A stretch of DNA of 64,000 bases. Origin: an uncultured bacterium (GTDB taxonomy: Bacteria; Oederibacteriota; Oederibacteriia; Oederibacteriales; Oederibacteriaceae). This document shows positions 1 to 64,000 of the stretch, piece after piece. Under the pieces are notes generated by a model. The model saw only the letters and a list, made by a program, of their open reading frames with translations. It ran no database searches and was not told the origin of the DNA. How positions within the stretch are numbered: position 1 is the first letter of the stretch; each line of letters starts with the position of its first letter. Both the position numbers and the translations under genes were made by a program. Location: contig OZ218778.1 of assembly GCA_965112635.1 (NCBI GenBank), forward strand, positions 1,845,807 to 1,909,806, in the 5' to 3' direction.

Positions 1-3000
1 CAGACCTACACGTTGACTAATACAGCTACCGTTACATCCACGAATACGAACACCCAGACCGCTACCGCCACGGCCACACAGACCTATTCTTTGACCAACA
101 CAGCTACAGCTACGGCCACGAACACAAACACGCGGACAGCTACCAGCACGGCCACTTACACGCTAACCAGCACCGCTACCGCCACGGCCACGCAGACCTA
201 TACTTTAACTAACACCGCTACAGCTACGGTTACGAATACAAACACGCGGACGGCCACAAGCACGGCTACCTATACTTTGACCAGCACCGCTACAGCTACG
301 AATACGGCCACGAACACGGCTACCAATACGGCTACTAGCACAGCTACAAATACGGCCACCCAGACGGCGACCTCAACCGCTACCGCCACAGCTACATCTA
401 CGGTTACCGCCACCAATACGGCCACCAGCACTACTACCAGCACAGCAACTAATACGACTACCAACACAGCTACTAATACAGCCACCCAGACCGCTACCGC
501 CACGGCCACACGGACCTATTCTTTGACCAACACAGCTACGAACACAGCTACACCAACGCTGACCTCAACTACTACCGCAACAGCTACATCTACGGTTACA
601 GCGACCAATACGACAACGAATACTGCAACAAATACGGCTACGAACACAACTACTCAGACAGCGACCTCAACTACTACTGCCACAGCTACATCCACGATTA
701 CAGCGACCAGCACGGCTACTAATACGGCCACTAACACAGCAACCAATACTGGGACAAATACTGCCACGAATACTGTTACCCAGACGATGACCGCAACTAT
801 TACTGTCACAGCTACATCTACAGCTTCAGCCACCAATTCGGCTACGAACACAGCTACTAACACGGCGACTAATACGGCCACGAACACGGCTACAAATACT
901 GCCACGAATACAGCCACCCAGACGGCGACCTCAACTGCTACCGCCACAGCTACATCTACGGTTACCGCCACCAATACGGCCACCAGCACTACTACCAGCA
1001 CAGCAACTAATACGACTACCAACACAGCTACTAATACAGCCACCCAGACCGCTACCGCCACGGCCACACAGACCTATTCTTTGACTAACACAGCTACCGC
1101 TACATCCACGAACACAAACACGCAGACGGCCACAAGCACGGCCACTTACACGCTAACCAGCACAGCTACGGCCACCGCTACGCAGACCTATACTTTGACC
1201 AGCACCGCTACAGCTACGGTTACGAATACAAACACGCGGACGGCCACAAGCACGGCTACCAATACGGCTACTAGCACAGCTACAAATACGGCCACCAACA
1301 CAGCTACGAACACAGCTACACCAACGCTGACCTCAACTACTACCGCAACAGCTACATCTACGGTTACAGCGACCAATACGACAACGAATACTGCAACAAA
1401 TACGGCTACGAACACAACTACTCAGACAGCGACCTCAACTACTACTGCCACAGCTACATCCACGATTACAGCGACCAGCACGGCTACTAATACGGCCACT
1501 AACACAGCAACCAATACTGGGACAAATACTGCCACGAATACTGTTACCCAGACGATGACCGCAACTATTACTGTCACAGCTACATCTACAGCTTCAGCCA
1601 CCAATTCGGCTACGAACACAGCTACTAACACGGCGACTAATACGGCCACGAACACGGCTACAAATACTGCCACGAATACAGCCACCCAGACGGCGACCTC
1701 AACTGCTACCGCCACAGCTACATCTACGGTTACCGCCACCAATACGGCCACCAGCACTACTACCAGCACAGCAACTAATACGACTACCAACACAGCTACT
1801 AATACAGCCACCCAGACCGCTACCGCCACGGCCACACAGACCTATTCTTTGACCAACACAGCTACAGCTACGGTTACGAATACAAACACGCGGACGGCCA
1901 CAAGCACGGCTACCAATACGGCTACTAGCACAGCTACAAATACGGCCACCAACACAGCTACGAACACAGCTACACCAACGCTGACCTCAACTACTACCGC
2001 CACAGCTACATCTACGGTTACAGCGACCAATACTTCTACGAATACAGCTACTAATACGCCCACCAATACAGCTACTTGGACTGCGACCCCAACCGCCACT
2101 GCCACATCAACATCTACAGTTACAGACACCAGTACAGCTACTTATACTGGGACAAATACGGCTACGAACACCACTACCAATACGGCCACTAACACGGCAA
2201 CCAACACAGCGACGAATACAGCTACAAGTACGGCAACCAGCACGAGTACCACGACAAATACGGTAACGAATACAGTTACTAACACAGCCACAAATACGGT
2301 TACTTGGACAATGACTAATACGGCTACCAACACAGCTACAAATACAGCCACCCAGACGGCGACCTCAACTGCTACCGCCACAGCTACATCTACGGTTACA
2401 GCGACCAATACGACAACGAATACTGCAACAAATACCGCAACGAACACAACTACTCAGACAGCGACCTCAACTACTACTGCCACAGCTACATCCACGATTA
2501 CAGCGACCAGCACGGCTACTAATACGGCCACTAAAACAGCAACCAATACTGGGACAAATACTGCCACGAATACTGTTACCCAGACGATGACCGCAACTAT
2601 TACTGTCACAGCTACATCTACGGTTACCGCAACCAATACGGCCACAAACACAGCTACGAATACGGCTTCTCAGACAACAACAGCAACAACTACTACTACA
2701 GCTACCAATACAGCTACTAATACGTCCACCAATACTGCTACTTGGACTGCGACCCTAACTGCCACTGCCACGTTAACATCTACAGTTACGGCCACCAGTA
2801 CAGCTACTTATACTGGGACAAATACGGCTACGAACACCGCTACCAATACAGCTACTTGGACAGCAACTAATACGGCCACCAACACAGCTACGAACACAAA
2901 TACTCAGACAGCGACCTCAACTGCTACTGCCACGGCTACGTCTACTAATACAGTAACCAATACGACAACCAATACGGCCACAAATACTGCAACAAATACA

Positions 3001-6000
3001 TCCACGATTACAGCTACCCAGACGGCAACAACAACTGCTACTGCCACTGCTACATCTACGGTTACAGCTACCAATACAGCTACTGATACGACAACGAATA
3101 CGGCCACAAATACGACTACGAACACCACTACCAATACGGTTACTAACACGGCAACAAATACAGCGACGAATACGGCTACCAGTACGGCAACCAGTACGAG
3201 TACCACTACGAACACAGCCACGAACACAGCCACTAATACTGCGACAAATACAGGCACAAATACTGCTACCCAGACGATGACATCAACTGTTACTGCCACA
3301 GCTACATCTACTGCTACAACTACCAATACGGCGACCAGCACGGCAACTAATACAGCTACGAATACAGCTTCTCAGACAGCAACCGCAACCCCTACCGCCA
3401 CAGCTACGGCTTCTAATACAACAACCAATACTGCAACAAATACTGTCACTACCACGACTACCAACACGGCCACTACTACAGTTACCAATACGGCTACAAA
3501 TACCACTACAGATACGGCAACTAATACGACTACCAGCACAGCTACAAACACAGCAACTCAGACTTCTACGAACACCACTACCAGCACAGCTACAAATACG
3601 GTTACAAATACGGCTACTTCTACAATAACCAACACAGCTTCGAGTACCGCTACAAACACAACAACTAATACGATTACCAATACTGCTACAAACACAGCGA
3701 CTCAGACTGTGACGAACACGGCTACCATTACAGCTACAAGCACGACTACAAACACAGCTACGAACACGGCAACTAGCACTGCGACAAATACAGCGACGAA
3801 TACAGCTACAAGTACTGCAACAAGTACGAGTTCCGCTACCAATACAGCTACCAACACTGCTACAAATACCGTCACTAATACTGCTACGAACACGGCAACC
3901 AATACTGCGACAAATACAACGACGATTACAGCTACCCAGACGGCGACCTTAACTACTACTACCACAGCTACATCTACGGTTACGGCAACCAACACGGCTT
4001 CTAATACAACAACAAATACTGCTACCAGCACGGCCACTAATACGGCAACAAATACTGCTACAAATACTGCCACGAATACTGCTACACAGACGGCGAGCTC
4101 AACTGTTACTGCCACAGCGACAGCTACATTGACAGCGACCAACACAACCACAAACACGACTTCCAATACAACTACGAACTCAGACACTCCAACAGCTACG
4201 AACACCGCTACCATTACAGTTACCAGTACGGCCACTAATACTATGACTAATACATCAACTAGTACTGGCACGAATACCAATACAACAACCCAAACAACCA
4301 CGAACACAACAACAAATACGGCTACTTGGACGGCGACTATTACTCCTACTAATACCACCACGAACACAGCTACAAACACGACTACAAACACAACCACGAA
4401 CACAGCAACTAACACTGCGACAATTACTTCAACTACTACCACTACCAATACTGCCACCAATACGGTTACTAACACTGCAAGCAATACTGCTACAAATACA
4501 GCGACGATTACTGCTACCCAGACGGCGACCTCAACTGCTACCGCCACAGCTACATCTACGGTTACAGCGACCATCACAACTACTAACACGACTACGAATA
4601 CCGCTACGAACACGACCACTAATACAGCTACCAATACAGCGACCAATACGGCTACGAATACCGCCACGAATACAACAACTAATACGACTACCAATACAGC
4701 TTCAAACACGGCAACCCAGACGGCTACGAACACCGCTACTATTACCTCTACAAACACGACTACAAACACAGCCACCAACACGGAAACTAACACTGTGACT
4801 ATTACTTCAACTACTACCGCTACCAATACTGCCACCAACACCGCGACGAGTACTGCAACTAATACAGCTACAAACACGACCACGGGAACCGTAACAAATA
4901 CTGCAACCAACACAGCGACTCAGACGGCTACGAGCACCACTACAAATACAGCTACCAATACGGCCACCAATACTGTGACCAATACATCAACTAGTACAGG
5001 TACGAATACCGATACGGCAACCCAAACAACTACGAATACAACAACAAATACGGCGACTTGGACGGCGACTAATACTCCTACTAATACCATCACGAACACT
5101 TCCACTAACACGACTACAAATACCACAACAAATACTGCAACTAATACGGTAACGAACACAAATACGATCACGAATACAGCGACCCAGACGATTACCAATA
5201 CTGTGACCAGTACAACAACAAGCACCACGACTTATACAACAACGAACACGAGCACCAGCACTAACACGGCGACTCAAACCGCAACGAATACAACTACAAG
5301 CACTGTTACAAATACAAGCACCCAAACAGCGACAAATACGACTACTCAGACCGCCACTCAAACAGCAACTCAGACAGAGACAGTTACTGCAACCGACACG
5401 GCAACTCAAACTGCCACCCAGACAATCACTCAGACAGCGTCAAGTACGGAGACCGTCACGAATACCACCACAGCAACCAGCACGACTACGACAACCAATA
5501 CAACTACTGCAACTTGTTCGTCTACCTTGACCGCAACTCCTACAGTGACCAGCACGTTGACAACGACCTTTACGGGGACAAGTTCAGCAACTCAAACGGC
5601 GACTGCAACTAGTACAAATACGAATACGAATACTGCAACAGGCACTACGACCAATACGGAAACTAATACAGCTACTCAGACTGCTTCGAGTACCGTGACA
5701 ACAACTGGCACGCCGACGAATACGGTTACCTCGACAGCCACTATTTCCCTTACATTCACAAATACAGTGACTCAAACCACAACAGCTACGGCTACTTTGA
5801 CGGTTACGACTACTACTACAAGTACAATTACAAATACTGCCACCACCACCAATACGGAGACATCGACATCTACCAGCACGACCACTGGTTCGGAGACTGC
5901 TACAAGTTCCGCGACAACGACGCCCACTAATACTGGTACCTCAACCACTACCGCAACGGAAACGATTACCGCTACTATAACTTGTACATTTACCGAAACT

Positions 6001-7974
6001 TACACGGAAACTAGCACATCAACTAATACAGCTACTCCTACAAATACCTGCACTGTAACTGTGACTACAACTTCAACTGAAACTATGACTTCCACCTGTT
6101 CTTACACTGCCACTTTGACAGATACAGTGACTTTAACTTGGACTGAAACAGCAACTTGTACTGAGACGGCAACCTGGACTGAAACAAGTTCACCAACAGC
6201 AACTGCCACGATCACGCTGACCCCAACCTCGACTCAGACAGGGACCCAAACGGCGACTCAGACTGATACGCAATCTGCAACCTCTACGGGCACCCCAACA
6301 AGCACTAACACAGTTTCGAATACAGTGACCCAGACAAGTACCAGCACTTTAACTTCAACGTTGTCATCTACCGGAACGACCACATCAACTGGGACAATAA
6401 CGAGCACGGGAACAATGACTATGACAGCGACTAATACAGGTACAGTGACGTTGAGTTCTACCTCAACCAATACCCCCACTCCAACTCCAACAAGTAGTGC
6501 CACCAATACGATTACGCTGACTTATACTCAAACTAAGACTGGCACCGTCACCACTACAGCAACACAAACAGCAACGGTGACCACGACAGGCACCATCACC
6601 CTTACCTTTACACAAACGGCTACATCTACGATGACCGCCACGACGACCATGACAGCAACGATCACCCTGACCAGTACTATTACTTTGACTTTTACGCAGA
6701 CGGCAACAGCTACTAACACGGCAACGATCACTCTGACTTTCACGAGCACCAATTCTGCTACAAACACTGATACAGCATCTAGGACGAGCACCGCCACCAT
6801 GACAGCGACTATTACTCTGACCCCAACTATCACCCAGACACCTACAACAACTACTACATATTCTTTGACCCTAACTCCGAGTTTAACCTTTACTTATTTG
6901 CCTTCTTCTACCCAAACCATGACAAGCACCATTAGCCCAACTTCATCCAAAACACCAACAATCACTTTGACATTTACCCAATCCTTAACAACGACTAATA
7001 CCGGTACCGTGACGGTTACCATGACCATCACTACTACCGGGACCATAACGGCTACCTCCACTTCAACACAAACTTATTCGAGGACGGCGACTATCACCCT
7101 CACTGCCACAATTTCCAATACGCCCTCTCAAACCCTAACGCTTACAATTACAACCACCTCGTCCCTCACGCCTACTTCGACTAACACCAGTACAGCAACA
7201 AGGACTGCGACAGTTACCGCGACGAGCATTGGAACCTCTACCCAAACATGGACCTTAACCACCACTCTGACCCTAACCTATACTCCCACTACCACTATGA
7301 CCATTACGCTCACCACGACCCCTACGACGACTCCAACGCCCTCACTTACCCTAACCAGCACCTATTCAGTCACGTCTTCCCAAACCTTCACTGCTAGCAC
7401 GACCTTCACGATCACTCCCACCCCTGGACCTTCTACTCTAACGGTCCAGGTTTTGGATGCGTTTGATGAACTGAGGTTGTCTGGGGCCACGGTTTCTATC
7501 ACAGGGCCTTCAGGAACGCTAACTGGCAGTACGGATGGACGGGGGAATGTTACCTTTAACGGACTAGTCTTTGGGTCATATACCGTAAGTGCTTCAATGA
7601 CCGGCTATAATGGATCTTCAGGGAATGCTGTGCTAGCTCAACTAAATAATAGTTTGTTGATACGGCTCTACACGCAGTACAAGTCCAGTGTCCCTTATCT
7701 GACCAAGAACATAATCAACCCACTGAAAAATGAGAGCCTTGAGATCGGATGTCTGCTTACTCAGAAAGAGCACGTTTTGATCAAGATATTTACCCTTTCT
7801 GGCGGGGCAGAGATCATCACTCTTGTTGATCAGGACATTAGTCAGGGTCGCTATGCTGTAGAATGGTTCGGCAAAACCATTAATGGTGACACTGTGGGCA
7901 ATGGGATTTATATAGTCTTTATTCAACTCGGGACTGACAGGTTCATCAAGAAAGTCGCTGTAGTTAAGCAATAA
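1..7974 (+). CDS. Giant surface/secreted protein, 5'-partial (>2,650 aa). About 2,400 residues of alternating Thr-X (TNTATNTAT...), then a CarboxypepD_reg-like beta-sandwich (~7441-7680) and a C-terminal FlgD-Ig/T9SS-CTD-like domain (~7690-7974)
   Basis: Frame 1 is open from nt 1 (QTYTLTNTAT...), so the N-terminus lies outside the window. Thr sits at every second position from residue 1 to about 2450. The C-terminus reads GATVSITGPSG..DGRGNVTFNGLVFGSYTVSASMTGY (CarboxypepD_reg pattern), then NPLKNESLEIG..VLIKIFTLSGGAEIITLVD..VEWFGKT.NGDTVGNGIYIVFIQL..KKVAVVKQ. The same C-terminal domain family is shared by all cargo proteins in this window. Confidence 0.8.
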   Translation, partial: QTYTLTNTATVTSTNTNTQTATATATQTYSLTNTATATATNTNTRTATSTATYTLTSTATATATQTYTLTNTATATVTNTNTRTATSTATYTLTSTATATNTATNTATNTATSTATNTATQTATSTATATATSTVTATNTATSTTTSTATNTTTNTATNTATQTATATATRTYSLTNTATNTATPTLTSTTTATATSTVTATNTTTNTATNTATNTTTQTATSTTTATATSTITATSTATNTATNTATNTGTNTATNTVTQTMTATITVTATSTASATNSATNTATNTATNTATNTATNTATNTATQTATSTATATATSTVTATNTATSTTTSTATNTTTNTATNTATQTATATATQTYSLTNTATATSTNTNTQTATSTATYTLTSTATATATQTYTLTSTATATVTNTNTRTATSTATNTATSTATNTATNTATNTATPTLTSTTTATATSTVTATNTTTNTATNTATNTTTQTATSTTTATATSTITATSTATNTATNTATNTGTNTATNTVTQTMTATITVTATSTASATNSATNTATNTATNTATNTATNTATNTATQTATSTATATATSTVTATNTATSTTTSTATNTTTNTATNTATQTATATATQTYSLTNTATATVTNTNTRTATSTATNTATSTATNTATNTATNTATPTLTSTTTATATSTVTATNTSTNTATNTPTNTATWTATPTATATSTSTVTDTSTATYTGTNTATNTTTNTATNTATNTATNTATSTATSTSTTTNTVTNTVTNTATNTVTWTMTNTATNTATNTATQTATSTATATATSTVTATNTTTNTATNTATNTTTQTATSTTTATATSTITATSTATNTATKTATNTGTNTATNTVTQTMTATITVTATSTVTATNTATNTATNTASQTTTATTTTTATNTATNTSTNTATWTATLTATATLTSTVTATSTATYTGTNTATNTATNTATWTATNTATNTATNTNTQTATSTATATATSTNTVTNTTTNTATNTATNTSTITATQTATTTATATATSTVTATNTATDTTTNTATNTTTNTTTNTVTNTATNTATNTATSTATSTSTTTNTATNTATNTATNTGTNTATQTMTSTVTATATSTATTTNTATSTATNTATNTASQTATATPTATATASNTTTNTATNTVTTTTTNTATTTVTNTATNTTTDTATNTTTSTATNTATQTSTNTTTSTATNTVTNTATSTITNTASSTATNTTTNTITNTATNTATQTVTNTATITATSTTTNTATNTATSTATNTATNTATSTATSTSSATNTATNTATNTVTNTATNTATNTATNTTTITATQTATLTTTTTATSTVTATNTASNTTTNTATSTATNTATNTATNTATNTATQTASSTVTATATATLTATNTTTNTTSNTTTNSDTPTATNTATITVTSTATNTMTNTSTSTGTNTNTTTQTTTNTTTNTATWTATITPTNTTTNTATNTTTNTTTNTATNTATITSTTTTTNTATNTVTNTASNTATNTATITATQTATSTATATATSTVTATITTTNTTTNTATNTTTNTATNTATNTATNTATNTTTNTTTNTASNTATQTATNTATITSTNTTTNTATNTETNTVTITSTTTATNTATNTATSTATNTATNTTTGTVTNTATNTATQTATSTTTNTATNTATNTVTNTSTSTGTNTDTATQTTTNTTTNTATWTATNTPTNTITNTSTNTTTNTTTNTATNTVTNTNTITNTATQTITNTVTSTTTSTTTYTTTNTSTSTNTATQTATNTTTSTVTNTSTQTATNTTTQTATQTATQTETVTATDTATQTATQTITQTASSTETVTNTTTATSTTTTTNTTTATCSSTLTATPTVTSTLTTTFTGTSSATQTATATSTNTNTNTATGTTTNTETNTATQTASSTVTTTGTPTNTVTSTATISLTFTNTVTQTTTATATLTVTTTTTSTITNTATTTNTETSTSTSTTTGSETATSSATTTPTNTGTSTTTATETITATITCTFTETYTETSTSTNTATPTNTCTVTVTTTSTETMTSTCSYTATLTDTVTLTWTETATCTETATWTETSSPTATATITLTPTSTQTGTQTATQTDTQSATSTGTPTSTNTVSNTVTQTSTSTLTSTLSSTGTTTSTGTITSTGTMTMTATNTGTVTLSSTSTNTPTPTPTSSATNTITLTYTQTKTGTVTTTATQTATVTTTGTITLTFTQTATSTMTATTTMTATITLTSTITLTFTQTATATNTATITLTFTSTNSATNTDTASRTSTATMTATITLTPTITQTPTTTTTYSLTLTPSLTFTYLPSSTQTMTSTISPTSSKTPTITLTFTQSLTTTNTGTVTVTMTITTTGTITATSTSTQTYSRTATITLTATISNTPSQTLTLTITTTSSLTPTSTNTSTATRTATVTATSIGTSTQTWTLTTTLTLTYTPTTTMTITLTTTPTTTPTPSLTLTSTYSVTSSQTFTASTTFTITPTPGPSTLTVQVLDAFDELRLSGATVSITGPSGTLTGSTDGRGNVTFNGLVFGSYTVSASMTGYNGSSGNAVLAQLNNSLLIRLYTQYKSSVPYLTKNIINPLKNESLEIGCLLTQKEHVLIKIFTLSGGAEIITLVDQDISQGRYAVEWFGKTINGDTVGNGIYIVFIQLGTDRFIKKVAVVKQ
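290..2650 (+). repeat. Near-perfect long tandem DNA repeats inside the giant ORF (units of about 560-780 bp; e.g. 537-1304 vs 1305-2072, 343-520 vs 903-1080 vs 1683-1860)
   Basis: Minus-strand antisense ORFs 654..1067 and 1422..1835 give identical 137-aa translations. Visible nucleotide identity over hundreds of bp (e.g. gccacccagacggcgacctcaactgctaccgccacagctacatctacggttaccgccaccaatacggccaccagcactactaccagc recurs three times). Confidence 0.85.
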
Positions 7975-8030
7975 ATACACATGATTTTCGGTTGTTTTAT
8001 CTGGGAGGAACAGTTGAAAGGCTGGCTTAA

Positions 8031-8426
8031 ATGAACTGGAAAAAGGTTGTTCTTTGTATTTTTATTACCCTTTTCTCCTTATGGGGCAATCTTGCATTCA
8101 GCCAAGGCATTCCATGGCTGGACCAAGATGGGTTGTTTCTGGGCCATAACAAGATCAATCCGCTGAATCATGAGTCTGTATCTGTTGTCTATCATTTGGC
8201 GCAGGACACCCATGTGGTCATAAAAATTTATGATCTTTCCGGCCAGAAACTTATCAGGACATTAGTGGACGGGAATTTTGGAGGGAGTTGGTCATACCAA
8301 GTTTTTTGGGATGGCACCAGTAGAAGTGGAGATGTTGTTGGAAATGGTATTTACGTCATTCAGTTAGTAACCAAAAGTGTAAATATACTCAAATTCATTG
8401 CCGTGGTTAAAACCACAGGCAGTTAA
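8031..8426 (+). CDS. Small secreted protein made only of a signal peptide plus one FlgD-Ig/CTD-like domain (CTD-only minigene; paralog of the giant ORF C-terminus)
   Basis: MNWKKVVLCIFITLFSLWGNLAFSQG signal peptide. NPLNHESVSV..VVIKIYDLSGQKLIRTLVD..VFWDGTSRSGDVVGNGIYVIQL..KFIAVVK closely parallels the last 90 aa of 1..7974. GGGAGG RBS at ~8001. Confidence 0.7.
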   Translation: MNWKKVVLCIFITLFSLWGNLAFSQGIPWLDQDGLFLGHNKINPLNHESVSVVYHLAQDTHVVIKIYDLSGQKLIRTLVDGNFGGSWSYQVFWDGTSRSGDVVGNGIYVIQLVTKSVNILKFIAVVKTTGS

Positions 8427-8432
8427 AGGGGG

Positions 8433-10085
8433 GTGGGTAGGGTGCAAATCTTTATGGTTGGTTTGGTCATTCTGTTGATGTGGGCGCCCAATGTTTTTGG
8501 CACGGCTTTTGGAACCACGGGCCAAAATTTTCTAACCATTGGCGTTGGTGCAAGGCCGACGGCGATGGGAGGGGCTTTCGTCGGTCTAGCTGACGACCCT
8601 GATGCGATCCACTGGAACCCAGCTGGTTTGATTAATCTTGAAGACTATGAAATTTCCCTGATGCATAGCGCTCTCATCGGAGACGTCAGCTATGATACCG
8701 TTTCCTACGCCCAGCCCATAGCTGTTGATTATGGTTATATTGGAGCCGGCATTGCCTATTTAGGTGTCCCCCCGTTTGATAATACCGTTGGTCGCGAAAA
8801 CTCGATCTCTGCCCATAATTTCCTGTTAGACATTGCCTATGCGAATCGATTGAGCGATATGTTTGATATAGGCAATCCAATCGGCCGGCGTTTAAGTTTG
8901 GGACTAGGTATAAAATGGATCAATTTTTCGATCGATAACTTGGTGAGTTATAATGACGTGGCCTTCGATGTTGGCACCTATTTCATCACTCCCTGGGAAC
9001 CGTTAACTCTGGGCGCGAGTTTGCAAAATTTAGGTATTTCTCTGGACCCTGCCGCTGTTTCAGACCCACTGCCTTTGACCTTTAGATGCGGAGCGTGTGT
9101 CCACATTGCAGACCTATCTATGCAGCTTGACCTGATCCAGCAAGTGGATAATGACGCCGTGATAGGATGGGGAACAGAATATAATTTCCAGGATTTATTG
9201 TTCCTAAGGGGTGGTTATGCGATTGGCGGGCCTTCTCTAAACGGGTTGTCCGGGATAACATGCGGTGCCGGATGGAGGATGAGGTCCTTTGAGTTTGATT
9301 ATACCTTTGTACCTATGGGGGAGTTGGGCGCCACCCACCGTTTTTCTCTTAACGTTTCCTTTGAACAGGAGCTCAAAGAATTACGTAAGAATCTGGCCGT
9401 GGAATCCAAAGACAAGGTCCAAAAAGATGAAATCATTGCTTTATATAAGAAGGGCAATGAATTCTATTATCAGGGGAACTACACTCAAGCTTTGGATGCC
9501 TGGCAGCAGATCCTGATCGTGGACCCGAAAAATCAAAAAGCGCAGGAAAGAATCACTTTTACCACGAACCTTTTGAACAAGAAGTTCACGGAAAACGAAG
9601 CAACGCAGTATTATGAACAGGGAATGAGTGATTATTCGGCTGGTGACTACGAAAAGGCTTTGGAACAATGGGCTAGTGTCCAAAAGATAGTTCCCGATTA
9701 CTTGAATATAAAGGAGATGATAAGTAAGGCAGAGGCGAAGTTGGCTGAAAAGAGAGTCGACAGGGCTGGAGTGGGTCCTTTGCTTGAAGCTGCTCGTACT
9801 TCCTATAAACAAGGGCAACTGCTGGATGCCGTCAAAGATTGGAGAAAAGTTTTAGAAGCAAATCCTCAAAATCAGGAAGCCCTGAAGTCGTTAAAGGATG
9901 CTAATGCGGAGATTTTAAACTTGGCAAAGAAAACCTATGATAAGGGGTTAGAATTTTACACCAATGGGGATTACGATAATGCCATTGCCACCTGGAAAAA
10001 TGTGGTAATACTTCAGCCTGATCACCCAACCGTATTGGGTGATATTGAGAGAGCCCAGAAAGAGGTAAATTCGTTGAAAAAATAA
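8433..10085 (+). CDS. FadL/TodX/PorV-family outer-membrane beta-barrel fused to a C-terminal ~240-aa TPR-like extension
   Basis: N-terminal signal peptide. FadL-family N-motif GARPTAMGGAFVGLADDPDAIHWNPAGL. Barrel ends with a beta-signal-like FSLNVSF, followed by four or more TPR-like repeats (YYQGNYTQALDAWQQILIVDPKN..., YEKALEQW..., WRKVLEANPQN..., YDNAIATWKNVVILQPDH). The start may be GTG 8433/8442 or ATG 8454. Confidence 0.65.
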   Translation: MGRVQIFMVGLVILLMWAPNVFGTAFGTTGQNFLTIGVGARPTAMGGAFVGLADDPDAIHWNPAGLINLEDYEISLMHSALIGDVSYDTVSYAQPIAVDYGYIGAGIAYLGVPPFDNTVGRENSISAHNFLLDIAYANRLSDMFDIGNPIGRRLSLGLGIKWINFSIDNLVSYNDVAFDVGTYFITPWEPLTLGASLQNLGISLDPAAVSDPLPLTFRCGACVHIADLSMQLDLIQQVDNDAVIGWGTEYNFQDLLFLRGGYAIGGPSLNGLSGITCGAGWRMRSFEFDYTFVPMGELGATHRFSLNVSFEQELKELRKNLAVESKDKVQKDEIIALYKKGNEFYYQGNYTQALDAWQQILIVDPKNQKAQERITFTTNLLNKKFTENEATQYYEQGMSDYSAGDYEKALEQWASVQKIVPDYLNIKEMISKAEAKLAEKRVDRAGVGPLLEAARTSYKQGQLLDAVKDWRKVLEANPQNQEALKSLKDANAEILNLAKKTYDKGLEFYTNGDYDNAIATWKNVVILQPDHPTVLGDIERAQKEVNSLKK

Positions 10086-10191
10086 GAATCATTAACTTAT
10101 CTCAGAGCCAAAAACGGTAATAATATCTATATATTTGACAATTAAAATTTGGATAGGTAGACTTTCAACCAAATGGTGAGGATAAGTAAAT

Positions 10192-12192
10192 ATGAAAAGT
10201 AATTCCAATAAGAGAAGCTATTTTCCTTTTTATTGTTTTTGGATAGTTGTAAGTTTATTTCTCCTCCTTTCTGTTTCCATGCTCCTTCAAATTGCGCTTG
10301 CCCAAGACAATGCTTCTCATGTTGCCTCTATATCTGTTGATGAGGGTGTTAAGGCTTATTTAGGGGGGGATTTAGATAAGGCTATTTTATCCTTTGAAGA
10401 TGCGTTAAATTCCGGTCAGGACGCCGAAAAAATAAAGGCTCTTTTAGTAAAAGCCCTGGTGGAGCGGAGCAACCAGTTGTTCGTGCAGGGAGATTTTACC
10501 AAAGCTTTTACTTACTCCAGCCGCGCCAAAGAGTTAGCTCCCAATAACCAGGAAGTGGCCTTAATTAATAGCCTTATCCTGCAAGCTAAAAGAGCCGTTG
10601 ATGTGCGGCCTATCAGAAAAACAGAAACGGTTTTGATCAGGGAGACCAGCACTGCTAACCGCCAGATGCAGAAGCAAATAGGGCAATTACTAGAGGCTTT
10701 CAAGCAGACCCAGCAGAAAATCTCCTTGTTGAATGTTTCACCCACAGCCGTATCAAAGTCGGTCGGCGCAGATATTATCTTTTATGTTTTATTGATTGGG
10801 GTGTTATTGGCCGGTGCGATTATCGTGTTTATTAGAGTGTGGTTTAGGTCCCACGAATCAATATTTACCCAGCAGCAAAATAAATTATTAGGTGTCATCT
10901 ATAACCAACAGCAAGTCCTGCTCAAAGATAACCAGAGGCTTGTTCCTGAGTCTACTCCAACCAACAAGGAAAGCATTAGCACGAGGGAAATGCTCAGCGA
11001 TCTCAATCCGCATGTCCGGGCCAGAGGCTTGGAGGTCTTGGCTGAGGAGCTCGAGCGCGAAAAGACTCCGAGCATTGTGGCCAAAAAGATCATTACCCCG
11101 TTTTTAAGCGAAAAAGACAATCGAGTCAGGGGCAATGCCGTTAAGGTTCTTTATAAATACGACGTTGAACAGGCGCGCGAGATCTTGAGGGAGATGTTTT
11201 GGAGTGGCAATGAATGGATGAGGCTTTCGGCAGCTTGGGTAATCGGGGAAGTAGCGGATCACGAGGGTGCGAGATGGATATTGCAGGCTATGGATGAGGC
11301 TCTGCCTCACCTGAAGCGGCGTTGCATCAAAACGATCCAGATATTTTTGAAGAATAGGAATCCACAATTACCCCTAGATCTTCATGACCAGATGAAGGAA
11401 ACGCTGGAAAAATTTAGGGATTATGTAGAAGAGGAAAACTCCCGACCTAATAGCCAGTCAGGAGTTTTGGGCACTACTACGGACAGTAAGGGGGGGGCTA
11501 CCGATGACAGTTCAAGCAGAAACATTTCGCCGAGGTGGAGGTACGTTTTAAAGAATTTATTTAGGAAACAGTGGCAAGCTCTAGAACGAGAGGTTCGGGA
11601 GCGCGAGCGGATAGCGTTCAAGTCCAGGGAAGACGTTGAATCTTTAGCTTTAGCAGAAAAGCAGAGGAATATTAGGCTTAGTACTGATATGGAAAAGTTG
11701 GAAAGGCAATATTTTGCCGTAAAAAAGAAGCTGGAAGAAGCAGAGAGCCAGTTTGCAGAATATAAAGCAGAGAATGACAGGGTGAGCAATCTGTTAAGTC
11801 AAAATTTGGCGGAGATCAATGAGCTCAAAAAGATCAAAGAAGATTTCAAAAAGGTCGTTGAAGAGAACAAAAACCTCCAGAATATGCTCATGGATAAAAG
11901 TAGTTCTTGGGCCACGGTTGTTCCAGGCGGGAGCCCTATTCTCGATGAAAGCAAAAGCAAAGCGGATGATGTACAGAATCTGGTCAATTCATACACGGAA
12001 TTGGAAAAACAGTGGCAAGCCATTTTGGCGGAGAAAGAAAGCCGTGTGGGTTCCCTTAAACAAAAAATGACGGAAACGGACGAGAAAGTCAAAAAAAAGG
12101 GGGAAGTTCGTAAGAAAGTAAGCAAAGAAAAAAGCAGCAGTATCGGAAGGTTGTATTATTTTGTGAACAAGAAATTGGGCGGTCTGCAGTAA
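10192..12192 (+). CDS. Membrane protein: N-terminal TM, periplasmic TPR-like region, second TM, cytoplasmic HEAT/PBS-lyase-like repeats and a long Lys/Glu-rich coiled coil
   Basis: Hydrophobic segments FPFYCFWIVVSLFLLLSVSMLLQIALA and IIFYVLLIGVLLAGAIIVFIRVWF. HEAT-like NPHVRARGLEVLAEEL..DNRVRGNAVKVLYKY..WMRLSAAWVIGEVAD. Coiled-coil C-terminus. sigma70-like promoter candidates in the AT-rich spacer 10086-10191. Confidence 0.5.
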   Translation: MKSNSNKRSYFPFYCFWIVVSLFLLLSVSMLLQIALAQDNASHVASISVDEGVKAYLGGDLDKAILSFEDALNSGQDAEKIKALLVKALVERSNQLFVQGDFTKAFTYSSRAKELAPNNQEVALINSLILQAKRAVDVRPIRKTETVLIRETSTANRQMQKQIGQLLEAFKQTQQKISLLNVSPTAVSKSVGADIIFYVLLIGVLLAGAIIVFIRVWFRSHESIFTQQQNKLLGVIYNQQQVLLKDNQRLVPESTPTNKESISTREMLSDLNPHVRARGLEVLAEELEREKTPSIVAKKIITPFLSEKDNRVRGNAVKVLYKYDVEQAREILREMFWSGNEWMRLSAAWVIGEVADHEGARWILQAMDEALPHLKRRCIKTIQIFLKNRNPQLPLDLHDQMKETLEKFRDYVEEENSRPNSQSGVLGTTTDSKGGATDDSSSRNISPRWRYVLKNLFRKQWQALEREVRERERIAFKSREDVESLALAEKQRNIRLSTDMEKLERQYFAVKKKLEEAESQFAEYKAENDRVSNLLSQNLAEINELKKIKEDFKKVVEENKNLQNMLMDKSSSWATVVPGGSPILDESKSKADDVQNLVNSYTELEKQWQAILAEKESRVGSLKQKMTETDEKVKKKGEVRKKVSKEKSSSIGRLYYFVNKKLGGLQ

Positions 12193-12295
12193 CCATCCGT
12201 GAGTAAGTCTGTTTTCCTGACGCAAGAATTCCTAGAGTAGATTGGTTCTTTAAATTTGAGTAATTGGTTGCATAAAAACACGGAGGCGAGAAAAA

Positions 12296-14278
12296 GTGCC
12301 AGAGAAAAGCGAGGTTGTTTTAAATATTGAGGGTAACAGGGTAACGGTTTCTGCAGAGACCAGTTCTTTGTCTATTCTGCGGATGTTTGTGGACAGAAAA
12401 CTTCGGGAGTTTTCCTTCAAACAAGATGACATTGATGCAATCGAATTGGCCGTTGACGAAGCCTGCACAAATATTATTGAGTACGCTTATCCTGATGCCC
12501 CAGGTCCAGAAAAGACCATTACGCTTGAAATTGGGTTGACCAGGGATGATGTCCATGTATTTATTATGGATTATGGAGTCCCCGTTCCCGAAAAGGTCGT
12601 AAAAAAATTTAGCAGCGTTAAAGGAAAGCCTAAAGGCGAACAAGTGGGGGGCTGGGGTATCTACTTAATTGCTAATTCGGTCAACGAGGTTCGATATAGT
12701 CGCAAAAAGAACGCAAATATTTTGAGATTAAAAAGAAAGCGTTTGAAATTATCAGCAGTCGCAGGGAGGCGTCCTTTTTTTGTGGGCTCTCTTTCTTTAC
12801 GGGCCCAATTTAACGCCTATATTTTCTTCATCTTTTTAGTAAGTGCTGTTTGTATAGCCTTTTTGATCATCCCACAAGAGCGCCGTATCATAGAAAGCAG
12901 ATCAATCAACAATGGCATATGGCTGGCTAGGAATTTCGCCGGCAGGGTCACGGCTCCTTACTTAGCGCATGATCAGTTGACCCTGGCAGTAACCGCCCGC
13001 TTAATGGAGGAAAATCCCCAGGTCGCCTACGCTGTCATTACCGATTCAAAAGATATAGTCCAAATAGACCCAAAAGGGCAGCTGTCTGGTTTATTATTCA
13101 GCCATGGGTATTTTGGAAATCCTATTTTAGCGCAAGAAAATGTGCGATGCAGAGAAGCGAGGGTTTTAGATATGAATGTCTATGACCTTCAGTCAGATCT
13201 CACAATCAGGCATCTTAATAAGGCAGTGACTCTCGGCTCCATTCACCTGGGTTTGAACCGCAATATCATTAATCAGGTCATCAATGATGCTATCAGGAAC
13301 ATTGGAATTATCGCTATTATGATCCTATTAGTCATACTTGTTTTAACGTCGATCATGACAGAGTTTGTAATTCGGCCTATTAGAAAGCTAATGGCCGGAG
13401 TTCGACAAATAGGGAACGGTTATTTCGATTATCGCCTTGATTTGAAAAGTACCCAGGAGTTAAAAGAGCTTTCGGATGCTTTTAATATCATGGCTCGCGA
13501 CTTAAAGCAAGGGCGCGAAACGCAGCTAGAAAAGATCAAGATCGAGCAGGAGCTGGATATGGCCAGCCATGTCCAAAAACTGTTATTGCCCAAAGAGATC
13601 CCGTCCATTCCGGGTTGCGACTTTGGAATGTTCTACCGGTCAGCCAAACAACTGGGAGGAGATTATCTAGATTTTATACCTATCAGTGATGAGTTGATGG
13701 GTATTGTGATCGCCGATGTGGCAGGAAAGGGAGTTCCCGCCGCATTGATGATGTCCAATGTTCGGAGTACCCTAAGGGCTGCAGCTAAAAGCGAAAGGTC
13801 ACCCAAAAAAGTTCTGACTTTTCTAAATGAGCAAATAACCAAAGATACCACGCCGGATGTTTTTATAACGATGCTTTACTGTATTTTTAATTTGCAAAAC
13901 AGGGAAATTAAATATGCTTCAGCAGGACATTGTCCCTTGCTTTGCTTGCCTGCTGGACGCAATAAGATTATTGAATATAAAACCCTGGGTTTTCCACTGG
14001 GAATAGAGCAGGGGCCAAAGTTTGAGGAAAGGTTGGAAGAAGGGGATCAATTGTTAAAGACCGGAGATATTATAGTGTTATACTCCGACGGGGTGAATGA
14101 AGCTTTTAACAACAGAGGTGAAGAATTCGGAGAAAAGAGACTTTTTGAAGCCATTCTTAAGAACCAAGATTTAACTGCCCAGCAGTTAGCTACTCTAATT
14201 GAAAATGAAGTTAGTTCCTTTATTGGACAAAAGAAACGCAGCGATGATATCAGTATTATCACCTGTAAAATAAAATAA
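12296..14278 (+). CDS. Partner-switching signalling protein: N-terminal RsbW/SpoIIAB-like GHKL anti-sigma kinase domain, TM, periplasmic sensor, TM, HAMP, then PP2C/SpoIIE Ser phosphatase
   Basis: GHKL motifs AVDEACTNIIEYAY..FIMDYGVP..GGWGIYLIANSV. Two TM helices flank a ~150-aa loop. HAMP (IRPIRKLMAGVRQIGNGYFDYRL..ELSDAFNIMARDL). PP2C motifs GGDYLDFIPI..GIVIADVAGKGVPAALMMS..VLYSDGVNEAFN..DDISIITCKI. GTG start with GGAGG RBS. Confidence 0.7.
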   Translation: MPEKSEVVLNIEGNRVTVSAETSSLSILRMFVDRKLREFSFKQDDIDAIELAVDEACTNIIEYAYPDAPGPEKTITLEIGLTRDDVHVFIMDYGVPVPEKVVKKFSSVKGKPKGEQVGGWGIYLIANSVNEVRYSRKKNANILRLKRKRLKLSAVAGRRPFFVGSLSLRAQFNAYIFFIFLVSAVCIAFLIIPQERRIIESRSINNGIWLARNFAGRVTAPYLAHDQLTLAVTARLMEENPQVAYAVITDSKDIVQIDPKGQLSGLLFSHGYFGNPILAQENVRCREARVLDMNVYDLQSDLTIRHLNKAVTLGSIHLGLNRNIINQVINDAIRNIGIIAIMILLVILVLTSIMTEFVIRPIRKLMAGVRQIGNGYFDYRLDLKSTQELKELSDAFNIMARDLKQGRETQLEKIKIEQELDMASHVQKLLLPKEIPSIPGCDFGMFYRSAKQLGGDYLDFIPISDELMGIVIADVAGKGVPAALMMSNVRSTLRAAAKSERSPKKVLTFLNEQITKDTTPDVFITMLYCIFNLQNREIKYASAGHCPLLCLPAGRNKIIEYKTLGFPLGIEQGPKFEERLEEGDQLLKTGDIIVLYSDGVNEAFNNRGEEFGEKRLFEAILKNQDLTAQQLATLIENEVSSFIGQKKRSDDISIITCKIK

Positions 14279-14294
14279 GGAAAGGAGTTAGTCC

Positions 14295-14654
14295 ATGAGT
14301 GAAACTGGTTTGGATATTGTTATTGCCGGGACAGAGTCTAAAAAAGGATGCAAATTAATATTAAAAGGGTATTTAGACGCTGAAACTGTTCCAAAGTTAA
14401 ATGCCAAAATGAAAGATGTTATCCAACAAAAAACAAGCAAAATAATACTTGATCTACAAGAGATATCTTTTATTAGCAGTGCAGGGTGGGGAGCGTTGGT
14501 GATTTTGGCAAAAACGGCTCAAAGAGAAAAAGGAAACATAGTACTAATCAATTTGGGCCCTAAGCTGGCCAGGACCTTTAATCTTTTGGACCTATCTCCA
14601 ATCTTGCAAGTATTTTCTAGTGAAGCCGATGCGTCTGCATTTTTGAATAAATAA
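14295..14654 (+). CDS. STAS-domain anti-sigma-factor antagonist (RsbV/SpoIIAA-like)
   Basis: 119 aa. KIILDLQEISFISSAGWGALVILAKTAQREKGNIVLINLGPKLARTFNLLDL has the typical STAS fold signature with the conserved phospho-Ser context (ISSAG). Lies 16 bp downstream of the kinase/phosphatase gene. Confidence 0.75.
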   Translation: MSETGLDIVIAGTESKKGCKLILKGYLDAETVPKLNAKMKDVIQQKTSKIILDLQEISFISSAGWGALVILAKTAQREKGNIVLINLGPKLARTFNLLDLSPILQVFSSEADASAFLNK

Positions 14655-14848
14655 ACTAATCGGTAGGTCTAACGAAAGTTCAGTGGTAACCTTTTAATTA
14701 AAACTATTCTTCTGTCATTTATGATGCCTAATCCCTTTTATTCCATTTTTTTTAATATTCCTATTGATTTTATTGAAAATAGTTGTATTTTTGTGTTAAA
14801 ATTGATATAATAAAATATGTTATAAAGTATGTAACAAAAGGGTTGCAA

Positions 14849-15718
14849 ATGCAAAAGTCTGTGGCTATTGGCACCGTGGTCAGAATGACCGGGCTCTCCA
14901 AGGTAGTGTTGCGTTATTGGGAAAAACTCGGTCTCATCAAACCTCTGCGTTCTGAAAAAGGACGCCGCCGTTATGATATGGACCAACTTAAAGAGATAAT
15001 CAGGATCAAAGAACTCCTGAAAAAGCACCGTATGCGGGTTTCAGAACTGGTCAACTCCACCGAGCTTCTAAAAGATAACTTCCTAAAAACGATTTTTGAC
15101 AACGAACTGGAACAGGATATTGATAACCTCAAGAGTGGAACAGGGGACCTTAAGCCAGGAGACTCAGGGTTTGTGCCGGATTCTATGGCCGCCAATATTA
15201 TGATGGAACGGATCGAACGAAGGATCGCCAAAGGTAAGCCGTTAGCCCTTATCTTCCTGGATATTCTCCATTTAGATGAATTCCGACAGCGGTACGGGGA
15301 GGAGCGCACTAACAAACTTTTGAATTTTTCCGCTGTCCTTATTTTAGATATGATCGGCAGTTACGGGAATGCCGAGGATAGCGTACATCACCTTGGCCAG
15401 GGCCGGTTCATTATTCTTACCACTCCCAATAAATTTCAGGGTATCATCCCATCAATCCTTTCTTCCTTCCAAGAATTCGTTGTTTTTAAATATGATGAGA
15501 AGGATCAGGCGCCTATGCTGTTGAGAATAAAATCCGGACTTTTAGAAGGGAAAGACCAGCCTGGAAAAGGATTTCCTGTCGCGGCCTTAAAAGTGCTTGT
15601 TCAGACCAACCGAAAGTTTATTAATCAAATCATGTCCAATCCAGAAAACAGGAGTGCTGATTCTGTTCTAAATAAGTTGAAAGAAACAAGCACGCCTTTT
15701 GTGCCGCCAACCTTATGA
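14849..15718 (+). CDS. MerR-family HTH regulator fused to a degenerate GGDEF-like domain (GQGRF in place of GG[DE]EF)
   Basis: MQKSVAIGTVVRMTGLSKVVLRYWEKLGLIKPLRSEKGRRRY is the MerR HTH signature. C-terminal LALIFLDILHLDEFRQRYGEERTNKLLNFSAVLILDMIG...HHLGQGRFIILTT follows the GGDEF-domain pattern (lALilLDiDhFKqiNDtyGH...aRlGGDEFvill) with a non-canonical active site. The ORF track start 14783 lies in AT-rich promoter DNA; ATG 14849 is preferred. The 3' end overlaps tsaB (ATGA). Confidence 0.6.
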   Translation: MQKSVAIGTVVRMTGLSKVVLRYWEKLGLIKPLRSEKGRRRYDMDQLKEIIRIKELLKKHRMRVSELVNSTELLKDNFLKTIFDNELEQDIDNLKSGTGDLKPGDSGFVPDSMAANIMMERIERRIAKGKPLALIFLDILHLDEFRQRYGEERTNKLLNFSAVLILDMIGSYGNAEDSVHHLGQGRFIILTTPNKFQGIIPSILSSFQEFVVFKYDEKDQAPMLLRIKSGLLEGKDQPGKGFPVAALKVLVQTNRKFINQIMSNPENRSADSVLNKLKETSTPFVPPTL

Positions 15719-16404
15719 AGACACAACGCCTCATTCTTGCCTTTGAAACAGCTACTTCTCTTGGGAGCGTGGCTCTTTTAGATTCACTAAACCTGTTAGG
15801 TGAGGTGTTTTTCAGCCAATCCCAAAACTATGAAGCAAGCATCATTAAATCCGTTGATTATTTGCTTAGGCAGCATAATAAGAATATTAAGAATATTGAT
15901 GTTATTGCTGTTTCTGCCGGGCCAGGTTCTTTCACAGGTTTGCGCGTAGGGCTGGCCACTGTCAGAGGACTGGCCCAAAGCCTAAACAAGAAAGTAGTAC
16001 CTGTTTGCACTTTGGATTCAATGGCTTTCCAGGAAATGGAAATGTCTAGTATTGATCTTTGTCCACTACTGGATGCGAAACGAGGCGAGGTCTTTTCAGC
16101 AGTATACCGCAAAACTTATCAGGGGATTGCGAGGAATACCCAGCCCTTTGTGAGCAGCCCCGAAGAACTATGCCGTAGGATCAAAAGACCAACCTGCTTT
16201 TTCGGAGAGGGGTGGCTGAAATATGGATCTTTAATAAGAGAAAATTTGGGTGCTGTGGCAGTTGATGGGCCGCCTCATTCTGGAGTTAGAGCTTCAATCG
16301 TGGGATTAATAGCAGCCAAGTCAAGCATGTTAACCAGGGCTATTGATTATAATGAGGTAGAGCCCTGGTATATCCGCAGGCCTTTTGCAAAACAAAAGAG
16401 CTAA
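15715..16404 (+). CDS. tsaB: tRNA threonylcarbamoyladenosine biosynthesis protein TsaB (YeaZ)
   Basis: MKTQRLILAFETATSLGSVALL...IDVIAVSAGPGSFTGLRVGLATVRGLAQSL is the TsaB/Kae1-family ASKHA fold; 229 aa; followed by rimI as in the conserved tsaB-rimI pair. Confidence 0.85.
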   Translation: MKTQRLILAFETATSLGSVALLDSLNLLGEVFFSQSQNYEASIIKSVDYLLRQHNKNIKNIDVIAVSAGPGSFTGLRVGLATVRGLAQSLNKKVVPVCTLDSMAFQEMEMSSIDLCPLLDAKRGEVFSAVYRKTYQGIARNTQPFVSSPEELCRRIKRPTCFFGEGWLKYGSLIRENLGAVAVDGPPHSGVRASIVGLIAAKSSMLTRAIDYNEVEPWYIRRPFAKQKS

Positions 16405-16426
16405 GAATGTTGGGAAACCCAGAATA

Positions 16427-16873
16427 ATGCCCATAAATATCGAAAAAATGACCCCAAAAGACATAGATCGAGTTTGGGAGATCGATAAGGCTGCTTTTCC
16501 GCTTCCCTGGAGTAGGAATATGTATGAAAGAGAGTTTCAACACGGTCTTTCCTATTATTTTGTGGCCAGAGAAGATGGGGAAATTGTGGGTTTTGGGGGG
16601 TTTTGGAAAATTGAGCAAGAAGCTCATTTGACTAATTTTGGTGTACATCCCAATTATCAACATAAAGGAATAGGAAGGCAACTTTTGAAGGAATTGTTGG
16701 AGCTGGCTGTTTCGCTAGGATGCCGCCGAGCAACCCTGGAGGTGAGGGTTAGTAATGAGCGGGCACGCCAATTTTATGAAAAAGCCGGTTTTGATATGAT
16801 TGCCATCAGAAAAAAATATTACCCCGATAATCAGGAAGACGCCCTGGTCTATTGGAACAACGGATTAAAATGA
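16427..16873 (+). CDS. rimI: Ribosomal-protein-alanine N-acetyltransferase RimI (GNAT)
   Basis: MPINIEKMTPKDIDRVWEIDKAAFPLPWS...VGFGGFWKIEQEAHLTNFGVHPNYQHKGIGRQLL..ATLEVRVSNERARQFYEKAGF carries GNAT motifs A/B. An alternative start at 16385 would overlap tsaB by 20 nt. Confidence 0.85.
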   Translation: MPINIEKMTPKDIDRVWEIDKAAFPLPWSRNMYEREFQHGLSYYFVAREDGEIVGFGGFWKIEQEAHLTNFGVHPNYQHKGIGRQLLKELLELAVSLGCRRATLEVRVSNERARQFYEKAGFDMIAIRKKYYPDNQEDALVYWNNGLK

Positions 16874-17035
16874 GTTACCCTTCCCTAAAAGGCTGACCGA
16901 AACAGCCAGAAATTCCTTGATTTAACAAACATAAAATGATAACTCTAGTCTTAATCATTTCCTAACAAAATACTAATAGTAGGAAACAATTCTGCGGAAA
17001 TATTCCGTGATATTAAGATTAAGGAGGAATGGAAC

Positions 17036-18478
17036 ATGATACAGAAAAAGAAATTGTTCCAATTTTCAGCAGTACAAGTTTCCAGGAAAGGAGCCTTGGT
17101 TTTAATTATCGGGCTGGCAGCATTGCTGACTATGGGCATATCCCAGGGAATTTACGCCCAAAACGCGGCGGTTCAGCCGGGTACTACGCCGCAAGCAGTT
17201 GATGCCATGCAACCGGCCATTACAGTGCAGCCAACACCGCAACCCGCTACTATTATACCTAGCAATGCGGTTCAGCCTACAACCTTACAGGTCAATTTGG
17301 GCAATAATGCCAATGTGACCCTGTACGGTGTTATTGACGCCAATATTGCCGACTCAACCGTTGGCGACAGCCATAGTACCGTCCAAACCAGAACCGTGTT
17401 CGGGCAGGGCCTTTTTAACGGCAGCCGCTGGGGTATCAAAGGTTCCCAGGACTTGGGCAACGGCAACAAGGCCATTTTTGACCTGGAGAGCGGTTTTTAC
17501 CTTGGTACCGCGGTTGCGGACCAGCAGGGCCAGTTGTTCGGCCGTCAGGCTTGGGTGGGTCTGGAAAGCAGCACCCTGGGGCAGTTGACGATGGGCCGTA
17601 CTTACGGTACTTTTTCCGATGCCATCGGGCTCGGAGACGTGTTTACCGCGGCCCATGGCAATTTGGTGCTCTACAAACCCTCTGCTCCCGGCACTGCCGC
17701 GGGTAACTACGGCGGAACTTTTGGGCAGGAAGACACGTTTTTTGAGAACTACTCCGGCCTGCGCTGGGATGAATCGGTCAAGTATACCGGCAAATTCTGG
17801 GGCGTGACCGTTGGCGGGCAGTACGCGTTCGGCAACCCGGCCGGCGATCTTGACGGCAACTGCATGTATGCCGCCAGCCTGGGATACGACATGGAAAAAC
17901 TAAAAGCCGTGGCTTCTTTCCAGAATGAGAATGACGGCATGGGCCGTAACCACCATGATGTCGGCGGCGGCCTGCAATGCAGCTGCATCCCGGCAGTTCA
18001 GCTTTATGGTTTCTACTTCCAGTCGAACTATGACAGGGGATTTGGGAACATCACCGTGGGTGATGAAATGATCGCGGGAACCGCCGTCACGACGACAGGG
18101 ATCGGTTCAACCGCTGTCGGCACCAACTCCGAGCTTTCCGGACCGGCTTCGGACCGCCAGGACCAAGTGCTGAACGTCGCGGCCAAATACGCCCCGGCAA
18201 GCGATTGGGAGTTTACCGCTTCTTATTTCAACGATTTTGCCTGCAATGTTGAGAGCGAAGGCGACTCCGGTACGCGTGATACCTATATGCTCGTAGCCGA
18301 TTATTACCTCAGCAAACAGAGCGACATTTATGCCGCCTATGCTTACAGCAACCTCACCGGTGTTGTTGACGGCACCGTGGCCGGGCAGACGAATTACTCG
18401 GCTGCTTCCGGAATGTTTGCCGCTGATGGCGTCAATGTGGCCCAACTCTATACCTTGGGCACTCGTTACCGCTTCTAG
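17036..18478 (+). CDS. General outer-membrane porin (Gram-negative Porin_4 / Neisseria-Burkholderia type)
   Basis: Signal peptide, then NVTLYGVIDANIA..GSRWGIKGSQDLGNGNKAIFDLESGF..RQAWVGLES...C-terminal YTLGTRYRF. AAGGAGG RBS at 17023-17029. Confidence 0.75.
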   Translation: MIQKKKLFQFSAVQVSRKGALVLIIGLAALLTMGISQGIYAQNAAVQPGTTPQAVDAMQPAITVQPTPQPATIIPSNAVQPTTLQVNLGNNANVTLYGVIDANIADSTVGDSHSTVQTRTVFGQGLFNGSRWGIKGSQDLGNGNKAIFDLESGFYLGTAVADQQGQLFGRQAWVGLESSTLGQLTMGRTYGTFSDAIGLGDVFTAAHGNLVLYKPSAPGTAAGNYGGTFGQEDTFFENYSGLRWDESVKYTGKFWGVTVGGQYAFGNPAGDLDGNCMYAASLGYDMEKLKAVASFQNENDGMGRNHHDVGGGLQCSCIPAVQLYGFYFQSNYDRGFGNITVGDEMIAGTAVTTTGIGSTAVGTNSELSGPASDRQDQVLNVAAKYAPASDWEFTASYFNDFACNVESEGDSGTRDTYMLVADYYLSKQSDIYAAYAYSNLTGVVDGTVAGQTNYSAASGMFAADGVNVAQLYTLGTRYRF

Positions 18479-18502
18479 ATCTATTTTTTACCTGACAAAA
18501 AA

Positions 18503-18535
18503 GCCCCTGTATTCAAGCACAGGGGCTTTTTTTTG
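18503..18535 (+). terminator. Rho-independent terminator after the porin gene
   Basis: gcccctgt-attcaagc-acaggggc stem-loop followed by TTTTTTTT. Confidence 0.7.
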
Positions 18536-18754
18536 AAAACCAGGTATTTTTGGATGACAAGAGCATGGTTGTTTTTCCTTGGATTTACTTTGTAAAACGA
18601 CAATTCCTGTCATTAAAACAGTGACAAAAATATTTTTGGTATATACTCGCTAAACACGTTTTCTTTGTCTAGAATAACAGTGTTTTTAAATTTTAAAATC
18701 AGGACTGCCCAGGGACCTTTCATAAAAATGCGGCAGCCTATTAAAGGAGCAAAG

Positions 18755-20347
18755 ATGCCGAATTATAAGATCATAGTCCTGGATCCACTAGCCGAGGAAG
18801 GGCTACAGGCCTTAAAAGCCGAGAAGGACATCGAGGTGGAGGTTAAACTCAAGCTGCCTCCCGAGGAGATCAAGAAGATCATTGGCGGCTATGACGCCGC
18901 CATTGTCCGGAGCGAGACCAAGCTAACGGCAGATGTTCTGGAGGCCGGAAAAAAATTAAAGATCGTGGGCCGGGCCGGTGTAGGTTTAGACAATATCGAT
19001 ATAGCTGCCGCTACCCAAAGAGGGATCATTGTCACCAACTCGCCGGATGCCAATACCCTGTCCACGGCCGAGCTGACCATGAGCATGATCCTGGCCTTAT
19101 CCCGCAAGATCGTCCAGGCTGACGCGTCGCTAAGAGCGGGCAAGTGGGAACGCAGCAAATTTACCGGCGTGGAACTCTATGACAAAACTCTTGGGATCGT
19201 GGGACTGGGCCGTATCGGCAAGGAAGTGGCCAAGCGGGCCATGTCCTTCGGGATGCAGGTCATTGGCTATGACCCCTATGTGACCGAAGAGCAGGCGAAA
19301 AAAGTTCAGATAGAGCTAGTTCCTATGGAAGAGATCATCAAAAGGTCGGATTTTATCACGGTCCATGTGCCTTTGACCAAGGACACCACCAAGCTCTTCG
19401 GGGCCAAGGAAATGAGTCAAATGAAAAAGGGCGTCAGGCTCATCAACTGCGCGCGCGGAGGTATTTATGATGAGAAGGCGCTTTTTGATGCCTTGCAGAG
19501 CGGGCAGGTGGCTGGCGTGGCTCTCGATGTTTATGAAAAGGAGCCACCCGTGGATAATCCTCTCCTGACCCTAGCCAATGTGGTCGTGGTCCCGCATTTG
19601 GGCGCTTCCACGGAAGAGGCCCAGAAAAAGGTCGGCAAACAGATCGCCGAGCAGATTATTGCGGGATTAAAGGGGGGGCCAAACTTGAGAGCGGTCAACG
19701 TGCCGTCCATCGACCCGGTCCTTCTCAAGGAGCTTAAACCCTACCTGGATCTCACGGAAAAGCTCGGCCGATTCATTGCCCAGCTGGCAGAAGGGCCCAT
19801 CAAAACCCTCAAGATCGTTTATTCCGGGGATGTCCTGCATTATGACCTGTCGCCTTTGACCGTCAGCGGCCTCAAGGGGGTATTGGAAGTACAGATCAAG
19901 GAAGCGGTTAATTTTGTCAACGCCGGAGTGATCGCCAAACAGCGCGGCCTCGAGGTCGTGGAGTCCCGAAGCACCCAACCCACCGATTATTCCAGTTTGA
20001 TCTCCTTTAAAGCTGAGGGGGAGGGCGGCAAGAGTTTCGTGGTTTCAGGGACCCTGCATGATAAAAAGGACCCCCGCTTTGTGAACATAAACGGCTATGA
20101 CACGGATGTGGAGCCGACCCAATATATGATAGTGCTGTCCCACTTGGACAAGCCCGGCATCGTCGGTCACCTGGGCACCATTTTAGGGGCCCATCAGGTC
20201 AATATCGCAGGTCTTTATGTGGGCCGGGAAAAGATCGGCGGCAAGGCCGTGGCGGTCCTGACCGTGGATACTGAAGTTTCCGGGGAAGTCCTAGGGGAGC
20301 TTTCTAAACATAAGAATATAGAAAAGGTCCGTCTGGTCAGGATGTAA
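18755..20347 (+). CDS. serA: D-3-phosphoglycerate dehydrogenase with C-terminal ACT domain
   Basis: MPNYKIIVLDPLAEEGL...GRAGVGLDNIDIAAATQRGIIVTNSP...GIVGLGRIGKEVAKRA (NAD Rossmann) plus an ACT domain at the C-terminus; AAAGGAG RBS. The ORF-track start at 18665 is probably leader sequence. Confidence 0.85.
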   Translation: MPNYKIIVLDPLAEEGLQALKAEKDIEVEVKLKLPPEEIKKIIGGYDAAIVRSETKLTADVLEAGKKLKIVGRAGVGLDNIDIAAATQRGIIVTNSPDANTLSTAELTMSMILALSRKIVQADASLRAGKWERSKFTGVELYDKTLGIVGLGRIGKEVAKRAMSFGMQVIGYDPYVTEEQAKKVQIELVPMEEIIKRSDFITVHVPLTKDTTKLFGAKEMSQMKKGVRLINCARGGIYDEKALFDALQSGQVAGVALDVYEKEPPVDNPLLTLANVVVVPHLGASTEEAQKKVGKQIAEQIIAGLKGGPNLRAVNVPSIDPVLLKELKPYLDLTEKLGRFIAQLAEGPIKTLKIVYSGDVLHYDLSPLTVSGLKGVLEVQIKEAVNFVNAGVIAKQRGLEVVESRSTQPTDYSSLISFKAEGEGGKSFVVSGTLHDKKDPRFVNINGYDTDVEPTQYMIVLSHLDKPGIVGHLGTILGAHQVNIAGLYVGREKIGGKAVAVLTVDTEVSGEVLGELSKHKNIEKVRLVRM

Positions 20348-20389
20348 TCCCCTGTAAACAAGGGGTGTCCGGTGCTTCAGGCCCTTCCC

Positions 20390-20418
20390 TTGACAGGGAA
20401 GGGCGAGGAGCATAAAAT
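20390..20418 (+). promoter_or_regulatory. sigma70-like promoter candidate for purA (TTGACA-17-TAAAAT)
   Basis: ttgaca at 20390-20395 and taaaat at 20413-20418 with a 17-nt spacer. Confidence 0.45.
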
Positions 20419-20502
20419 ACTTTTGGTTTCAGGGTATTTAAAAGAGGTGTCTCGGTTAGGGCGCCTCTTTTTTTGTGCGCATTTCATTTCCAAAGGGGTC
20501 TT

Positions 20503-21798
20503 ATGGCCAATATTGTCGTGGTGGGTTCCCAGTGGGGTGACGAGGGCAAAGGAAAAATAGTCGACTTCTTGACCAGCAAAGCCGACGTGGTTGCCAGATA
20601 CCAGGGCGGCAGCAACGCAGGCCATGAGGTGGTGGTAGGGGACGAACATTATGTCCTGCATCTTATTCCTTCCGGAATCCTCCATAAAGGCAAAGTCTGC
20701 CTCATCGGCAACGGCGTGGTCATCGACCCCAAGGCCCTTCTGGAGGAGATGTTGGACCTCCAAAAAAAGGGTTTCCGCATCCAGGGCAACCTGTTCATCA
20801 GCGAAGCAGCCCATGTGACCTTTCCTTACCACCGGGTCCTGGACGAGGCCAAAGAAATGAAGCGGGGTGGAACCCGCATCGGCACGACCCATCGCGGTAT
20901 TGGGCCGACCTATTCGGACAAGATGGGCAGGGTCGGCATCCGCGTGATAGACCTGATGGAGCCAAGGACCCTCAAAGCCAAACTTTACAAAAATGTTGAA
21001 GAGAAGAACGCTTTGTTCGCCCACTTTTACGGGATCAAACCCCTTTCAGCCAAAAAGATCTACCGGGAATACCTCGGCTACGCGAAAAAACTCCGACCTT
21101 TGGTGGCAGACACTTCGGTGTTGCTGGACCAGGCCTTTAAAAAAGGCAAAAGCGTCCTGCTAGAGGGCGCCCAGGGCACCTTTCTGGATGTTGATTTTGG
21201 GACCTATCCTTTTGTTACGGCTTCCAACCCGATTGCCGGAGGAGCCTGCATTGGCCTGGGGTTTGGACCCAGCAAAGTGGACAAGGTCATCGGCGTGATG
21301 AAGGCCTATACAACCAGAGTCGGTTTTGGGCCTTTCCCCACGGAGTTCCCGGCCAAGCTGGGGGAGCAGGTCAGAGAAAAGGGAAATGAATACGGCCGGA
21401 CGACTGGCCGGGCGAGACGGTGCGGCTGGCTGGACCTGGTTCTCCTCAAAAGGGCGGTCAGGGTCAATGGCTTGACCGGGATTGCGGTCACCAAGCTGGA
21501 CATCCTAGATGATATGGCCAAGATCAAGATTTGCGTGGCCTACCGTTGCGGAGGGAAGGTCTTCAGAGAGTTCCCCAACAGCTATAGCATGGTAGAAAAG
21601 GCCAAGCCACTATATATAGAAATGCCGGGATGGCAAAGATCCACGGAAAACGTGACCTCCTACCGCGAACTCCCGGTTCAGGCCAGGAGGTATCTGGAAA
21701 AAGTGGCTTCCTTTGTTGGCACCAAAATCTCATTGATCTCGGTCGGGGCCAAGAGAGACCAGATCATCGTGCTCGACCCCGGTCTCAAAAAACACTAA
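20503..21798 (+). CDS. purA: Adenylosuccinate synthetase
   Basis: MANIVVVGSQWGDEGKGKIVD..QGGSNAGH..GTTHRGIGPTYSDK..GAQGTFLDVDFGTYPFVT are classic PurA motifs; 431 aa. Confidence 0.9.
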   Translation: MANIVVVGSQWGDEGKGKIVDFLTSKADVVARYQGGSNAGHEVVVGDEHYVLHLIPSGILHKGKVCLIGNGVVIDPKALLEEMLDLQKKGFRIQGNLFISEAAHVTFPYHRVLDEAKEMKRGGTRIGTTHRGIGPTYSDKMGRVGIRVIDLMEPRTLKAKLYKNVEEKNALFAHFYGIKPLSAKKIYREYLGYAKKLRPLVADTSVLLDQAFKKGKSVLLEGAQGTFLDVDFGTYPFVTASNPIAGGACIGLGFGPSKVDKVIGVMKAYTTRVGFGPFPTEFPAKLGEQVREKGNEYGRTTGRARRCGWLDLVLLKRAVRVNGLTGIAVTKLDILDDMAKIKICVAYRCGGKVFREFPNSYSMVEKAKPLYIEMPGWQRSTENVTSYRELPVQARRYLEKVASFVGTKISLISVGAKRDQIIVLDPGLKKH

Positions 21799-21829
21799 TT
21801 TGTAAGAGGTTTATAAAGGACGACTTAAA

Positions 21830-23122
21830 GTGAAGTTCATCCGTTTTTCCTTTTATGTATGGTTATTCCTGTTGTGCGCCCCTGCTTTGGCCCAAAATCA
21901 GACCGCCACGCCGATCGATCCCCATTGTGCCCAATTAGCCGAAAAGCATTACCAACAAGGTTTGTCGTTTTGGGATAGAGATTGGAGGAAAAAGGCCGTT
22001 GAGGAATGGACAGCCGCTTTAAAGCTCAATCCCCAGCACGAAGGGGCGACGAAGAAACTGGATGAGGCCAAACATCCGATTTCCCTGGTTGAAGAAAGTT
22101 ACCAAAAAGGGCTTTCCTTTTATAAGAGCAGCCAGCTTGACGACGCCCAGAGCCAATGGTCGAACGCCTTAAAGATAGATCCGACTTTTGCCAAGGCCAA
22201 GACCGCCATGGCCATGCTGGCCGAAGAGAAATATCAGGAAGATCGTAATGTGCCTTTTGATGAGTTGGTCCAAAGTAGTTATGAAGAGGCTATGAAATTA
22301 TTCCGGCAGGAGAAATATCCAGAGGCTCTGGTCAAGCTCAAGGAGGCAGCTAAGATGGGGCCCAACCAGCCGCAAGTAAATCTTTTATTAAAGAGATGCC
22401 AGGGAAAAATTGACGCAAAAGAAAATGTTGATTCGATCCTAGAACATACAGCCAAAGCCAGGGAGGCCCAGGCTAAAGCTCTGACCGAGACGGCGCTGGC
22501 CGAGTGGGATGAGGTCCTCAAGCTGGACCCGGATGACAAGGAAGCGCGAAACGCCAAGGAAGTCCTGTCTAGTGCCGTTTTGCAAGAGAATGCTGGACGG
22601 ATCAAGGCTCTCCTGGCCAAGGCCCGGCAACTGGGAGACCAGGGAGACTGGGTAGGCGCGAAGAAATGTTATGAGGATGTCCTGGCTTTGAACCCTGCAG
22701 ATCAGGAAGCCCAGGAGGGGCTGGCGCAGGCCAAGACCAAGCTCGAAGCCAAGAGTGCAACAATAGAGATCGCCAGTCTTTTGAAGCAGGCGCAAGAAGC
22801 CTTTGACCAAAAGGATTTCAGGCAGGCCAAAAAGTTTTACCAGCAGGTCCTAGACCTTGATCCAAAACAGGCCGAGGCCCTGGCGGGCATGGACAGGCTG
22901 AGCGACGAGGAAAACCCCATGTCCTCGGATGCTTTTAAGAACGAACATTACAATAATGGGATAGGCTTATACACCTCGACTAATTACACCGAGGCGCTCA
23001 AGGAGTTCCGGGCCGTTCCAGATAACGATCCGGCCTTTGAACAGGCGCAGAAACACATCAAGTCCATCAAGGCAATCATGGAAGGTCCAAAGGAAGGGGC
23101 CCATGCGACACCAACGCCTTAG
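21830..23122 (+). CDS. Secreted/periplasmic TPR-repeat protein
   Basis: Signal peptide VKFIRFSFYVWLFLLCAPALAQ (GTG start), then repeated W/Y-x-[KE]A-x-x-x-[WYF]-x-x-[AV]L-x-L-[DN]P TPR motifs throughout. Confidence 0.6.
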   Translation: MKFIRFSFYVWLFLLCAPALAQNQTATPIDPHCAQLAEKHYQQGLSFWDRDWRKKAVEEWTAALKLNPQHEGATKKLDEAKHPISLVEESYQKGLSFYKSSQLDDAQSQWSNALKIDPTFAKAKTAMAMLAEEKYQEDRNVPFDELVQSSYEEAMKLFRQEKYPEALVKLKEAAKMGPNQPQVNLLLKRCQGKIDAKENVDSILEHTAKAREAQAKALTETALAEWDEVLKLDPDDKEARNAKEVLSSAVLQENAGRIKALLAKARQLGDQGDWVGAKKCYEDVLALNPADQEAQEGLAQAKTKLEAKSATIEIASLLKQAQEAFDQKDFRQAKKFYQQVLDLDPKQAEALAGMDRLSDEENPMSSDAFKNEHYNNGIGLYTSTNYTEALKEFRAVPDNDPAFEQAQKHIKSIKAIMEGPKEGAHATPTP

Positions 23123-25046
23123 CATTCTCTGTCTGTCCGCCTGTCTAGTGCTGTTCTGTATGGGCGGCGCAAGCACGGACAAACCGGCGAACAAATTCTT
23201 TTCCCTTAAGCAAAAGGACGGCAGGACCTGGTTGGCCGACCCGGACGGTAAGATCTTTTACAGTATGGGGGTCAACATGGTGGTGCCTTCGGATTATTCG
23301 CCCGACAGCCAGGCCAAATTCTACACCTGGCTTAAAAAACATCTCTATTTTCTGAGCCGGGAGGAGTGGGGGAAATCGGCGGTGGAACAGGTGAAAAAGT
23401 TCGGGTTCAACACCCTGGGCGCTTGGTCCGACGAAGTCACCTTTCACAAGGGCCTTCCTTTCACAGTGGACATGGGGCTCACGGCCGAAAAAGGTGAGGA
23501 ACAGGAAAGCGGCCAGGCTTCCAATCTGGTGGATGTATTCGACCCGGTTTGGGAAAGCATGGTCCATAAAAAAGTGGTCAGTGTGGTGGAGCTCTACAAG
23601 GACGACCCCGACCTCATCGGCTATTTCACGGACAACGAACTTCCGTGGTACGGTTCCAAAGACCAATACACGGCCGGGCCGGACCTTTTTAACCAATACT
23701 TGTCTCTTCCAGCCGAGGCGCCGGGCAAGAAGTTTTTGATCCAGTTCCTGATGGATCGTTACCATTCCGACATCCAACAGATCAACGCGGCCTGGAAGAC
23801 GGAGATGTCCAATTTCGAGAACCTAGGGGGCCCCCAGCTGCTGAGCAAGACCGAAGCGGCCGTGATCAGGGACAGCCGGGATTTCGAGGCGCTCGTGTTC
23901 AATAAATATTTTGAGATCACCACCAAGGCCATCCGTGCTATCGATCCCAACCACCTCATTCTCGGATGCCGTTTCCTGGAAAAGGTGCCTGACGACGCCG
24001 TTGCGGCTTGCGGGAAATACTGCGACATCGTTTCGGTCAACCATTTCAGCGGGTCGGGCCGGGTCAACCGCCACCTGCTGGACCGGATCTTCCTGGTCTC
24101 CGGCAAACCGATATTGATCACGGAGTTCTCTTTCCGGGCCACCGAAAACCAGAGCAACGACAGGAACCTCGTGGGGCCGAGCGTGACGGTCAAGACCCAG
24201 AAAGAACGCGCGGAACACTACAGAAGTTATGTTTTGAGCGCCCTGCCGCTCCCCTATGTGGTCGGCTGTCACTGGTACCAGTTCTTTGACGACCCGGACC
24301 TGGGGAGATGGGACGGCGAGGACAGCAATTTTGGCCTCGTGGACGTGGAGGGGAAGGAATACGAGGACCTTAAAAAAGCCGCAATCGAGCTGAATAGCGC
24401 AGCGATCAAGACCAGGATGGAAAGCCCGGTCTATTCTTTTCCTTTGACCGCAACAGGGCAGGCCAATAATCCCGCGGGTCTGACCCAGGTCCACAACGCG
24501 GATGAGTTCAAGGTCTTCAATGATTTCACCCAGCCGTCCCCTGATACCCAGGTCTGGATAGACAAGGCGCGGGGCGGGGTTTGTTCCTGGGAAAACGCAG
24601 GCGGAAGCCTCAAGCTGACCTATGATCCAGGCAAGGGCAAAGGAATTAAAGTAAGTATTTTCTCCAGCATGGGAGAGGCGGCGGATAAAAGCAAGAACAT
24701 GTCCGGGATGGGCGTCCTCAGCTTCACAGCCAGCCTTCCTCAGGACACGGTTTTCTACTTATTTATCAACGAGTCCGGTTTTGATGCTGCAGCCAGTGCC
24801 GGGTTTAAAGGGGTAGCCGGCGCGGATGGCGAATCCTTTGGGATCACCCACAGGCTTTACGGGCGTGGAGGGGATGCGGTATCCTATGTGGTCCCGCTGG
24901 TTGATTTTGAGCAGCGCTGGGAAGCTGGCAACCAAGAGGGAAACCAAACCTTGGATCTCCAGGCTATCAAGTCTGTGGACCTGTATATTCCCGGAGGCCA
25001 GTCGGCCGGGGTCGCGGTTATCAAGAGCGTTTATTTTACCCGTTGA
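23103..25046 (+). CDS. Putative secreted clan GH-A-like (TIM-barrel) glycoside hydrolase with a C-terminal beta-sandwich domain
   Basis: Signal peptide MRHQRLSILCLSACLVLFCMGGAS. Candidate acid/base FTDNELPW and nucleophile PILITEFSF motifs spaced as in retaining 4/7 hydrolases. Family not assignable by eye. Confidence 0.35.
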   Translation: MRHQRLSILCLSACLVLFCMGGASTDKPANKFFSLKQKDGRTWLADPDGKIFYSMGVNMVVPSDYSPDSQAKFYTWLKKHLYFLSREEWGKSAVEQVKKFGFNTLGAWSDEVTFHKGLPFTVDMGLTAEKGEEQESGQASNLVDVFDPVWESMVHKKVVSVVELYKDDPDLIGYFTDNELPWYGSKDQYTAGPDLFNQYLSLPAEAPGKKFLIQFLMDRYHSDIQQINAAWKTEMSNFENLGGPQLLSKTEAAVIRDSRDFEALVFNKYFEITTKAIRAIDPNHLILGCRFLEKVPDDAVAACGKYCDIVSVNHFSGSGRVNRHLLDRIFLVSGKPILITEFSFRATENQSNDRNLVGPSVTVKTQKERAEHYRSYVLSALPLPYVVGCHWYQFFDDPDLGRWDGEDSNFGLVDVEGKEYEDLKKAAIELNSAAIKTRMESPVYSFPLTATGQANNPAGLTQVHNADEFKVFNDFTQPSPDTQVWIDKARGGVCSWENAGGSLKLTYDPGKGKGIKVSIFSSMGEAADKSKNMSGMGVLSFTASLPQDTVFYLFINESGFDAAASAGFKGVAGADGESFGITHRLYGRGGDAVSYVVPLVDFEQRWEAGNQEGNQTLDLQAIKSVDLYIPGGQSAGVAVIKSVYFTR

Positions 25047-25103
25047 GACTTCTAATAAAAGCTCGCGAAAGGAGGCGTTATTTTGCAGGTCAAAGCTGGT
25101 GTG

Positions 25104-25649
25104 ATGGGCGCGGCGGGAGGGAAAATGTCCGCTGAAGCCAAGAAGAAATCCTATATGCTGGGCCGTGCCTTAGCTGAGGCCGGTTGCGTCGTGGTCACGG
25201 GAGGATGTCCCGGCCTGCCCTCAGAGGCCACCCGCGGGGCCAAATATGCCGGGGGCCTGACCCTGGGCATTTCTCCGGGCCTTAATCTCCAGGAACATGT
25301 GGAGCTTTACAAGTCTCCCACAGAATACCTGGATATCCTCATTTTCACCGGGTCGGGCTTGATGGGCCGAGAAGTCATCGGCGTCAGGAGCTGCGACATT
25401 ATCTTCATCGTAGGGGGTCGTTCCGGCACCCTGGGTGAGTTCAGTATCGCCTACGACGAGGGGCTGCCCATCGGAGTTTTAGAAGGGACGGGCGGCATCA
25501 CCCTGGGCTTGAGGCAGGTGCAAAAGCTCGTCAACAAGAAAACGGGCAGCGTGGTGCTTTACGACAAAGACCCCTACCAGCTGGTACGGCGGCTACTCAA
25601 AGAGCATGAAAAACACAAAATCAGAAAGATCAATTATTCCGCGGGGTAA
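25104..25649 (+). CDS. LOG/TIGR00725-family Rossmann-fold protein
   Basis: GRALAEAGCVVVTGGCPGLPSEATRGA...IFTGSGLMGREV..IIFIVGGRSGTLGEFSIAYDEGLPIGVL matches the LOG-like GGxxGxMxA / GGxGTxxE pattern. Confidence 0.55.
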   Translation: MGAAGGKMSAEAKKKSYMLGRALAEAGCVVVTGGCPGLPSEATRGAKYAGGLTLGISPGLNLQEHVELYKSPTEYLDILIFTGSGLMGREVIGVRSCDIIFIVGGRSGTLGEFSIAYDEGLPIGVLEGTGGITLGLRQVQKLVNKKTGSVVLYDKDPYQLVRRLLKEHEKHKIRKINYSAG

Positions 25650-26511
25650 ATTTTTCCTCTTTTTTTGTCTGGCTGTCATAACGCCATGCCTGGCTTGGGC
25701 CGGGGACAGGGTCTATTTTGATGTTCCCAATGCCCGGTATAACGCCGGAGATACCATCCTTGTGAAATACCAGACAAGCCGCAGGCCGTCCTTCCCGCGT
25801 CTTAAATTCCTCGGGCAAAATATCTCCCTTTATCTGGCTAAACAAGGCCCCAAAGGCCGGTTGTATCAAGGGCTGGTGGGAATACCTGTGGAGACCAAAC
25901 CCGGCAGGTATGCTTTGGATCTTAGCTTGGACCCCAAGAACAAGCTTATGGATATCCACCAAACCATAGAGGTCGGCAAAGAGGGGCTTCCCGCCAAATT
26001 GGTCAAGCTCCAGGTCCCCTCCCTGACCGCTCAAGGTTTGGAGGTGCTGTCCAAGGAAACAGGACAGCTGAAAAAAACCATTAAATCCAAACCGCGGGAC
26101 AGGATGTGGAGAGGGACCTTCATCATCCCGGTAAAAGGCAGGATCTCAGGCTATTTCGGGGAAAAAAGGGTTTATAACAAAGGTTTGGCTACCTGGTATC
26201 ACAAGGGAGTAGATATCGCGGCGCCAGCCAATACTCCCATCAAGGCTTCCAACCGGGGCGTGGTGATCCTGGCCGAGAAATTACAGGAGCACGGCAACAC
26301 GGTCATGATCGACCACGGCCTGGGCGTGAACAGCATTTACCTGCACCTCGGCAGGCTTAAGGTCAAGCCCGGCCAGACCGTGGCCAAGGGTCAGGTCATC
26401 GGCCTGGTAGGCACATCGGGCATTTCCACAGGTAATCATTTGCACTGGGGCATCCAGGTCCACGGAGTAGCGGTCAATCCGGTGCAATGGCTGAAAAAGA
26501 CCTTTTTCTGA
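25606..26511 (+). CDS. M23-family (LytM) metallopeptidase, secreted
   Basis: Signal peptide. WYHKGVDIAAPANTPIKASNRGVV..HGNTVMIDHGLGVNSIYLHL..GQVIGLVGTSGISTGNHLHWGIQVHG matches the HxxxD / HLH M23 signature. Overlaps the LOG gene by 44 nt. Confidence 0.8.
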   Translation: MKNTKSERSIIPRGKFFLFFCLAVITPCLAWAGDRVYFDVPNARYNAGDTILVKYQTSRRPSFPRLKFLGQNISLYLAKQGPKGRLYQGLVGIPVETKPGRYALDLSLDPKNKLMDIHQTIEVGKEGLPAKLVKLQVPSLTAQGLEVLSKETGQLKKTIKSKPRDRMWRGTFIIPVKGRISGYFGEKRVYNKGLATWYHKGVDIAAPANTPIKASNRGVVILAEKLQEHGNTVMIDHGLGVNSIYLHLGRLKVKPGQTVAKGQVIGLVGTSGISTGNHLHWGIQVHGVAVNPVQWLKKTFF

Positions 26512-26534
26512 ACTTCCTCGCCGGGTTGTATCTG

Positions 26535-26563
26535 TTGGAAAAGGGTGCAGGCGGGTCTATAAT
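26535..26563 (+). promoter_or_regulatory. Near-consensus sigma70 promoter upstream of secA (TTGGAA-17-TATAAT)
   Basis: ttggaa at 26535-26540, exact tataat at 26558-26563, 17-nt spacer; secA ATG lies 43 nt downstream. Confidence 0.55.
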
Positions 26564-26605
26564 GATTAATCCGTAATTTTAAGCGATGACGCGAAAGGAT
26601 TTTTG

Positions 26606-29251
26606 ATGTTTGGAAAGTTGCTGACCGACATTTTCGGGACCAAGCATGGACGGGCCGTCAAGGTTTTGATGCCCAGGGTCGAGGCTATCAATGCTGTGGA
26701 GCCGCAGATCCAAAAGCTCAGTGATGACGAGCTGAAGAACAAAACAGCCGAGTTCAAGGACCGGTTGAGCCATGGCGAGACTTTGGACGACCTCCTGGTG
26801 GAAGCGTTTGGCGTGGTCAGGGAGGCCAGTAAAAGGACCATGGGAATGAGGCATTTTGACGTCCAGCTTCTGGGCGGCATGTTCCTGCACCAAGGCAAAA
26901 TTTCCGAGATGAGGACAGGCGAAGGAAAAACCCTGGTGGCTACCCTGCCTGTTTATCTCAACGCCCTGACCGGCAAGGGCGTGCATGTGGTCACGGTCAA
27001 CGATTACCTGGCCGAGAGGGACAGCCTGGGCAGGGGTAATTTCAAGGGCATGGGAAACATCTACCAGTTCTTAGGGCTGACCGTGGGCTGCATCAAGCAT
27101 GACCTGCCTACCCTGGAGCGCCAGGCGGCCTACCACGCGGACATCACCTACGGGACCAATAATGAGTTTGGTTTTGATTATTTGCGGGACAATATGGTCA
27201 CGCACCCACAAGAGCGGGTGCAAAGGGAACTGAATTACGCCATCGTGGACGAAGTGGACAGCATCCTCATTGATGAGGCCAGGACACCCCTCATCATTTC
27301 AGGGCCAGCCGAGGAATCCACCGATAAATACGTGAAAATCGACCGCATTATCCCCAGGCTCAATCCCTCCACGGACTATAAAGTTGATGAAAAAAGCAGG
27401 ACCGTGGCCTTGACCGAGGAAGGCGTGACCAAAGCCGAGAAACTCATCAACGTGGGCAACCTCTATGACAACGTGAACATCGAACTGGTGCACCATATCA
27501 ACCAGGCCTTAAAAGCCCACACTCTTTTCAAGCGGGACGTCGATTATGTGGTGAAGGCCGGAGAGGTCATTATCGTGGATGATTTCACGGGCCGGCTCAT
27601 GCCCGGCCGCAGATACAGCGACGGCCTGCACCAGGCTTTGGAGGCCAAGGAAAAGGTCGAGGTGGCCCGGGAGAACCAAACCCTCGCCACGATCTCTTTC
27701 CAAAACTACTTCCGTCTGTACAAGAAGCTTTGCGGAATGACCGGTACGGCGGACACCGAGGCCGCGGAGTTCTGGGAGATCTACAAGCTGGACGTGGTGG
27801 TGGTCCCGACCAACCGGCCCATGGTCCGGGAAGACGCGCCTGACCTTATCTATAAGGACAAAAAGCAGAAGATCAAGGACGTGGTCAACGAGATCGCGGA
27901 ACGGAGCCGCAAGGGACAGCCTGTGCTGGTGGGAACGGTTTCGATAGAGAAGAACGAAGAGCTTTCCGAGGCTTTGAAAAAACGGGGAGTACCCCATCAG
28001 GTCCTCAATGCCAAGCAGCACGAACGCGAAGCCGAGATCATCTCCTTGGCCGGCCAAAAAGGGGCGGTCACGGTAGCCACCAACATGGCCGGCCGGGGCG
28101 TGGATATCGTGCTGGGCGAGGGCGTGGTGGACCTGGGCGGTTTGCATGTCATAGGCACGGAACGGCACGAGAGCAGGCGCATCGACAACCAGCTCAGAGG
28201 ACGGTCGGGCCGGCAAGGCGACCCGGGTTCCAGCCGGTTCTACGTGGCTTTTGAAGACGATCTGATGCGCATTTTCGCCAACCAATGGGTCACCTCGCTG
28301 ATGGGCAAACTGGACGACCTGGACGGGGCTCTTACAGACCATCCCTGGGTGAGCCGGGGCATCGAAAGGGCCCAAAAGGCCGTGGAAGGGCATAACTTTG
28401 AGATCCGCAAGCACCTCATTGAGTATGACGACGTGATGAACAAGCAGAGAGAGGTCATTTATAGGGAACGGAGCTTGGTGTTGGAGGGGGCCAACCTCAA
28501 GCCCCATGTCCTGGAGATGATGCGGGATGTGGTCAGCGAACTGGTCGGACCTTACGCGCCGGCCAAAGTCTATCCCGAAGAATGGCCCCTCAAGGACCTG
28601 CAGGCCAGGGTCAAGCAGGACTTTCCCGTCGTGCTGGACCTGACCGGCGTGGAAATAGTCCGGCTGACCCGTGAAAACCTGGAGAATATCCTATACGACG
28701 AACTTTTAAAGGCCTACGAGAACAAGGAAAAAGAGGTCGGGCCGGACACCCTGCGGGAAATAGAAAGAGCGGTCCTTTTGCAGGTTGTGGACACCCAGTG
28801 GAAAGACCATCTGTACAACATGGACCAGCTCAAGGAAGGCATCGGCCTGCGGGGTTATGGTCAAAAAGACCCTCTGGTGGAATACAAGAGGGAAGGTTAT
28901 GAGATGTTCAGCGCTATGATCCAGCGCATCAAGGAAGAGACCGTCCAGTTCATCTTCAAGGTCAAGGTGGTGACCCAGCAGGCTCCAGCCAGCAGTCTAT
29001 TGCCCAGGCGTTACAGGGAAGAGCACCCGGAGTTCGACCGGGCCAAGGCTGTGGCTCCCCAGAGGCAGCCGGAGCCCGCGGCAGGTCCTTACGGCCAGGC
29101 GCCTTTTGGAGCGCCGCCAGGTTATCCGCCGCCCCAGGAAGAGTCTAGGGAAAAATTGCAACCCGTCACCAGGGACAAGCCAAAAATTGGGCGTAATGAC
29201 CCCTGTTTTTGCGGCAGCGGTAAAAAGTACAAGAAATGCCACGGGGCCTAG
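26606..29251 (+). CDS. secA: Preprotein translocase ATPase SecA
   Basis: [34 protein letters not shown] (Walker A), [19 protein letters not shown], and C-terminal Zn finger [14 protein letters not shown]; ~881 aa. Confidence 0.95.
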
Positions 29252-29375
29252 TGAACTTGGTATTGGGACTAGACGAGCAGTGTTTTTGGAGAGTATGATA
29301 TCAATTCGTAGGTTTGAGTCTGTTTTTCTGAGCTTCATTAATTTAAATGGTCGGGGAAAGGGAGGTAGGTCAAAG

Positions 29376-32327
29376 ATGATCAGGAAGATCGGTTCCATAT
29401 TCGTTATCCTTGCCGCCATGGCGGCTGTTTTGAAAATGAGCGCCAGGGCGGAGGTGTTGACGCTTCCCATTACCCAGGACACTTCCATTTCCTGCTCCGA
29501 TGGGGAGCTGGATTTTAACCAGGGCAAATGCCCCAGGATCAAGATGAAAGGCATCGAGAACCTGCTGCTCCTGGGCATCGACCCGGCCTCCCTGAAGAAC
29601 AAAGTCATCACCAAGGCCATCCTTCATATCCAGGGCACGGACAAGAATATGATGGTCCGTAAAGTGGGTTTTTCCACGGTGGCCTATATCGGCTGGCCGG
29701 AGGGAAATTCGGAGCATGACAACAAGGGCACGGCAGGGGATTCTTGTTTCCTGACCCCGGAGCTGGGCTCCGGCAAAACCTGGGCCGGCCCGGGCTCCAA
29801 CTTTTTGGACGTGGTCTGGGGCCATGGCGGCACCTTTTGGACAGAGAGCTTTGTGCAGCCCGATGACCAGCAGTGGTACTTGATGGAGTTTGACGGCCGC
29901 ATTGTGGAGGCTTACGCGGCCGGTCTGTCAGGCGGTATCCTGGTCACCGACGACAACGGTGAGACCAAAGGCATAAGCAAAGATGCCGTTCCGGACACCA
30001 ACTATTCCAATAATTTATTCTTTGCCCATGAGCAAAACGCTTCGGCGCCGTTCCTTGTCGTGCATACCCAGGCGGCATCCAGGAGCGGGGCCAAGAGCCT
30101 CAAAGTGAGCGTCAAGCCGTGGAATTCAGGGGCTGATTTTGACAACGGCGGGCTGGAGCTATCCTGGCCCGGCCCCAGGGACCAAAAAGAATACAAGAGC
30201 ATCCTTGGATACAGGATCAAGATCACCAAGGGGGGCAAGACAGAGGACGTGCCTTTGTGGGCTCATCCGCCGCTGGCCAGACCAGGCGAAAGAGCCAGGG
30301 CTCTTTTGAAATATCCCGAAGCAGGCGCCAGGGTGACGGCCCGCGTCGAGGTAGTGGGCCGGGGCGGGGTCGTGGCGGCCTCGGGCGGAGCTAGCGGCGT
30401 CATATCCAAGAAGCTCAAAAATCCTAAGGCCCTTTCCTTTCCAGAGATCAAGAACGCTCCGGGAGAGCCTCTGTCCAACGACTTGGCCAAGATTTGGGTG
30501 ATCCCCGACTGTACCAAGGCTAATCCCATTACCGGCAATGTGCAGGAGGAAGCTGGCGTTTCCTATGACGGCGACCCCTCCGGCAGTTACCGCAACGCCA
30601 ATATGACCTGGAGCGGCAAAAACCACACGGTGACCTTGTCCGCCATCCGGGGCGAATGGGTCGGGTTCCAGGTCGTGTGCGAGAATGTCAGCACCACCAG
30701 CGTGACCTATAAGATCCAGCCGGGACCTCTCAAAGGTCCGGGGAGTTCCCTGATACCCGCCAAGGCCATTGAGCTTTCCAAGTTGTGGTATGTCAAGGTC
30801 GGCGACAAGGACAGGGACTGGTACGCGGACCCCATGCTGCCGCTCAAGGCCGGAGACTCTTTCTCGGTACCCGACGAAAAGAACGCCGTGCCCCAGCAAA
30901 GCAACCAGACCGTTTATGTCGAGTTTTTCGTGCCCTTAAAAGCAAAGCCCGGCAAATACGCGGGAAGCCTGGCCGTCAAAACAGGGGACCAGGGTACCTT
31001 GGCCCTCAAGGTCAATCTCCAGGTCGCGGCGCCGGTGATGCCCAAAGAAGCGCACTTTGTTTTCTCCATGAACGCTTACAACTCACCGGGCGGGCCTTAC
31101 GGAGACGCCTGTTTCAGTGATTTTAACAACGCCGAACGGACCTTCTATGTCATGGCCCATACCCATCGTACGGACCTTGTCGTGGTCCATTACAAACACA
31201 ACGGCGGCCTCGATGATGTGAACTGCATCGCTCCTCCTTTGACGGGCCAGGGCAAGAATTTGAGGGTCAAGGATTGGGCGTTGTGGGACAAGAGGTTCGG
31301 ACCGCTTTTTGACGCGTCCGCTTTTAAAGGGACCCCGCGGGAAGGCGTGCCGTTATCCCACTTTTTCCTGGTGTTCTCCGAGAACTATCCCACGACCATG
31401 GCCGACGGTTATAAGTGGAACAGCTCCACCTGGGAAGACCACTGGAAGGTGGCCGGCCAGCCCGAGGACGGGTTCAGCCAGGTTTACAAGGACCAGTGGG
31501 TGGCCTTGGCCAAGGATTACATCAAGCATTTCAAACAAAAACACTGGAAGACCAATTTCCTGCTGATGCCCAATGACAAGTGCGATTACAAACAATATAA
31601 CTCGGGCACCAAAAAAGACGGCAGCGGGGTCAGTTTCTGGAGGATGGATGAGCCGATGTTCGTCAGCGATTTTGAGGCCCTGGGAGTGCTGGGCAACCTG
31701 CTGCGGCAGGCCCAAAAAGGCGACCGCAGCAGCTTCAGCTTCCGGGCCGATATTTCCTACCCGCAGTGGGGCAGGGATGTCCTGGACAGGGTCCTGGACC
31801 TTAACTGTTCCGGCAATTTCACCGGATACAGGAGGTTCCTCCTGGACTGGAGAGAAAGGTACGGCGAAAGGATATGGACCTACGGCGGAACCCCTGCCTG
31901 CACGGACAGCCCGTTCGGGCTATGCGCTCACGCGTTGGATCTGTATTCCAGCGGAGCGGATGGTTTTGCGCCGTGGCTGGTGCTGGGCAACGAGGGCAAC
32001 TGGACCAAGTTCGAAGATACCAGCGTGATCTACACCGGCAAGCCCATGGGCATCATGGGAGCCTGCGCGTCGCTGAGGCTCAAAGCCTACCGCCGTGCGG
32101 AGCAGGATGTTGAGTATGTTTGGCTTTACGCGGCCAAGAAGGGATTGCTCAAGAACGACCCGAACCGGCTGCAAGTTGCCAAGGCGCTGGAAGGGGCCAT
32201 CAAGACCACCAAGCAGACCGGGAAACTTGATGCCAACGGCGGGGCGGAAGTGCAGACCTACATGAGCACCAACCCCGATGATTTTGAAAAGCTCAGGCTG
32301 GCCCTGGTCAAGGCGATGAAAAAGTAA
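29376..32327 (+). CDS. Large secreted hypothetical protein (~983 aa)
   Basis: GGAGG RBS at 29361, then MIRKIGSIFVILAAMAAVLKMSARA signal peptide. No recognisable catalytic motifs. The ORF-track start at 29106 would overlap secA and is unlikely. Confidence 0.5.
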   Translation: MIRKIGSIFVILAAMAAVLKMSARAEVLTLPITQDTSISCSDGELDFNQGKCPRIKMKGIENLLLLGIDPASLKNKVITKAILHIQGTDKNMMVRKVGFSTVAYIGWPEGNSEHDNKGTAGDSCFLTPELGSGKTWAGPGSNFLDVVWGHGGTFWTESFVQPDDQQWYLMEFDGRIVEAYAAGLSGGILVTDDNGETKGISKDAVPDTNYSNNLFFAHEQNASAPFLVVHTQAASRSGAKSLKVSVKPWNSGADFDNGGLELSWPGPRDQKEYKSILGYRIKITKGGKTEDVPLWAHPPLARPGERARALLKYPEAGARVTARVEVVGRGGVVAASGGASGVISKKLKNPKALSFPEIKNAPGEPLSNDLAKIWVIPDCTKANPITGNVQEEAGVSYDGDPSGSYRNANMTWSGKNHTVTLSAIRGEWVGFQVVCENVSTTSVTYKIQPGPLKGPGSSLIPAKAIELSKLWYVKVGDKDRDWYADPMLPLKAGDSFSVPDEKNAVPQQSNQTVYVEFFVPLKAKPGKYAGSLAVKTGDQGTLALKVNLQVAAPVMPKEAHFVFSMNAYNSPGGPYGDACFSDFNNAERTFYVMAHTHRTDLVVVHYKHNGGLDDVNCIAPPLTGQGKNLRVKDWALWDKRFGPLFDASAFKGTPREGVPLSHFFLVFSENYPTTMADGYKWNSSTWEDHWKVAGQPEDGFSQVYKDQWVALAKDYIKHFKQKHWKTNFLLMPNDKCDYKQYNSGTKKDGSGVSFWRMDEPMFVSDFEALGVLGNLLRQAQKGDRSSFSFRADISYPQWGRDVLDRVLDLNCSGNFTGYRRFLLDWRERYGERIWTYGGTPACTDSPFGLCAHALDLYSSGADGFAPWLVLGNEGNWTKFEDTSVIYTGKPMGIMGACASLRLKAYRRAEQDVEYVWLYAAKKGLLKNDPNRLQVAKALEGAIKTTKQTGKLDANGGAEVQTYMSTNPDDFEKLRLALVKAMKK

Positions 32328-32353
32328 GGCTTTACGATAGCTTGTTTTCAATC

Positions 32354-32396
32354 AGCCTATCCCTTGCGTAAAAGCAGGGGATAGGCTTTTTTTTTG
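32354..32396 (+). terminator. Rho-independent terminator
   Basis: agcctatccc-ttgcgtaaaagca-ggggataggct stem-loop followed by nine T. Confidence 0.7.
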
Positions 32397-32508
32397 GAAT
32401 TTAGACTGTTTCTAAGCATGTCGTCCGCCTGTAACTAACCGGAGATGATGGTAAACTTGACACAGCCGCTTCGTCGGGCATCCAAAATACATTTTTTGGG
32501 GCGTTGAA

Positions 32509-35175
32509 ATGGGCAGACGACTCGTTTTACTTATCATCCTATTTTGGTCTGTTTCGGCCTGGAAAGCTGAGGCGGCAGTGTACTGGTATATGGAGGCGCC
32601 CGGCTGGGTCGAACCCACCGGCAATCCCGATTGGACGAACCTGTCGTACTTTAATGTCTACAACGAGCTGACCACCACGGCCACAGGCCCAATCCTCGTG
32701 ACCTATACCCTGGCGAATGGTCTCACTTTTAAGCCCGTCTCTTTCGGATTACAGCCGTCCAGCGTCAACTATGACGCCGGCACCGGGGTGACCACCGTGA
32801 CCTATAATTTGGGCAGTATGGCCGGACAGACCAATAACTATGGTTATTGCGGCTTTGCTATCAATTACACCACGGTCAACCCCACGACCCTGATCCAGGA
32901 AAACCAGCAATTCACTGTGACAGCGACCCTGAGCGGGGCCAGCAGCGTCAGTGCCAACCCCCAGAGCTTCCAGGCGCCCGCTTTATTCGAGACCGTCGGC
33001 AAGAACATTGATCCCGACCCGATCGAGGCGGTGCCGAGCACGGCCACGGCCAACCTCTATTTGGAAACTTCGCAATATTATAACTGCTCCAACCTCGTGG
33101 TCTGGGATACGCTTCCCAACGGCACCTCCTACATCCCCGGCACCAGTTATCTGGATAACGAGACCAGCGATGAACCCGGGTCCGGGACCCAGCTCTGCCG
33201 TCCTGACGGGACTTCGCTGCTGGTGTGGTCTGTTCCAGCTGACCCTTGGACCCTGGCCGGGTCAGACCCCGTCCTGAGCTACGGGTTCACCATCAACTCG
33301 AATTACAGCGTTACGGGCTGCGACAGCGCCGGAGCGCCGGTCTATTGCACCGACATGCTGCCCAATCTCGTGGGTGACAGCTTTAATTACGCCAGCATCA
33401 GCGGCCAGTCCCCGGCCAACGCGGGATCCGCCCTGCAAACCGGTGTGTTTGCGGACATCGATATCGACGACCCCTCCATCACCAAGACCATCGGGAGCAT
33501 TACCGACAGCCAGGGTAACCCTGTTTCGGGTAGTTATGTCACGCCCGGCGATATCGTGACCTACAGCATCACGGTAGTTTCTCCGACGGCACCTACCCAT
33601 GACCTCAAGGTCAGGGATTTCCTGCCATCATCCATGGCTTTTTTGGGTTCCCTTACCAATTACACCACGACCGGAGGCGTGCCCGCGCCGACCCAGAGTT
33701 TTGTCAATTCCAATTTGTGCTACTGGACCTGGTCCGCGGATTTTCCCAAGGGCGGGTCCTGGAACGTCACCTTCCAGACCCAAGTGCTGGATAATACCTA
33801 TTTGCCCGACCCCGGGGCCTCGACCCTGACCAACATGGGCGATTTTTGGGACACTAATACCTCGGGGACCACCTCGGGGTTGGGACAGTACGATGCCCCG
33901 GATTTGACCTACCAGAACAATGTGGTTACGACCAAGAGCGCCAGCAAAAGCACGGGTACTGGCGGCGATATCATTAACTATACGATCGCGGTCACCAATA
34001 ACGGCGGCAGGGCCATTAACAATGTTGAGGTCTTTGACACCATCCCGGCCGGCATGACCTATGTCAGCAGCACGCCCACGGCCAGTTCCGAGGCCGTCAA
34101 CGGGGACTCCAGCACCACGGTCAAATGGAACAACCTGGGGATTCTGAACCCCGGCAGTTTCCTGACCCTCTATGTGTCCGCCTCGGTCAATCCGGGCGAC
34201 CCGGGAGGGGAGACACTGACCAATTTTGTCGCCCCTGTTTTTTACTCCTCCCAGCTGACCCCTGGAGCGCCCGGGAGGAACTATTACAACGGCGTTACGG
34301 CTTTGGCCAGCGTGCAGGTGGCCACCTGGACCATGACCCCGACCCAGACCAGGACAGCGACCGCCACCAGCACGCAGACCTATACCGCCAGCGCGACCGC
34401 CACCCCCACCAGCACCGCGACCCAGACCTCGACGGCGACGCAGACCCTGACCAGGACCTATTCGCTTACCGGGACGCAGACTTTCACTCTCACGCAGACC
34501 CTGACCCCGTCCCTGACGCTGACCAGCAGTTACACGGCCACCGCCACCAGCACGGCCACGCAGACATCCACTTCGACCTTGACGCTGACCCCATCCGAAA
34601 CTTTTACCCCCAGCGAGACGGCCACTTACAGCCAAACCTCCACGCAGTCCTATACGGTCACCCTGACCCTGACCCCTTCCAAGACTTTTACCCCCAGCGA
34701 GACGGCCACGATCACTTTGACCTGGACCATCACCTGCACTTCGACCAATTCCTATACCAGCACGCAAACCCTGACCCCTTGCCAGACCCTGACGCCATCC
34801 CAGACCCTGACGCCATCCCTGACCCAGACCCATACCCCAACCTTGACGCCGTCCCACACCGCGACAGCCACGCCTACCTTTATCACCACACCTCCCGCAG
34901 TCGGGACATCCTTTATTTATCCCTCACCGGCTACCGGGGACACGGCGGCCATTGCTTTTTTCATGTCCGTGCCAGGGAACTTCAAGATACGGGTGTATAA
35001 CGAGGCAGCCGAACTGGTGGAGACCGTAGAGGGGAATATGCAGGCAGGGCCGCAGTTGAGCATGATCCATACTAGGGACTATGTTTCAGGAGTTTACTTG
35101 TATATTATCAAGTTGGATTACGGGTCGCAGGGTTCCATCAAAATCGGTCCCAAGAAGTTCATTGTGTTGCATTAG
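32509..35175 (+). CDS. Secreted cargo protein: DUF11/CARDB-like repeat domains, TQT/TxT stalk, FlgD-Ig/CTD-like C-terminal domain
   Basis: Signal peptide. DUF11-type segments (VVWDTLPNGTSYIPGTSY; TIAVTNNGGRAINNVEVFDTIPAGMTYVSS). Stalk TQTRTATATSTQTYTASATATPTSTATQTSTATQTLT... (~34330-34900). C-terminus FIYPSPATGDTAAIAFF..FKIRVYNEAAELVETVEG......GVYLYIIKL. Confidence 0.7.
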   Translation: MGRRLVLLIILFWSVSAWKAEAAVYWYMEAPGWVEPTGNPDWTNLSYFNVYNELTTTATGPILVTYTLANGLTFKPVSFGLQPSSVNYDAGTGVTTVTYNLGSMAGQTNNYGYCGFAINYTTVNPTTLIQENQQFTVTATLSGASSVSANPQSFQAPALFETVGKNIDPDPIEAVPSTATANLYLETSQYYNCSNLVVWDTLPNGTSYIPGTSYLDNETSDEPGSGTQLCRPDGTSLLVWSVPADPWTLAGSDPVLSYGFTINSNYSVTGCDSAGAPVYCTDMLPNLVGDSFNYASISGQSPANAGSALQTGVFADIDIDDPSITKTIGSITDSQGNPVSGSYVTPGDIVTYSITVVSPTAPTHDLKVRDFLPSSMAFLGSLTNYTTTGGVPAPTQSFVNSNLCYWTWSADFPKGGSWNVTFQTQVLDNTYLPDPGASTLTNMGDFWDTNTSGTTSGLGQYDAPDLTYQNNVVTTKSASKSTGTGGDIINYTIAVTNNGGRAINNVEVFDTIPAGMTYVSSTPTASSEAVNGDSSTTVKWNNLGILNPGSFLTLYVSASVNPGDPGGETLTNFVAPVFYSSQLTPGAPGRNYYNGVTALASVQVATWTMTPTQTRTATATSTQTYTASATATPTSTATQTSTATQTLTRTYSLTGTQTFTLTQTLTPSLTLTSSYTATATSTATQTSTSTLTLTPSETFTPSETATYSQTSTQSYTVTLTLTPSKTFTPSETATITLTWTITCTSTNSYTSTQTLTPCQTLTPSQTLTPSLTQTHTPTLTPSHTATATPTFITTPPAVGTSFIYPSPATGDTAAIAFFMSVPGNFKIRVYNEAAELVETVEGNMQAGPQLSMIHTRDYVSGVYLYIIKLDYGSQGSIKIGPKKFIVLH

Positions 35176-35263
35176 CAAAAAAGGGGTCGGGTTGGATTTG
35201 CAAAAAGGAATAGACTCTAGGCAAATATCGAGGAGCATCACGCCTTTTCAGTGGCATTAGAGT

Positions 35264-36367
35264 CTAGTCCTTCAACCATTCTTCAAGATGTTTTTGGACA
35301 AAGGCGTCGTCGTTCAGGTGGGGGTAGGCCTTGTAGATGCGGTCGATTTCCCTGGCCTGGCCTGGGGAAAGGGTCAGGTGCGGGTCAAGGCACCAGATGC
35401 CTTTGAGGAGTCCCTGGCGGTGGAGGACTTCATGGAGGCCGGGAACGCAGCCTTTAAAATCGTGAGCTGAGTCAAAAAAAGCCGCATTGCAATCAGTGAC
35501 CTGAGGACCCAGTCGGACCAGCCAGCCAGGAATTGGCCTGTTTTTTTCCGTGACAGCGTGGATCTTGGCCAGCAATTCCACAGCGCAGCGAGTCCACACC
35601 GCCCAGTGCCCCAGCAGTCCTCCCTTGATACGCAGGGCGACCGTCTTTTTTCCCAGTTTGAATGTGTAAGGTGTAAGCAGGTCGCTGACGATATTATCGT
35701 CATTGCCCGTATAGAGAGTGATATCTTGAGCCCGGCTGCTGGCAGCCACGGCCCGGAGCACTTCCAAAGTCTGATAACGGTTAAAGGGCGAGATTTTGAT
35801 GCCTAGCACATTGTCAATCTCGGCGAACTCACGCCAAAATCCATAAGGGAGCGGGCGGCCTCCTACGGCCGGCTGAAGATAAAAACCAAGGATAGGAATG
35901 ACCTTGGCCACACGACGGCAGTGAGCCAACAGCTCTTGGACCGAAGCCTGGGACAAGGCGGCCAGGCTCAGCAGGCCGGCGTGGTATCCGCAGGACAGGG
36001 CCAGGCTGGCTTCTTTTATGGCCTGGTCAGTTTTACCGCAAAGGCCGGCAATTTTAAGCATGGACCTTTTATTTTTTACAGCGGCCTCATCCAAAGTTTC
36101 CGAGGCCAGTTGCAGTATAGGCAGGAAAAGATTGTATTTGGGCTGGCGGATCTCAAACTGGGTGGTATGGACACCCACGGCCAAACCTCCTGCTCCGGAC
36201 GCGTGATAATACCGGATCAAAGCTTTTTGTCTGATTGGGTCCAGGCGGCGCCGGCTATCCAGGGCCAGGGGCATGGCCGGTATGACCATGCCGCGCTGGA
36301 AATCAGCAAAAAGATTTTGCGGGACATCGTTGATTTTCATCTCAGTATTTTCCTGTCCGGACCTCAA
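35264..36367 (-). CDS. DHDPS/N-acetylneuraminate-lyase-family (class I aldolase) protein
   Basis: VIPAMPLALDSRRRLDPIRQKALIRYYHASGAGGLAVGVHTTQFEI resembles the DapA-family N-terminal TIM-barrel region. Overlaps the upstream SDR gene by 26 nt. Confidence 0.45.
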   Translation of the reverse strand: MRSGQENTEMKINDVPQNLFADFQRGMVIPAMPLALDSRRRLDPIRQKALIRYYHASGAGGLAVGVHTTQFEIRQPKYNLFLPILQLASETLDEAAVKNKRSMLKIAGLCGKTDQAIKEASLALSCGYHAGLLSLAALSQASVQELLAHCRRVAKVIPILGFYLQPAVGGRPLPYGFWREFAEIDNVLGIKISPFNRYQTLEVLRAVAASSRAQDITLYTGNDDNIVSDLLTPYTFKLGKKTVALRIKGGLLGHWAVWTRCAVELLAKIHAVTEKNRPIPGWLVRLGPQVTDCNAAFFDSAHDFKGCVPGLHEVLHRQGLLKGIWCLDPHLTLSPGQAREIDRIYKAYPHLNDDAFVQKHLEEWLKD

Positions 36368-37427
36368 AGTGCGTTGGTTTATTGAATTCCAGCCCCTTGT
36401 TTTTTACCCAATGCCCCACCCAGGCCACCATCTGGTCAACACTGACCCGGGGCTTTCCAAAAAGTTCCACGGCTTTGGAGGCGTTGGACAAGAGTGCCGT
36501 GTCGGATGCAACGCCCTCGAAAACCGGGTCGACGCCGAATATTTTACCGAATTGGCCGGCAATTGCCCTGATGGAAACAGTTTCCAAGCCCGTTACATTG
36601 ATGACCAGGGGAGGCGTCTGACAGAGGGGAAGGCTTCGCAGGACCATTTCCTGGGCGTCTCCCTGCCAGATGATATTGGCATAGCCGGTATTGAGGGGAA
36701 CTGCCTGACCCGTGAACACTTTTTTGGCCACATCCAAAAGCACCCCATAGCGCAGGTCAATGGCATAGTTGAGCCGGATGAGACAGGTCTTGGTCTTGTT
36801 CTCGCGGCTGAAATATTCAAAGATACGTTCCCTGGCCAGGCCGGACTGGGCATATTCTCCCACAGGGCCCGGAGTATCGGTTTCTTGGCAGCCGCCCATT
36901 TTAACAGGCGCGAGAGGATAGACATTGCCCGTTGAAAGCGCCACGATCCTGGAGCGTTTAAAACGGTTGGCGATGAAGGTAGGCGCCAGGGCATTGGTAG
37001 CCCAGGTCAGGTATTCGGCGCCGGTGGAGCCGAATTTGCGGCCTACCAGGAAAATAACATTGGCAGCGTCCGGCAAGTTCTTTATCTGGTCCTCGTTCAA
37101 AACGTCGGCGTTGAGGGTCCGGATATTATTTTTTTCCAGTTTTTCCTGGACACCAGGCTCGGAAAAACGGGAAACGCCGTACACATTACTTTTGAGGCCG
37201 CCAGCATCCAAGGCCCGGCGTAGCATCAAGGCCAGGGTGGGACCCATTTTCCCGGCAACGCCCAGGATGAGGAAATCCCCGGATAAGCGTTCCATGTCCC
37301 GTATAAGTTCAGGAGAAGGACGGGACATTACTTCTTCGAGTTCTTGTTCAGTAGATATGAATTTGGGGAGCTTCAGGTTTTTCGCTGCCATTTTCGGTCT
37401 CATTGTCCAGGGACCAGAGCCACACAA
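36342..37427 (-). CDS. NAD(P)-dependent epimerase/dehydratase-family (extended SDR) protein
   Basis: FLILGVAGKMGPTLALML Rossmann GxxGxxG at the N-terminus; ~361 aa; overlaps the RidA gene by 28 nt. Confidence 0.55.
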   Translation of the reverse strand: MCGSGPWTMRPKMAAKNLKLPKFISTEQELEEVMSRPSPELIRDMERLSGDFLILGVAGKMGPTLALMLRRALDAGGLKSNVYGVSRFSEPGVQEKLEKNNIRTLNADVLNEDQIKNLPDAANVIFLVGRKFGSTGAEYLTWATNALAPTFIANRFKRSRIVALSTGNVYPLAPVKMGGCQETDTPGPVGEYAQSGLARERIFEYFSRENKTKTCLIRLNYAIDLRYGVLLDVAKKVFTGQAVPLNTGYANIIWQGDAQEMVLRSLPLCQTPPLVINVTGLETVSIRAIAGQFGKIFGVDPVFEGVASDTALLSNASKAVELFGKPRVSVDQMVAWVGHWVKNKGLEFNKPTHFEVRTGKY

Positions 37428-37783
37428 TCGATCTCCAGGCTGAAAGTTCCCATGCCTGCCTGGACAGTGGTCCGGCTGGGGTAAGGTTCATGGACGAAAT
37501 TTTTATATACCTCGTTGAATTCAGAGAGGTTTTTAAAATCCGAAAGATATACATTTACCTTAACCACATTCTCCCAGGAAGTTTTGCTGGCCTCTAATAA
37601 AGAGCCCACATTGATCAAGGCTTGTTCTGCTTGGTCCTTGAAGGTCCCCTGTTTGGGTTCTCCAGTTACAGGGTCAACCGGAAGCTGGCCGGAAACAAAA
37701 ACGAGCGGTCCATCGACTTTCATGGCGGGTGAATAGGGGCCCTTGGGTTTGGCGCCCTTGTTTGAAAAGACGGCCTCACGCAT
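37400..37783 (-). CDS. RidA/YjgF/TdcF-family reactive-intermediate deaminase
   Basis: 127 aa. KPKGPYSPAMKVDGPLVFVSGQLPVDPVTGE...AEQALINVGSLLEASK..VVKVNVYLSDFKNLSEFNEVYKNFV..PSRTTVQAGM is the canonical RidA pattern. Confidence 0.85.
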   Translation of the reverse strand: MREAVFSNKGAKPKGPYSPAMKVDGPLVFVSGQLPVDPVTGEPKQGTFKDQAEQALINVGSLLEASKTSWENVVKVNVYLSDFKNLSEFNEVYKNFVHEPYPSRTTVQAGMGTFSLEIDCVALVPGQ

Positions 37784-37912
37784 GCTTTTTCCCTTTCCGT
37801 AACTTGATAATCGATCCCTAACTCTCTATACTTTAACAGAAAACTATTGTAATCTCATTTGCAGGCACGAACAATACCTGAAGAAAAACCATTGGTAAAA
37901 AAGAAGAAAACC

Positions 37913-39079
37913 ATGTTCCCAGGGAAACGACGAATCATCGCCTTGTTGGTGGTCTTTGGGGCCGTTGCGGGTTGGTCGGCAGTCCATGCTCAGACGAATA
38001 CTGCGACCAATACGGATACTGACACTGAGACGGCTACTGCAACCGCAACTCCCTCCGCTTCCGCGACAACCACCATGACTCTTACAGTCACCCCAACTCC
38101 CACGGCTTATTTATCCCTTATGAAGGTTGTGACGCCCAGCGGGGTTATCCTTCTTCCCGCGACTACCCAGACCCCAGTCACTTTTACCATCAGCTATTCC
38201 AATACGGGAGGCGAAGTTCTGACCAATGTGATGATTTGGGATACGCTTAATACCGGTTTGTGCTACCTGACCACCACGGCAGGGGCAGCCCTGACCGCCG
38301 ACAGCGTCATTTCTTGCACTTCAGGTTCTTTCCTGGTCTGGAACGCGCCATCTCCTCTAGTTCCCGGGAGCAGCGGCAATATTGTTTTTTCAGCCCTAAT
38401 TAATAATGTGCCCTATTACACCAATATAACTAATTTTGCGCTGGCCGGAGCCGACCAGCTAGCCAGCCCCGTGACCTCCACGACCACCAGTTCAATAATT
38501 ATTTATACCCTTCCTCAGGCGGGGAGCGCTCCTCCTACCTTTGTGTTGAATAATTTGTCCCTGCAGTTATCTTGGACCCCCGGCATAGCTGGAAGTTATC
38601 CTATAGCGGGATATCCTGTTTGGCGCAGCGCTGACGGTGGCTTTTCCTACTCGCAAATCACTTTGACCGGAAGCAGCATTACCAGTTGCACCGACCAACT
38701 TCCCGCAGTCCAAACGTTTATTTACCTCGTGAAGGTGATGGATACCCTGGGCAATGAAGTCGCTTATCCGCCTCTTGTCCTTAAACCTTTGCCGGTCAGC
38801 ATGGCACTGGACCACAACAGTTTTAATCCAGCCAAGGGCGGAACCTTGAACGTCAAATATCACCTCAGACAGCTCGGCAGTGTGTCCATCTACATCTATA
38901 ACCTCAGGGGAAATCTGGTCAGGAAATTGGTGGATGACACGGAGACTTTCGGGGAACATGTGGCCCAGTGGGACGGAAAGAACGGACAAGGAGATACAGT
39001 CAGCAGCGGGGTTTATTTGTTCCATTTAGAAGCCGCGGGAGGGGATGCCGTGAACCAGAGAGTGGCGGTCATCAAGTGA
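37913..39079 (+). CDS. Secreted cargo protein: short TxT stalk, DUF11-like and Fn3-like domains, FlgD-Ig/CTD-like C-terminus
   Basis: MFPGKRRIIALLVVFGAVAGWSAVHA signal peptide, then TNTATNTDTDTETATATATPSASATTT. C-terminus NSFNPAKGGTLNVKYHL..VSIYIYNLRGNLVRKLVD...AQWDGKNGQGDTVSSGVYLFHLEA. Its stop TGA 39077-39079 overlaps the ATG of the next gene. Confidence 0.7.
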   Translation: MFPGKRRIIALLVVFGAVAGWSAVHAQTNTATNTDTDTETATATATPSASATTTMTLTVTPTPTAYLSLMKVVTPSGVILLPATTQTPVTFTISYSNTGGEVLTNVMIWDTLNTGLCYLTTTAGAALTADSVISCTSGSFLVWNAPSPLVPGSSGNIVFSALINNVPYYTNITNFALAGADQLASPVTSTTTSSIIIYTLPQAGSAPPTFVLNNLSLQLSWTPGIAGSYPIAGYPVWRSADGGFSYSQITLTGSSITSCTDQLPAVQTFIYLVKVMDTLGNEVAYPPLVLKPLPVSMALDHNSFNPAKGGTLNVKYHLRQLGSVSIYIYNLRGNLVRKLVDDTETFGEHVAQWDGKNGQGDTVSSGVYLFHLEAAGGDAVNQRVAVIK

Positions 39080-40059
39080 TGGATAATTTCTTTCACCCAG
39101 GAAAATGCAGGAAGATCAATCCCGTGATCTTTGCTTGCTTATTTGTATTGTTCCCAACTTTTTTTATTGGGGTCTTTCCCAGCTTGAGCTGGGGCGGGGG
39201 AGCAGGAACAACTGGCGCTGATATTATGGCAGAGGAGTTGGGGGCCAGGCCCAGGGGCATGGGAGGCGCTTATGGGGCTGTGGCCAATGACGCCAATGCC
39301 GTAGATTATAATCCAGCGGGATTAACTCAGATCCTAAGGTCCAATGCTACCCTAACCCACTGGATCGAATTGGACGGCACGACCCTTGATTTCATTAGCT
39401 ATGTTTTGCCCCTGGGAGCCATGGGGACCGTGGCGGGCAGTGCGACCCTCCGTCAAGTCCCTTCCATCAGCAATACGACCGCTGAACCGTCAGTCAATGT
39501 GGACGATATTCTGGTGGGTCTATCCGGGGCAACAAAACTGGAGAATTGGTGGCCTGGTTTGTCGGGCGGAATGTCCTTAAAATTTGTCAGCTCCACCCTG
39601 GGAAACTATACGGCTTATACGGGAGCCCTTGACGCAGGGGTCCTCTTGGAGGACCTGCCCTACCATTCCAAGGCGGCTTTGGCCATGGAAAATTTAGGTA
39701 TGCCTATCAAATACATTGATGTGGCCGACCCCCTTCCGTTTTGCTTAAGGTTGGCCGGCTGCAGTCAGATCTTTGAAGATAGCGTCAAGGAGCTATTAGT
39801 AGCCGCTGATCTCGTTCAACCAATCAATGGCTACGCCAACTTGGACATCGGGGCTGAATTCATTTACCTCGGGTTCGTAGCTTTCAGGGGAGGTTATACC
39901 TTGGATTTTCAGGAAGGAACAAGGGGGCTCGTGGGCGGCCTTGGGATCAAGTATGTTTGGGATAAGACCGATTACAGACTGGATTATGCCTACAACCCTT
40001 TTTACTGGAAAAATAGTTACACGCCCACCCATCTGATCTCTCTGTCCGTATTCTTTTAA
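39079..40059 (+). CDS. FadL/TodX/PorV-family outer-membrane beta-barrel (cargo-adjacent paralog)
   Basis: Signal peptide, GARPRGMGGAYGAVANDANAVDYNPAGL N-motif, C-terminal beta-signal ...LISLSVFF. ATG 39079 shares its A with the upstream stop (TGATG). Confidence 0.65.
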   Translation: MDNFFHPGKCRKINPVIFACLFVLFPTFFIGVFPSLSWGGGAGTTGADIMAEELGARPRGMGGAYGAVANDANAVDYNPAGLTQILRSNATLTHWIELDGTTLDFISYVLPLGAMGTVAGSATLRQVPSISNTTAEPSVNVDDILVGLSGATKLENWWPGLSGGMSLKFVSSTLGNYTAYTGALDAGVLLEDLPYHSKAALAMENLGMPIKYIDVADPLPFCLRLAGCSQIFEDSVKELLVAADLVQPINGYANLDIGAEFIYLGFVAFRGGYTLDFQEGTRGLVGGLGIKYVWDKTDYRLDYAYNPFYWKNSYTPTHLISLSVFF

Positions 40060-40070
40060 GGCTTGCGGGA

Positions 40071-40820
40071 ATGAAAAATATATTTTGCAGAAGCTTATCA
40101 ATTATCCTGAGTCATTTGCTTCCCACGCATTGCCAGCAATGCCAGAAGATCCTGCGGGCCGCTCCAAACCCCTGTTTTTGTACGGAATGCTGGGGCAGTA
40201 TCAAGGTGGTCCGGAAACCGTTTTGCCAATACTGCGGGAAACCTTTCCCGTCTTCCCCTGGATTGGAGAAAAGCGGTCCCTCGCTGTGTTATTTCTGTAA
40301 GAAGAAAAAACCTTGTTTTGAAAAAGCAAGGGTAGCGGCGTTGTACGAGGGGGTCATGAAAAAAGCCATTCGTCTTTACAAGTTCGAGGATAAAGAAAGG
40401 CTGGCGCGCCCCCTCGCTGTTTTCCTTGAAAAAACCTGGAGGGACGAACCGGAGTTTGCGGGGTGCGAGGGGATCGTGCCCGTTCCTTTGTTTTGGAAAG
40501 TCCGAAAAGAGAGGGGATTTAACTCTGTCCTGCTTTTGGCCCAAGAGACAGGCAGGCTGTTGCGCTTGCCTGTCCTGGGTTACGGCTTGAAGAAAATCAA
40601 GCCCACCCTGCCGCAAAGGGGATTGAAAAGGAAACAGCGGTTGAAAAACATCCAGGGTGTCTTCGCGGCGGGCTCTGAATCCAATAAGATTGTCGGGAAA
40701 AAGATTTTGCTTGTGGACGACCTTTTTACAACTGGCGCCACCGCAGGCGAGTGCAGCATTGTCCTTAAACAAGCCGGAGCAAAACAGGTCTTTGTCTTGA
40801 CCTTGGCCCGGGGAGCCTGA
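40071..40820 (+). CDS. comFC: ComF/GntX-family phosphoribosyltransferase (competence protein ComFC)
   Basis: N-terminal zinc-ribbon Cys motifs CQQCQK..CFCTECW..CQYCGK; C-terminal PRTase motif KKILLVDDLFTTGATAGE. Confidence 0.8.
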   Translation: MKNIFCRSLSIILSHLLPTHCQQCQKILRAAPNPCFCTECWGSIKVVRKPFCQYCGKPFPSSPGLEKSGPSLCYFCKKKKPCFEKARVAALYEGVMKKAIRLYKFEDKERLARPLAVFLEKTWRDEPEFAGCEGIVPVPLFWKVRKERGFNSVLLLAQETGRLLRLPVLGYGLKKIKPTLPQRGLKRKQRLKNIQGVFAAGSESNKIVGKKILLVDDLFTTGATAGECSIVLKQAGAKQVFVLTLARGA

Positions 40821-40843
40821 GCCCAGAGAAAACAGGTTGGTTA

Positions 40844-40872
40844 TTGACAAGGAACAATGCATTGTTTAACAT
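40844..40872 (+). promoter_or_regulatory. Promoter candidate whose spacer is a perfect 14-bp palindrome AACAATGCATTGTT (putative operator)
   Basis: TTGACA at 40844-40849; palindrome at 40853-40866; TAACAT at 40867-40872; AAAGGAGG RBS and ATG at 40908. Confidence 0.4.
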
Positions 40873-40907
40873 TTGCTTCAAAACCAAACTTTAAAGGAGG
40901 GTTAAGC

Positions 40908-41453
40908 ATGAGGAAGATTGTTTTTGTTTTGGCGGTTGTTGTGGCCATGCTGTTCGCTTTAAAACCGGCACTGGCAAGAAAGAATGTGGCTGAGGAAGGC
41001 AGTGGCGGTATTGAGCAGATCGGCATTGGGTTGGATGCCATTCAGAATGCCAGTGGATCCGTTCCGGCTGCCGCTGTGCGGTTACAGATGGATAAGTTGA
41101 ATGTGGACGGCCTGCTGGGACTGCAGACCACCTCTAATCCCAGTGTGACCAATTTTGGGATTGGCGTGCAGGGCGGTTACCTGATCAAACAGACCACCAA
41201 CCTCAAAATAAGGGCCATGGGAAGATTCACCCTGGGCACCTACTCAGGGGGCGGCGTGAACGCCACGACGATCGGGCTAGGAGGGGGATTGAGCGCCGAG
41301 TTATTTTTATCCAATATCCCCGAACTTGGACTGGAAAGCAGCCTGTTGCTTGGATTGCTTTCCTCATCCGGGTCAGGCCAGTCCAGCACTACTTTTGGAA
41401 TTATGGGAAATGGGTTTACTCCGTTAACGCTGGCGATCCATTATTATTTCTAA
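40908..41453 (+). CDS. Small outer-membrane beta-barrel protein (OmpW/OmpA-like size)
   Basis: MRKIVFVLAVVVAMLFALKPALA signal peptide, alternating hydrophobic/Gly-rich strands, C-terminal aromatic beta-signal ...AIHYYF. Confidence 0.55.
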   Translation: MRKIVFVLAVVVAMLFALKPALARKNVAEEGSGGIEQIGIGLDAIQNASGSVPAAAVRLQMDKLNVDGLLGLQTTSNPSVTNFGIGVQGGYLIKQTTNLKIRAMGRFTLGTYSGGGVNATTIGLGGGLSAELFLSNIPELGLESSLLLGLLSSSGSGQSSTTFGIMGNGFTPLTLAIHYYF

Positions 41454-41486
41454 AAAATAGAACAGAAGTTTCTTAAAAAGGCCTTA

Positions 41487-42929
41487 TTGCTTGTTGGGAA
41501 TAAGGCCTTTTTCTTTGGCATAATATTGACTTTATCATTTGGCAAGCTACAATTTGCTCTAATGAATAACCCTTTGCGAAAAAACCCTTTAAAATCTATA
41601 AAAAATAGAAAAGCGGGAGCCGTTTTTTTATCGGTGCCAGTAGTCATTTTGCTGGTTTTGTCTGGTTTTTTGCCCGCATCCTCCGCTGTAAAAAAAGAGC
41701 CGGCCCGTGTTGTCCCTCAAGATAATTTGAACGGCAGTATCATCGGCATTCCCCTGAGCAAGGAAGTCAACGCCACCTATATCAATACCGGGCTTGTCCA
41801 TGGGGCAGAGCCGGGTATGCAATTCGGCGTCTACAGAAACGGTTCTTTGATCGCCGTATTAGAGATCACCATCGTGATGCAAAGGATGTCCGCGGTCAAA
41901 ATCGTACAGATGGAAAAAGGGGAATCGCTCCAAATCGGCGACCAAGTGGCCTTATTGCGCGGCGCTCCCGTCAGGCTTATCCCTAAGCGTAAGCCTGCAG
42001 AAGAAAGGCCCAAGCTTGCTCTGGGTCCGGAGAAACCGCCTGCTTACCTGCCTCAAGGACCGGCCAACGAACGGATCGCCCTACTGGAAAAACGGGTCGA
42101 TGAACTGGAAAAATTGCTGGCCAAGACTTACGCCATGATCCCCCAAGCCGGACCCCAGGAATTGGCAGTTCCGCCCTTGCCCGAGTTTCCGGTGGCCAAT
42201 GCGCCTTCCGCGACCACCCTCGCTTTGAATAATGCTCCTAAGGAAGAAGTCATTGAAGGCCCGCCTACAGCGGAATTAGAGAAGAAAACTGCTAAGCCAA
42301 AGGAAGAAGAGGTCGATCTTTGGAAGGCCGATACCCCTTATGATAAGATCCCGGAGACAGTACCCCAGACCCAGGAAGAAAAATCGCAGGATCTGGCAGA
42401 CACAGACAACGAATGGTCGTGGGGCACTCCTTATCAAAACAAGAAAGTCGGTCCCAAAGTCAGGCTTGACGTGGCCTTGCTGGATTCGGATGGGGATGAG
42501 TATCAGGGAGGGGCCAAGCTGACCGCCCGCTCCAATTTTGTGGACTGCAAAAATTGGGAACTCAAGATCGTGGACCAGGACGGGAAAGCGGTCAGGACCT
42601 ATTCAGGCAAAGACAAGCTTCCCACCGAAGTCGAATGGGACGGAAAAAACACCGCCTCGGAAAAGGTCAAGAACGGGCTTTACGCCTATGTGTTCAAGGC
42701 CGTAAGCATAGCAGGGGACCCAGCCGCTGCGGACGGTGAAATTCCCAGCCGGAACCCCACCCTGCTGGAAGAAAAGGACTGGAAAGCGGATACTCTGTAT
42801 GCTGATAATGCTCCGGGTACGAGTTCTGTTATCAAGGCGAAGCGCAAAGAAGACGTCGATTATCAAAGCCTTGTTTTGAATTCCGGTAAGATTTTATTTG
42901 CCATTGCCCTGCTTTTGTTGGTCCTGTAA
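41487..42929 (+). CDS. Membrane-anchored hypothetical protein with an internal FlgD-Ig-like domain and a C-terminal TM helix
   Basis: N-terminal hydrophobic segment, Pro/Glu/Lys-rich linker, NWELKIVDQDGKAVRTYSGKDKLPTEVEWDGKNTASEKVKNGLYAYVFKAV (same WDG..G.Y motif as the cargo CTDs), then GKILFAIALLLLVL at the extreme C-terminus. Alternative ATG start at 41562. Confidence 0.5.
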   Translation: MLVGNKAFFFGIILTLSFGKLQFALMNNPLRKNPLKSIKNRKAGAVFLSVPVVILLVLSGFLPASSAVKKEPARVVPQDNLNGSIIGIPLSKEVNATYINTGLVHGAEPGMQFGVYRNGSLIAVLEITIVMQRMSAVKIVQMEKGESLQIGDQVALLRGAPVRLIPKRKPAEERPKLALGPEKPPAYLPQGPANERIALLEKRVDELEKLLAKTYAMIPQAGPQELAVPPLPEFPVANAPSATTLALNNAPKEEVIEGPPTAELEKKTAKPKEEEVDLWKADTPYDKIPETVPQTQEEKSQDLADTDNEWSWGTPYQNKKVGPKVRLDVALLDSDGDEYQGGAKLTARSNFVDCKNWELKIVDQDGKAVRTYSGKDKLPTEVEWDGKNTASEKVKNGLYAYVFKAVSIAGDPAAADGEIPSRNPTLLEEKDWKADTLYADNAPGTSSVIKAKRKEDVDYQSLVLNSGKILFAIALLLLVL

Positions 42930-42935
42930 ACTTCC

Positions 42936-42957
42936 CCGCCCTAAAGGGCGGTGTTTT
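42936..42957 (+). terminator. Terminator-like hairpin (ccgccc-UAAA-gggcgg + tgttttc)
   Basis: Seen in sequence directly after the stop at 42929. Confidence 0.5.
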
Positions 42958-43013
42958 CATAAGGAGGAGATATCTTGTTTGTTCCTCCTCGCTACGCTCG
43001 GGCTGCCGTTTAT

Positions 43014-43040
43014 CCCCGGCCTAAAGGCCGGGGTTTTCTC
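43014..43040 (+). terminator. Second, stronger terminator-like hairpin (ccccggcc-UAAA-ggccgggg + ttttctc); near-duplicate of the first
   Basis: 8-bp GC stem, identical UAAA loop, U-rich tail. Confidence 0.55.
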
Positions 43041-43175
43041 GGCAGTAGTCATAAAACCGGCTTAAAATATTTCGTTGGTTTTGATGCAGAGGGCAAAAGC
43101 GTTTAGTGGCTAGTTCCAAGCAGGAGGCATTCTACGCAGTCGGAAACCGTCTGGGCGCGAGCTTGCAGGATCTCA

Positions 43176-45146
43176 TTGGGTTTAGTCTTATTATTATGCC
43201 CGCTTTTCTTTTGGCTTCAATGCGAAGACGCTTTTAACCTTCCCAAGCAGACCCTGTTGTATCTATTGCTGTTGCTCTCTTTGATCTTCTGGTGGACTAA
43301 ATCCGTGGAGTCTCGATTATTCTGGTATCCCCGGCATCTTGTACAGATCGTCCTGCTGGGCTGGCTGGCCTGCGGGATTTTGTCTGTTTTAGTGAACGGC
43401 TCCTCCGTCCTTGGCTGGGCCGCGTGGATCGAATGGCTGGCGCTCGTTGTTCTTTTTATTCTGGTCTTTGGCAGCATCGAGAACGACAGTCATCTCAATA
43501 TGTATTTTTCCCTGGCTTTAATTGCCTCAGGGTTGTATGGAGTTTATGGTTTTTTGCAATTTTTCGGAATAGACGTGATCCATTGGTCTTCCCTGGGCGC
43601 AGGCAGGATCTATTCGACCCTTGGGAATCCTGACCAATTAGCGGGCCAAATCGCTTTGGTTCTGCCCCTTGTCGCGATCTTTTTTGTTTTAGGCATCAAG
43701 CGTCTTTGGACCCTTCCCCTTTTTATGGTCCTGATTTGCGTCCTGTTCTTTACTCAATCCAAATCGGGACTTTTAGCCTCCTTTATCTCTTTCCTCCTCC
43801 TGGTCGTTGGAGTTCTGGTGTTCATGGGGCGGGCGGTTCTTCGGGAGCATCGGATCCAGGTGGTCACCTTGGTGGTAGTTTTTTTTGCCATAGCTTTTGC
43901 CAGCTTCATGGTTTCTCCTGGCAAAACTTCTCCCTCTTTGCCAACTTCCTTGTTCGATCTTAAACAAAGCTCTGCGTCGATCCGTATTTTTATCTGGAAA
44001 GGGGCGGTCCGGTTGATCGCAGAGTCCCCCCTTATAGGTCGTGGATTGGGGAGTTTTCAGGCGCTTAACCCCAGAGAGCAGGCGCAGGTCTGGCAGAGCG
44101 GAGGTTATGAAAGAACGGGGATCGATGTCCACGATGAGGCCTATGCGCATAATGATTATCTTCAGATGGCTGCTGAAGGGGGCCTGCTAACCCTGGTATT
44201 TTTCCTCGCATTTTTTATACTTATTTTCTCTAACGGGTTCAGCTATTTAAAAAAAGAAACCTTGCGCAACCGCCAGGGGGTCGTGTTGGCCTTAATGGCA
44301 GGATTGGCAGGGTTCCTTACTTTTGCGTTCTTTAATTTTCCGCTTAAGATGCCTTCTGTGGCGGCCACGGCGTTTGCTTGGGGCGCGATCTTGTGCCGTT
44401 ATGACGGTATTTTCGCTTCCGGCCGGGTCGTTGGCCTTGCCAAAGGAATTTTGGTCCATCCTTCCTTGAAAAAAGCGCTTGAGTCTTTGGGGGCCGTGGT
44501 ATTGCTTGCGCTGATGGTCTTTGTTTTCCAGGGATTTTTGGGCGGAGTTTTCTTTAAGTCGGGATTGCGGGCCATTGAAGCCCATAGGTCCCAAGATGCT
44601 TTGCCGTATTTGGATAGAGCCCTCAATTGTAATCCCTATAATATATCTTGCCTGTTCTATGACGCTTTAGCCTGGGAGGAGAGCGGTAACTGGCAGGAGG
44701 CCGTAAAACAATATAAGGCGACCTTGGCCCTTTATCCTTATTCCATGGGCGCTTGCTATAATCTAGCCAATCTGGAAAAAAGAGCAGGACGATATCAAGA
44801 AGCCGAGGAGTATTATTTAAGAGCCCTGGCTATCAAGCCGAACTATACCGACGCTTTGAACAATTTAGGGGCACTTTACTACCTTTGGGGGTCGAGCTTG
44901 AGGGACCCCTCCCTTAAATTGCAGGCCCAGCTTTATTACCAAAAAGCGGAGTTGCAATACGCCAAGGCCTTGCAGTACAGACCGGATTTTGTGGAAGCGC
45001 ATTTTAATTTGGGCGTTATTTACCTTGCGCTGGATGAAAAGGCGGGAGCAGAAAAAGAGTTGAAGCGTGTTCTGGAACTCGACCCGAATTATGACATGGC
45101 CAAGACCATTCTGAACAAGCTCAAGAAGAAGAAATCGAAGAAATAA
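43176..45146 (+). CDS. O-antigen-ligase (Wzy_C)-family polytopic membrane protein with C-terminal TPR repeats; candidate O-oligosaccharyltransferase
   Basis: More than 10 predicted TM helices. Wzy_C signature periplasmic loop (...DVHDEAYAHNDYLQMAAEGGLLTLVFFLAFF). C-terminal TPR repeats (AHRSQDALPYLDRALNCNPYN..., WQEAVKQYKATLALYPY..., YQEAEEYYLRALAIKPNY..., VEAHFNLGVIYL). Apparent TTG start. Confidence 0.65.
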   Translation: MGLVLLLCPLFFWLQCEDAFNLPKQTLLYLLLLLSLIFWWTKSVESRLFWYPRHLVQIVLLGWLACGILSVLVNGSSVLGWAAWIEWLALVVLFILVFGSIENDSHLNMYFSLALIASGLYGVYGFLQFFGIDVIHWSSLGAGRIYSTLGNPDQLAGQIALVLPLVAIFFVLGIKRLWTLPLFMVLICVLFFTQSKSGLLASFISFLLLVVGVLVFMGRAVLREHRIQVVTLVVVFFAIAFASFMVSPGKTSPSLPTSLFDLKQSSASIRIFIWKGAVRLIAESPLIGRGLGSFQALNPREQAQVWQSGGYERTGIDVHDEAYAHNDYLQMAAEGGLLTLVFFLAFFILIFSNGFSYLKKETLRNRQGVVLALMAGLAGFLTFAFFNFPLKMPSVAATAFAWGAILCRYDGIFASGRVVGLAKGILVHPSLKKALESLGAVVLLALMVFVFQGFLGGVFFKSGLRAIEAHRSQDALPYLDRALNCNPYNISCLFYDALAWEESGNWQEAVKQYKATLALYPYSMGACYNLANLEKRAGRYQEAEEYYLRALAIKPNYTDALNNLGALYYLWGSSLRDPSLKLQAQLYYQKAELQYAKALQYRPDFVEAHFNLGVIYLALDEKAGAEKELKRVLELDPNYDMAKTILNKLKKKKSKK

Positions 45147-45222
45147 TTTTTTTCCCTCCAGAACCGCGATTTTTCCTGCCATAATATGAAGTATCAGTTA
45201 ATCTACTATTGGAGTTGGGAAC

Positions 45223-45924
45223 ATGGCTAGATCTGCCGCAAAGACCAGGTGGGTCACGGATATTTTCACGGAGTGCGCTCCCTATTATGATGGCTTACAG
45301 CGGTATTTTACGCTAGGCCAGGACGAGCGTTTGCGCACCAAAGCAGCCAGGCTGCTGAAAAACCCAGAGGGAAACCTGTTGGAGATGTGCTGCGGCACGG
45401 GTGGTTTTACCCAGACCCTGCGCCGGCTTTATCCCGACCTTAGGATCACCGCGGTGGACCATTGCGAGGAAATGCTGCAGATAGCCCGTAAAAAAATGGC
45501 CGGTGAAAGAGGGGTGCATTTTACCGGCGGCAACGCGGAATCCCTTTCTTTTACCGACCATTCTTTTAATTTTGTGGCCATGGCCTTTGGGTTAAGGCAT
45601 GTTTCGGACAGCAGAACGGTCCTGGAAGAAGCCTTTCGCTTGCTCAAGAACGGCGGACAACTTGTCGTTCTGGATATCGTCAGCTCGGGATATAGGATGC
45701 CCTGCGACCTTTTTTACCATACTTACCACCATCTCTTTTACCCTTTCGCTTGTAAAAAAGTGTTAAGGGCAGACTGCTCTTACCAATATCTTTATGATTC
45801 CATTCTCCACTTTCCGTCCCCCAGGAAAATAAAGCGGTTGATGGAGGATGTTGGTTTTGACAATGTTCATTGGAAGCGCGCAGGCTTTGGGCTGGCTGTG
45901 ATCTGGACAGCCTGGAAAGGATAG
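45223..45924 (+). CDS. Class I SAM-dependent methyltransferase (UbiE/MenG-like)
   Basis: LLEMCCGTGGFT (motif I GxGxG), ITAVDHCEEML, VHFTGGNAESLSFTDHSFNFV. Confidence 0.65.
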   Translation: MARSAAKTRWVTDIFTECAPYYDGLQRYFTLGQDERLRTKAARLLKNPEGNLLEMCCGTGGFTQTLRRLYPDLRITAVDHCEEMLQIARKKMAGERGVHFTGGNAESLSFTDHSFNFVAMAFGLRHVSDSRTVLEEAFRLLKNGGQLVVLDIVSSGYRMPCDLFYHTYHHLFYPFACKKVLRADCSYQYLYDSILHFPSPRKIKRLMEDVGFDNVHWKRAGFGLAVIWTAWKG

Positions 45925-45931
45925 AAGGTAA

Positions 45932-47473
45932 ATGCAAACTCTCATCAGGGCATGTTTTGCTGTGGCATCAGGTATTTTGCTGGGCTTGAGTTTTCCCAAT
46001 ATTATAACCCCTGAATTCAGCGGTTGGACCTCCTGGCTGGTGTGGGTCGCCCTTATCCCGCTTCTTTTGATCCTGGAAAAGGGAAAAGCCCGCCAGGCTT
46101 TTTGCTTTGGATGGCTGGCGGGATTTGTTTATTTTTTCCTGTCCCTCTATTGGATCAGCCAAGTCCAGGAGTTGCAGGAATTTGCCTGGCCCGGCCTGTT
46201 GGCCCTGGCCCTCTATCTCGGTTTATATGTGGCCGTGTGGTGTTGGGCGGTGGTCTTCATAGAAAGGAACCTTGGTTTTTGGAGCTGGCTCATGGCCCCA
46301 TTCCTGTGGGCTTTGCTTGAATTCTGCCGGACCTATTTTTTAACGGGCTTTGCATGGAATACCCTGGCTAGTTCCCAATATTCCCAAAAGTTCCTGCTGC
46401 AGGTTGTTAATTTGACGGGGCAGGGAGGGCTCAGCGCTTTTATAGTCTTTTGCAATATAGCCCTTTATTTTTTGTGGCTTGATATCAAATACAAACATAG
46501 GGGCATAGGCGTCAGCTTATGCCTGGCTTGCCTGGTGCTGTTTTTGGGTTTGTTCTCTTACGGGGTTTATTTTGTTCTGATGTCTCAGACCGGGAAAACT
46601 TGCAGGGTGGCGGTCGTCCAGGGAAATATCGACCCTTCGGTTAAATGGAATAAGGAATTGTATGACCGGACCCTTTCGGTTTACCAGCGTTTGACCCTAG
46701 AGGCCGCGAAACAAAGACCCCAATTGATCGTTTGGCCAGAAACGGCCATTCCCGTTGTGCTTTTGTCCGACCCGCAGACCCTGGCCTGGTTAAGAAACCT
46801 GGCTAAAGAGTGCAAAATCCCCCTTTTGGTAGGCAGTTGCGATATCGCCAATCCTCTGGAAGCAAAGCCTGACCATGCGCAGTATTTGAATACGGCTTTT
46901 TTGGTCTCTCCAGACGGGGACATTTTGGGCCGCTATGACAAGATCCACCTGGTCCCTTTTGGCGAATTTATCCCTTTCAAGGATTATTTCCCTTATATCC
47001 AAAAAATAGCCGGCGGTTTTGGCGAGTCAGCGCCGGGCCGGGAGGCCAAGACCCTGGCTGTTGAGGGCAATTCTTTTGGCGTTCTGATATGTTTTGAAAC
47101 CATTTTCCCGGAGCTTTCCAGGTCGTTCGTCCGCCAAGGCGCTTCGTTTTTGGTGAGCATCACCAACGATGGATGGTACGGCTGGACGGCAGCTGCCTAT
47201 CAGCATGCCTCTTTTGCAGTGTTGAGGGCGGTAGAGAACGGCGTACCTCTGGCCAGGGCGGCCAATACCGGCGTTTCATTGGTCATCGACCAAAGAGGCA
47301 CGATCTTGGGATTTTTGCCCTTGTGGCAGGAGGGATTCCTGGTAAAAGATATCCGTTTGGGGACTGGTAAAACTTTTTATGCCAATTGGGGTGAATGGTT
47401 CACGGTGGTTTCGATATTGGTGGTCCTGGCCAGTTTTATTTTATATTTTATTCAAAGAGGCAGGAAGAAGTAA
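45932..47473 (+). CDS. lnt: Apolipoprotein N-acyltransferase
   Basis: N-terminal polytopic membrane domain plus C-terminal CN-hydrolase domain (RVAVVQGNI..LIVWPETAIP..HLVPFGEFIPF..ICFETIFPE..ITNDGWYG). Confidence 0.85.
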   Translation: MQTLIRACFAVASGILLGLSFPNIITPEFSGWTSWLVWVALIPLLLILEKGKARQAFCFGWLAGFVYFFLSLYWISQVQELQEFAWPGLLALALYLGLYVAVWCWAVVFIERNLGFWSWLMAPFLWALLEFCRTYFLTGFAWNTLASSQYSQKFLLQVVNLTGQGGLSAFIVFCNIALYFLWLDIKYKHRGIGVSLCLACLVLFLGLFSYGVYFVLMSQTGKTCRVAVVQGNIDPSVKWNKELYDRTLSVYQRLTLEAAKQRPQLIVWPETAIPVVLLSDPQTLAWLRNLAKECKIPLLVGSCDIANPLEAKPDHAQYLNTAFLVSPDGDILGRYDKIHLVPFGEFIPFKDYFPYIQKIAGGFGESAPGREAKTLAVEGNSFGVLICFETIFPELSRSFVRQGASFLVSITNDGWYGWTAAAYQHASFAVLRAVENGVPLARAANTGVSLVIDQRGTILGFLPLWQEGFLVKDIRLGTGKTFYANWGEWFTVVSILVVLASFILYFIQRGRKK

Positions 47474-47474
47474 T

Positions 47475-48518
47475 ATGGCGTTTATAGATGAGGTCAATGC
47501 CCAGCCTGATGTCTTGGAAAACTTGCTCAATTTTTACGAGGGAGCAGAGGGACAAAAAGTCCTTGGGCAAGCTTTCAGGTTGGTCAAAGGGCGGCCTGTA
47601 CGGTCTCTAGTTTTTTTAGGGATGGGCACTTCGTATTATGTCCCACTTTTAATAAGGGGCCAGATCAGTCCTCGTTATGCCGCCGTGATCTGGGATGCCG
47701 GAGAGTTCTTGCACTCTGGCTTGGGTTCGGTCAACAAGGACGACGTGGTTATCGCCATTTCGCAATCCGGTGAGAGCGTAGAAACCAAAAAATGCGTCGA
47801 AGCGCTAAAGAATCACGGGAGGTTGATCGCTTTGACCAATGATCCGGATTCTATCATGGCCAGATTATCTTCCCTGAACCTCCCCCTCATGGCAGGGCAG
47901 GAAGCTTCCATTTCCACAAAAACTTATACCAACTCTATGGCTTTGCTCCTTGTTTTGGCCCAGAGGTTGATGGCGGGTTCCCTGAAGCGGACCTTTAAGG
48001 AGCTTAGAGAGTGCGGCCGGGAAATGAGGCTGTTCTTCGCGCACAATAGAAACCTGATGGCAGAGGCAGGTGAATTTTTAAGAAAGGCGGTTTATCTTCA
48101 TTTTATTGCCCGCGGGCCGTGCAGCGCGGCGGCCCTGCAAGCCAGTTTGACCTGGATGGAAGGTGTTCATCTGGCCAACACGGCCTTTAGCGGCGGCAGT
48201 TTCCGTCATGGGCCTCTGGAAATGGCGGGCAAGGGACATCACGCTGTGGTTTACGCTCCGGAAGGCAAAGAAGGGGAGCTCACCGCTAGTTTGGCGGAAG
48301 AGATCAGCCGAATGGGCAGCAAAGTGGTGCTGTTCTCCGGAGGGAAGAGGAAGAACAAAAAAAATCTCCTGGTCATCCCTGTGCGACCGCCTCAGAACAG
48401 GGTCTTCAGCCTTTCCTGCGCTGTGCCTCAGGAAATGCTGCTGGCTGAAATGGCCCAGGCGAGATCTCTGGTTCCCGGCCATTTTGCCCATATCAGCAAG
48501 GTCACTAGGGTAGAATAA
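47475..48518 (+). CDS. Tandem SIS-domain sugar phosphate isomerase/aminotransferase-like protein (AgaS/GlmS-C-terminal-like)
   Basis: LVFLGMGTSYYVP...VVIAISQSGESVET is SIS motif one; a second SIS half spans ~HFIARGP..; ~347 aa. Confidence 0.6.
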   Translation: MAFIDEVNAQPDVLENLLNFYEGAEGQKVLGQAFRLVKGRPVRSLVFLGMGTSYYVPLLIRGQISPRYAAVIWDAGEFLHSGLGSVNKDDVVIAISQSGESVETKKCVEALKNHGRLIALTNDPDSIMARLSSLNLPLMAGQEASISTKTYTNSMALLLVLAQRLMAGSLKRTFKELRECGREMRLFFAHNRNLMAEAGEFLRKAVYLHFIARGPCSAAALQASLTWMEGVHLANTAFSGGSFRHGPLEMAGKGHHAVVYAPEGKEGELTASLAEEISRMGSKVVLFSGGKRKNKKNLLVIPVRPPQNRVFSLSCAVPQEMLLAEMAQARSLVPGHFAHISKVTRVE

Positions 48519-48552
48519 ACACAGGGGTGAAGCGTGAACAGGAAGGAGAAGG

Positions 48553-49599
48553 ATGAAAATTGAGGCGTTGACCCGGGACGAAGTAAGATCTGTTATTAAA
48601 GGTGAAGCTAAGACGCGGCGTGTCCCCGTTTATGTCCATATTTGGGTGCATACGGAAACTTTTGGAGACCGTGAGCCTGCAGTGAAGGAAATACTCAGCC
48701 GCTATCCCCAAGATGTCCAGCTTGTTTCATTCGTTATGCCGTGGGTGTTCCAGGGACCGAACGACAGGCCTGACTACAAATGGCTGCCTTATGACGATCC
48801 CTACATAGGCCGAACCGTAGCGATCGATGAGCAGATCGCTTTACCCGATTGGAACGATTTGGACTCGATACTCGCCCGTTTTCCCGATCCGGAGTATCCG
48901 AACCTGTTCAAGGGAGCGGAAGCTCCTCCGGACGGCCGCTACAGGCTGGCCCATTGGTGGTTTTGTCTCTTTGAGCGCCACTGGAGCCTGAGAGGGATGA
49001 CCAATGCTTTGTTGGACTATTATGAGCATCCGGCGGAGACGCACCGTCTTTTCCGGGCTCTGACGGACTTTTACTTACGGATCATTGAACGAGCTAAAAA
49101 GGAAAAGGGCTGCGACGGCATCTGGACCTCGGACGACCTGGGGACGCAGACCTCGACTTTCTTCTCGGTCAAGATTTTCCGGGAGTTTTTTAAGCCCTAC
49201 TACACAGAAATAGCCCAAAAGATCCACGATCTGGGCATGGATTTTTGGATGCACGCCTGCGGTTATGTTGAGCCGTTTATCCCGGAATGGATCGAAGCCG
49301 GGCTTGATGTTCTGCACCCGATCCAGAAGCACACGATGGATGAAAAGAAGATCGCCGGGAAATATGGAGACCGTTTGACCATCTTTTCCGGTTTGGATGT
49401 CCAGCGAGTCATCCCTTGGGGGACCCCGCAGGAAGTCCGCGCCGAGGTCAGGTACCTGATGGACACCTTTTGGAGGCCGGGGAAAGGACGCTGCATGATC
49501 ACAGCTGGCAACGGGATCAACCAGGACTGCACCTTGGAGAGCCTGGAGGCGTTCTTGGACGAGGCCGTCCGCTATGGTGCTCAAGTGGCGCTCCGATAA
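48553..49599 (+). CDS. Uroporphyrinogen-decarboxylase (URO-D)-family protein
   Basis: TIM-barrel URO-D-like C-terminal region ...LHPIQKHTMDEKKIAGKYGDRLTIFSGLDVQ...; function uncertain. Confidence 0.45.
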   Translation: MKIEALTRDEVRSVIKGEAKTRRVPVYVHIWVHTETFGDREPAVKEILSRYPQDVQLVSFVMPWVFQGPNDRPDYKWLPYDDPYIGRTVAIDEQIALPDWNDLDSILARFPDPEYPNLFKGAEAPPDGRYRLAHWWFCLFERHWSLRGMTNALLDYYEHPAETHRLFRALTDFYLRIIERAKKEKGCDGIWTSDDLGTQTSTFFSVKIFREFFKPYYTEIAQKIHDLGMDFWMHACGYVEPFIPEWIEAGLDVLHPIQKHTMDEKKIAGKYGDRLTIFSGLDVQRVIPWGTPQEVRAEVRYLMDTFWRPGKGRCMITAGNGINQDCTLESLEAFLDEAVRYGAQVALR

Positions 49600-49694
49600 C
49601 CTTAACGGCCTGGAGTGCCTGGGTTAATTCCTTGAAAAACAACAGTGGGTTTGGTAGATTTTTCAGTTAGATTAATCTAAGGGAGTTCAATAGA

Positions 49695-49769
<75 letters not shown>

Positions 49770-49783
49770 AATTCCATACTATC

Positions 49784-51199
49784 TCACTGGTCGACCATTT
49801 CCGTGACTTCGAGGACTTCCGACAAGGTGGTTACGCCGCTCAAAATCTTTTGGACACCGTCTTCGAACATCGTGACCATGCCGTTTTTGATGGATTCCTC
49901 TTTGATCTTGGAAGCCGTCTCTTTTTCCACCACCAGTTTCCTGATACCTTCGTTCATCTCCAGCAATTCCGAAATGACGGTCCGGCCGCGGAATCCAGTA
50001 TTGAAGCAGTTGCGGCATCCCGGAGCATAAAAGATCTTGTGAGGGGTATGGCCAGTCACTAAAAAGGCTTTTTTGTCATCCTCGGTGGGGACCGTCTCTT
50101 TTTTGCAACGCAAACACAATGTCCTGACCAGACGTTGGCTGATGACCGCGCGCAGGGAGCTGGCGATCAGGTAAGGAGGAACTCCCATTTCCACCAGTCG
50201 CACCACGGCCGATGGGGCGTCGTTGGTGTGAATGGTGGAGAAAACCAGGTGGCCGGTCAAAGAGGCCCGAATGGCGATCTCCGCGGTTTCCAGGTCCCTG
50301 ATCTCGCCGACCAAAATGATATCCGGGTCCTGGCGAAGGATGGACCTCAAGGCGTAAGTGAAGTTGAGCCCGATTTCGCTGTGCATCTGTATCTGCGTAA
50401 CGCCTTCGATCTCGTATTCCACGGGATCCTCCACGGTCGTGATGTTCTTAGTGCCCGTGTTGAGGGCCTGCAGGGCGCTATAGAGGGTCGTGGTCTTGCC
50501 GCTGCCCGTAGGGCCGCTCATCAGGATGATGCCATAGGTCTTGCGGATGATCCGCTTCAGGGCGTTCAACATATGAGGATTAAAACCGATATTATCCAAA
50601 CCCACGACCAAAACCCCTTTATCCAAGATACGCAGGACGACTTTTTCCCCGTTGATGGTCGGTGTGACGGCCACCCGGAAGTCTATTTCGCGGTTCTCCA
50701 CTTTGATATGAAAACTGCCGTCCTGGGGCATGCGGCGTTCCATGATATCGAGCTTGGACATGACCTTGATCCTCGAGACAACGCTCGGCGCCAAGGCCAG
50801 CGGCAAGGTCTGCGCGGGCTGCAGGACCCCGTCCACTCGATAGAACACCTTTAAAAATGTTTTGGTCGGGATGATATGGATGTCGCTGGCCCGTCGTAAA
50901 AAGGCTTCCAAAAGGATCAGGTTAACCGACTTGACCACCGTGCTTTTTTCGTTCTCTTCCTGGACCGAGGCGGAAGGCACGGCGAGGTTGTCTATCTCGA
51001 TCCCCAGCCTTTTGGTCAGCGTCACGCCTTTGTCCACCGCCGTGTTCAACATATGCTGGACGATGCTGACCTTGTAATGGTCTTGATATTCCATGAGTTT
51101 TTTCAGGATCTCACCGCGGGAGCCCATGGCCGCTTCAACCGGCCCCTGCAGGATGGCCTGGAGACGGTCCACCGTGTCCATATCCATGGGGTTTTCCAT
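49784..51199 (-). CDS. gspE: Type II secretion / type IV pilus assembly ATPase GspE/PilB family, ATPase and C-terminal Zn-finger portion
   Basis: Walker A GPTGSGKTTTLYS, Asp box, Walker B, His box, tetracysteine CLRCKK...CRNC. The N-terminal GSPII_E_N domain is missing from this ORF and found in the overlapping upstream ORF 51135..51509. Confidence 0.8.
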   Translation of the reverse strand: MENPMDMDTVDRLQAILQGPVEAAMGSRGEILKKLMEYQDHYKVSIVQHMLNTAVDKGVTLTKRLGIEIDNLAVPSASVQEENEKSTVVKSVNLILLEAFLRRASDIHIIPTKTFLKVFYRVDGVLQPAQTLPLALAPSVVSRIKVMSKLDIMERRMPQDGSFHIKVENREIDFRVAVTPTINGEKVVLRILDKGVLVVGLDNIGFNPHMLNALKRIIRKTYGIILMSGPTGSGKTTTLYSALQALNTGTKNITTVEDPVEYEIEGVTQIQMHSEIGLNFTYALRSILRQDPDIILVGEIRDLETAEIAIRASLTGHLVFSTIHTNDAPSAVVRLVEMGVPPYLIASSLRAVISQRLVRTLCLRCKKETVPTEDDKKAFLVTGHTPHKIFYAPGCRNCFNTGFRGRTVISELLEMNEGIRKLVVEKETASKIKEESIKNGMVTMFEDGVQKILSGVTTLSEVLEVTEMVDQ

Positions 51200-51509
51200 G
51201 GCTGACTATGGTGGTATTGTTCTTTTTCTCTATGGGGATCAACACCTTGCTGGAGGCCATATCCTGGGGGACCATGACCACGAGCTCCGGTTCCGGGGAC
51301 AGGTTCTCCACGTCCAGGAAGGTGATCCCCATCGTGGATGCCCTTAATTTAAGCAGCTGCAACTCCTCCAGAAGTCCCAGATGGAGCAAAGCTTCACCAA
51401 AGGGAACTTTTTGTTCTTCCTCGTAATGGTGGACTTCCTCGAGTTGCTGGGAGGTCAGGATTTTCCTGTGGATTATCTCGTTTTGCAGGGCCAGGTCCGC
51501 GGGTTTCAA
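51135..51509 (-). pseudogene. GspE/PilB N-terminal (T2SSE_N) domain fragment, out of frame with the ATPase body
   Basis: LTSQQLEEVHHYEEEQKVPFGEALLHLGLLEELQLLKL...VLIPIEKKNNTTIV matches the N1 domain; the tail HGKPHGYGHGGPSPGHPAGAG is the wrong-frame read of MENPMDMDTVDRLQ. Confidence 0.6.
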
Positions 51510-51662
51510 GAAACAATCTCCTTTTAATTAGAAGGGTGCTAAAAAAGTTCTCCACACTGGACTTTTTCAGATTTATTGAATTGTAAAGCATCGCCAATCC
51601 CTGCGGATTTGCGATGTAACAGGCTGCTAAATGACCCTCTATTAGGGTTTTTCAGCAGCCTG

Positions 51663-52583
51663 TTAGAAATCAACGGTCAAAGAAAAGCGATGGGCCTCGC
51701 CTAAACTGGCATAAGGCACAAAGGCGTAATCAAAATGATAATACATCAAACCCAGTAAAAGGGAATAGCCAAAACCCGTCGTGAACATGAAAGGCAGGGA
51801 GGTCTGCTCGATCAAGCCGAGCCTGACTGCCAGGTCCTGCGCGCCCCAACGGGAGTTGTATTCCAATCCCAGATGGATCCCCAAATCCTGGCCAATGAAA
51901 TCATAGGAGGTTTCAGCGGAGGCCAGAATATTGCGGGGTTGTTTTGTTTCTTCCTGCTGGCCGCCGATGTTTTCCATGAGTTCTCCCAAGGCGAACTTTT
52001 TAGCGATCCCTATCCTCAACAGCAAAGGCAGGGAATATCCGCCGAGCTCGGACCCGAGATTCTGCAGGGTCACGCCCAAGGAAGTTGCTTCGGCAAAAGG
52101 CCGGATGATGCCTCCCACATCAAAAGCGAAGCCGCTAAATCCCGCTCCCACAAAATCTTCGTGCAGCAGTTTAGCCGTGATGCCAGCGTGGAAGATCTTG
52201 GAAAAGGTCGTGCCATAACTTAATTCGCCGAACAAGGCTGAGAAATTGAGGCTGTCCGCGCTGGGCACGAACATGCCCGGCAAAGGGAAGGACGGGTCCG
52301 TGGGCGTCATTTCATCGGCTTTGGAAACAGGGGAGGACCCCAGACGATTAACGCAAATGCTGAGGCCGCTATGGTTGGAAAGGGGCAGGGCATAGGCCGC
52401 GCTGTCAAAACTGGTGCCCAGAAACCAGTTGATATGGGTGAAAGAAAGTTCCTGGAAGGACAGGTCGCCGAGGCCGGCCGGATTCCAATAGGTGGACAAG
52501 GTGCCGCTGGCCACGGCGCAATAGGCGTCCCCCAGACTGGACGGCCGGGAACCGGTGGCTATCAAAAACTCTTCGCCAGCCAC
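51663..52583 (-). CDS. FadL/TodX/PorV-family outer-membrane beta-barrel (cargo-cluster paralog); true N-terminus probably lies upstream (~52667)
   Basis: GSRPSSLGDAYCAVASGTLSTYWNPAGL N-motif; C-terminal ...HRFSLTVDF. The in-frame upstream sequence encodes a signal peptide (KSQAIAFLILFSILTHPLNSFAAG) with no canonical start codon. Confidence 0.65.
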   Translation of the reverse strand: MAGEEFLIATGSRPSSLGDAYCAVASGTLSTYWNPAGLGDLSFQELSFTHINWFLGTSFDSAAYALPLSNHSGLSICVNRLGSSPVSKADEMTPTDPSFPLPGMFVPSADSLNFSALFGELSYGTTFSKIFHAGITAKLLHEDFVGAGFSGFAFDVGGIIRPFAEATSLGVTLQNLGSELGGYSLPLLLRIGIAKKFALGELMENIGGQQEETKQPRNILASAETSYDFIGQDLGIHLGLEYNSRWGAQDLAVRLGLIEQTSLPFMFTTGFGYSLLLGLMYYHFDYAFVPYASLGEAHRFSLTVDF

Positions 52584-52780
52584 TGTGCCTGCCGCGAATG
52601 AATTCAGGGGATGCGTCAGAATAGAAAAAAGGATAAGGAATGCGATGGCTTGAGATTTTTGTGTCGTAGGGCTAACCTCCTAAAATATCGGGTCACTATC
52701 GGCAGAGAACCCAGGTATGGCTAGAGAATAATATTATACTACTGGTAAGAGAAGACCTGACCCAGGTTCACCATCATTCT

Positions 52781-53725
52781 TTAGAAGCTCGCTCCCAGGG
52801 ATATTCTTTGGGCATCACCCAGCTGGTCCATAGGCACAAAAGCGTAATCCAGGGCATATGCGCTGCTGCCGATTTCCAGGGCAAGCCCCACCCCGCAGCT
52901 CAGCAGCAGGTAGCTGCTGGTGGACTTGGCTATACCGCCGCGCAAGGCCAGGATGGTGCTGCCCATCTTAGGGGCCCATTCCAGGCCCAAATGAAACCCA
53001 TAGTCCTGGCTGTTCACCAGGTCGGTCAGGTCCAGGCTGGCCAGAATATCTTTGGCCGCCGTCTTATTCTCCGGGGCTAGGGCCAGCAGCTCCTCAATAT
53101 CCGTATAGCTCATCCTTTTGGCTATTCCGGCCCTGGCCATGAGGGGAAACGCAAACCCGTCCAATCCCGTGCTCATATTCTGCACAACCAGACCGGCTAT
53201 ATCCGTATCCGATAGTCTGACCTGCGCTCCCAGATCTCCTGCAAACCCGGTTGCGCTGTCGTCCAGCAGGTTTTCCTGGATACATTTGACATTGGCGCCG
53301 ACATTGAGCATGGGCAGCAGGCCCCAGCCAAACCCTATTCCGCCCATGATAGACCCTACACTGACCGTCTGGTTTGCAGGAGAGTATTGGCCGGACAAGG
53401 GGTTATCAGGGCTAGGCAATGTTTCATTGGTGACCGTGATGTCCGGGATACCCAGACGGCTTACAAACAGGCTTAACCCACTCTTTTTGCCTATGTTGAC
53501 GGCATAAGCCACAGTATCTAGGGAGATATTCTGCATCCACATCAGGTGGGTCAGGGAGATATCCTGGTATTGGAGTCTAGCCAGGCCAGCCGGGTTCCAA
53601 AAAGGGGCGAGAGCGCCGGTGACCACGGCTGTGTAGGCCTCAGCCATACCGCTGGGACGGGAACCGACCCCCAGCAACAGCTCATCGCCCGCGGTCTCTC
53701 CGGCCCCAAAGCAGTGGCTCACCAA
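52781..53725 (-). CDS. FadL/TodX/PorV-family outer-membrane beta-barrel (second paralog); true N-terminus probably lies upstream (~53785)
   Basis: GSRPSGMAEAYTAVVTGALAPFWNPAGL; C-terminal ...QRISLGASF. In-frame upstream RHYRIDKIITLICLCSLCLVSHCFGAG is a signal peptide lacking an ATG/GTG/TTG start. Confidence 0.65.
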   Translation of the reverse strand: MVSHCFGAGETAGDELLLGVGSRPSGMAEAYTAVVTGALAPFWNPAGLARLQYQDISLTHLMWMQNISLDTVAYAVNIGKKSGLSLFVSRLGIPDITVTNETLPSPDNPLSGQYSPANQTVSVGSIMGGIGFGWGLLPMLNVGANVKCIQENLLDDSATGFAGDLGAQVRLSDTDIAGLVVQNMSTGLDGFAFPLMARAGIAKRMSYTDIEELLALAPENKTAAKDILASLDLTDLVNSQDYGFHLGLEWAPKMGSTILALRGGIAKSTSSYLLLSCGVGLALEIGSSAYALDYAFVPMDQLGDAQRISLGASF

Positions 53726-53754
53726 ACACAGGGAACACAGGCAGATAAGAGTGA

Positions 53755-55992
53755 TTATCTTATCAATACGATAGTGCCGCGTGATGTCTGGCCTCCTCCT
53801 GAGACTAGGTAAAAATACACGCCTGGAGCGACTGCCTGACCGTTGTCATTGGTACCGTCCCAGGCGGCGTAGGTGGTGCTGGTGGCTATGCTTTTGACCA
53901 GCAGGGCTGACATGGTCCGTATCTCAATGGTCGAGCCAGCCGGGATATTGGCGAATTTCAGCTCATGGTTCAGGGCTGTTTTGACCCTAAAAGGATTGGG
54001 ATAGACCACCAGGCTGCCGATGCTCACCAGAGCCTTGTTGCTGGTCAGGGGGGAGTAGGGGGTTATCTGGCTGAGGATATCGTTGTAACTCATGCTAAAA
54101 GTGTTTGAAATGAACACCCCGGTTGGGTCATTGCTGTTGACCTTGGCTACAAGATTTTTGCTGACCGTGCTGTTGGGATTGACGTTGGCGATGGTCCAGC
54201 TATACAGGCCCGGCCCAAGCACGCTATATCCGCTGTCAGCGGAAACAAAGGTCATGGTGTTGGGCAGGGTGTCCCAGATAAGGACATTTTGGGCGGGACC
54301 GCCCCTGTTCTGACAGGAAAGGGTCCAGGTCACCTGGTCACCCTGGTTTGCTTTGGGAACATTGGAGGATTTGGCCAGGGTAAAGCTGGCCGGAAGAGGA
54401 GTTGGAGTATTGGTTGGAGTATAGGTGGAGGTAAAGGTATATGTGTTGGTAAAGGTCGGGCCCGCCGTGGACTCACCGGAATATTTGGTCAGGAAGCCCT
54501 GATTATCTAGGCCTTTGACCGTGTAGTAGTAAAAGGTACTTGTACAGGCATTAGTGGCGGTGGAGTCGGTATAAGTAGTGCCACCCACTAAAGAACCGTT
54601 GATCTGTGCATAGCCAGTTCCCTCGGTCGTACTACGGTAAACATTGTAGCCTGAGATGCCGAAGGTGGAGATGGGGGGAGCAGACCAGGTGAGAGATACA
54701 GTAGAAGGACAAGTAATGGTGGCAACCAGACCAGAGGGAGGAACCAAGGTGCCCATGGCATTATAGAAGTTGATGCGGCCGTAGCCCAGGTACTGATTCC
54801 AGCCATTAGCATCATAGGCATGATCGGCGGCATCGACCTTATCCGCGGTTTTGGTGATGCGGGTGGAGACTTCATCATAGGACACGCCGTTGGACATTAG
54901 GACAGCGGCCAGGGCACAAACATAGGGACACGACATGGATGTGCCGCCCCAGTTTGCGTATGCGGAAGGTCCTCCGATTTCAGTGGTCAAATCGCCTCCC
55001 GGGGCAGCGCATATGACATAAGAGCTATAGGTGGAATAGGTTGCCCATTCATCATGGCTTCCCGAGGCGGCTATAGCGAAAGCTATGCCATCTGAGGCAG
55101 GATAAATGAGTTCATAGGTTCCGCTATCCCCTGACGCGGCCATTGCAATATGATGGTCGGTGGAATAGGCATTGCTTATGGCTGTATCAACGCCGGAAGC
55201 GCTCACAAAACCCCAGCTGCAATTAAAGACCTGCGCGCCGTGCTGGGAGGCCCAGTCGATTCCCGCGATAGCGTTGGCCGCTGTCGCGTCCGTCCAATTG
55301 GTCGTGATTTTTACAGGCATGATCAGGCAATTCCAAGCCATGCCCGCTATACCCGTACTATTATTAACTTCTGCTCCCAGTAGTCCTGAGATCTCAGTGC
55401 CATGACCATGGATATCCGTAGTATCAGAACTATTGGAGATCACATTCCAACCCGGGACAATTTTATCCATCAGGTCCACGTGACTGGAATTTATTCCGGA
55501 ATCAATCACAGCAACCACGGTGGAGGTTAACCCTTTGGCCCAGGGCATCATGGCGGGAGTGTTCCAAGCTTTGTCTGTTTGGGTGATAGGAATCGGCCAC
55601 AAGACTCCGCTCTGGTAATAGGTATCGTTGGGAAGGGAGTAGGGGGTATAGGCCGGATGGGCGTAATAATTAGGATAGGCGTTTTTGATCTTAATATGTT
55701 TTTTCGCCTTCCCAGCATAGTCCAGAACATTTTTACCATGGGGTATTTTTAGGTGATAGATATCCAATCTGCCCAGTTTTTTTATAACTTCACAGCCTAA
55801 TTCTTTGGCAATGGCACGCGCTTCTGATTCGGGGACTTTTCCTTTTTCAAATTCAATTATTATCTCCCCTTCCACGTAATCAGGTTTTTCTCCGGCATAA
55901 AGGGGGTGTAATAAAAAGGGGATTATCAAGAAAACAGCCAAAAAAATATACGATATTATTATTCCCAATAGTATGTATTTTTTCATTGGCAA
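53755..55992 (-). CDS. Secreted subtilisin-like serine protease (S8) with Fn3/DUF11-like domains, TxT linker and FlgD-Ig/CTD-like C-terminus
   Basis: Catalytic triad contexts VAVIDSGINSSHVDL (Asp), HGHGTEISGLLGA (His), GTSMSCPYV (Ser); N-terminal propeptide; TFTNTYTFTSTYTPTNTPTP linker; C-terminus VVYPNPFRVK..STIEIRTMSALLVKSI..AWDGTNDNGQAVAPGVYFYLV. Confidence 0.85.
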   Translation of the reverse strand: MPMKKYILLGIIISYIFLAVFLIIPFLLHPLYAGEKPDYVEGEIIIEFEKGKVPESEARAIAKELGCEVIKKLGRLDIYHLKIPHGKNVLDYAGKAKKHIKIKNAYPNYYAHPAYTPYSLPNDTYYQSGVLWPIPITQTDKAWNTPAMMPWAKGLTSTVVAVIDSGINSSHVDLMDKIVPGWNVISNSSDTTDIHGHGTEISGLLGAEVNNSTGIAGMAWNCLIMPVKITTNWTDATAANAIAGIDWASQHGAQVFNCSWGFVSASGVDTAISNAYSTDHHIAMAASGDSGTYELIYPASDGIAFAIAASGSHDEWATYSTYSSYVICAAPGGDLTTEIGGPSAYANWGGTSMSCPYVCALAAVLMSNGVSYDEVSTRITKTADKVDAADHAYDANGWNQYLGYGRINFYNAMGTLVPPSGLVATITCPSTVSLTWSAPPISTFGISGYNVYRSTTEGTGYAQINGSLVGGTTYTDSTATNACTSTFYYYTVKGLDNQGFLTKYSGESTAGPTFTNTYTFTSTYTPTNTPTPLPASFTLAKSSNVPKANQGDQVTWTLSCQNRGGPAQNVLIWDTLPNTMTFVSADSGYSVLGPGLYSWTIANVNPNSTVSKNLVAKVNSNDPTGVFISNTFSMSYNDILSQITPYSPLTSNKALVSIGSLVVYPNPFRVKTALNHELKFANIPAGSTIEIRTMSALLVKSIATSTTYAAWDGTNDNGQAVAPGVYFYLVSGGGQTSRGTIVLIR

Positions 55993-56087
55993 TCCTTTGG
56001 AATAGGGAAATTAGAAGATTATCTACGTGTTTCTTCAATTATATGGCAAAAAACGGTTGTATTGGTCTTTGCAAATCCTGGGTATTT

Positions 56088-59000
56088 CTATTTAATTATA
56101 GAAATTTTTAACGGTTTCTTTTGAGTTTGACCGCTGACCTGGGAATCGGCTTCTACAATTCCCACATAAAGACCGGCCGCAGTATTATTGACATCCCAAC
56201 CCAGGGTGGCAATGCCAGGCCCGGCTGCGGGCAAGCTGAGGGTGTTCACCAGCTCTCCCACCACATCATAAATTCTCACGGTCAGGCTGGATTGGTCCTG
56301 CAAAGCGACCTTGAACCATACCTTGTGGTCTGGGGTGGAGAGGTACGGGTTGGGGTAGACCGAAGCGTCCATAAACCCGCTTAAATTGGAGCTTAACACG
56401 GTCACACTTTGCACCAGCACATCGTGCTGGTGGTTGTAGGTCTGATCTATTTTGATCAAATACTCTCCGCTTTGCACATAATTGCCCAAGGCCGTGGTGC
56501 CGTCCCAGGTCAGGCGGGCTTGGTTCAAGGAGCCTAGCCCATCTGCCATTAACTGACCTGTGGAGGAAAAGATGTTTATCCCGATCGTGGTTGTCCCTGT
56601 GGGTTGATTGCTTATCTGCAGTAAATTACTGGTCAACTTCATGCTTCCCAATTGTCCCTGGACGAAATAGCTCTGGTAAAGCTGTTTGACCAACTCTCCG
56701 CTGGTGGTGTAGATACTGACGGTCAAAAGGTCTCCTGACTTGAGCACGGTCAGGGGCATGACGACCGTATTGCCTTGCAGGCCGGGGATATCGGCTTTAA
56801 GCACATATTGCCCGCTGTCCACAAGGTAGCCCAGGTCGCTTTTGCCGTCCCAGGGGACATGGTAGATGATGCCAGCGCTTTTGATCTCGATATCAAAGAG
56901 GCCGGAGTTGGGGTCAAAGATGGTAGAGCCGCTGCCTGAGGAAAGCTGGATACCGCTAAACCCACCCAAGACAAGGACATTACTGAAGGTTTTGACCACT
57001 TCACCGGCTTCGTCGTAGACCTTGAGCTCCAGGTTGGTCATCACCGGGGTATTGGTAGCGGTCACGGTGGCGGTATGGGTCTGGGTTTGGGTTTTGGACG
57101 GAGTCCAGGTCAGGGAAGAAGTCAAGGTCACTGAAGAGGTCACGGTAACAGTGGAGGTCAGAGTGATGGTGGCTGTATTTGTCATTGTTGAAGTAGGCAG
57201 AGGTGTATAGGTGGTAGTGGTCGTGGCTGACTCAGTGAAAGTGTTGGTATTGGTTGAGGTGGGTAAGGGGGTAGGTGTAGTTGTAGGCGTCCCTGTTTCA
57301 GTGGCTGTGTAAGTAAAGGTGAAGGAGTATAAAGTCGTAACCGTGGCCGTAGGGGTCGCTGTATTGGTAGAGGTGCTAGTTAAAGTTATCGTAGCTGTAA
57401 CCGTGATGGTCGCTGTTGATGTTGGTGTATTGGTAGCAGTACTAGTTGGCGAAATGGTATGGGTTGGTGTAGCCGTACCCGTGTTTGTGCTGGTGTAGGT
57501 AGAGGTGGCGGTGCTGGTGTTGGTATTGCTGACGCAGGGAGTCACGTTTTCCACGTACACATCGCCGCAGTAGGGCCTTCCCAGCTCCTCGCCAAGGCCG
57601 GCTCCCATGACCAGGGAATTGGTGCCATTGCCGGTCAGGTCGCCTATAAGCACGTTGCCTCCTCCTACTTCTTCCCCGCCGGTGCCAAGGGAAACTCCGT
57701 AATAACGCATGGTATAGAACGCAGGGTTTGCTATATCCCTTATTTGGCCTTTGCCGGCGGTCCATGGTCCGGTGGTCACCCACACCACGCCATTTTCCCA
57801 AATGTTATTTGGTTTATTAGATAAGGCGCCGCTTCCGGCGTCGCCAGCTCCTATGGCCAGACTCGGCACCGGAGTACAGCTAAAACAAAGTTGGCCGATG
57901 GCCATATTGTCCCCAAAATCAGTAGCATAAGCTCCAAATGCGCCATCGCCGTCTAAGCGGATGTTGAAATTGTTTACAAGATTCAAGTCTACATCATTGC
58001 CATTACCTAAAGGGAAGTTAGTGGGGTTGTCATTGGAATAGACAATATAGACTGAGCCATTTCCATTCCTTCCTTGGCTGTTTTCTCCCGCCGCACCCAT
58101 GGCCAAATCCAGATTGCCATTTAAAAATCCCAGGGCTATCCCATCGCCAAGGTCTCCTGGTGCCGCGGTATAGGGCATTTCCTCTGAGGCATTGGCGCTT
58201 TGGGCCCCATCAAAACGCACGTTACAGTTATTAATATTATTCATGTCCACCATGACCCCCGGTCCGCCACCTATGGGTCCGTAGATCACATAGACTGCAC
58301 CATTGTTTACCTTGCCGTTCGTGGAGGTGCCGGGTGCGCTCATGATGAGATCAGGATGGCCGTCTGTATTACCTCCAGCGCCCCCTCCCACGTCAGCTAT
58401 GGCTACCTGCTGGCCCATGCCAACCTCAGCCGCAGCGCCGACGTAGAGGTGGTCATAGTTATTGACATTATTCAGATCCAGGATTGCGGCTGGACCCGCG
58501 GGCAGAGGGCCGTCTATCGTGAACACTGACCCGGAAATGAATCTGCCGGCAAAATTGTTATAGAAAATATCTCCGATGGCCAGGTCATTGATGTTGTCGC
58601 CGTTGATGTCCCCTATGGCGAATGAGGCGGCTCCGGCGTAATTATTGACGATCTCCACGTTATAGTTGTTAGGATTGGCGAAGCTCACCACTGCCCCAGG
58701 GCCGCCCGCAAACGGTCCGTATTTTACCCATACCGCCCAGCCGCCCCCCATAACCAGGTCGTTCACATTGTCATTGTTCAGATCGCCGATGGCTAAGGCA
58801 AACCCGAGGTTGGCCCCCCCGCCGGGGCCGTCGTAACGGATATCAAAATTATTGAATATATTGAGGTCGGGCTGGTTGGCCATGGTGAGAGGGAAATTGA
58901 CCAGCCCGCCATAGATGATATAGACCGAGCCGCTGCCACCGCCGTTGTAGCTGGCATTGCCATCCCCTATGACCAGGTCAGGGATGCCGTCTCCGTTGAG

Positions 59001-59744
59001 GTCGCCAATGGCCATGCCTCCCTGTGTCCCTTCCTCACCAAAGCTCAAAGTCCAATCGGCTTGCGCACCGACGAACTGCTCGTTGTAGTTGGCTGGAACA
59101 GCCAGATCAACATCCGGATCAATGACCGCCTCACCCTTGGAGCCTACAGAGACCTTTAATTGCAGGTCGATGATGCCGTCCCCTTTTTGCTCGTAGGCCA
59201 GCAACCGGTGGTCCATTTTGGCCACATCAGACCAGCTGAAGTACCCAACGGCTTGTTTATAGCCTCCCCGCACAGGGAACGTCAGAGAGGCTCCCTTCAT
59301 GACAGGCATGACATAGCGGCTTAGACCGGGATAGTCCTTGGCCGGCCGTTCCAATTCTTCGTGGGCGCGAAAGTCCAGGGCCTCTTTTTTCTCCGGCAGG
59401 GCGTACTCTTTGCCCTCATAAACAACGCGGTCCGTGTCGATCTGATAGTAGAGGTGGAGCGTGGTTGTCTTGTCTTTTTGAGTGGGATTTTTGACCCGGA
59501 TAGTTTGTTTTAACGACCGTTTTTGGGTCGCCGGCGATGCTTTGCCCAGGTCGTAGGTCACTTTGACCCTAAGCGCAGGATCATCACAGACAGCACGGAA
59601 ATCTTTAAATCCCTGTTTCAGGTCCTCTCGTAAACCGTTACTTTCGAACCCTGCCCCGGAAACTAGTTGGCTCATGCCGCCTACTAGGAGGAGGGTGCCT
59701 ATGGTCAGGACTATCGTGAAAAAAGTTGTCGACGATTTATGCAA
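56088..59744 (-). CDS. Large cargo protein (1,218 aa): FG-GAP/integrin-alpha-type beta-propeller repeats, TxT stalk, three tandem FlgD-Ig/CTD-like domains
   Basis: FG-GAP motifs GDLNGDGIPDLVIGD, IGDLNNDNVNDLVMGG, IGDINGDNINDLAIGD, GDLTGNGTNSLVMGAG. Stalk NTNTSTATSTYTSTNTGTATPTHTISPTSTATNTPTSTAT... Three C-terminal repeats (LKVYDEAGEVV..WDGKSDLGYLVDSGQYVL; VSIYTTSGELV..WDGTTALGNYVQSGEYLI; YPNPYLS..VRIYDVVGELV..WDVNNTAAGLYVGIV). Confidence 0.75.
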   Translation of the reverse strand: MHKSSTTFFTIVLTIGTLLLVGGMSQLVSGAGFESNGLREDLKQGFKDFRAVCDDPALRVKVTYDLGKASPATQKRSLKQTIRVKNPTQKDKTTTLHLYYQIDTDRVVYEGKEYALPEKKEALDFRAHEELERPAKDYPGLSRYVMPVMKGASLTFPVRGGYKQAVGYFSWSDVAKMDHRLLAYEQKGDGIIDLQLKVSVGSKGEAVIDPDVDLAVPANYNEQFVGAQADWTLSFGEEGTQGGMAIGDLNGDGIPDLVIGDGNASYNGGGSGSVYIIYGGLVNFPLTMANQPDLNIFNNFDIRYDGPGGGANLGFALAIGDLNNDNVNDLVMGGGWAVWVKYGPFAGGPGAVVSFANPNNYNVEIVNNYAGAASFAIGDINGDNINDLAIGDIFYNNFAGRFISGSVFTIDGPLPAGPAAILDLNNVNNYDHLYVGAAAEVGMGQQVAIADVGGGAGGNTDGHPDLIMSAPGTSTNGKVNNGAVYVIYGPIGGGPGVMVDMNNINNCNVRFDGAQSANASEEMPYTAAPGDLGDGIALGFLNGNLDLAMGAAGENSQGRNGNGSVYIVYSNDNPTNFPLGNGNDVDLNLVNNFNIRLDGDGAFGAYATDFGDNMAIGQLCFSCTPVPSLAIGAGDAGSGALSNKPNNIWENGVVWVTTGPWTAGKGQIRDIANPAFYTMRYYGVSLGTGGEEVGGGNVLIGDLTGNGTNSLVMGAGLGEELGRPYCGDVYVENVTPCVSNTNTSTATSTYTSTNTGTATPTHTISPTSTATNTPTSTATITVTATITLTSTSTNTATPTATVTTLYSFTFTYTATETGTPTTTPTPLPTSTNTNTFTESATTTTTYTPLPTSTMTNTATITLTSTVTVTSSVTLTSSLTWTPSKTQTQTHTATVTATNTPVMTNLELKVYDEAGEVVKTFSNVLVLGGFSGIQLSSGSGSTIFDPNSGLFDIEIKSAGIIYHVPWDGKSDLGYLVDSGQYVLKADIPGLQGNTVVMPLTVLKSGDLLTVSIYTTSGELVKQLYQSYFVQGQLGSMKLTSNLLQISNQPTGTTTIGINIFSSTGQLMADGLGSLNQARLTWDGTTALGNYVQSGEYLIKIDQTYNHQHDVLVQSVTVLSSNLSGFMDASVYPNPYLSTPDHKVWFKVALQDQSSLTVRIYDVVGELVNTLSLPAAGPGIATLGWDVNNTAAGLYVGIVEADSQVSGQTQKKPLKISIIK

Positions 59745-59809
59745 CAGTATTTCCCGTGAAACTTTTTTGAAGTTACAAGATCAATGGCCGGCCAAAAAAT
59801 GTTTCATGC

Positions 59810-62800
59810 TTATCTTATAATGATCACTTTGGTTATTGTTCTGTAGTTCGCAGCAGGGGTGTCCGCCTCCACGGCTGCCAGATACAAACCAGCGGACATC
59901 TTCCCCACATTCCAAGGGATGGCCAGCGTCCCGGACCCCGCAGCGGTGAGGGTCATGATCAAGTTGCCTGCCACATTGTAAATATTGATCCTGATGCTGG
60001 CTGCCTGATTGATATCCACCTTGAAATAAATGGTCTGCGACCCCATCTCCCGATAGGGATTGGGATACGCTTTGGCGTCAAACCCGGGGTTGGAGGAGGA
60101 GACCAGCACCGTGATGCTCTTGGAATAGGTCACGATCCTGCCATTGTAAACCTGGTCGGCCTTGAGGATGTATTCGCCGTTCTGCACCAGGTTCCCCAAG
60201 CTGTTAGTGCCGTCCCAAAGGATGCGGCCGGGGGCCAGAGTCCCGTTGCTGTCGGAGAGATAAAGGCCGTTATCCCCCAACGCGCCCACTCCAACCGTCG
60301 TGTTCTGTCCGGGGCCGGTCAGCAATAAGTTATTGGTCAAGGATATGCCTTCCAGCTGGCCCGAAGTGCTATATCCCTGGTAGATCTCCTTCACCAGCTC
60401 TCCGGAAGTCGTGTAAATGTCCACTTTTAGATGGTTGCCCAAGCTGGTCACTATCACGCTGTTCGTAAAGGTAGTGGCTTTGCCGAACTGCGTCACTTGG
60501 GATTTCAGGATATAGTCTCCGGGCTGCACCATGGCTCCCAGATCGTTGGTCCCGTCCCAGGGGATTTGCCATTGGCCTTTTTTGGTGGTCAGGAGGATCT
60601 CCAGCGGCACTCCGGAATCCTCCATCAGGGAGCCCGACCCGCCCAGCGTAATGGTGAGGTCGCTCAAATCGCCGAAGATCGGAACCCATCCAAGGGTCTT
60701 GACCACCTCGCCGTTGGTCGCGTAGATCACCAGGTCCACATTGAGCACAGGCGGCGTTATCGTTGGCGTGCAGGAGCTGGTCAGGGTCTTGCTCGGGGTG
60801 ACCGTATTGGTCCAGGTCAAAGTCTGGGTGGGCGAAAAGGGAGGAGTGGAGGTGTTGCTGGGCGTAGAAGTGCAGCTGGGCGTGGCAGTATTGCTGGCGG
60901 TCCCGGTATTGGTGAAGGTATAGGAAAAGGTCTTGGTCAAAGTGACGGTATTGGTCAAAGAAGAGGTAATGGTCAAAGAGGGGGTCTGGGTGCTGGAAGG
61001 GGTGTTGGTGATTGAGTAAGTGGGTGTGTAGGTGGTCGTGAGAGTGATGGTCTGGGTATTGCTTTGCGTTATCGTGGCCGAGCCTGTAGGGCTGGCGGTC
61101 AAGGTTGCTGTGACGGTGGACGTGTTGATGAAGGTGAAAGTCGCCGAAGCTGAGGGGCTGACGGTCAAGGTTGCCGTGGGGGTGGGAGTGTTGGTGGAGG
61201 TGTAAGTCGCCGAAGCTGAGGGACTGACGGTCAAAGTTGCTGTGGTCGTAAATGTATTGGTGGCCGTATAGGTTCCGGAGGCGGTAGGGCTGGCGGTAAC
61301 CGTGTAGGTATTGGTGGACGTGAAGAGGTTCGTGTAGGTTGCCGTGAGGGATGGGCTGGAGGTCAGGGTAGCTGAACTGGTGGCTGTGTTAGTGGCCGTG
61401 TTGGTGCTGGTGGCAGACGGGCTGACGGTCATCGTGGTCGTGCTGGTGCCTGTAATGGTGGCCGTGCTGGTGTCGGTGGCAGAGGGGCTGACGGTCATCG
61501 TGGCCGTGCTGGTGGCCGTGTTGGTGGCCGTGCGGGTACTGGTGGCAGAGGGGCTGACGGTCATCGTGGCCGTGGCGGTGGCTGTAATGGTGGCCGTGCT
61601 GGTGCTGGTGGCAGAGGGGCTGACGGTCATCGTGGCCGTGGCGGTGGCCGAGTTGGTAGAGGTGCGTGTGCTGGAGGCTGTCGGGCTGACCGTGGCTGTT
61701 GCGCTGGACGTGGAAGTTGAAGTGATGGTGTTGGTAATGGTGGAAGTGCAGGTGCTGCTGCCGGTCGGACTAGCCGTGGCGGTGGTCGTAATCGTGGGTG
61801 TGCATGTTGAAGTGCTGGTAGATGTGGCCGTATCGGTCGCGGTTGAGGTGCTGGTGTTTGTCGGGGCGCAATAAAGAGCCACTTGCGCGTCATTGGATGT
61901 AGTAGCCACTAAACCCGTGCCCTGGAGAGTACCGGTATTGTCGAGAAGGCCGGGACAGGCGGTCGTGGTCACCATAGCGGCAAAACCAAAAGGCGGAACA
62001 GAGGGCAGGTAGTATTTCACCACCACTTCGCAACTATCCACCGCCGAAGCGTCGGCTGGGCCGCTGACCGTGTTGTAGTAGCTGACGCGCAGGTTGTTCA
62101 GGTCAGCCCAGGTCCAGTTCGTATCCGCGGTGGCATCATAATAGCCGTCATCGGTGTTTCCATCAAAAGTTTCGCGCATAATATCAGCGGGAGCTCCGAG
62201 AAAGCCGTTGTTGGTCCCATCCATGGAATAGTTGAAATACAAGGGGTTGACTAATCCGTCGCCACCGTTAACGCCCTGTATTGTGCTGTGGAACATAACT
62301 CCGGCGATCACATATTGGTTCTGGTTCACCACGCCGGAGGGGCCGATTTGGAACCATCCCGTGTTGCCTGGAGTGAGGGTCGCAAAATTGCCGTCAGGGG
62401 CCCCTATGGTATTACCGGGGTTGGTCCATCCTGGAGCGTTAATGACAGAGGAAATATACTGGTCAGCGTAGTTGAAGGTCACCGAACCTGAGAGCGTGAA
62501 TGTCCAGGAGACCAGGTTGGTCACGGGGTTATAGGTTCCCCCGCCTGTCGCTGAAACAAAGGCCATGCCCGCCGGCACGGTGTCATAGACCGTGACCGTG
62601 CTGGCATCTTCGTCAAAGGAACCCATGGTGAAGGTGTAATTGACCGTACCGCCGGTAGCGGAAACGGTCACATCAGAGGCTTTGCTCAGGTCAATGTCAG
62701 AGCCTGGAAAGAAGAAATACTCCCTGTATAAATTCATATCACCGCAGTTATTATTAATAAGCCCCCATGCGCTTGGTCCGTTCCCCAGGTAGGGCACATA

Positions 62801-63373
62801 ACTATAGGGAACATTAGGCGGAGCAGGCATTATATAATACATCCACTGTCCTATGCCTGGCGTATCGTCAATAGGTGTGCCCCAGGTTGAATCATCAAAA
62901 CCCGGCATCATCCAATTGGCAGGCGGAACCGCCAGCTGACCGGCGCAGCCGCCGGGTGGATTTGTGCAACCACAACCTCCGGGAACATACAAAAATTTTA
63001 CGTTGGCGTCAGGATTGCTATAAATGACCACTGTGGGGGCGTCTGAATAATGGACAGTCAAGCGAAAAGTCACGGTCTGCGGACCGGAAGTATTGGGCGG
63101 ATTGTCAACAGCAATGAGGTTTGTTTGGTTGGGAAGGAAGTCGTGCAAGTCAAGAGTACCGTCCGCGGTGGAATAACTAGTGATTTGGTCAAAGTTCCAA
63201 CCAGTTGTCCCGCCATGAATTCCGTTAATGTAAAAATCTGCGTGGTCGTCTCCGGCTATTTCCAGGTCAGCTGAAACAATGTAGGCAATTGTTTGGCGGG
63301 GAACAAACAGTGATAGCAAACATAGAAAAATAATTTTCTTAAAAAATCTTTCTAGTACCTTTTGTTTAAGCAT
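59810..63373 (-). CDS. Large cargo protein (1,187 aa), paralog of 56088..59744: novel N-terminal head, DUF11-like segment, ~350-aa S/T-alternating stalk with 22-aa tandem repeats, three tandem FlgD-Ig/CTD-like domains
   Basis: Signal peptide MLKQKVLERFFKKIIFLCLLSLFVP. TVYDTVPAGMAFVSA (DUF11-like). Stalk ...TMTVSPSATSTSTATITATATA x4. C-terminal triple domain (VIYATNGEVV..WDGTNDLGAMVQPGDYIL; VDIYTTSGELV..WDGTNSLGNLVQNGEYIL; YPNPYREM..INIYNVAGNLI..WNVGKMSAGLYLAAVEA). Confidence 0.75.
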   Translation of the reverse strand: MLKQKVLERFFKKIIFLCLLSLFVPRQTIAYIVSADLEIAGDDHADFYINGIHGGTTGWNFDQITSYSTADGTLDLHDFLPNQTNLIAVDNPPNTSGPQTVTFRLTVHYSDAPTVVIYSNPDANVKFLYVPGGCGCTNPPGGCAGQLAVPPANWMMPGFDDSTWGTPIDDTPGIGQWMYYIMPAPPNVPYSYVPYLGNGPSAWGLINNNCGDMNLYREYFFFPGSDIDLSKASDVTVSATGGTVNYTFTMGSFDEDASTVTVYDTVPAGMAFVSATGGGTYNPVTNLVSWTFTLSGSVTFNYADQYISSVINAPGWTNPGNTIGAPDGNFATLTPGNTGWFQIGPSGVVNQNQYVIAGVMFHSTIQGVNGGDGLVNPLYFNYSMDGTNNGFLGAPADIMRETFDGNTDDGYYDATADTNWTWADLNNLRVSYYNTVSGPADASAVDSCEVVVKYYLPSVPPFGFAAMVTTTACPGLLDNTGTLQGTGLVATTSNDAQVALYCAPTNTSTSTATDTATSTSTSTCTPTITTTATASPTGSSTCTSTITNTITSTSTSSATATVSPTASSTRTSTNSATATATMTVSPSATSTSTATITATATATMTVSPSATSTRTATNTATSTATMTVSPSATDTSTATITGTSTTTMTVSPSATSTNTATNTATSSATLTSSPSLTATYTNLFTSTNTYTVTASPTASGTYTATNTFTTTATLTVSPSASATYTSTNTPTPTATLTVSPSASATFTFINTSTVTATLTASPTGSATITQSNTQTITLTTTYTPTYSITNTPSSTQTPSLTITSSLTNTVTLTKTFSYTFTNTGTASNTATPSCTSTPSNTSTPPFSPTQTLTWTNTVTPSKTLTSSCTPTITPPVLNVDLVIYATNGEVVKTLGWVPIFGDLSDLTITLGGSGSLMEDSGVPLEILLTTKKGQWQIPWDGTNDLGAMVQPGDYILKSQVTQFGKATTFTNSVIVTSLGNHLKVDIYTTSGELVKEIYQGYSTSGQLEGISLTNNLLLTGPGQNTTVGVGALGDNGLYLSDSNGTLAPGRILWDGTNSLGNLVQNGEYILKADQVYNGRIVTYSKSITVLVSSSNPGFDAKAYPNPYREMGSQTIYFKVDINQAASIRINIYNVAGNLIMTLTAAGSGTLAIPWNVGKMSAGLYLAAVEADTPAANYRTITKVIIIR
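61413..61690 (-). repeat. Tandem 66-bp (22-codon) repeats, about 4.2 copies, inside the stalk of 59810..63373
   Basis: Units begin gcagaggggctgacggtcatcgtggccgtg... at 61413, 61479, 61545, 61611 (plus-strand coordinates, antisense to the gene). Confidence 0.8.
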
Positions 63374-63563
63374 ATTTAATACCTATTGTCTTCTCACTAA
63401 ATTTTTATTACAAAATCTCCCTTATATCAGACAATTATAGACATTAAATGTTCCTGTCACAACACGGCGTATCTGATCTAATTTTGAATAATGATTGTAA
63501 TTGAAGTATTTAGGTGTATTCAATGGAGTTACGCCCGAGCCCGGACAGGGAAAGAGGGTTGTC

Positions 63564-64000
63564 TTAATGCCTAAAATGCTGTTCTTTCAAGCTGGCCCAG
63601 CCAACAATCTCGTCGCCGTATTTTTTGCGTAGTTGGTCCATGGCGGCTAAAAGTTTGTTTTTTGGGGCGGATTTTTCCTGGAACAGGTCCATCTGCCGGA
63701 GTTGCTGACTGGGATCCAGGCCGTGGACGGCGACCCCAACCAGCCTTAAAAGCCTATTATTTAATCCTTGCCTGTTATAAATTTCCAAGGCCTTTTTATA
63801 AAAGATCTGGGGATCTGAAGTGGGGCCGGCTAATTTAGCCTGACGAGTGATGGTTTTAAAGTCGGGAAAGCGCAGGGTCAAGGTCAGGGAGCCGGCGGCC
63901 AAGCCTGCTTCCCGGACCCTGCGGGCCACCTGCTCAGAAAGGAGCAGGAAAACTTTTTTGAGGAAATCCGGGTCTCGGGTATCTTTTTCAAAGGTCAGGC
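63564..64000 (-). CDS. dinB: DNA polymerase IV (DinB), C-terminal little-finger portion; gene continues past the window edge
   Basis: ...VARRVREAGLAAGSLTLTLRFPDFKTITRQAKLAGPTSDPQIFYKKALEIY...LRLVGVAVHGL..QMDLF matches the DinB little-finger domain pattern (vtlKlrfadFqtitRs..l.ePt...; vRLlGVsvsnL). The frame stays open to nt 64000. Confidence 0.75.
   Translation of the reverse strand, partial: LTFEKDTRDPDFLKKVFLLLSEQVARRVREAGLAAGSLTLTLRFPDFKTITRQAKLAGPTSDPQIFYKKALEIYNRQGLNNRLLRLVGVAVHGLDPSQQLRQMDLFQEKSAPKNKLLAAMDQLRKKYGDEIVGWASLKEQHFRH

What the first reader, a model, noticed from the sequence alone, without database searches (positions are those of the whole stretch)
9340..10085. FadL/PorV-like barrel carrying a ~240-aa TPR extension AFTER its beta-signal-like terminus
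In 8433..10085 the barrel ends with HRFSLNVSF, the same terminal motif style as the three stand-alone paralogs (..SLTVDF, ..SLGASF, ..SLSVFF). The polypeptide then continues with four or more TPR-like repeats. OMP beta-signals are normally at the extreme C-terminus. A post-barrel soluble domain implies either an unusual BAM substrate or proteolytic separation, with the TPR module acting as a periplasmic adaptor. The next gene (10192..12192) begins with a periplasmic TPR region between two TM helices, so these may be interaction partners spanning the inner membrane and outer membrane.
Basis: partly seen in the sequence, partly recalled or inferred. Interest (0 to 1): 0.6.

Follow-up and report, generated by a model that had tools for sequence, protein, structure and literature searches.

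The report
PorV-like barrel with periplasmic TPR arm
This gene really does encode an outer-membrane barrel of the PorV/PorQ family with a 240-residue TPR tail; it belongs to a widespread uncharacterised subfamily whose genes almost always lie between a giant surface-protein gene and a membrane sensor gene, which suggests that the tail links a surface anchor to signalling.

Summary
ORF 8433..10085 encodes a signal peptide, a 14-stranded PorV/PorQ-family barrel ending ...HRFSLNVSF (residue 310, where three stand-alone paralogs stop), and four near-consensus TPR units (residues 311-550) in one continuous frame.

The fusion is not an oddity or an artefact. More than 100 database representatives (one per 50%-identity cluster) share the architecture, and relatives carry OmpA, FN3 or short TPR tails. 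An internal last strand followed by a periplasmic domain is the OmpA arrangement, so neither unusual BAM handling nor proteolysis need be invoked.

The proposed partner, 10192..12192, is an orphan with no detectable homolog and is absent from all related loci examined.

What is conserved is a cassette:
- a giant protein with a T9SS-type C-terminal sorting domain;
- the PorV-TPR gene;
- a TM / ~140-aa periplasmic Cache-like / TM / HAMP sensor with variable output.

The sensor lies immediately downstream in 18 of 21 species-representative loci. It follows none of 59 PorV-like genes that lack the long tail. In the window it is 12296..14278, followed by a STAS gene.

The best reading is a cargo-dedicated anchor barrel whose periplasmic TPR arm couples to that sensor. 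This is inferred from synteny and is not demonstrated. No description of the cassette was found.

The parts
13..7974 (+). Giant cargo gene, truncated at its 5' end by the window (at least 2653 aa). It has alternating-Thr (T-x)n repeats, a CarboxypepD_reg-like domain, and a C-terminal T9SS type-A-like sorting domain (CTD) at about 7696..7968.
   Evidence: One search gives the ORF. One search gives CarboxypepD_reg at 32.8 bits; the C-terminus is 43% identical (E 4e-20) to the CTD of 8031..8426; only a weak direct hit, to the PorZ C-terminus (17.6 bits).
8031..8426 (+). Small secreted protein (131 aa) that is essentially a signal peptide plus a T9SS type-A CTD.
   Evidence: TIGR04183 Por_Secre_tail scores 25.7 bits against a cutoff of 23. 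FlgD_ig scores 21.1 bits. N-terminal hydrophobic segment at residues 6-24.
8433..10085 (+). The whole PorV/PorQ-family barrel plus TPR-tail gene (550 aa).
8433..8501 (+). Signal peptide (about residues 1-23, ...LLMWAPNVFG).
   Evidence: One search shows the hydrophobic segment at residues 4-22. The rest is read directly from the sequence.
8505..8648 (+). N-terminal hatch/plug region containing the invariant WNPAG motif (8613..8627). This holds the NPA hatch motif of the FadL superfamily.
   Evidence: W61, N62, P63, A64 and G65 are invariant in alignments A1 and A2; this is the most conserved segment (mean column conservation 0.58).
8649..9362 (+). 14-stranded beta-barrel (residues 73-310). The last strand, HRFSLNVSF (9336..9362), is beta-signal-like.
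   Evidence: One search gives the 14 strands. One search gives PorV as the best fold match. One search shows the paralogs stopping after the homologous F.
9363..10082 (+). Periplasmic all-helical TPR arm (residues 311-550). It comprises a linker (311-331) and four units of about 55 aa: 9426..9593, 9594..9764, 9765..9920 and 9921..10079. The last unit carries the family-invariant A517 and W521.
   Evidence: Searches identify the TPRs. One search shows helices with pLDDT mostly above 90. One search gives the invariant columns. One search shows the last unit is the best-conserved tail unit.
10192..12192 (+). Lineage-specific orphan gene inserted in the cassette. It has a signal peptide or TM segment, a periplasmic TPR-like region, a second TM segment, then cytoplasmic HEAT repeats and a coiled coil. 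It is probably not a core part of the system.
   Evidence: HEAT_2 at 35.5 bits and a weak TPR_2 hit. TM segments at 18-36 and 195-213; no homolog found; no similarity to the HEAT protein of L061.
12296..14278 (+). Membrane sensor. Domains in order: RsbW-like HATPase_c_2 (12350..12730), TM, periplasmic sCache_3_2-like domain (12872..13300), TM, HAMP (13367..13507), and a PP2C/SpoIIE phosphatase (13688..14272). It is the conserved downstream partner gene.
   Evidence: One search gives the Pfam domains (sCache_3_2 is below threshold, 25.5 against 28.4). One search gives TM segments at 174-192 and 336-354; the sensor-module HMM scores 230 bits.
14295..14654 (+). STAS-domain protein (anti-sigma-factor-antagonist type). 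It is the presumed substrate of the kinase and phosphatase domains of the sensor.
   Evidence: STAS scores 67.6 bits. The same STAS gene follows the sensor in L006 and L007.

Best explanation
8433..10085 encodes a genuine two-domain outer-membrane protein. After Sec export, the N-terminal part folds into a 14-stranded PorV/PorQ-family (FadL-superfamily) barrel. Its last strand (..HRFSLNVSF) serves as an internal beta-signal, as in OmpA-type proteins. The remaining 240 residues stay in the periplasm as an elongated arm of four TPR units.

The barrel is the dedicated partner of the protein or proteins encoded just upstream. It binds their T9SS-type C-terminal domain and holds the giant Thr-rich protein at the cell surface, in the way PorV, PorQ and PorP/SprF hold their cargo.

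The TPR arm, whose distal unit is the best conserved, reaches toward the inner membrane. It contacts the roughly 140-residue periplasmic Cache-like domain of the sensor encoded downstream (12296..14278). The state of the surface protein or anchor is thereby relayed to a cytoplasmic output. Here that output is an RsbW-like kinase plus PP2C phosphatase acting on the STAS protein 14295..14654. In other lineages it is a histidine kinase or a nucleotide cyclase.

Shown here: the architecture, the fold, family membership, conservation of the fusion, and the conserved three-gene neighbourhood.

Inferred: periplasmic location of the tail, CTD binding by the barrel, and above all the physical and functional coupling between tail and sensor.
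For: Architecture and fold.

The fusion is conserved and the tails are homologous. Fifteen homologs align end to end, with invariant A517 and W521. There are 21 full-length loci among GTDB species representatives, labelled Calditrichota, Elusimicrobia, 'Clostridia', Deltaproteobacteria or Muiribacteriota MAGs. More than 100 of the best 150 50%-identity representatives are single-stretch full-length matches of 600-700 aa.

Periplasmic side:
- The barrel has 14 strands, an even number.
- Relatives have an OmpA peptidoglycan-binding domain at the same position, in L068, L079 and L086.
- A secreted stand-alone tail paralog, 21830..23122, scores 193 bits against the tail HMM, while a generic TPR protein scores 27.5.

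Cargo link:
- The upstream ORF ends in a CTD-like domain in 19 of 21 loci. TIGR04183 is at or above its cutoff in L010, L012, L015, L033 and L047.
- In the window the giant ORF's C-terminus is 43% identical to the CTD of 8031..8426, which itself passes TIGR04183.
- The window's three barrel-only paralogs also sit directly after CTD-bearing genes.
- PorV binds CTDs, and PorP/SprF anchor their adjacent type-B CTD cargo (PMC9143113; PDB 8gl6 title).

Sensor link:
- The ORF immediately downstream is a TM/Cache-like/TM/HAMP protein in 18 of 21 loci and also in L003, L005 and L006.
- An HMM of the sensor module hits full length only after TPR-tailed genes. It hits 0 of 59 ORFs immediately downstream of barrel-only or other-tailed PorV-like genes. 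Fisher p = 3.7e-15, not corrected for phylogeny.
- The input module is conserved while the outputs differ: histidine kinase, cyclase, or PP2C with STAS.

Precedent for CTD/PorV-linked signalling to an inner-membrane sensor: PorA-PorV-PorY in P. gingivalis (PMC7712824 and PMC12152298).
Against: - No direct evidence of any protein-protein contact was obtained.
- Synteny could reflect co-regulation only.
- The 18 positive loci fall into a few clades (about 11 Calditrichota, about 7 in one histidine-kinase-type group), so the number of independent events is small.
- In the window an orphan gene (10192..12192) and a sigma-70-like promoter match (10135..10163) separate the PorV-TPR gene from the sensor.
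- The window's tail is the shortest in the family, at 240 aa against 320-390.
- Three tailed loci (L013, L014, L061) lack the sensor.
- The giant ORF's own CTD does not reach the TIGR04183 threshold.
- Whether the genome has a T9SS translocon is unknown.
- In P. gingivalis the sensor PorY is activated by the CTD itself in the periplasm, independently of PorV.
Confidence: 0.45

Rival explanations
1. The tail is a built-in PorE/PorW-like structural or secretion adaptor. It scaffolds the anchor barrel to other envelope components (cell wall, translocon, or periplasmic cargo) or chaperones the giant cargo or its CTD before export. The adjacent sensor is only co-regulated, or senses unexported CTD directly as PorY senses PorA, without touching the tail.
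For: In P. gingivalis the 14-stranded FadL-family barrel PorP binds a type-B CTD protein outside and the periplasmic TPR/OmpA_C lipoprotein PorE inside, and porP-like genes lie next to porE-like genes (PMC9143113). Relatives of this protein carry OmpA, with or without TPR, fused to the barrel, which amounts to PorP and PorE in one chain. The PorA CTD activates PorY in the periplasm independently of PorV. A small CTD-only protein, 8031..8426, is encoded in the cassette.
Against: This does not explain why the sensor module follows only the long-TPR-tailed form and none of the 59 other PorV-like genes, which also follow CTD cargo genes. The window's tail has no OmpA_C or other wall-binding domain.
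Confidence: 0.3
2. One reading: the TPR tail docks onto the periplasmic TPR-like region of the next gene's product (10192..12192), forming a bridge between the inner and outer membranes.
For: The gene is adjacent and on the same strand. Its product has the predicted topology, with hydrophobic segments at 18-36 and 195-213 and a weak TPR_2 hit between them. The window's tail is 2-3 units shorter than in relatives, so an extra periplasmic piece could compensate.
Against: The protein has no detectable homolog at all and is absent from every other cassette. It has no similarity to the tail profile or to the HEAT protein that follows the short-tailed L061 gene. It may have its own promoter.
Confidence: 0.08
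3. It is a FadL-type importer of hydrophobic small molecules. Its TPR tail hands the substrate to a periplasmic or inner-membrane transporter, as proposed for T. pallidum TP0548, TP0859 and TP0865.
For: The FadL superfamily fold and the invariant NPA hatch motif are present. Pfam UPF0164, the treponemal family, scores 31.5 bits against a cutoff of 21.4. The model in PMC8407342 supports this reading.
Against: No transporter genes lie in the cassette. The invariant neighbours are CTD-bearing giant proteins and sensors. The best sequence and fold matches are PorV, not FadL. Toluene_X is below its threshold, at 18.8 against 29.7.
Confidence: 0.07
4. The two parts function separately. Either the fusion is an assembly or annotation artefact, or the tail is proteolytically released after barrel insertion.
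For: The linker (residues 311-331) is the least conserved segment and has lower pLDDT, 68-77. A stand-alone secreted tail-like protein exists at 21830..23122.
Against: The same continuous fusion is seen in more than 100 divergent representatives from independent assemblies. There is no internal start with an SD motif. Processing is untested.
Confidence: 0.05

Closest known systems
[quoted passage not shown]
   Same: It scores above the family HMM threshold (161.5 against 90). It has a 14-stranded FadL-type barrel with an NPA hatch motif. PorV is the best PDB match by both fold and profile. The gene sits next to genes for proteins with a type-A-like CTD.
   Different: It is not an ortholog of PorV, PorQ or PorV2, because the equivalog scores of 62.9, 77 and 65.8 are far below the cutoffs of 250, 220 and 325. 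In the AF2 model the segments linking strands are only 2-14 residues long. It carries a 240-aa periplasmic TPR tail that characterised PorV and PorQ lack. The organism is nearest to candidate division FCPU426 by SecA, and no T9SS core gene lies in the window.
[quoted passage not shown]
   Same: A cargo-dedicated 14-stranded FadL-family barrel is encoded next to its CTD cargo. It binds the cargo outside and a periplasmic TPR-containing partner (PorE) inside. The present protein looks like that arrangement with the periplasmic TPR module fused to the barrel.
   Different: PorP belongs to a different subfamily that handles type-B CTDs. PorE is a separate lipoprotein with beta-propeller, CRD and OmpA_C domains. 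No sensor gene is part of that module.
Treponema pallidum FadL-like OMPs TP0548, TP0859 and TP0865 (Pfam UPF0164; PMC8407342)
   Same: The Pfam family is hit above threshold. The barrel is followed by a C-terminal alpha-helical extension, presumed periplasmic, that contains a TPR motif.
   Different: The treponemal tails are short three-helix bundles with one TPR motif and are known only from models. They were proposed to serve nutrient uptake, and that paper found no other FadL member with such a tail. Here there are four TPR units (up to about seven in relatives), CTD cargo upstream and a sensor downstream. Homology between the two kinds of tail was not tested.
OmpA-type two-domain outer-membrane proteins
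   Same: An N-terminal barrel whose last strand is internal is followed by a soluble periplasmic C-terminal domain. This shows that BAM substrates need not end at the beta-signal (established knowledge). Some relatives of this protein carry an OmpA_C domain itself.
   Different: OmpA has an 8-stranded barrel of an unrelated family, and its periplasmic domain binds peptidoglycan rather than being a TPR array.
Trans-envelope signalling: PorA-PorV-PorY (PMC7712824, PMC12152298) and FecA-FecR-type TonB-dependent transducers
   Same: An outer-membrane or surface component of a secretion or uptake system reports to an inner-membrane sensor through a periplasmic protein contact. In the Fec type, the barrel itself carries the periplasmic signalling extension and the genes are adjacent.
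   Different: In PorA-PorY the ligand is the CTD and the signal is independent of PorV. In Fec systems the extension is N-terminal, the barrel has 22 strands and depends on TonB, and the partner is an anti-sigma factor. A C-terminal TPR arm on a PorV-type barrel paired with a Cache/HAMP sensor was not found in the literature searched.

Membership tests
PorV/PorQ family (NCBIfam NF033709) | Whole-protein score above the curated cutoff with full-length model coverage | tested here: met
   The score is 161.5 bits against a cutoff of 90. Residues 28-310 cover model positions 1-326 of 326.
PorV/PorQ family (NCBIfam NF033709) | 14-stranded FadL-type beta-barrel with an N-terminal hatch | tested here: met
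   AF2 gives 14 strands at pLDDT 89.6. The best Foldseek matches are PorV chains 8gl6_F and 6h3i_F. A profile search against PDB gives PorV at E 8e-40. WNPAG is invariant.
PorV/PorQ family (NCBIfam NF033709) | Functional association with CTD-bearing (T9SS-type) cargo | tested here: inconclusive
   Only gene neighbourhood was tested. CTD-ending genes lie directly upstream here and in 19 of 21 related loci. Binding was not tested, and the giant ORF's own CTD is below the TIGR04183 threshold.
Type IX secretion system component | Genome encodes the T9SS core (SprA/Sov translocon, PorK/L/M/N, PorU sortase) | not testable with these tools
   Only 64 kb of a contig of about 2.88 Mb is available. None of the window ORFs scanned matches a core component.
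PorV proper (NF033710), PorQ proper (NF033711) and PorV2 (NF052325) equivalogs | Score above the equivalog cutoff | tested here: not met
   Scores are 62.9 against 250, 77 against 220, and 65.8 against 325.
FadL/TodX/Toluene_X (Pfam PF03349) | Score above the gathering threshold | tested here: not met
   The score is 18.8 bits against 29.7. The fold is similar (TbuX and FadL at E about 2e-7 to 5e-7, TM-score normalised to the target 0.45-0.49), and the NPA motif is present.
UPF0164 (Pfam PF03687, treponemal FadL-like OMPs) | Score above the gathering threshold | tested here: met
   The score is 31.5 bits against 21.4, but only model positions 39-107 of 325 are covered.
TPR repeat proteins (Pfam TPR_1, TPR_2, TPR_11, TPR_16) | 34-residue helix-turn-helix repeats scoring above the gathering threshold | tested here: met
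   TPR_2 scores 64.9 against 27, TPR_1 59.6 against 27.8, TPR_11 56 against 26.8 and TPR_16 53.9 against 32.7. Consensus TPR proteins in the PDB are hit at E 8e-42. However, the units are separated by long helices, and global TM-scores to contiguous TPR superhelices are low, 0.10-0.18.
Cell-surface signalling barrel (FecA-type TonB-dependent transducer) | 22-stranded TonB-dependent barrel with an N-terminal signalling domain, paired with an anti-sigma factor | tested here: not met
   The barrel has 14 strands, the extension is C-terminal, and the partner is a Cache/HAMP protein. This is an analogy of principle only.

The most novel reading that the evidence does not exclude
The cassette is a previously undescribed trans-envelope surface-sensing device. 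A PorV-type barrel holds the C-terminal domain of a giant surface protein (adhesin-like or S-layer-like). Its rigid periplasmic TPR arm transmits occupancy, load or loss of that protein directly to the periplasmic Cache-like domain of an inner-membrane HAMP transducer. The interchangeable outputs (histidine kinase, cyclase, or partner-switching PP2C/STAS) then reprogram the cell. On this reading, CTD/PorV-type surface anchoring in phyla outside the Bacteroidota is hard-wired to signalling.
Probability: 0.3. Interest if true: 0.75.

Novelty: new variant of a known kind. Interest (0 to 1): 0.5.

Why it matters
PorV, PorQ and PorP-type barrels are known as cargo shuttles and anchors of the Bacteroidota type IX secretion system.

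This work shows three things:
- A large uncharacterised branch of that family, present in Calditrichota, Elusimicrobiota, Zixibacteria, lineages near FCPU426 and others, carries a long periplasmic TPR arm.
- Cargo gene followed by dedicated barrel gene is a general layout in these organisms.
- The TPR-armed form is specifically wired, at the gene-order level, to Cache/HAMP sensors with different outputs.

If the arm does contact the sensor, this would be a new route by which bacteria monitor a giant surface protein across two membranes. That route would be directly testable, because the three partners are encoded side by side.

The result also corrects the impression that an internal beta-signal is anomalous. 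It extends the isolated T. pallidum observation of helical tails on FadL-like OMPs to many environmental phyla.

Tried and rejected
1. Structure prediction of a chimera (tail, Gly-Ser linker, sensor periplasmic domain) with a 14-row paired alignment (A4).

2. The search for related loci with the 16-sequence alignment failed because no stretch was conserved enough. A 6-sequence alignment worked.

3. Naming the organism. Exact look-ups of 11 window proteins gave only unnamed singleton clusters, or no record at all for three of them. SecA homologs place it nearest to candidate division FCPU426, Firestonebacteria and Goldbacteria at about 62-65% identity. The window's own genome was not among the GTDB representative hits.

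4. Testing whether 10192..12192 is a conserved partner. It has no homologs, no similarity to the HEAT protein after the L061 gene, and no match to the tail HMM. Rejected as a general partner.

5. A neighbour-joining tree of the barrel region, to ask whether the fusion arose once. The tree was star-like and unresolved, so no conclusion was drawn.

6. A reciprocal census starting from the sensor module. Alignment A5 was too divergent to be useful (2 invariant columns), so the census was not run.

7. Promoter and terminator scans over 7800..15000 found no more than shuffled controls did (21 against 14.4 +/- 4.1 promoters; 6 against 7.2 terminators). Only the 10/12 promoter match at 10135..10163 was noted.

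8. Literature searches for a described PorV-TPR or PorV-sensor cassette found nothing.
Full report
**Observation**

ORF 8433..10085 (+) is real and continuous. It is 550 aa from a GTG start, and the public database copy, P0001, begins three codons later.

NCBIfam places residues 28-310 in the PorV/PorQ family. NF033709 scores 161.5 bits against a cutoff of 90 and covers the whole model. The equivalog models for PorV, PorQ and PorV2 are far below threshold. Pfam finds TPR_1, TPR_2, TPR_11 and TPR_16 above threshold in residues 320-550. It also finds a partial but above-threshold hit to UPF0164, the treponemal FadL-like family.

An AlphaFold2 model built on a 43-sequence alignment has mean pLDDT 89.6. 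It shows a signal peptide, a hatch region (about residues 25-72), 14 beta-strands (73-309) and ten helices (311-549). Foldseek against the PDB ranks PorV in the SprA translocon complexes first (8gl6_F and 6h3i_F), then TbuX and FadL. A profile search confirms that this chain is PorV, at E 8e-40.

The barrel ends ...THRFSLNVSF at 9336..9362. They end with the homologous ...F followed by a stop codon and all pass NF033709.

The tail (9363..10082) is four units of about 55 aa. Each unit is a near-consensus TPR followed by a long helix. Designed consensus TPR proteins are its best PDB sequence matches. No in-frame start codon with an SD-like motif lies near the junction.

**Is the fusion unusual?**

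A word-indexed search found 15 homologs that align over both barrel and tail, from MAGs labelled Elusimicrobia and Zixibacteria among others. Family-invariant residues occur in the hatch (W61-N-P-A-G65), in the last strand (H302) and in the last TPR unit (A517, W521).

A scan of one genome per GTDB species returned 21 full-length fusion loci. Many are Calditrichota; the rest are labelled Elusimicrobia, 'Clostridia', Deltaproteobacteria or Muiribacteriota MAGs. An exhaustive profile search of 1.84 billion 50%-identity representatives returned more than 100 proteins of 600-700 aa among the best 150, each matching the whole profile in one stretch. It also returned barrel proteins of about 1200 aa with longer tails.

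Other members of the family carry different post-barrel extensions:
- FN3, OmpA plus beta-helix, or CsgG-like domains;
- OmpA with or without FlgD_ig, TSP_3 or TPR, and short TPR tails.

OmpA_C is a peptidoglycan-binding periplasmic domain. Its presence at the same position is independent support that these C-terminal extensions are periplasmic. So is the even strand number. So is a secreted stand-alone paralog of the tail at 21830..23122, which scores 193 bits against a tail HMM where a generic TPR protein in the window scores 27.5.

A barrel whose last strand is internal and is followed by a periplasmic domain is the classical OmpA layout (established knowledge). T. pallidum FadL-like TP0548, TP0859 and TP0865 have been modelled with C-terminal helical extensions containing a TPR motif (PMC8407342). 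Nothing therefore requires an unusual BAM route or proteolytic separation. Processing itself could not be tested.

**Surroundings in the window**

Upstream lies a giant ORF truncated at its 5' end (13..7974, at least 2653 aa). Most of it is alternating-Thr repeats. It has a CarboxypepD_reg-like domain and a C-terminal domain that is 43% identical (E 4e-20) to the C-terminal domain of the next gene, 8031..8426. That 131-aa protein is a signal peptide plus a T9SS type-A sorting domain, with TIGR04183 at 25.7 against a cutoff of 23.

Downstream of the PorV-TPR gene come three genes:
- 10192..12192, with a signal peptide or TM segment, a TPR-like periplasmic stretch, a second TM segment, then HEAT repeats and a coiled coil;
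- 12296..14278, with HATPase_c_2, a TM segment, an sCache_3_2-like periplasmic domain, a second TM segment, HAMP and a PP2C/SpoIIE domain;
- 14295..14654, a STAS protein.

The three barrel-only paralogs also sit directly after genes whose products end in FlgD_ig/Por_Secre_tail-type domains, or after a subtilase that follows such genes. No T9SS core gene was found among the window ORFs scanned. By SecA, the organism is nearest to candidate division FCPU426, Firestonebacteria and Goldbacteria, at about 62-65% identity.

**Comparative context**

In every one of seven contigs retrieved for fusion homologs, the gene upstream on the same strand encodes either a very large surface-type protein or, in L006, CBM_48 proteins. 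The large proteins range from 1000 to more than 5600 aa and carry Big_5, fn3, Big_1, Por_Secre_tail or CHU_C domains. The upstream gene often overlaps the PorV-TPR gene by 4 nt.

In six of the seven, the gene immediately downstream is a HAMP membrane sensor. The seventh is interrupted by an IS element, with a HAMP protein further on.

In the 21 GTDB loci, ORF calling plus Pfam gives the same picture:
- The upstream ORF usually runs off the 8-kb flank, and in 19 of 21 loci it ends in a CTD-like motif (...IRIFTLxGELV...WDGxND.G..V.NGVYL...K..YIK). TIGR04183 is at or above its cutoff in five of the nine tested.
- In 18 of 21 loci the downstream ORF is TM / ~140-aa Cache-like / TM / HAMP, followed either by HisKA-HATPase or by PP2C (the PP2C type also carries an N-terminal RsbW-like HATPase_c_2 and often a C-terminal HTH). 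L003 has an adenylate/guanylate cyclase (Pfam Guanylate_cyc) output. L006 and L007 are followed by STAS genes, as the window is.

The sensor input modules align across these architectures. An HMM built from them hits full length only the ORF after TPR-tailed genes. Among 59 barrel-only or other-tailed PorV-like loci it never hits the downstream gene. There is one unrelated hit 7 kb away on the other strand, in L037. Fisher's exact test gives p = 3.7e-15, but this is not corrected for phylogeny. The positive loci fall into only a few clades.

By contrast, 10192..12192 has no detectable homolog anywhere. It is absent from all other cassettes. It does not resemble the tail or the HEAT protein that follows the short-tailed L061 gene.

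**How it most likely works**

Shown here: a PorV-family barrel with a periplasmic-type TPR arm, encoded in a conserved cassette between CTD-bearing giant cargo and a Cache-like/HAMP sensor.

Inferred, step 1. The barrel binds the CTD of the upstream protein or proteins and holds them at the surface. The analogies are:
- PorV with its substrate's CTD (entry 8GL6);
- the PorU-PorV-PorQ-PorZ attachment complex;
- PorP and SprF, which anchor their adjacent type-B CTD cargo (PMC9143113).

Inferred, step 2. The TPR arm is a periplasmic docking device. Its distal unit is the best-conserved part of the tail.

Inferred, step 3. The arm's partner is the periplasmic domain of the adjacent sensor, so that the state of the surface protein or anchor controls a cytoplasmic output. 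In this window that output is partner-switching on the STAS protein.

Step 3 rests on gene order alone. It has precedents in principle: PorA-PorV-PorY signalling in P. gingivalis (PMC7712824 and PMC12152298) and FecA-type transducers.

The main rival is that the arm is a fused PorE/PorW-like structural or secretion adaptor, while the sensor is merely co-regulated or senses unexported CTD directly. That would fit the PorE-PorP-PG1035 complex and the PorV-independent action of the PorA CTD on PorY. It does not explain why the sensor accompanies only the TPR-tailed form.

**Comparison with known systems, and novelty**

By HMM and by fold the protein is a member of the PorV/PorQ family. It is not an ortholog of PorV, PorQ or PorV2. 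It is not a Pfam FadL/Toluene_X member by score, although it shares the fold and the NPA motif.

Functionally it resembles a PorP-PorE pair fused into one chain, with the overall layout of OmpA. Public annotation calls such proteins simply 'PorV/PorQ family protein'. Full-text searches found no description of the tailed subfamily or of its cassette. The T. pallidum paper states that no other FadL member with a similar tail was found in Pfam.

I therefore rate it a new variant of a known kind. The architecture itself is ordinary for the family. The specific and conserved linkage of the TPR-armed form to Cache/HAMP sensors is new and testable.

**Verdict**

Interest is moderate, at 0.5.

Noticed in passing
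window 13..7974 (+): Giant ORF, open at its 5' end (at least 2653 aa), in which almost every second residue over about 2300 aa is Thr ((T-x)n with N, A, S, Q or V between). This produces extreme strand composition (GC skew about -0.39, AT skew about +0.40 over 1..6000) and many spurious antisense Val-rich ORFs. It ends with a CarboxypepD_reg-like domain and a CTD. It could be a heavily O-glycosylated S-layer-like or mucin-like fibre, or an ice-binding-like TxT array. The upstream giants in other cassettes are not Thr-repeat proteins.
   Followed up: partly
window 8031..8426 (+): A 131-aa protein consisting of little more than a signal peptide and a type-A CTD, lying between the giant cargo gene and the PorV-TPR gene. 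In design it recalls P. gingivalis PorA, whose CTD is a ligand of the sensor kinase PorY. None of the other cassettes examined has room for such a gene, because the gap from cargo to barrel is -28 to 35 nt in most.
   Followed up: partly
window 21830..23122 (+): A stand-alone secreted protein of 430 aa made of about seven units of the same TPR-plus-long-helix type as the tail, each with the A...W..AL...P motif. It scores 193 bits against the tail HMM. It lies between purA and a GH42-like gene, with no PorV-like gene nearby.
   Followed up: partly
window 37859..40059 (+) and 51663..63373 (-): Two further 'CTD cargo followed by PorV-like barrel' arrangements. In the first, 37859..39079 (DUF11 plus CTD) is followed by 38968..40059. 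In the second, 59810..63373 and 56088..59744 (FG-GAP/DUF11 plus CTD) and 53755..55992 (S8 subtilase) are followed by two tandem barrels, 52781..53725 and 51663..52583. ORFs 37859..39079 and 38968..40059 overlap by 112 nt as listed. The NF033709 match starts at residue 81 of the latter, so its true start is probably further downstream.
   Followed up: partly
window 10192..12192 (+): A 666-aa membrane protein (periplasmic TPR-like region, cytoplasmic HEAT repeats, long coiled coil) with no detectable homolog among 5.8 billion clustered proteins. It is a true orphan inserted into an otherwise conserved cassette, preceded by a 10/12 sigma-70-like promoter match at 10135..10163.
   Followed up: yes
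L068, L079, L086, L053 (whole PorV-like ORFs); P0045, P0060, P0066, P0088, P0112: PorV/UPF0164-family barrels with other C-terminal extensions: FlgD_ig plus OmpA plus TPR, TSP_3 plus OmpA, TSP_3 alone, FN3, CsgG-like, and OmpA plus beta-helix. The family is a modular platform for periplasmic add-ons, and the OmpA/TPR versions look like fused PorP-PorE pairs.
   Followed up: partly
P0128, P0129, P0131, P0134, P0138, P0225, P0231 and others: Proteins of 2000-4000 aa containing 10-17 stretches that match the tail part of the profile, and proteins of about 1200 aa with the barrel at the N-terminus and a much longer tail (P0130, P0132, P0142, P0169, P0173). The tail repeat type is itself a large, expandable repeat family.
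   Followed up: no
L004 7001..13604: In this Elusimicrobia MAG the cassette is interrupted just after the PorV-TPR gene by an IS200-type transposase (Y1_Tnp) and tad pilus genes. A short HAMP protein and a GAF-HD protein lie about 4 kb further on.
   Followed up: no
window 14783..15718 (+): A MerR-family HTH regulator of about 290-311 aa, with an uncharacterised C-terminal domain, directly follows the STAS gene. It may be the transcriptional end of the cassette or unrelated.
   Followed up: no

Follow-up and report, generated by a model that had tools for sequence, protein, structure and literature searches.

A membrane-bound, SypE-like receptor predicted to pair Ser-kinase and Ser-phosphatase domains for an adjoining STAS protein in an uncultured Oederibacteriota bacterium

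Partner switching is mostly presented as a way of controlling sigma factors. Among the exceptions, the best studied are SypE/SypA of Vibrio fischeri, HsbR/HsbA of Pseudomonas aeruginosa and Anabaena HenR/All4160, in which the STAS protein controls biofilm, motility or polysaccharide synthesis. In the P. aeruginosa SiaABCD system a membrane PP2C, SiaA, controls a phospho-switch protein and biofilm formation; its kinase, SiaB, is a separate protein of another type, and SiaC, its substrate, falls outside the classical STAS proteins. Non-sigma partners of HsbA include FlgM and the diguanylate cyclase HsbD (PMC6482189), and the role of All4160 in EPS synthesis is a further non-sigma STAS output. 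SypE itself consists of an N-terminal HPK-like Ser-kinase of ~140 aa with an essential Asn, a REC domain and a C-terminal PP2C (PMC3610818). Fusion of kinase and phosphatase is already known from SypE, HsbR, CrsR (Shewanella oneidensis) and Rv1364c (Mycobacterium tuberculosis), and receptors with a C-terminal kinase are common, so that the fusion, set in a first-pass annotation of the locus described here against enzymes that are normally separate proteins, is no rarity as such.

Here we analysed a 64-kb window (the whole stretch of DNA studied, 64,000 nucleotides of contig OZ218778.1, to which all positions below refer) from an uncultured bacterium of the Oederibacteriota. On its forward strand, as are all features given here, lies the gene for a 660-aa receptor-type dual Ser-kinase/PP2C-phosphatase (‘KSP’; 12296..14278), recognised from its open reading frame, its domain matches and an identical public protein (P0001) which is present on independent assemblies. 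The gene has a GTG start with GGAGG 9 nt upstream, and its product runs, from N- to C-terminus, through an RsbW-like GHKL Ser-kinase, TM1, a periplasmic single-Cache domain, TM2, HAMP and PP2C. The first-pass annotation, made from the letters of the sequence, had read a cytoplasmic GHKL anti-sigma-kinase-like domain, two TM helices around a ~150-aa periplasmic sensor, and then HAMP and PP2C/SpoIIE, followed after 16 nt by a STAS gene; both open reading frames were found exactly so, and Pfam matched HATPase_c_2 at residues 19-145 (E 6e-22), HAMP at 358-404 (E 2e-9) and SpoIIE/PP2C at 465-659 (E 1.5e-46). A full-length AF2 model (pLDDT 88.8, pTM 0.51) gave the GHKL fold and a Cache fold and placed both enzyme domains on one side, the cytoplasmic one; as this model is a monomer, with a pTM of 0.51, nothing certain about dimer signalling follows from it.

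By described architecture, rather than by sequence comparison, the receptor resembles SypE in its order of kinase, regulatory module and PP2C. Both kinases have the Asn (N59 here), and both proteins are encoded at the same locus as one single-domain STAS protein (with Ser56 in SypA and Ser62 here). SypE is soluble, however, with a central REC domain fed by a phosphorelay, whereas the receptor has TM1-Cache-TM2-HAMP and direct extracytoplasmic input, and Pfam and NCBIfam scans found no REC/Response_reg match in it. Since REC is absent and a TM-Cache-TM-HAMP module stands instead, the receptor is SypE-like in its working but not a member of the SypE family. HsbR/HsbA and CrsR/CrsA likewise combine a PP2C and an RsbW-type kinase in one polypeptide with a STAS antagonist, but these are soluble, phosphorelay-fed proteins with the order REC, PP2C, C-terminal kinase, and their kinase domains bind RpoS; with its N-terminal kinase, two TM helices and no REC, the receptor departs from this pattern. 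Rv1364c also has phosphatase and kinase fused and provides the best solved match to the PP2C domain (3ke6), yet it is cytoplasmic, takes its input through PAS, has the reverse order and a fused STAS domain, and is linked to SigF.

The Bacillus subtilis switches RsbU/RsbW/RsbV and SpoIIE/SpoIIAB/SpoIIAA share homologous modules, active-site motifs and the phospho-Ser with the receptor and its STAS partner, whereas they comprise three proteins, their kinase serves as anti-sigma factor to a sigma encoded in the operon, and RsbU lacks a transmembrane Cache-HAMP sensor. There are also the common receptor-type dCache/HAMP-PP2C-HATPase_c_2 proteins (‘class B’; uncharacterised, for example P0015, P0033 and P0037), which carry a TM sensor, HAMP, PP2C and RsbW-like kinase in one chain, but their kinase is C-terminal, after the PP2C, with nothing before TM1, whilst the sensor of the window family has an enzyme on each side. 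The best NCBIfam match was to SiaA, over residues 327-659 (TM2, HAMP and PP2C), at 77 bits versus a cutoff of 700, so the receptor is no ortholog of it. What is new is not the fusion but the regulatory module, here a transmembrane receptor built of Cache and HAMP, and the place of the kinase ahead of TM1.

The cytoplasmic RsbW/SpoIIAB-like GHKL Ser-kinase domain (aa 10-148, 12323..12739) was identified by HATPase_c_2, alignments and its AF2 fold. Loss of the N, G1 and G2 boxes, which the first-pass annotation had named as evidence against a kinase, is not what we found: all three are present (N box E55/N59; G1 D92/G94; G2 G118-G119-x-G121) and align with those of RsbW (6m36) and SpoIIAB (1til/1th8). 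Residues E55, N59, D92, G94, G119 and G121 are invariant in 36/36 family sequences, and in a 74-sequence alignment E55, N59, D92, G94 and G121 are again invariant, with G119 conserved in at least 90%; the relatives aligned share ~25-30% overall identity with the window receptor. Judged by these motifs the GHKL domain is not degenerate, and only the ATP-lid loop (110-117) is of low model confidence. Kinase and membrane are joined by a Lys/Arg-rich tether (aa 149-173, 12740..12814) with predicted disorder at residues 153-163, where the pLDDT of the model falls below 50, and which ends in the juxtamembrane motif ‘SLRAQF’. Of 36 family sequences searched, 22 have an LRxKF-like motif ahead of TM1, and on this sequence evidence it is possible that the kinase arm is regulated too.

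The two TM helices, at aa 174-192 (12815..12871; Kyte-Doolittle 2.92, within a continuous helix 168-223 in the model) and aa 336-354 (13301..13357; Kyte-Doolittle 3.09, within helix 322-373), enclose 143 residues, in agreement with the ~150 aa of the first-pass annotation. These form a periplasmic single-Cache/PDC sensor (aa 193-335, 12872..13300), recognised by sCache_3_2, AF2 and Foldseek. The Pfam sCache_3_2 match (198-333, E 1.5e-5) scores 25.5 bits, just under the gathering score of 28.4, and 16 of the 50 relatives scanned match this model at E<=0.001 (best E 2.8e-14). In the AF2 model the sensor (pLDDT 87) has the topology of the PDC fold, with a long N-terminal helix, a five-stranded antiparallel sheet and a C-terminal helix that enters the membrane, and Foldseek returned the extracellular domain of WalK/YycG (5is1, 7dud; TM ~0.6) as well as the sensor domains of Tlp3, KinD, LuxQ and CitA, chemoreceptor Cache domains among them.

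On the cytoplasmic side, HAMP (aa 358-404) with its helical extension (13367..13585) was assigned from Pfam and the AF2 helix: in the model AS2 is prolonged as a single helix of 44 residues (387-430), which leads to the PP2C domain starting at residue 441. This continuous helix matches the scheme of HAMP-linked PPM phosphatases with a coiled-coil linker, a mechanism shown for RsbU (PMC12143880). The PP2C/SpoIIE Ser-phosphatase domain (aa 441-659, 13616..14272) has the motifs GGD (454-456), DVAGKG (474-479), SDG (597-599) and DD (650-651), and among 74 sequences its metal-binding Asp residues are either invariant (D456, D459, D474) or conserved in at least 90% (D598, D650, D651). After Rv1364c (3ke6, E 1.5e-12) the closest solved PP2C structures are those of P. 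aeruginosa RssB (3eq2/3es2). The first-pass annotation had proposed a bifunctional switch under control of the sensor; the model suggests that the sensor is rigidly wired to the phosphatase alone, with the kinase hanging on a disordered tether, so that the ‘bifunctional switch’ is probably a regulated phosphatase set against a tethered kinase.

Downstream of the receptor gene lies a gene for a 119-aa single-domain STAS protein of the anti-sigma-antagonist type, the presumed substrate (14295..14654; STAS E 9e-19), with an ATG start and AGGAG upstream. The intergenic gap of exactly 16 nt and the two ribosome-binding sites indicate co-expression of receptor and STAS. The protein passes TIGR00377 (anti-sigma factor antagonist) with 67 bits versus a cutoff of 53 and can be aligned with TM1442, SpoIIAA and RsbV. 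A conserved Ser/Thr, whose absence the first-pass annotation had likewise considered, is present at the phospho-acceptor position: Ser62 (codon AGT, 14478..14480; motif F-I-S-S62-A-G-W-G), the predicted acceptor, aligns with Ser58 of SpoIIAA and with the serine of TM1442 (‘mdSaGlG’ motif). The stretch ‘ISSAGWG’ is identical in 24/24 orthologous STAS partners from eight lineages, and such orthologs lie 3' of the receptor gene in at least 21 of 27 loci.

The receptor belongs to what appears, from sequence comparison, to be a previously undescribed family of about 110-120 clusters at 50% identity, which align to the kinase-sensor-HAMP profile over its full length, starting at their own N-terminus; more than 100 homologs have the same layout, and PP2C is present in 50/50 members scanned. 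Its hosts are Ignavibacteria, Calditrichia, KSB1, Latescibacterota, Zixibacteria and FCPU426. Also new is the conserved gene cluster of this family, in which genes for a giant cargo protein, whose C-terminal domain is of the sorting type, and for a PorV/PorQ-TPR barrel stand with those for receptor and STAS. In the window the barrel gene (8433..10085) encodes a PorV/PorQ-family outer-membrane barrel (aa 28-310) followed by C-terminal TPR repeats and scores 161.5 bits against NF033709 (PorV_fam, cutoff 90), its ortholog in locus L040 scoring 104.4 bits; a homolog precedes the receptor gene in at least 25 of 29 loci.

In at least 25 of 27 loci a giant protein of some kind is encoded ahead of the receptor. 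The window's own (13..7974), a secreted protein, runs off the window start and exceeds 2,650 aa, with a Thr-X repeat body, CarboxypepD_reg and a sorting-type C-terminal domain which matches T9SS models at E 0.0014 only. It is equated with the giants of other loci by position and by the likeness of their C-terminal ends as judged by eye, not by homology, since across loci BLAST matched it only to the C-terminal end of one protein, of 636 aa, in L048, and it was placed in cluster c0 via an adjacent small ORF. This ORF (8031..8426, 131 aa) is a stand-alone T9SS type A sorting domain (TIGR04183, 25.7 bits versus a cutoff of 23) that matches the C-terminal ~95 aa of giant proteins, with 22 matches in the 12 loci listed.

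Between barrel and receptor the window has an inserted gene of its own (10192..12192), possibly transcribed together with the receptor and with a promoter-like site ahead of it at 10135-10163. The 666-aa product has an N-terminal hydrophobic segment, TPR (a weak TPR_2 match), a second hydrophobic and probably TM segment, HEAT repeats (HEAT_2 E 1.2e-8) and a Glu/Lys-rich C-terminal region, the hydrophobic segments and the Glu/Lys-rich tail being read by eye from the translation; no homolog was found in 36 related loci. The syp locus is a polysaccharide cluster whereas the window locus is not, with no EPS genes adjoining the receptor, but in the Ignavibacteria and Zixibacteria relatives the downstream ParA/BY-kinase-like ATPase, GGDEF, Wza and Wzz genes recall one; the window locus has no ParA-like, GGDEF, Wza or Wzz genes of this kind.

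With architecture, intact catalytic motifs, family and synteny established, we read the locus, at a probability of roughly 70%, as encoding a SypE-like receptor that sits in the membrane and combines Ser-kinase with Ser-phosphatase, and next to it the STAS protein on which it acts; the output of the pair would be non-transcriptional, most likely without a sigma factor, and related to the cell surface. A flexible tether of ~20 residues would keep the RsbW-type kinase close to the inner side of the membrane, where it would use ATP to phosphorylate the co-transcribed STAS protein on Ser62, the C-terminal PP2C stripping the phosphate from the same residue. A ligand or envelope cue detected by the periplasmic single-Cache domain would be passed via TM2 and HAMP along the continuous helical linker to the PP2C, and the phosphatase, in what is likely a dimer, would be toggled on and off by a coiled-coil linker mechanism as in RsbU. 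Because the signal switches the phosphatase, it would set the ratio of unphosphorylated to phosphorylated STAS, the unphosphorylated form being free to bind a partner. We infer, then, three things: that the neighbouring STAS protein is acted on by both enzyme domains, that regulation works through the phosphatase, and what the output is. The partner is most likely no sigma factor. A likelier candidate is some component connected with the conserved neighbour genes: in most loci one linked to the giant cargo and the PorV/PorQ-TPR barrel, in Ignavibacteria and Zixibacteria one linked to the ParA/BY-kinase-like ATPase, GGDEF, Wza and Wzz, and in the window possibly the 666-aa TPR/HEAT membrane protein. 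As the cargo and the PorV-like barrel are extracytoplasmic and the STAS protein is cytoplasmic, an intermediate between them would be needed.

The reading that best survives beside this one, although we consider it unlikely, is a classical anti-sigma switch with transcriptional output, in which the membrane-tethered N-terminal domain sequesters a distally encoded sigma factor until the sensor turns on the PP2C and dephosphorylated STAS displaces the sigma. The kinase domain shares homology with RsbW and SpoIIAB, which are true anti-sigma factors, the fused CrsR and HsbR bind RpoS though rpoS is not adjacent to them (PMC6482189), and the window covers 64 kb of a genome of ~2.9 Mb. Against it, the first-pass annotation's remark that no sigma factor gene is adjacent holds, in searches by reference sequences that a very divergent sigma could escape, across all 64 kb of the window and for the neighbourhood of the receptor in 34 of 36 related loci; in the remaining two of the 36 an ECF sigma is encoded ~8 kb off on the opposite strand. 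What some eight lineages conserve is the pair of secretion cargo and PorV-like barrel, not a sigma factor, and in SypE/SypA, the analogue nearest in architecture, syp transcription is not the target.

Rather less probable still is a division of substrates, one enzyme domain acting on the adjacent STAS protein and the other on a second protein, be it the receptor itself, the 666-aa HEAT protein or the C-terminal HTH/STAS extensions of relatives. Many relatives do have C-terminal HTH or TPR extensions, P0010 has a second, fused STAS-like domain by Pfam (as do two further loci, by motif only) and L013 has two STAS genes, so the module can serve several clients. Minimal members, the 660-aa window receptor included, nevertheless have one tightly coupled STAS gene, and the kinase and phosphatase of SypE share one STAS serine; to our knowledge, the RsbW-type kinase and RsbU-type phosphatase share the same STAS serine in all characterised partner switches. 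We give even less credence to a GHKL domain that binds or sequesters STAS non-catalytically and makes the protein a receptor PP2C with a built-in docking site. Some RsbW-like domains are chiefly binders, and in the receptor the canonical G1 box, DxGxG, has Pro in place of its third Gly (DYGVP), but RsbW itself lacks this Gly (DEGDS in the alignment), and retention of the box residues across the sets of 36 and 74 sequences at ~25-30% identity is expected only under selection for ATP binding and catalysis. Finally, that the fusion is an assembly or gene-calling artefact joining two genes, a reading for which we found no point in favour, is refuted by the single uninterrupted ORF and the identical protein on independent assemblies, and the domain E-values, the exact database match and the same-layout homologs (the ~110-120 clusters, with PP2C in every member scanned) exclude a chance or mis-called join.

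Going beyond the SypE-like reading, the receptor and STAS protein are conceivably, though we would hold this only tentatively, the dedicated cytoplasmic control unit of a four-gene surface module in FCB-related candidate phyla, in which the Cache domain would monitor the envelope or cargo and STAS phosphorylation would gate secretion, anchoring or matrix production post-translationally. The synteny could mean co-regulation instead of a direct functional link, and if the link to secretion is mere co-regulation the finding shrinks to a new domain arrangement of known parts. If the control-unit reading is true, it would add a new class of partner-switching output, the control of a T9SS-linked surface system, and a new receptor design with antagonistic enzymes on both TM helices of one sensor. 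The recurring context of giant cargo and PorV-like barrel narrows the search for the STAS target and suggests a concrete hypothesis, namely that the switch regulates a surface protein or matrix system of the T9SS type. The family is a compact, self-contained switch, with sensor, kinase and phosphatase in one chain and the substrate adjoining, found in many uncultured phyla, and it lends itself to asking how a single transmembrane sensor keeps two opposed enzymes in balance.

The receptor gene (12296..14278, + strand) is a 660-aa ORF with a GTG start and the STAS gene (14295..14654, + strand) a 119-aa ORF with an ATG start, both lying where the first-pass annotation had placed them. Each is preceded at the proper distance by a Shine-Dalgarno sequence (GGAGG and AGGAG respectively) and only 16 nt separate the two, features that, as read from the DNA, are signals of co-expression; promoter and terminator scans around the receptor operon gave background-level results. 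Pfam identified in the receptor a HATPase_c_2 kinase domain (aa 19-145, E 6e-22), a weak sCache_3_2 match (aa 198-333, 25.5 bits vs a gathering score of 28.4), HAMP (aa 358-404) and SpoIIE/PP2C (aa 465-659, E 1.5e-46), and a hydropathy scan placed transmembrane (TM) helices at aa 174-192 and 336-354, which together bear out the proposed order of kinase, two TM helices flanking a sensor, HAMP and PP2C. The periplasmic sensor, put at about 150 aa on first reading, corresponds to the 143 residues between the helices. Modelled alone, this segment is predicted to adopt a PDC/Cache fold (pLDDT 87). Among solved structures it is closest to the WalK/YycG extracellular sensor domains (TM ~0.6) and next to the sensors of Tlp3, KinD, LuxQ and CitA, and sCache_3_2 was matched in 16 of 50 relatives (best E 2.8e-14). 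All NCBIfam equivalog-type models fell far under cutoff against the receptor, the best being SiaA (77 bits vs 700), and the 119-aa protein is a STAS protein scoring above the cutoff of the NCBIfam anti-sigma-antagonist model.

RsbW-type kinases phosphorylate a conserved STAS serine and RsbU/SpoIIE-type PP2Cs take the phosphate off. Alignment to solved RsbW and SpoIIAB showed that the receptor kinase, for which degeneracy had been raised as a concern, keeps all three ATP-binding boxes, namely the N box ‘DEACTN’ (E55, N59), the G1 box ‘DYG’ (D92, G94) and the G2 box ‘GGWG’ (G118, G119, G121); the third G1 glycine is absent, as it is from RsbW. The PP2C motifs GGD(454-456), DVAGKG(474-479), SDG(597-599) and DD(650-651) are likewise all kept, and the closest solved relative of this domain is Rv1364c, itself a fused protein. 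In the two conservation alignments (36 and 74 sequences of the family, with only ~25-30% identity to the window receptor), E55, N59, D92, G94, G121, D456, D459, D474 and G479 are invariant, whilst G119 is invariant in the smaller alignment and at ≥90% in the larger, and D598, D650 and D651 are at ≥90%. This pattern supports function of the predicted catalytic residues. The STAS stretch ‘F-I-S-S-A-G-W-G’ aligns with SpoIIAA ‘F-M-D-S58-S-G-L-G’, making Ser62 the predicted phospho-acceptor, and the ‘ISSAGWG’ motif is the same in all 24 STAS partners recovered, so that the conserved serine sought in this protein is present at the position of SpoIIAA Ser58.

The full-length receptor model is a monomer prediction built with 74 sequences (pLDDT 88.8), so that any dimer geometry is inferred. 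It comprises a compact kinase domain (aa 10-148, with a low-confidence ATP-lid loop at 110-117), a disordered tether (aa 153-163; ~19 residues in all between kinase and TM1), a single helix that spans the juxtamembrane region and TM1 and enters the Cache domain (aa 168-223), another linking the Cache domain, TM2 and HAMP AS1 (aa 322-373), and a continuous 44-residue helix from HAMP AS2 to the PP2C (aa 387-430). PPM phosphatases with HAMP, REC, PAS or GAF inputs are activated via a crossing helical linker, which brings about dimerisation of the catalytic domains (PMC12143880). By this route the Cache domain would sense a periplasmic cue and pass it through TM2, HAMP and the linker to the PP2C, whilst the flexibly tethered kinase beside it would supply the opposing activity, such that the ratio of kinase to PP2C activity would set the phosphorylation state of STAS Ser62. 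A reciprocal wiring, in which TM1 would control the kinase and TM2 the phosphatase, is a possibility in keeping with an LRxKF-like motif found ahead of TM1 in 22 of 36 sequences, but we downgrade it because in the model the kinase hangs from TM1 by a disordered tether whereas the HAMP-to-PP2C helix is unbroken. Signalling from the Cache domain to the PP2C is our preferred reading, and the unphosphorylated STAS protein would then bind a non-sigma partner linked to the conserved surface and secretion genes of these loci.

The lack of an adjacent sigma factor gene, noted on first reading, holds across the 64-kb window. Scanning every large ORF of the window with Pfam turned up no sigma domain, and phmmer searches with SigF and RpoE (reference queries that might overlook a highly diverged sigma factor) against all ORFs of at least 90 aa in the window and 36 related loci detected no sigma factor in the window. 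The only sigma matches were two ECF sigmas, both in KSB1 loci, ~8 kb off and on the opposite strand, which show that the search works. Further STAS, PP2C or kinase paralogs were also looked for in the window and none was found.

The only near-identical database protein (P0001, encoded on a 2.88-Mb contig) is the window's own, and full-length relatives share 27-31% identity. Searching 1.84 billion representatives with a kinase-Cache-HAMP profile, and counting hits that start from their own N-terminus and span the whole profile, gave ~110-120 clusters with lengths of 448 to 2,253 aa. HATPase_c_2 and SpoIIE were both present in 50/50 members scanned and HAMP in 42/50, with an added C-terminal HTH_23/28 domain in 17/50 and TPR repeats in 10/50; the window receptor is the minimal form, without extension. 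A reference-genome scan placed the family at 32 or more loci in Zixibacteria, Krumholzibacteriia, Latescibacterota, Ignavibacteria, Calditrichia, KSB1, FCPU426 and Eisenbacteria. The SecA of the window is 65% identical to sequences of candidate division FCPU426, a loose placement. In many relatives (L004, L005, L010, L012 and others) the receptor carries a transposase-like HTH_23/28/32 extension C-terminal to the PP2C and its STAS partner, 230-270 aa long, has a tail of similar look by eye (‘...P.fG..ri...L...’); this would place a DNA-binding-type domain on both a membrane receptor and its substrate. The rarity of kinase-phosphatase fusions implied by the first-pass annotation was not borne out, since a second class of dCache/HAMP proteins, with the kinase after the PP2C, is commoner than that of the window and GAF-PP2C-kinase proteins are likewise abundant, and the two-enzyme fusion is therefore widespread.

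Gene order is strikingly conserved across loci, in the sequence giant protein (1,400-2,600 aa), barrel-plus-TPR protein (~550-700 aa), receptor, in 9 loci a ParA/BY-kinase-like ATPase, and STAS. The barrel-TPR gene lies upstream of the receptor in at least 25 of the 29 loci whose sequence extends far enough, the giant gene is found in at least 25/27 and a separate STAS gene in at least 21/27, with a fused STAS-like motif in 2 more; these counts are lower bounds because greedy ORF calling went wrong at several loci of high GC content (e.g. L002, L006). An apparent cluster, c7, was an opposite-strand artefact. The window's barrel-TPR protein (8433-10085, + strand) is, on its NF033709 score (161.5 bits vs a cutoff of 90), a true PorV/PorQ-family member. 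Its giant protein (13-7974, + strand; >2,650 aa, the ORF extending past the start of the window) occupies the same position as giants elsewhere. Thr-X dipeptide repeats make up nearly all of its first ~2,330 residues (Thr 52%, Ala 15%, Asn 11%; P(T at i+2 | T at i) = 0.90) and account for the extreme skews over the first 8 kb (GC -0.38, AT +0.40). Beyond the repeats, the C-terminus carries, besides CarboxypepD_reg, a sorting-type C-terminal domain that by eye resembles those of other giants (‘...KVAVVKQ’ vs ‘...KIAVVK’), and it matches T9SS sorting models weakly (E 0.0014); BLAST gave no direct link to the giants of other loci, the sole cross-locus match being another secreted protein at L048. 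Between the giant and PorV-like genes lies a 131-aa ORF (8031-8426, + strand) that amounts to little more than a T9SS type A sorting domain on its own (TIGR04183, 25.7 bits vs a cutoff of 23) and matches the C-terminal ~95 aa of giants at other loci. The T9SS sorting-domain link is better supported for this ORF, which may be an orphaned cargo-gene remnant or a genuine small protein, than for the window giant.

Elsewhere in the window, large proteins with FlgD_ig-type C-terminal domains and/or DUF11 and FG-GAP repeats, one of them a subtilase, are encoded at 37859-39079 (+), 56088-59744 (-), 59810-63373 (-), 53755-55992 (-) and 32509-35175 (+), suggesting that the genome encodes many surface or secreted proteins tagged with sorting domains. 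A SLOG cluster4 (LDcluster4) family gene (25083-25649, +) adjoining an M23 peptidase gene and secA appears to have no relation to the receptor.

Other neighbours vary by lineage, the downstream genes being GGDEF, Wza and Wzz in Ignavibacteria and Zixibacteria, and DUF4159 with a 1,140-aa protein in Calditrichia. The ParA/AAA_31-type ATPase (~260 aa) lies between the receptor and STAS genes in overlapping reading frames at L004, L010, L012-L015, L017, L018 and L021, and by gene call at L006; the ATPase-STAS arrangement with GGDEF, Wza and Wzz downstream looks like a BY-kinase/polysaccharide-export unit that is split and STAS-controlled. The window is atypical in having a unique 666-aa gene and unrelated downstream genes (MerR-like, tsaB, rimI). 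The former (10192-12192, + strand), lying after the PorV-like gene and before the receptor, encodes a TPR/HEAT membrane protein in which, by eye, two hydrophobic segments, the first of them N-terminal, flank the TPR and are followed by HEAT repeats and a long C-terminal region rich in Glu and Lys. Having no homolog in the 36 related loci, it was rejected as a conserved partner; it is a candidate for a switch partner specific to this lineage. A MerR-type HTH gene (14849-15718, + strand), with a weak GGDEF-like region scoring under threshold (E 8e-5, 22.8 bits vs 23.8), was considered as the output and rejected, as it follows a 195-nt AT-rich gap, has its own promoter-like site, appears coupled by a 4-nt overlap to tsaB (15715..16404) and lacks a counterpart in any of the related loci. 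It is an unusual partner for the housekeeping genes tsaB and rimI, the latter following next (ORF from 16385, called from 16427).

The original description and interpretation of the receptor-STAS module were right, the pair having every feature of a partner-switching module that can be read from sequence, save an identified switching partner. By analogy it would work like SypE/SypA, although the receptor lacks the REC domain of SypE; HsbR/CrsR are soluble and have a REC domain and a different domain order, unlike the receptor. A literature search, whose incomplete coverage makes it weak evidence of absence, returned no description of this architecture or family. What is new is the receptor-type arrangement with the kinase ahead of TM1, a coherent, unstudied receptor family in FCB-related candidate phyla, and the conserved linkage of that family to a giant-cargo and PorV-like pair rather than to a sigma factor.

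Follow-up and report, generated by a model that had tools for sequence, protein, structure and literature searches.

Secreted surface proteins encoded in a 64-kb stretch of DNA from an uncultured diderm bacterium (the window, here meaning the whole stretch analyzed) carry a low-complexity stalk, a spacer built of (Thr/Ser-x)n dipeptide repeats. Within the window this module is exclusive to cargo, the ORFs that end in a sorting-type C-terminal domain (CTD): a period-2 Thr/Ser module is present in 6 of the 7 CTD ORFs and in none of the 29 other genes (Fisher p = 3.6e-6). The period-2 pattern of Thr is far beyond chance, and the evidence supports the view that the module is a selected, functional element and not noise. 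The best explanation, held with somewhat better than even confidence, is an extended, probably O-glycosylated spacer or stalk that has been expanded in the CTD cargo of this organism. The module is a lineage-specific version of the low-complexity stalks known from bacterial surface proteins, and is not universal for this CTD.

The module and the proteins that carry it

The shortest stalk among the CTD ORFs of the window has 20 aa and the longest at least 2,478 aa. The ORFs, called cargo a to f and the small ORF, are listed with their stalks, CTDs and the neighboring genes discussed below.

1..7974, +: cargo a, the giant ORF, its N-terminus off the window and cut by the edge
1..7434, +: stalk of cargo a, made of T-x dipeptide repeats over at least 2,478 aa
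7438..7635, +: CarboxypepD_reg-like beta-sandwich between giant stalk and CTD (PF13620, 32.8 bits)
7696..7971, +: sorting-type CTD of the giant ORF, which aligns with the other CTDs (CTD profile aa 2566-2656, E = 3e-31)
8031..8426, +: small ORF, signal peptide and CTD only (TIGR04183 25.7 bits, cutoff 23)
8433..10085, +: TPR-fused outer-membrane barrel of the PorV/PorQ family, lying directly downstream of cargo a (NF033709 161.5 bits; Pfam UPF0164 and TPR)
32509..35175, +: cargo b, with signal peptide, DUF11-type head, stalk and CTD (Pfam)
34297..34911, +: stalk of cargo b, aa 597-801
34912..35172, +: CTD of cargo b, ~87 aa, directly after the stalk (CTD profile aa 799-888, E = 9e-18)
37859..39079, +: cargo c, with the module N-terminal, then DUF11, an fn3-like region and the CTD
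37976..38122, +: T-x module of cargo c, aa 40-88, directly after the signal peptide and upstream of all folded domains
39226..40059, +: gene of the PorV/PorQ family that directly follows cargo c (NF033709 104.8 bits)
43176..45146: membrane protein with Wzy_C and TPR, the sole glycosylation candidate in the window (family search)
51663..53725, -: two genes of the PorV/PorQ family, 51663..52583 and 52781..53725, on the downstream side of cargo d (NF033709 102 and 93.1 bits)
53755..55992, -: cargo d, a subtilase (Peptidase_S8) protease (Pfam)
54388..54480, -: short T-x linker of cargo d, 20-31 aa, between fn3 and DUF11, 123 aa before the CTD
56088..59744, -: cargo e, with an FG-GAP head (Pfam)
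57027..57557, -: stalk of cargo e, aa 730-906, 177 aa
56091-57026, -: FlgD_ig-like domains and CTD of cargo e, after the stalk (Pfam and CTD coordinates)
59810..63373, -: cargo f, with stalk, FlgD_ig-like domains and CTD
60734..61888, -: stalk of cargo f, aa 496-880, 385 aa
59813-60733, -: FlgD_ig-like domains and CTD of cargo f, after the stalk (Pfam and CTD coordinates)

The two alternating phases of a stalk differ greatly in Thr content: 1187 vs 106 in the giant ORF, 80 vs 2 in cargo b, 73 vs 4 in cargo e and 143 vs 4 in cargo f, an imbalance 3-13 times the maximum among 2000 shuffles for these four stalks. A hydroxyl residue, Thr or Ser, occupies 92-99.8% of alternate positions (78% Thr and 14% Ser in the T-phase of cargo b), and the intervening x residues vary among uncharged residues (A, N, S, P, L, Q). 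Charged residues make up 1-6% of the long stalks and ~6% of the 49-aa N-terminal module of cargo c. At the DNA level the stalks contain tandem repeats with periods of 66-144 nt (66, 84, 90, 102, 114, 126, 138 and 144 nt), among them one of 84 nt within stalk b; stalk f contains repeats of 66 and 132 nt. Every period and every self-alignment offset is a multiple of 6 nt. Since the repeat units change in 6-nt steps, the dipeptide register is never lost. ORFs 3702..4913(-), 33628..34857(-), 34125..35000(+), 60431..61015(+) and 61344..61874(+) overlap the others within the stalks and were treated as artefacts that the skewed composition produces.

The giant ORF is an extreme form of the same Thr-x module, as the earlier note had proposed, because it shares the register fidelity and the CTD family of the other cargo and is followed by a PorV-like gene. 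Thr or Ser is found at 1236 of 1239 alternate positions in a single register of 2,478 residues, and the longest unbroken run is 1149 dipeptides. Over 7.5 kb of stalk there are no stops in frame 1 and 79-80 in frames 2 and 3, and all 86 self-alignment offsets (86/86) are multiples of 6 nt. If extended as a fibril, the chain could have a contour length of up to ~0.8 micrometres, by our estimate of ~0.34 nm for each of the 2,478 residues. With 1.4% Pro and almost no charge, this stalk might adopt beta structure if unmodified. Stalked cargo are a practical warning for annotation: of the giant ORF, public annotation appears to call only the final 114 aa, and in another cargo a gene caller missed both signal peptide and stalk. 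An N-terminal Sec signal peptide, judged by eye as a hydrophobic core followed by an A-x-A-type site, is present in cargo b, c, d, e and f and in the small ORF; the start of the giant ORF falls outside the window.

In 4 of the 7 CTD ORFs the stalk lies between an N-terminal head and a C-terminal Ig-like/CTD block, and one to three folded domains lie between stalk and CTD in cargo e, f, a and d. The earlier note had described a fixed grammar in which every cargo, whatever its head, bears the stalk immediately before the C-terminal beta-sandwich(es). Several of its particulars were borne out. Pfam recognizes DUF11, FG-GAP, Peptidase_S8 and CarboxypepD_reg, but the last of these is not a head in the giant ORF. 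The module placed at 34330-34900 in cargo b was found at 34297-34911 with the CTD directly after it, TFTNTYTFTSTYTPTNTPTP is present at aa 513-532 of the subtilase ORF 53755..55992(-), and the >300 residues assigned to 59810..63373 are 385 aa. The grammar itself is neither fixed nor universal, with three exceptions inside the window: the small ORF has no period-2 Thr/Ser stretch, the module of cargo c precedes the folded domains, and in the protease DUF11 intervenes between the linker and the CTD.

Selection on the repeat and the nature of the stalk

Strong selection at the amino-acid level on the hydroxyl residue at each second position is shown by comparison of repeat copies at 60-80% nucleotide identity. 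Their T-phase codons have 235 synonymous vs 14 non-synonymous differences, and their x-phase codons 88 synonymous vs 181 non-synonymous differences. Third codon positions in the stalk repeats are near saturation (66% differ), and the Thr codons of the giant ORF are used evenly, 0.23-0.28 each, compared with 0.54 for ACC in neighboring genes. Because hydroxyl residues are kept at all but three of the alternate positions of the giant stalk, the constraint is on the protein.

These data bear on the proposal that the module arose by neutral low-complexity expansion, through slippage or unequal recombination of ACN-NNN hexanucleotides that inflated tolerated linkers. The DNA tandem repeats are what such a process would leave, and some copies in the giant ORF are very recent (97.5% identity over 644 nt); the patchy presence among homologous CTD proteins, the spread in length and the occurrence with many unrelated domains also agree with it. 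Neutral expansion is nevertheless unlikely. Thr/Ser has been kept as third positions diverged and codon use was equalized, register-breaking 3-nt indels are absent across 7.4 kb of the giant stalk, and charged residues are excluded, which together point to purifying selection on the protein.

In the extended-spacer explanation the chain would be non-globular, parting the head from the Ig-like/CTD end and probably projecting it; contact with the cell surface and the sorting machinery would be made by that end. Dense O-glycosylation, with the Thr/Ser array as its scaffold, is most likely. The glycans could stiffen the chain, stop an uncharged, beta-prone sequence from aggregating, and shield it from proteases, a mode of action known from serine-rich-repeat adhesins, with their Ser-x repeats, and from staphylococcal Clf/Sdr proteins, with their Ser-Asp repeats. 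The stalk proteins are probably glycosylated and may be anchored at the surface. The functional spacer of the earlier note is retained as a selected element that runs from head to CTD in the four ORFs noted above, but its supposedly fixed position is not. The module of cargo c, at the distal N-terminus, cannot be a spacer between head and anchor, which counts against this explanation.

AlphaFold2 was run without an alignment. Cargo b had a mean pLDDT of 37, with 25-39 in its stalk, and 300 aa of the giant stalk gave ~33, neither with a confident fold; these low values are weak evidence for disorder because they come from single-sequence runs in which the folded domains of cargo b were also poor. 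The opposite possibility is an ordered beta structure, either a beta-solenoid or a silk-like or cross-beta fibre with an all-Thr face, which would provide an adhesive or fibre-forming surface. A strict two-residue period is that of a beta-strand, Thr is beta-branched, the giant stalk has mostly Ala or Asn at x with 1.4% Pro, 1.0% Gly and charge nearly absent, and the models contain scattered strands. This structure is decidedly improbable given that confidence in the giant-stalk model is low throughout, that units varying from 66 to 144 nt misfit one fixed coil length, that Pro is spread along stalks b, e and f at 7%, and that the x positions, only 17-32% of them hydrophobic, form no clear core-forming face.

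With respect to the glycosylation expected of an extended spacer, the 64-kb window has no genes of the glycosyltransferase (GT) families, GT2/GT4-type included. An epimerase gene is present alongside the Wzy_C and TPR membrane protein. As the window holds only these two, they were rejected as a case of co-occurrence with glycosyltransferase genes, for which the earlier note had suggested a check. The mechanism based on the Bacteroidota D-S/T-X sequon was also rejected: the stalks have almost no D(S/T)(A/I/L/V/M/T), at 0-0.3 per 100 aa, with 6 in the 2,478 aa of the giant ORF and none in cargo b, c, d or e. The stalks offer a concrete substrate for seeking an O-glycosylation system in candidate phyla.

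Sorting domains, PorV-like neighbors and distribution of the module

All seven CTDs of the window align as one family, with matches to FlgD_ig / Por_Secre_tail. They were compared with the T9SS type A sorting-domain models TIGR04183 / PF18962 and with the FlgD_ig fold, PF13860, C-terminal domains of ~70-100 aa. For TIGR04183 (cutoff 23 bits), cargo c (23.5) joins the small ORF above the cutoff, cargo e (22.5), f (21.8) and d (17.9) do not reach it, and cargo b and the giant ORF had no match. For PF13860 (cutoff 27 bits), cargo c (34.3), e (56.7) and f (36.6) are above and d (18.6) is below.

Four PorV/PorQ-family genes exceed the NF033709 cutoff of 90 bits and each adjoins a cargo, a pairing seen in many of 80 related loci. 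Firestonebacteria, Elusimicrobia and FCPU426 contain their nearest PorV-like relatives, and the best PorV-like match in a scan of genome contigs was 32-34% identical, so any assignment to a phylum is approximate. A tblastn search of the window genes against all fetched related loci gave no close relative. None of the T9SS core (the SprA/Sov translocon, PorK/L/M/N, the PorU sortase, PorZ) is encoded within the 64-kb window, and the other marks of that system, CTD cleavage and attachment to anionic LPS, are putative in this lineage. The exact cargo b protein is also present on a Logan contig. Its CTD has 24 metagenomic relatives at 35-47% identity, and its head retrieved one partial orthologue only (36% identity), which ends before the stalk, along with generic DUF11 proteins.

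Outside this organism most members of the CTD family lack the module, contrary to the rule proposed for every cargo; at the level of the family this is the outcome that the earlier note had named as refuting it. It is absent in 61 of 64 CTD proteins near PorV-like genes in other lineages, in 22 of the 24 closest relatives of the cargo b CTD, and in 133 of the best 150 CTD-profile matches; T-x linkers of ~20 aa occur in 11% of CTD-family proteins. Nor is the module tied to the CTD, since a stalk query retrieved 120 proteins of which 97 have other C-termini. The head-stalk-CTD layout recurs in the remaining 23 of 120, which are unrelated metagenomic proteins, and in L013, L103, P0272 and P0286; FCPU426 proteins provide examples. 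The heads in these recurring proteins are GH18, malectin, LamG, beta-helix and beta-propeller domains. Searching the CTD profile against an index of 5.8 billion proteins gave only 3 matches, because the domain is short and the database huge. The module is optional, having been gained and lost among homologous cargo, and it is also used with other C-terminal anchors; it is therefore a stalk for general use that does not belong to the sorting signal. A counterpoint to a spacer role is that most related CTD proteins manage without a stalk.

The place of the stalk relative to the CTD has a bearing on a possible role in export, in which a non-folding, protease-resistant tether would keep the CTD open to a PorV-like shuttle or translocon, or would make large heads fold later in the periplasm. 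Only a few residues part the end of the stalk from the CTD in cargo b, in L013 and L103, and in most of the 23 metagenomic proteins with stalk and CTD, the majority of which have a stalk that stops 84-96 aa from the C-terminus. Processing of Porphyromonas gingivalis RgpB is affected by the length of the pre-CTD junction (PMC4804311). Such a role is very unlikely to explain the module. In most CTD relatives a folded Ig-like domain abuts the CTD with no stalk, folded domains part the two in four of the cargo here, the stalk of cargo c is N-terminal, and hundreds to thousands of residues far exceed what a tether for accessibility would need.

Stalks beside sorting signals have been well studied in Gram-positive pathogens, and hardly in diderms or in T9SS-type cargo. 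The literature covered, which was incomplete, yielded no prior description of threonine-rich stalks in T9SS cargo or in Elusimicrobia. That the stalk is optional and transferable matters for predicting the architecture of T9SS cargo.

Comparison with known systems

The T9SS cargo of Bacteroidota, such as RgpB with its catalytic domain, IgSF domain, short linker and CTD, resemble the proteins described here in having a signal peptide, a head, Ig-like domain(s), a beta-sandwich CTD and PorV-family partners. The IgSF domain of RgpB has been proposed as a spacer (PMC4804311). Described Bacteroidota cargo have folded Ig domains and a short linker in place of the Thr dipeptide stalk, and the host here is not a member of the Bacteroidota. 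Ser/Thr-rich clusters near the membrane-anchoring C-terminus of archaeal S-layer glycoproteins are O-glycosylated (PMC6098224). These are likewise hydroxyl-rich segments near a C-terminal anchor, but they are short, have no strict dipeptide period, and belong to another domain of life and another anchoring system.

If the stalks were ordered beta structures, their Thr face would be comparable to the faces, TxT or TxTxTxT, with which insect and bacterial antifreeze proteins and ice-nucleation proteins bind ice or crystals. A TxT beta-solenoid has a fixed coil length; the periods here are 66-144 nt, and the single-sequence AlphaFold2 pLDDT is ~33.

Pro-Thr 'PT boxes' and Thr/Ser-rich linkers are found in secreted glycoside hydrolases and cellulosomal proteins, e.g., CenA and Cex of Cellulomonas fimi. 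These inter-domain linkers have period-2 Thr, are O-glycosylated and extended, and PT boxes are short (20-60 aa) and dominated by Pro. The TYTPTNTPTP linker of the protease, in which Pro is 16% over its 20-31 aa, and the ~20-aa T-x linkers of the CTD family are of this kind. The stalks proper, with 1.4-7% Pro and lengths of 177 to at least 2,478 aa, are not PT boxes; only the protease linker is alike.

The R region of staphylococcal Clf/Sdr proteins is also a strict dipeptide repeat, of 25-275 units, that leads from a ligand-binding domain to a C-terminal sorting signal and has been proposed to span or extend from the envelope. SdgA/SdgB glycosylate these SD repeats, which are situated between the A domain and LPXTG, and the modification guards against proteolysis (PMC3794999). 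The stalk regions of staphylococci are disordered and extended irrespective of sequence (PMC10367597). The partner residue in the stalks described here is uncharged and variable, not Asp, and the sorting system differs; no SdgA/B homologues were identified.

[quoted passage not shown] Their arrays comprise 400-4000 aa (PMC3131266), the size class of the giant ORF, and SRR2 projects the binding region by forming an extended stalk (PMC7661464). Here the residue is Thr and not Ser, the host is a diderm, glycosylation is predicted, and a beta-sandwich CTD with PorV-like partners takes the place of LPXTG and sortase. The window has a single SecA (26603..29251) and no accessory SecA2/SecY2/Asp or GtfA/GtfB locus. 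With Thr-x repeats, a CTD and no accessory locus, these proteins are not SRR proteins, and the analogy is one of mechanism only. It is conceivable, though doubtful, that they are a diderm counterpart of the Gram-positive serine-rich-repeat adhesins, in which a system that does not use the Bacteroidota sequon would densely O-glycosylate Thr-x fibrils of up to at least 2,500 residues, and a CTD/PorV pathway like the T9SS would export and display them in a candidate phylum. If so, mucin-like surface fibrils of this sort would be a class new to bacteria, and they would point to a new pathway of O-glycosylation in the periplasm or at the surface.

Cargo proteins and the placement of the Thr module

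Seven ORFs in the window, identified from the ORF listing and translation, share one C-terminal beta-sandwich family of about 87–92 aa, which was defined through an alignment (A2) and HMM searches. Pfam and NCBIfam relate this C-terminal domain (CTD) to FlgD_ig and Por_Secre_tail, the T9SS type A CTD, with scores that straddle the curated cutoffs. All seven are given below with the position of the module, or stalk, a low-complexity stretch in which Thr/Ser alternates with other residues (T-x).

ORFs of the window ending in the CTD, and the place of the T-x module
1–7974 (+), open from base 1: cargo a, the giant ORF; stalk, then CarboxypepD_reg, then CTD
8031..8426 (+): small ORF, 131 aa; signal peptide and CTD, nothing else; no module
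32509..35175 (+): cargo b; stalk at aa 597–801, directly abutting the CTD
37859..39079 (+): cargo c; module at aa 40–88, immediately following the predicted signal-peptide cleavage site (between AVHA and QTNTATN...) and ahead of all folded domains
53755..55992 (-): cargo d; linker of 20–31 aa between fn3 and DUF11, 123 aa upstream of the CTD
56088..59744 (-): cargo e; stalk at aa 730–906, then about 220 aa of FlgD_ig-like domains, then CTD
59810..63373 (-): cargo f; stalk at aa 496–880, then about 220 aa of FlgD_ig-like domains, then CTD

Only CTD proteins of the window carry the module, which is present in six of the seven CTD ORFs vs. none of the 29 other genes (p = 3.6e-6). The earlier note held that in every cargo a head is followed by the stalk and then by the sorting end. 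This order fits four of the seven ORFs and, loosely, cargo d; it is contradicted by cargo c, and the small ORF has no module. The heads it named were recovered with Pfam as DUF11 (b, c, f), FG-GAP (e) and Peptidase_S8 (d), the last accompanied by a fervidolysin-type prodomain and fn3. CarboxypepD_reg, which the note also listed as a head, is found in the giant ORF downstream of the repeats and ahead of the CTD, and is therefore not the head.

The Logan gene call of cargo c (L001 8768–9772) begins at an internal Met, giving 334 aa without the signal peptide and with little of the T-x module; for a secreted CTD protein, the longer ORF and its typical signal peptide are the more plausible. The small ORF (TIGR04183, 25.7 bits, over the cutoff) separates the giant cargo from its PorV-like gene, and its CTD is similar to the giant ORF's own. 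Possibly it is a CTD without cargo, acting as a decoy or regulator or left as a remnant.

The label "cargo" is reasonable because the CTD ORFs adjoin genes for PorV/PorQ-family outer-membrane proteins. Four of these exceed the NCBIfam cutoff, and all adjoin cargo genes; no other T9SS components beyond these and the CTD cargo were found in the 64-kb window.

PorV/PorQ-family genes of the window (NCBIfam)
8433..10085 (+): fused to TPR
39226..40059
51663..52583
52781..53725

Three of the four paralogues were aligned and are 26–29% identical to one another. The presence of four in 64 kb, each with different cargo, suggests a dedicated shuttle or anchor partner for each cargo group. Their nearest matches in the genome collection, at 32–34% identity, are from Candidatus Firestonebacteria, Elusimicrobia, FCPU426, Goldiibacteriota and Ignavibacteria. 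The order large CTD cargo, PorV-like barrel, HEAT/TPR-repeat protein is kept in the window (1–12192, +: the giant ORF, the barrel fused to TPR at 8433..10085, and 10192..12192) and in an FCPU426-related contig (L106 724–8317). At many of 80 PorV-like loci a CTD cargo ends 100–250 nt upstream of the PorV-like gene. Downstream of the cargo c/PorV-like pair, a 198-aa ORF (40857–41453, +) with a beta-barrel-like C-terminus (…LAIHYYF) precedes a 480-aa protein (41487–42929, +), which has an internal FlgD_ig/CHU_C-like domain (aa 353–405) and, in place of a CTD, a hydrophobic helix at its end.

Strictness, coding status and selection

The module is real and far stricter than "Thr-rich" would imply. 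Nearly all Thr falls in one of two alternating phases, in a register kept from end to end of each module: 1187 vs. 106 in the giant ORF (2514 residues), 80 vs. 2 in cargo b (205 aa), 73 vs. 4 in cargo e (177 aa) and 143 vs. 4 in cargo f (385 aa). Shuffled sequences never approached this imbalance. Hydroxyl residues (Thr + Ser) fill 92–98% of the T-phase in cargo b, e and f, and 1236 of 1239 positions in the giant ORF, where a single unbroken run extends for 1149 dipeptides. The alternate (x) positions are taken by A, N, S, P, L, Q, V and I. Charged residues amount to about 1–3% in the long stalks and about 6% in the short N-terminal module of cargo c. Tandem-repeat periods (66, 84, 90, 102, 114, 126, 132, 138 and 144 nt), direct-repeat spacings and self-alignment offsets (86/86) are all multiples of 6 nt, so that gain or loss of a unit never breaks the register.

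The module is coding and under selection. Over the 7.5 kb of the giant-ORF region the reading frame has no stops vs. 79 and 80 in the other two forward frames. Among repeat copies at 60–80% nucleotide identity, T-phase codons show 235 synonymous vs. 14 non-synonymous differences and x-phase codons 88 vs. 181, a comparison in which in-register alignment of such repeats partly forces the synonymous excess at the T-phase. An independent observation is that of randomised third positions alongside retained Thr/Ser, which speaks against recent neutral DNA expansion as the whole story, although recent copies exist (97.5% identity across 644 nt). Neutral growth of the stalk by slippage is contradicted by these signals of selection. 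The four Thr codons are used almost equally in the giant stalk (0.23–0.28 each) vs. 0.54 for ACC in neighbouring genes, which may reflect balancing of tRNA supply or selection against long perfect DNA repeats.

Public gene calls of the giant ORF appear to reach only its last 114 aa (NCBI, P0001) or 225 aa (Logan, P0004), and the annotation of the deposited genome probably leaves out its stalk, which is at least 2,478 aa long. Long ORFs that overlap the stalks in antisense or in another frame (3702–4913, -; 33628–34857, -; 34125–35000, +; 60431–61015, +; 61344–61874, +) are most likely artefacts of extreme A+C strand bias, with GC skew about -0.39 and AT skew about +0.40 in window 1–6000.

Occurrence outside the window

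Three substitute censuses were made. Around the 80 PorV-like loci, from many phyla, 64 ORFs end in the CTD; one (L013) has a beta-helix head and a long stalk (aa 478–614) placed 6 aa from the CTD, and two have short internal T-x stretches. Among 24 metagenomic relatives of the cargo b CTD (35–47% identity), 22 have no stalk, most carrying a conserved non-repetitive segment against the CTD; a further one, L103, matches cargo b in layout and has a stalk of similar composition. T-x stretches occur in 17 of the best 150 CTD-profile matches from 1.84 billion representatives, most of about 20 aa and two long.

The reverse search, with the cargo f stalk as query, returned 206 proteins. Period-2 Thr over 73–320 aa is present in all 120 of those listed, whose named sources include Chloroflexota, Bdellovibrionota and FCPU426. 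Twenty-three of the 120 end in the CTD, the stalk mostly stopping 84–96 aa from the C-terminus, and their heads are diverse (GH18, malectin, LamG, CBM5_12, beta-helix). The other 97, judged by C-terminal sequence or Pfam entries, have a different end, which may be a hydrophobic anchor and basic tail, a dockerin-like segment, or an SH3, cohesin or TadE-like domain. Head-stalk-CTD is also the architecture of two proteins from FCPU426 (P0272 and P0286), and the P0272 locus holds, in addition, a stalk-less 1646-aa CTD cargo adjoining a PorV-like gene. The stalk thus does not accompany every CTD, nor is it restricted to CTD proteins. The layout recurs, with the stalk as a module that is optional and can be transferred, and that this organism has in unusual abundance.

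Possible function and comparison with known systems

Any explanation starts from a selected, uncharged hydroxyl array at every second position, variable in length, lying mostly between head and sorting end and confined, in the window, to exported cargo. The chain is probably extended and non-globular; AlphaFold2 gave it no confident fold, single-sequence runs being weak evidence. An ordered TxT structure, such as a beta-solenoid or a silk-like or ice-binding fold, is a less likely reading, unsupported by structure predictions, by the variable repeat-unit lengths or by the Pro scattered along the stalks. A role in export only is unlikely, given the stalk lengths, the folded domains between stalk and CTD, and the many stalk-less relatives.

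The stalk may well be O-glycosylated, because Thr/Ser is specifically retained by selection and because a (T-A/N)n chain as long as 2,478 residues, without charge and poor in Pro, would be prone to beta aggregation if left unmodified. Two results stand against it: no glycosyltransferase genes were found in the 64-kb window, and the stalks all but lack the Bacteroidota O-glycosylation sequon. As a candidate for glycan transfer the window offers only a predicted Wzy_C (O-antigen ligase family) membrane protein with C-terminal TPR repeats (43176..45146, +), adjoining Lnt (45932..47473). The Wzy_C domain family also takes in O-oligosaccharyltransferases of the PglL/PilO type.

The stalk would act as a projecting spacer, as do the Ser-x SRR2 region of serine-rich-repeat adhesins (PMC7661464, PMC3131266) and the Ser-Asp region of Clf/Sdr proteins (PMC3794999). 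Lifting the head above its anchor, as the earlier note proposed, cannot be the only role, since the cargo c module lies at the distal tip. Serine-rich-repeat glycoproteins (SRRPs) and SD-repeat adhesins are functionally the nearest systems, and staphylococcal stalks of very different sequence have extended-chain behaviour in common (PMC10367597). Structurally the cargo resembles Bacteroidota T9SS substrates, built of head, IgSF domain, short linker and CTD (PMC4804311). The proteins do not qualify as SRRPs, Sdr proteins, PT-box proteins or Bacteroidota O-glycoproteins, since they differ from each class in its defining features. The literature available to search yielded no account of Thr dipeptide stalks for T9SS-type cargo. 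The stalk is noteworthy for its strictness and extreme length, rather than as a new principle.
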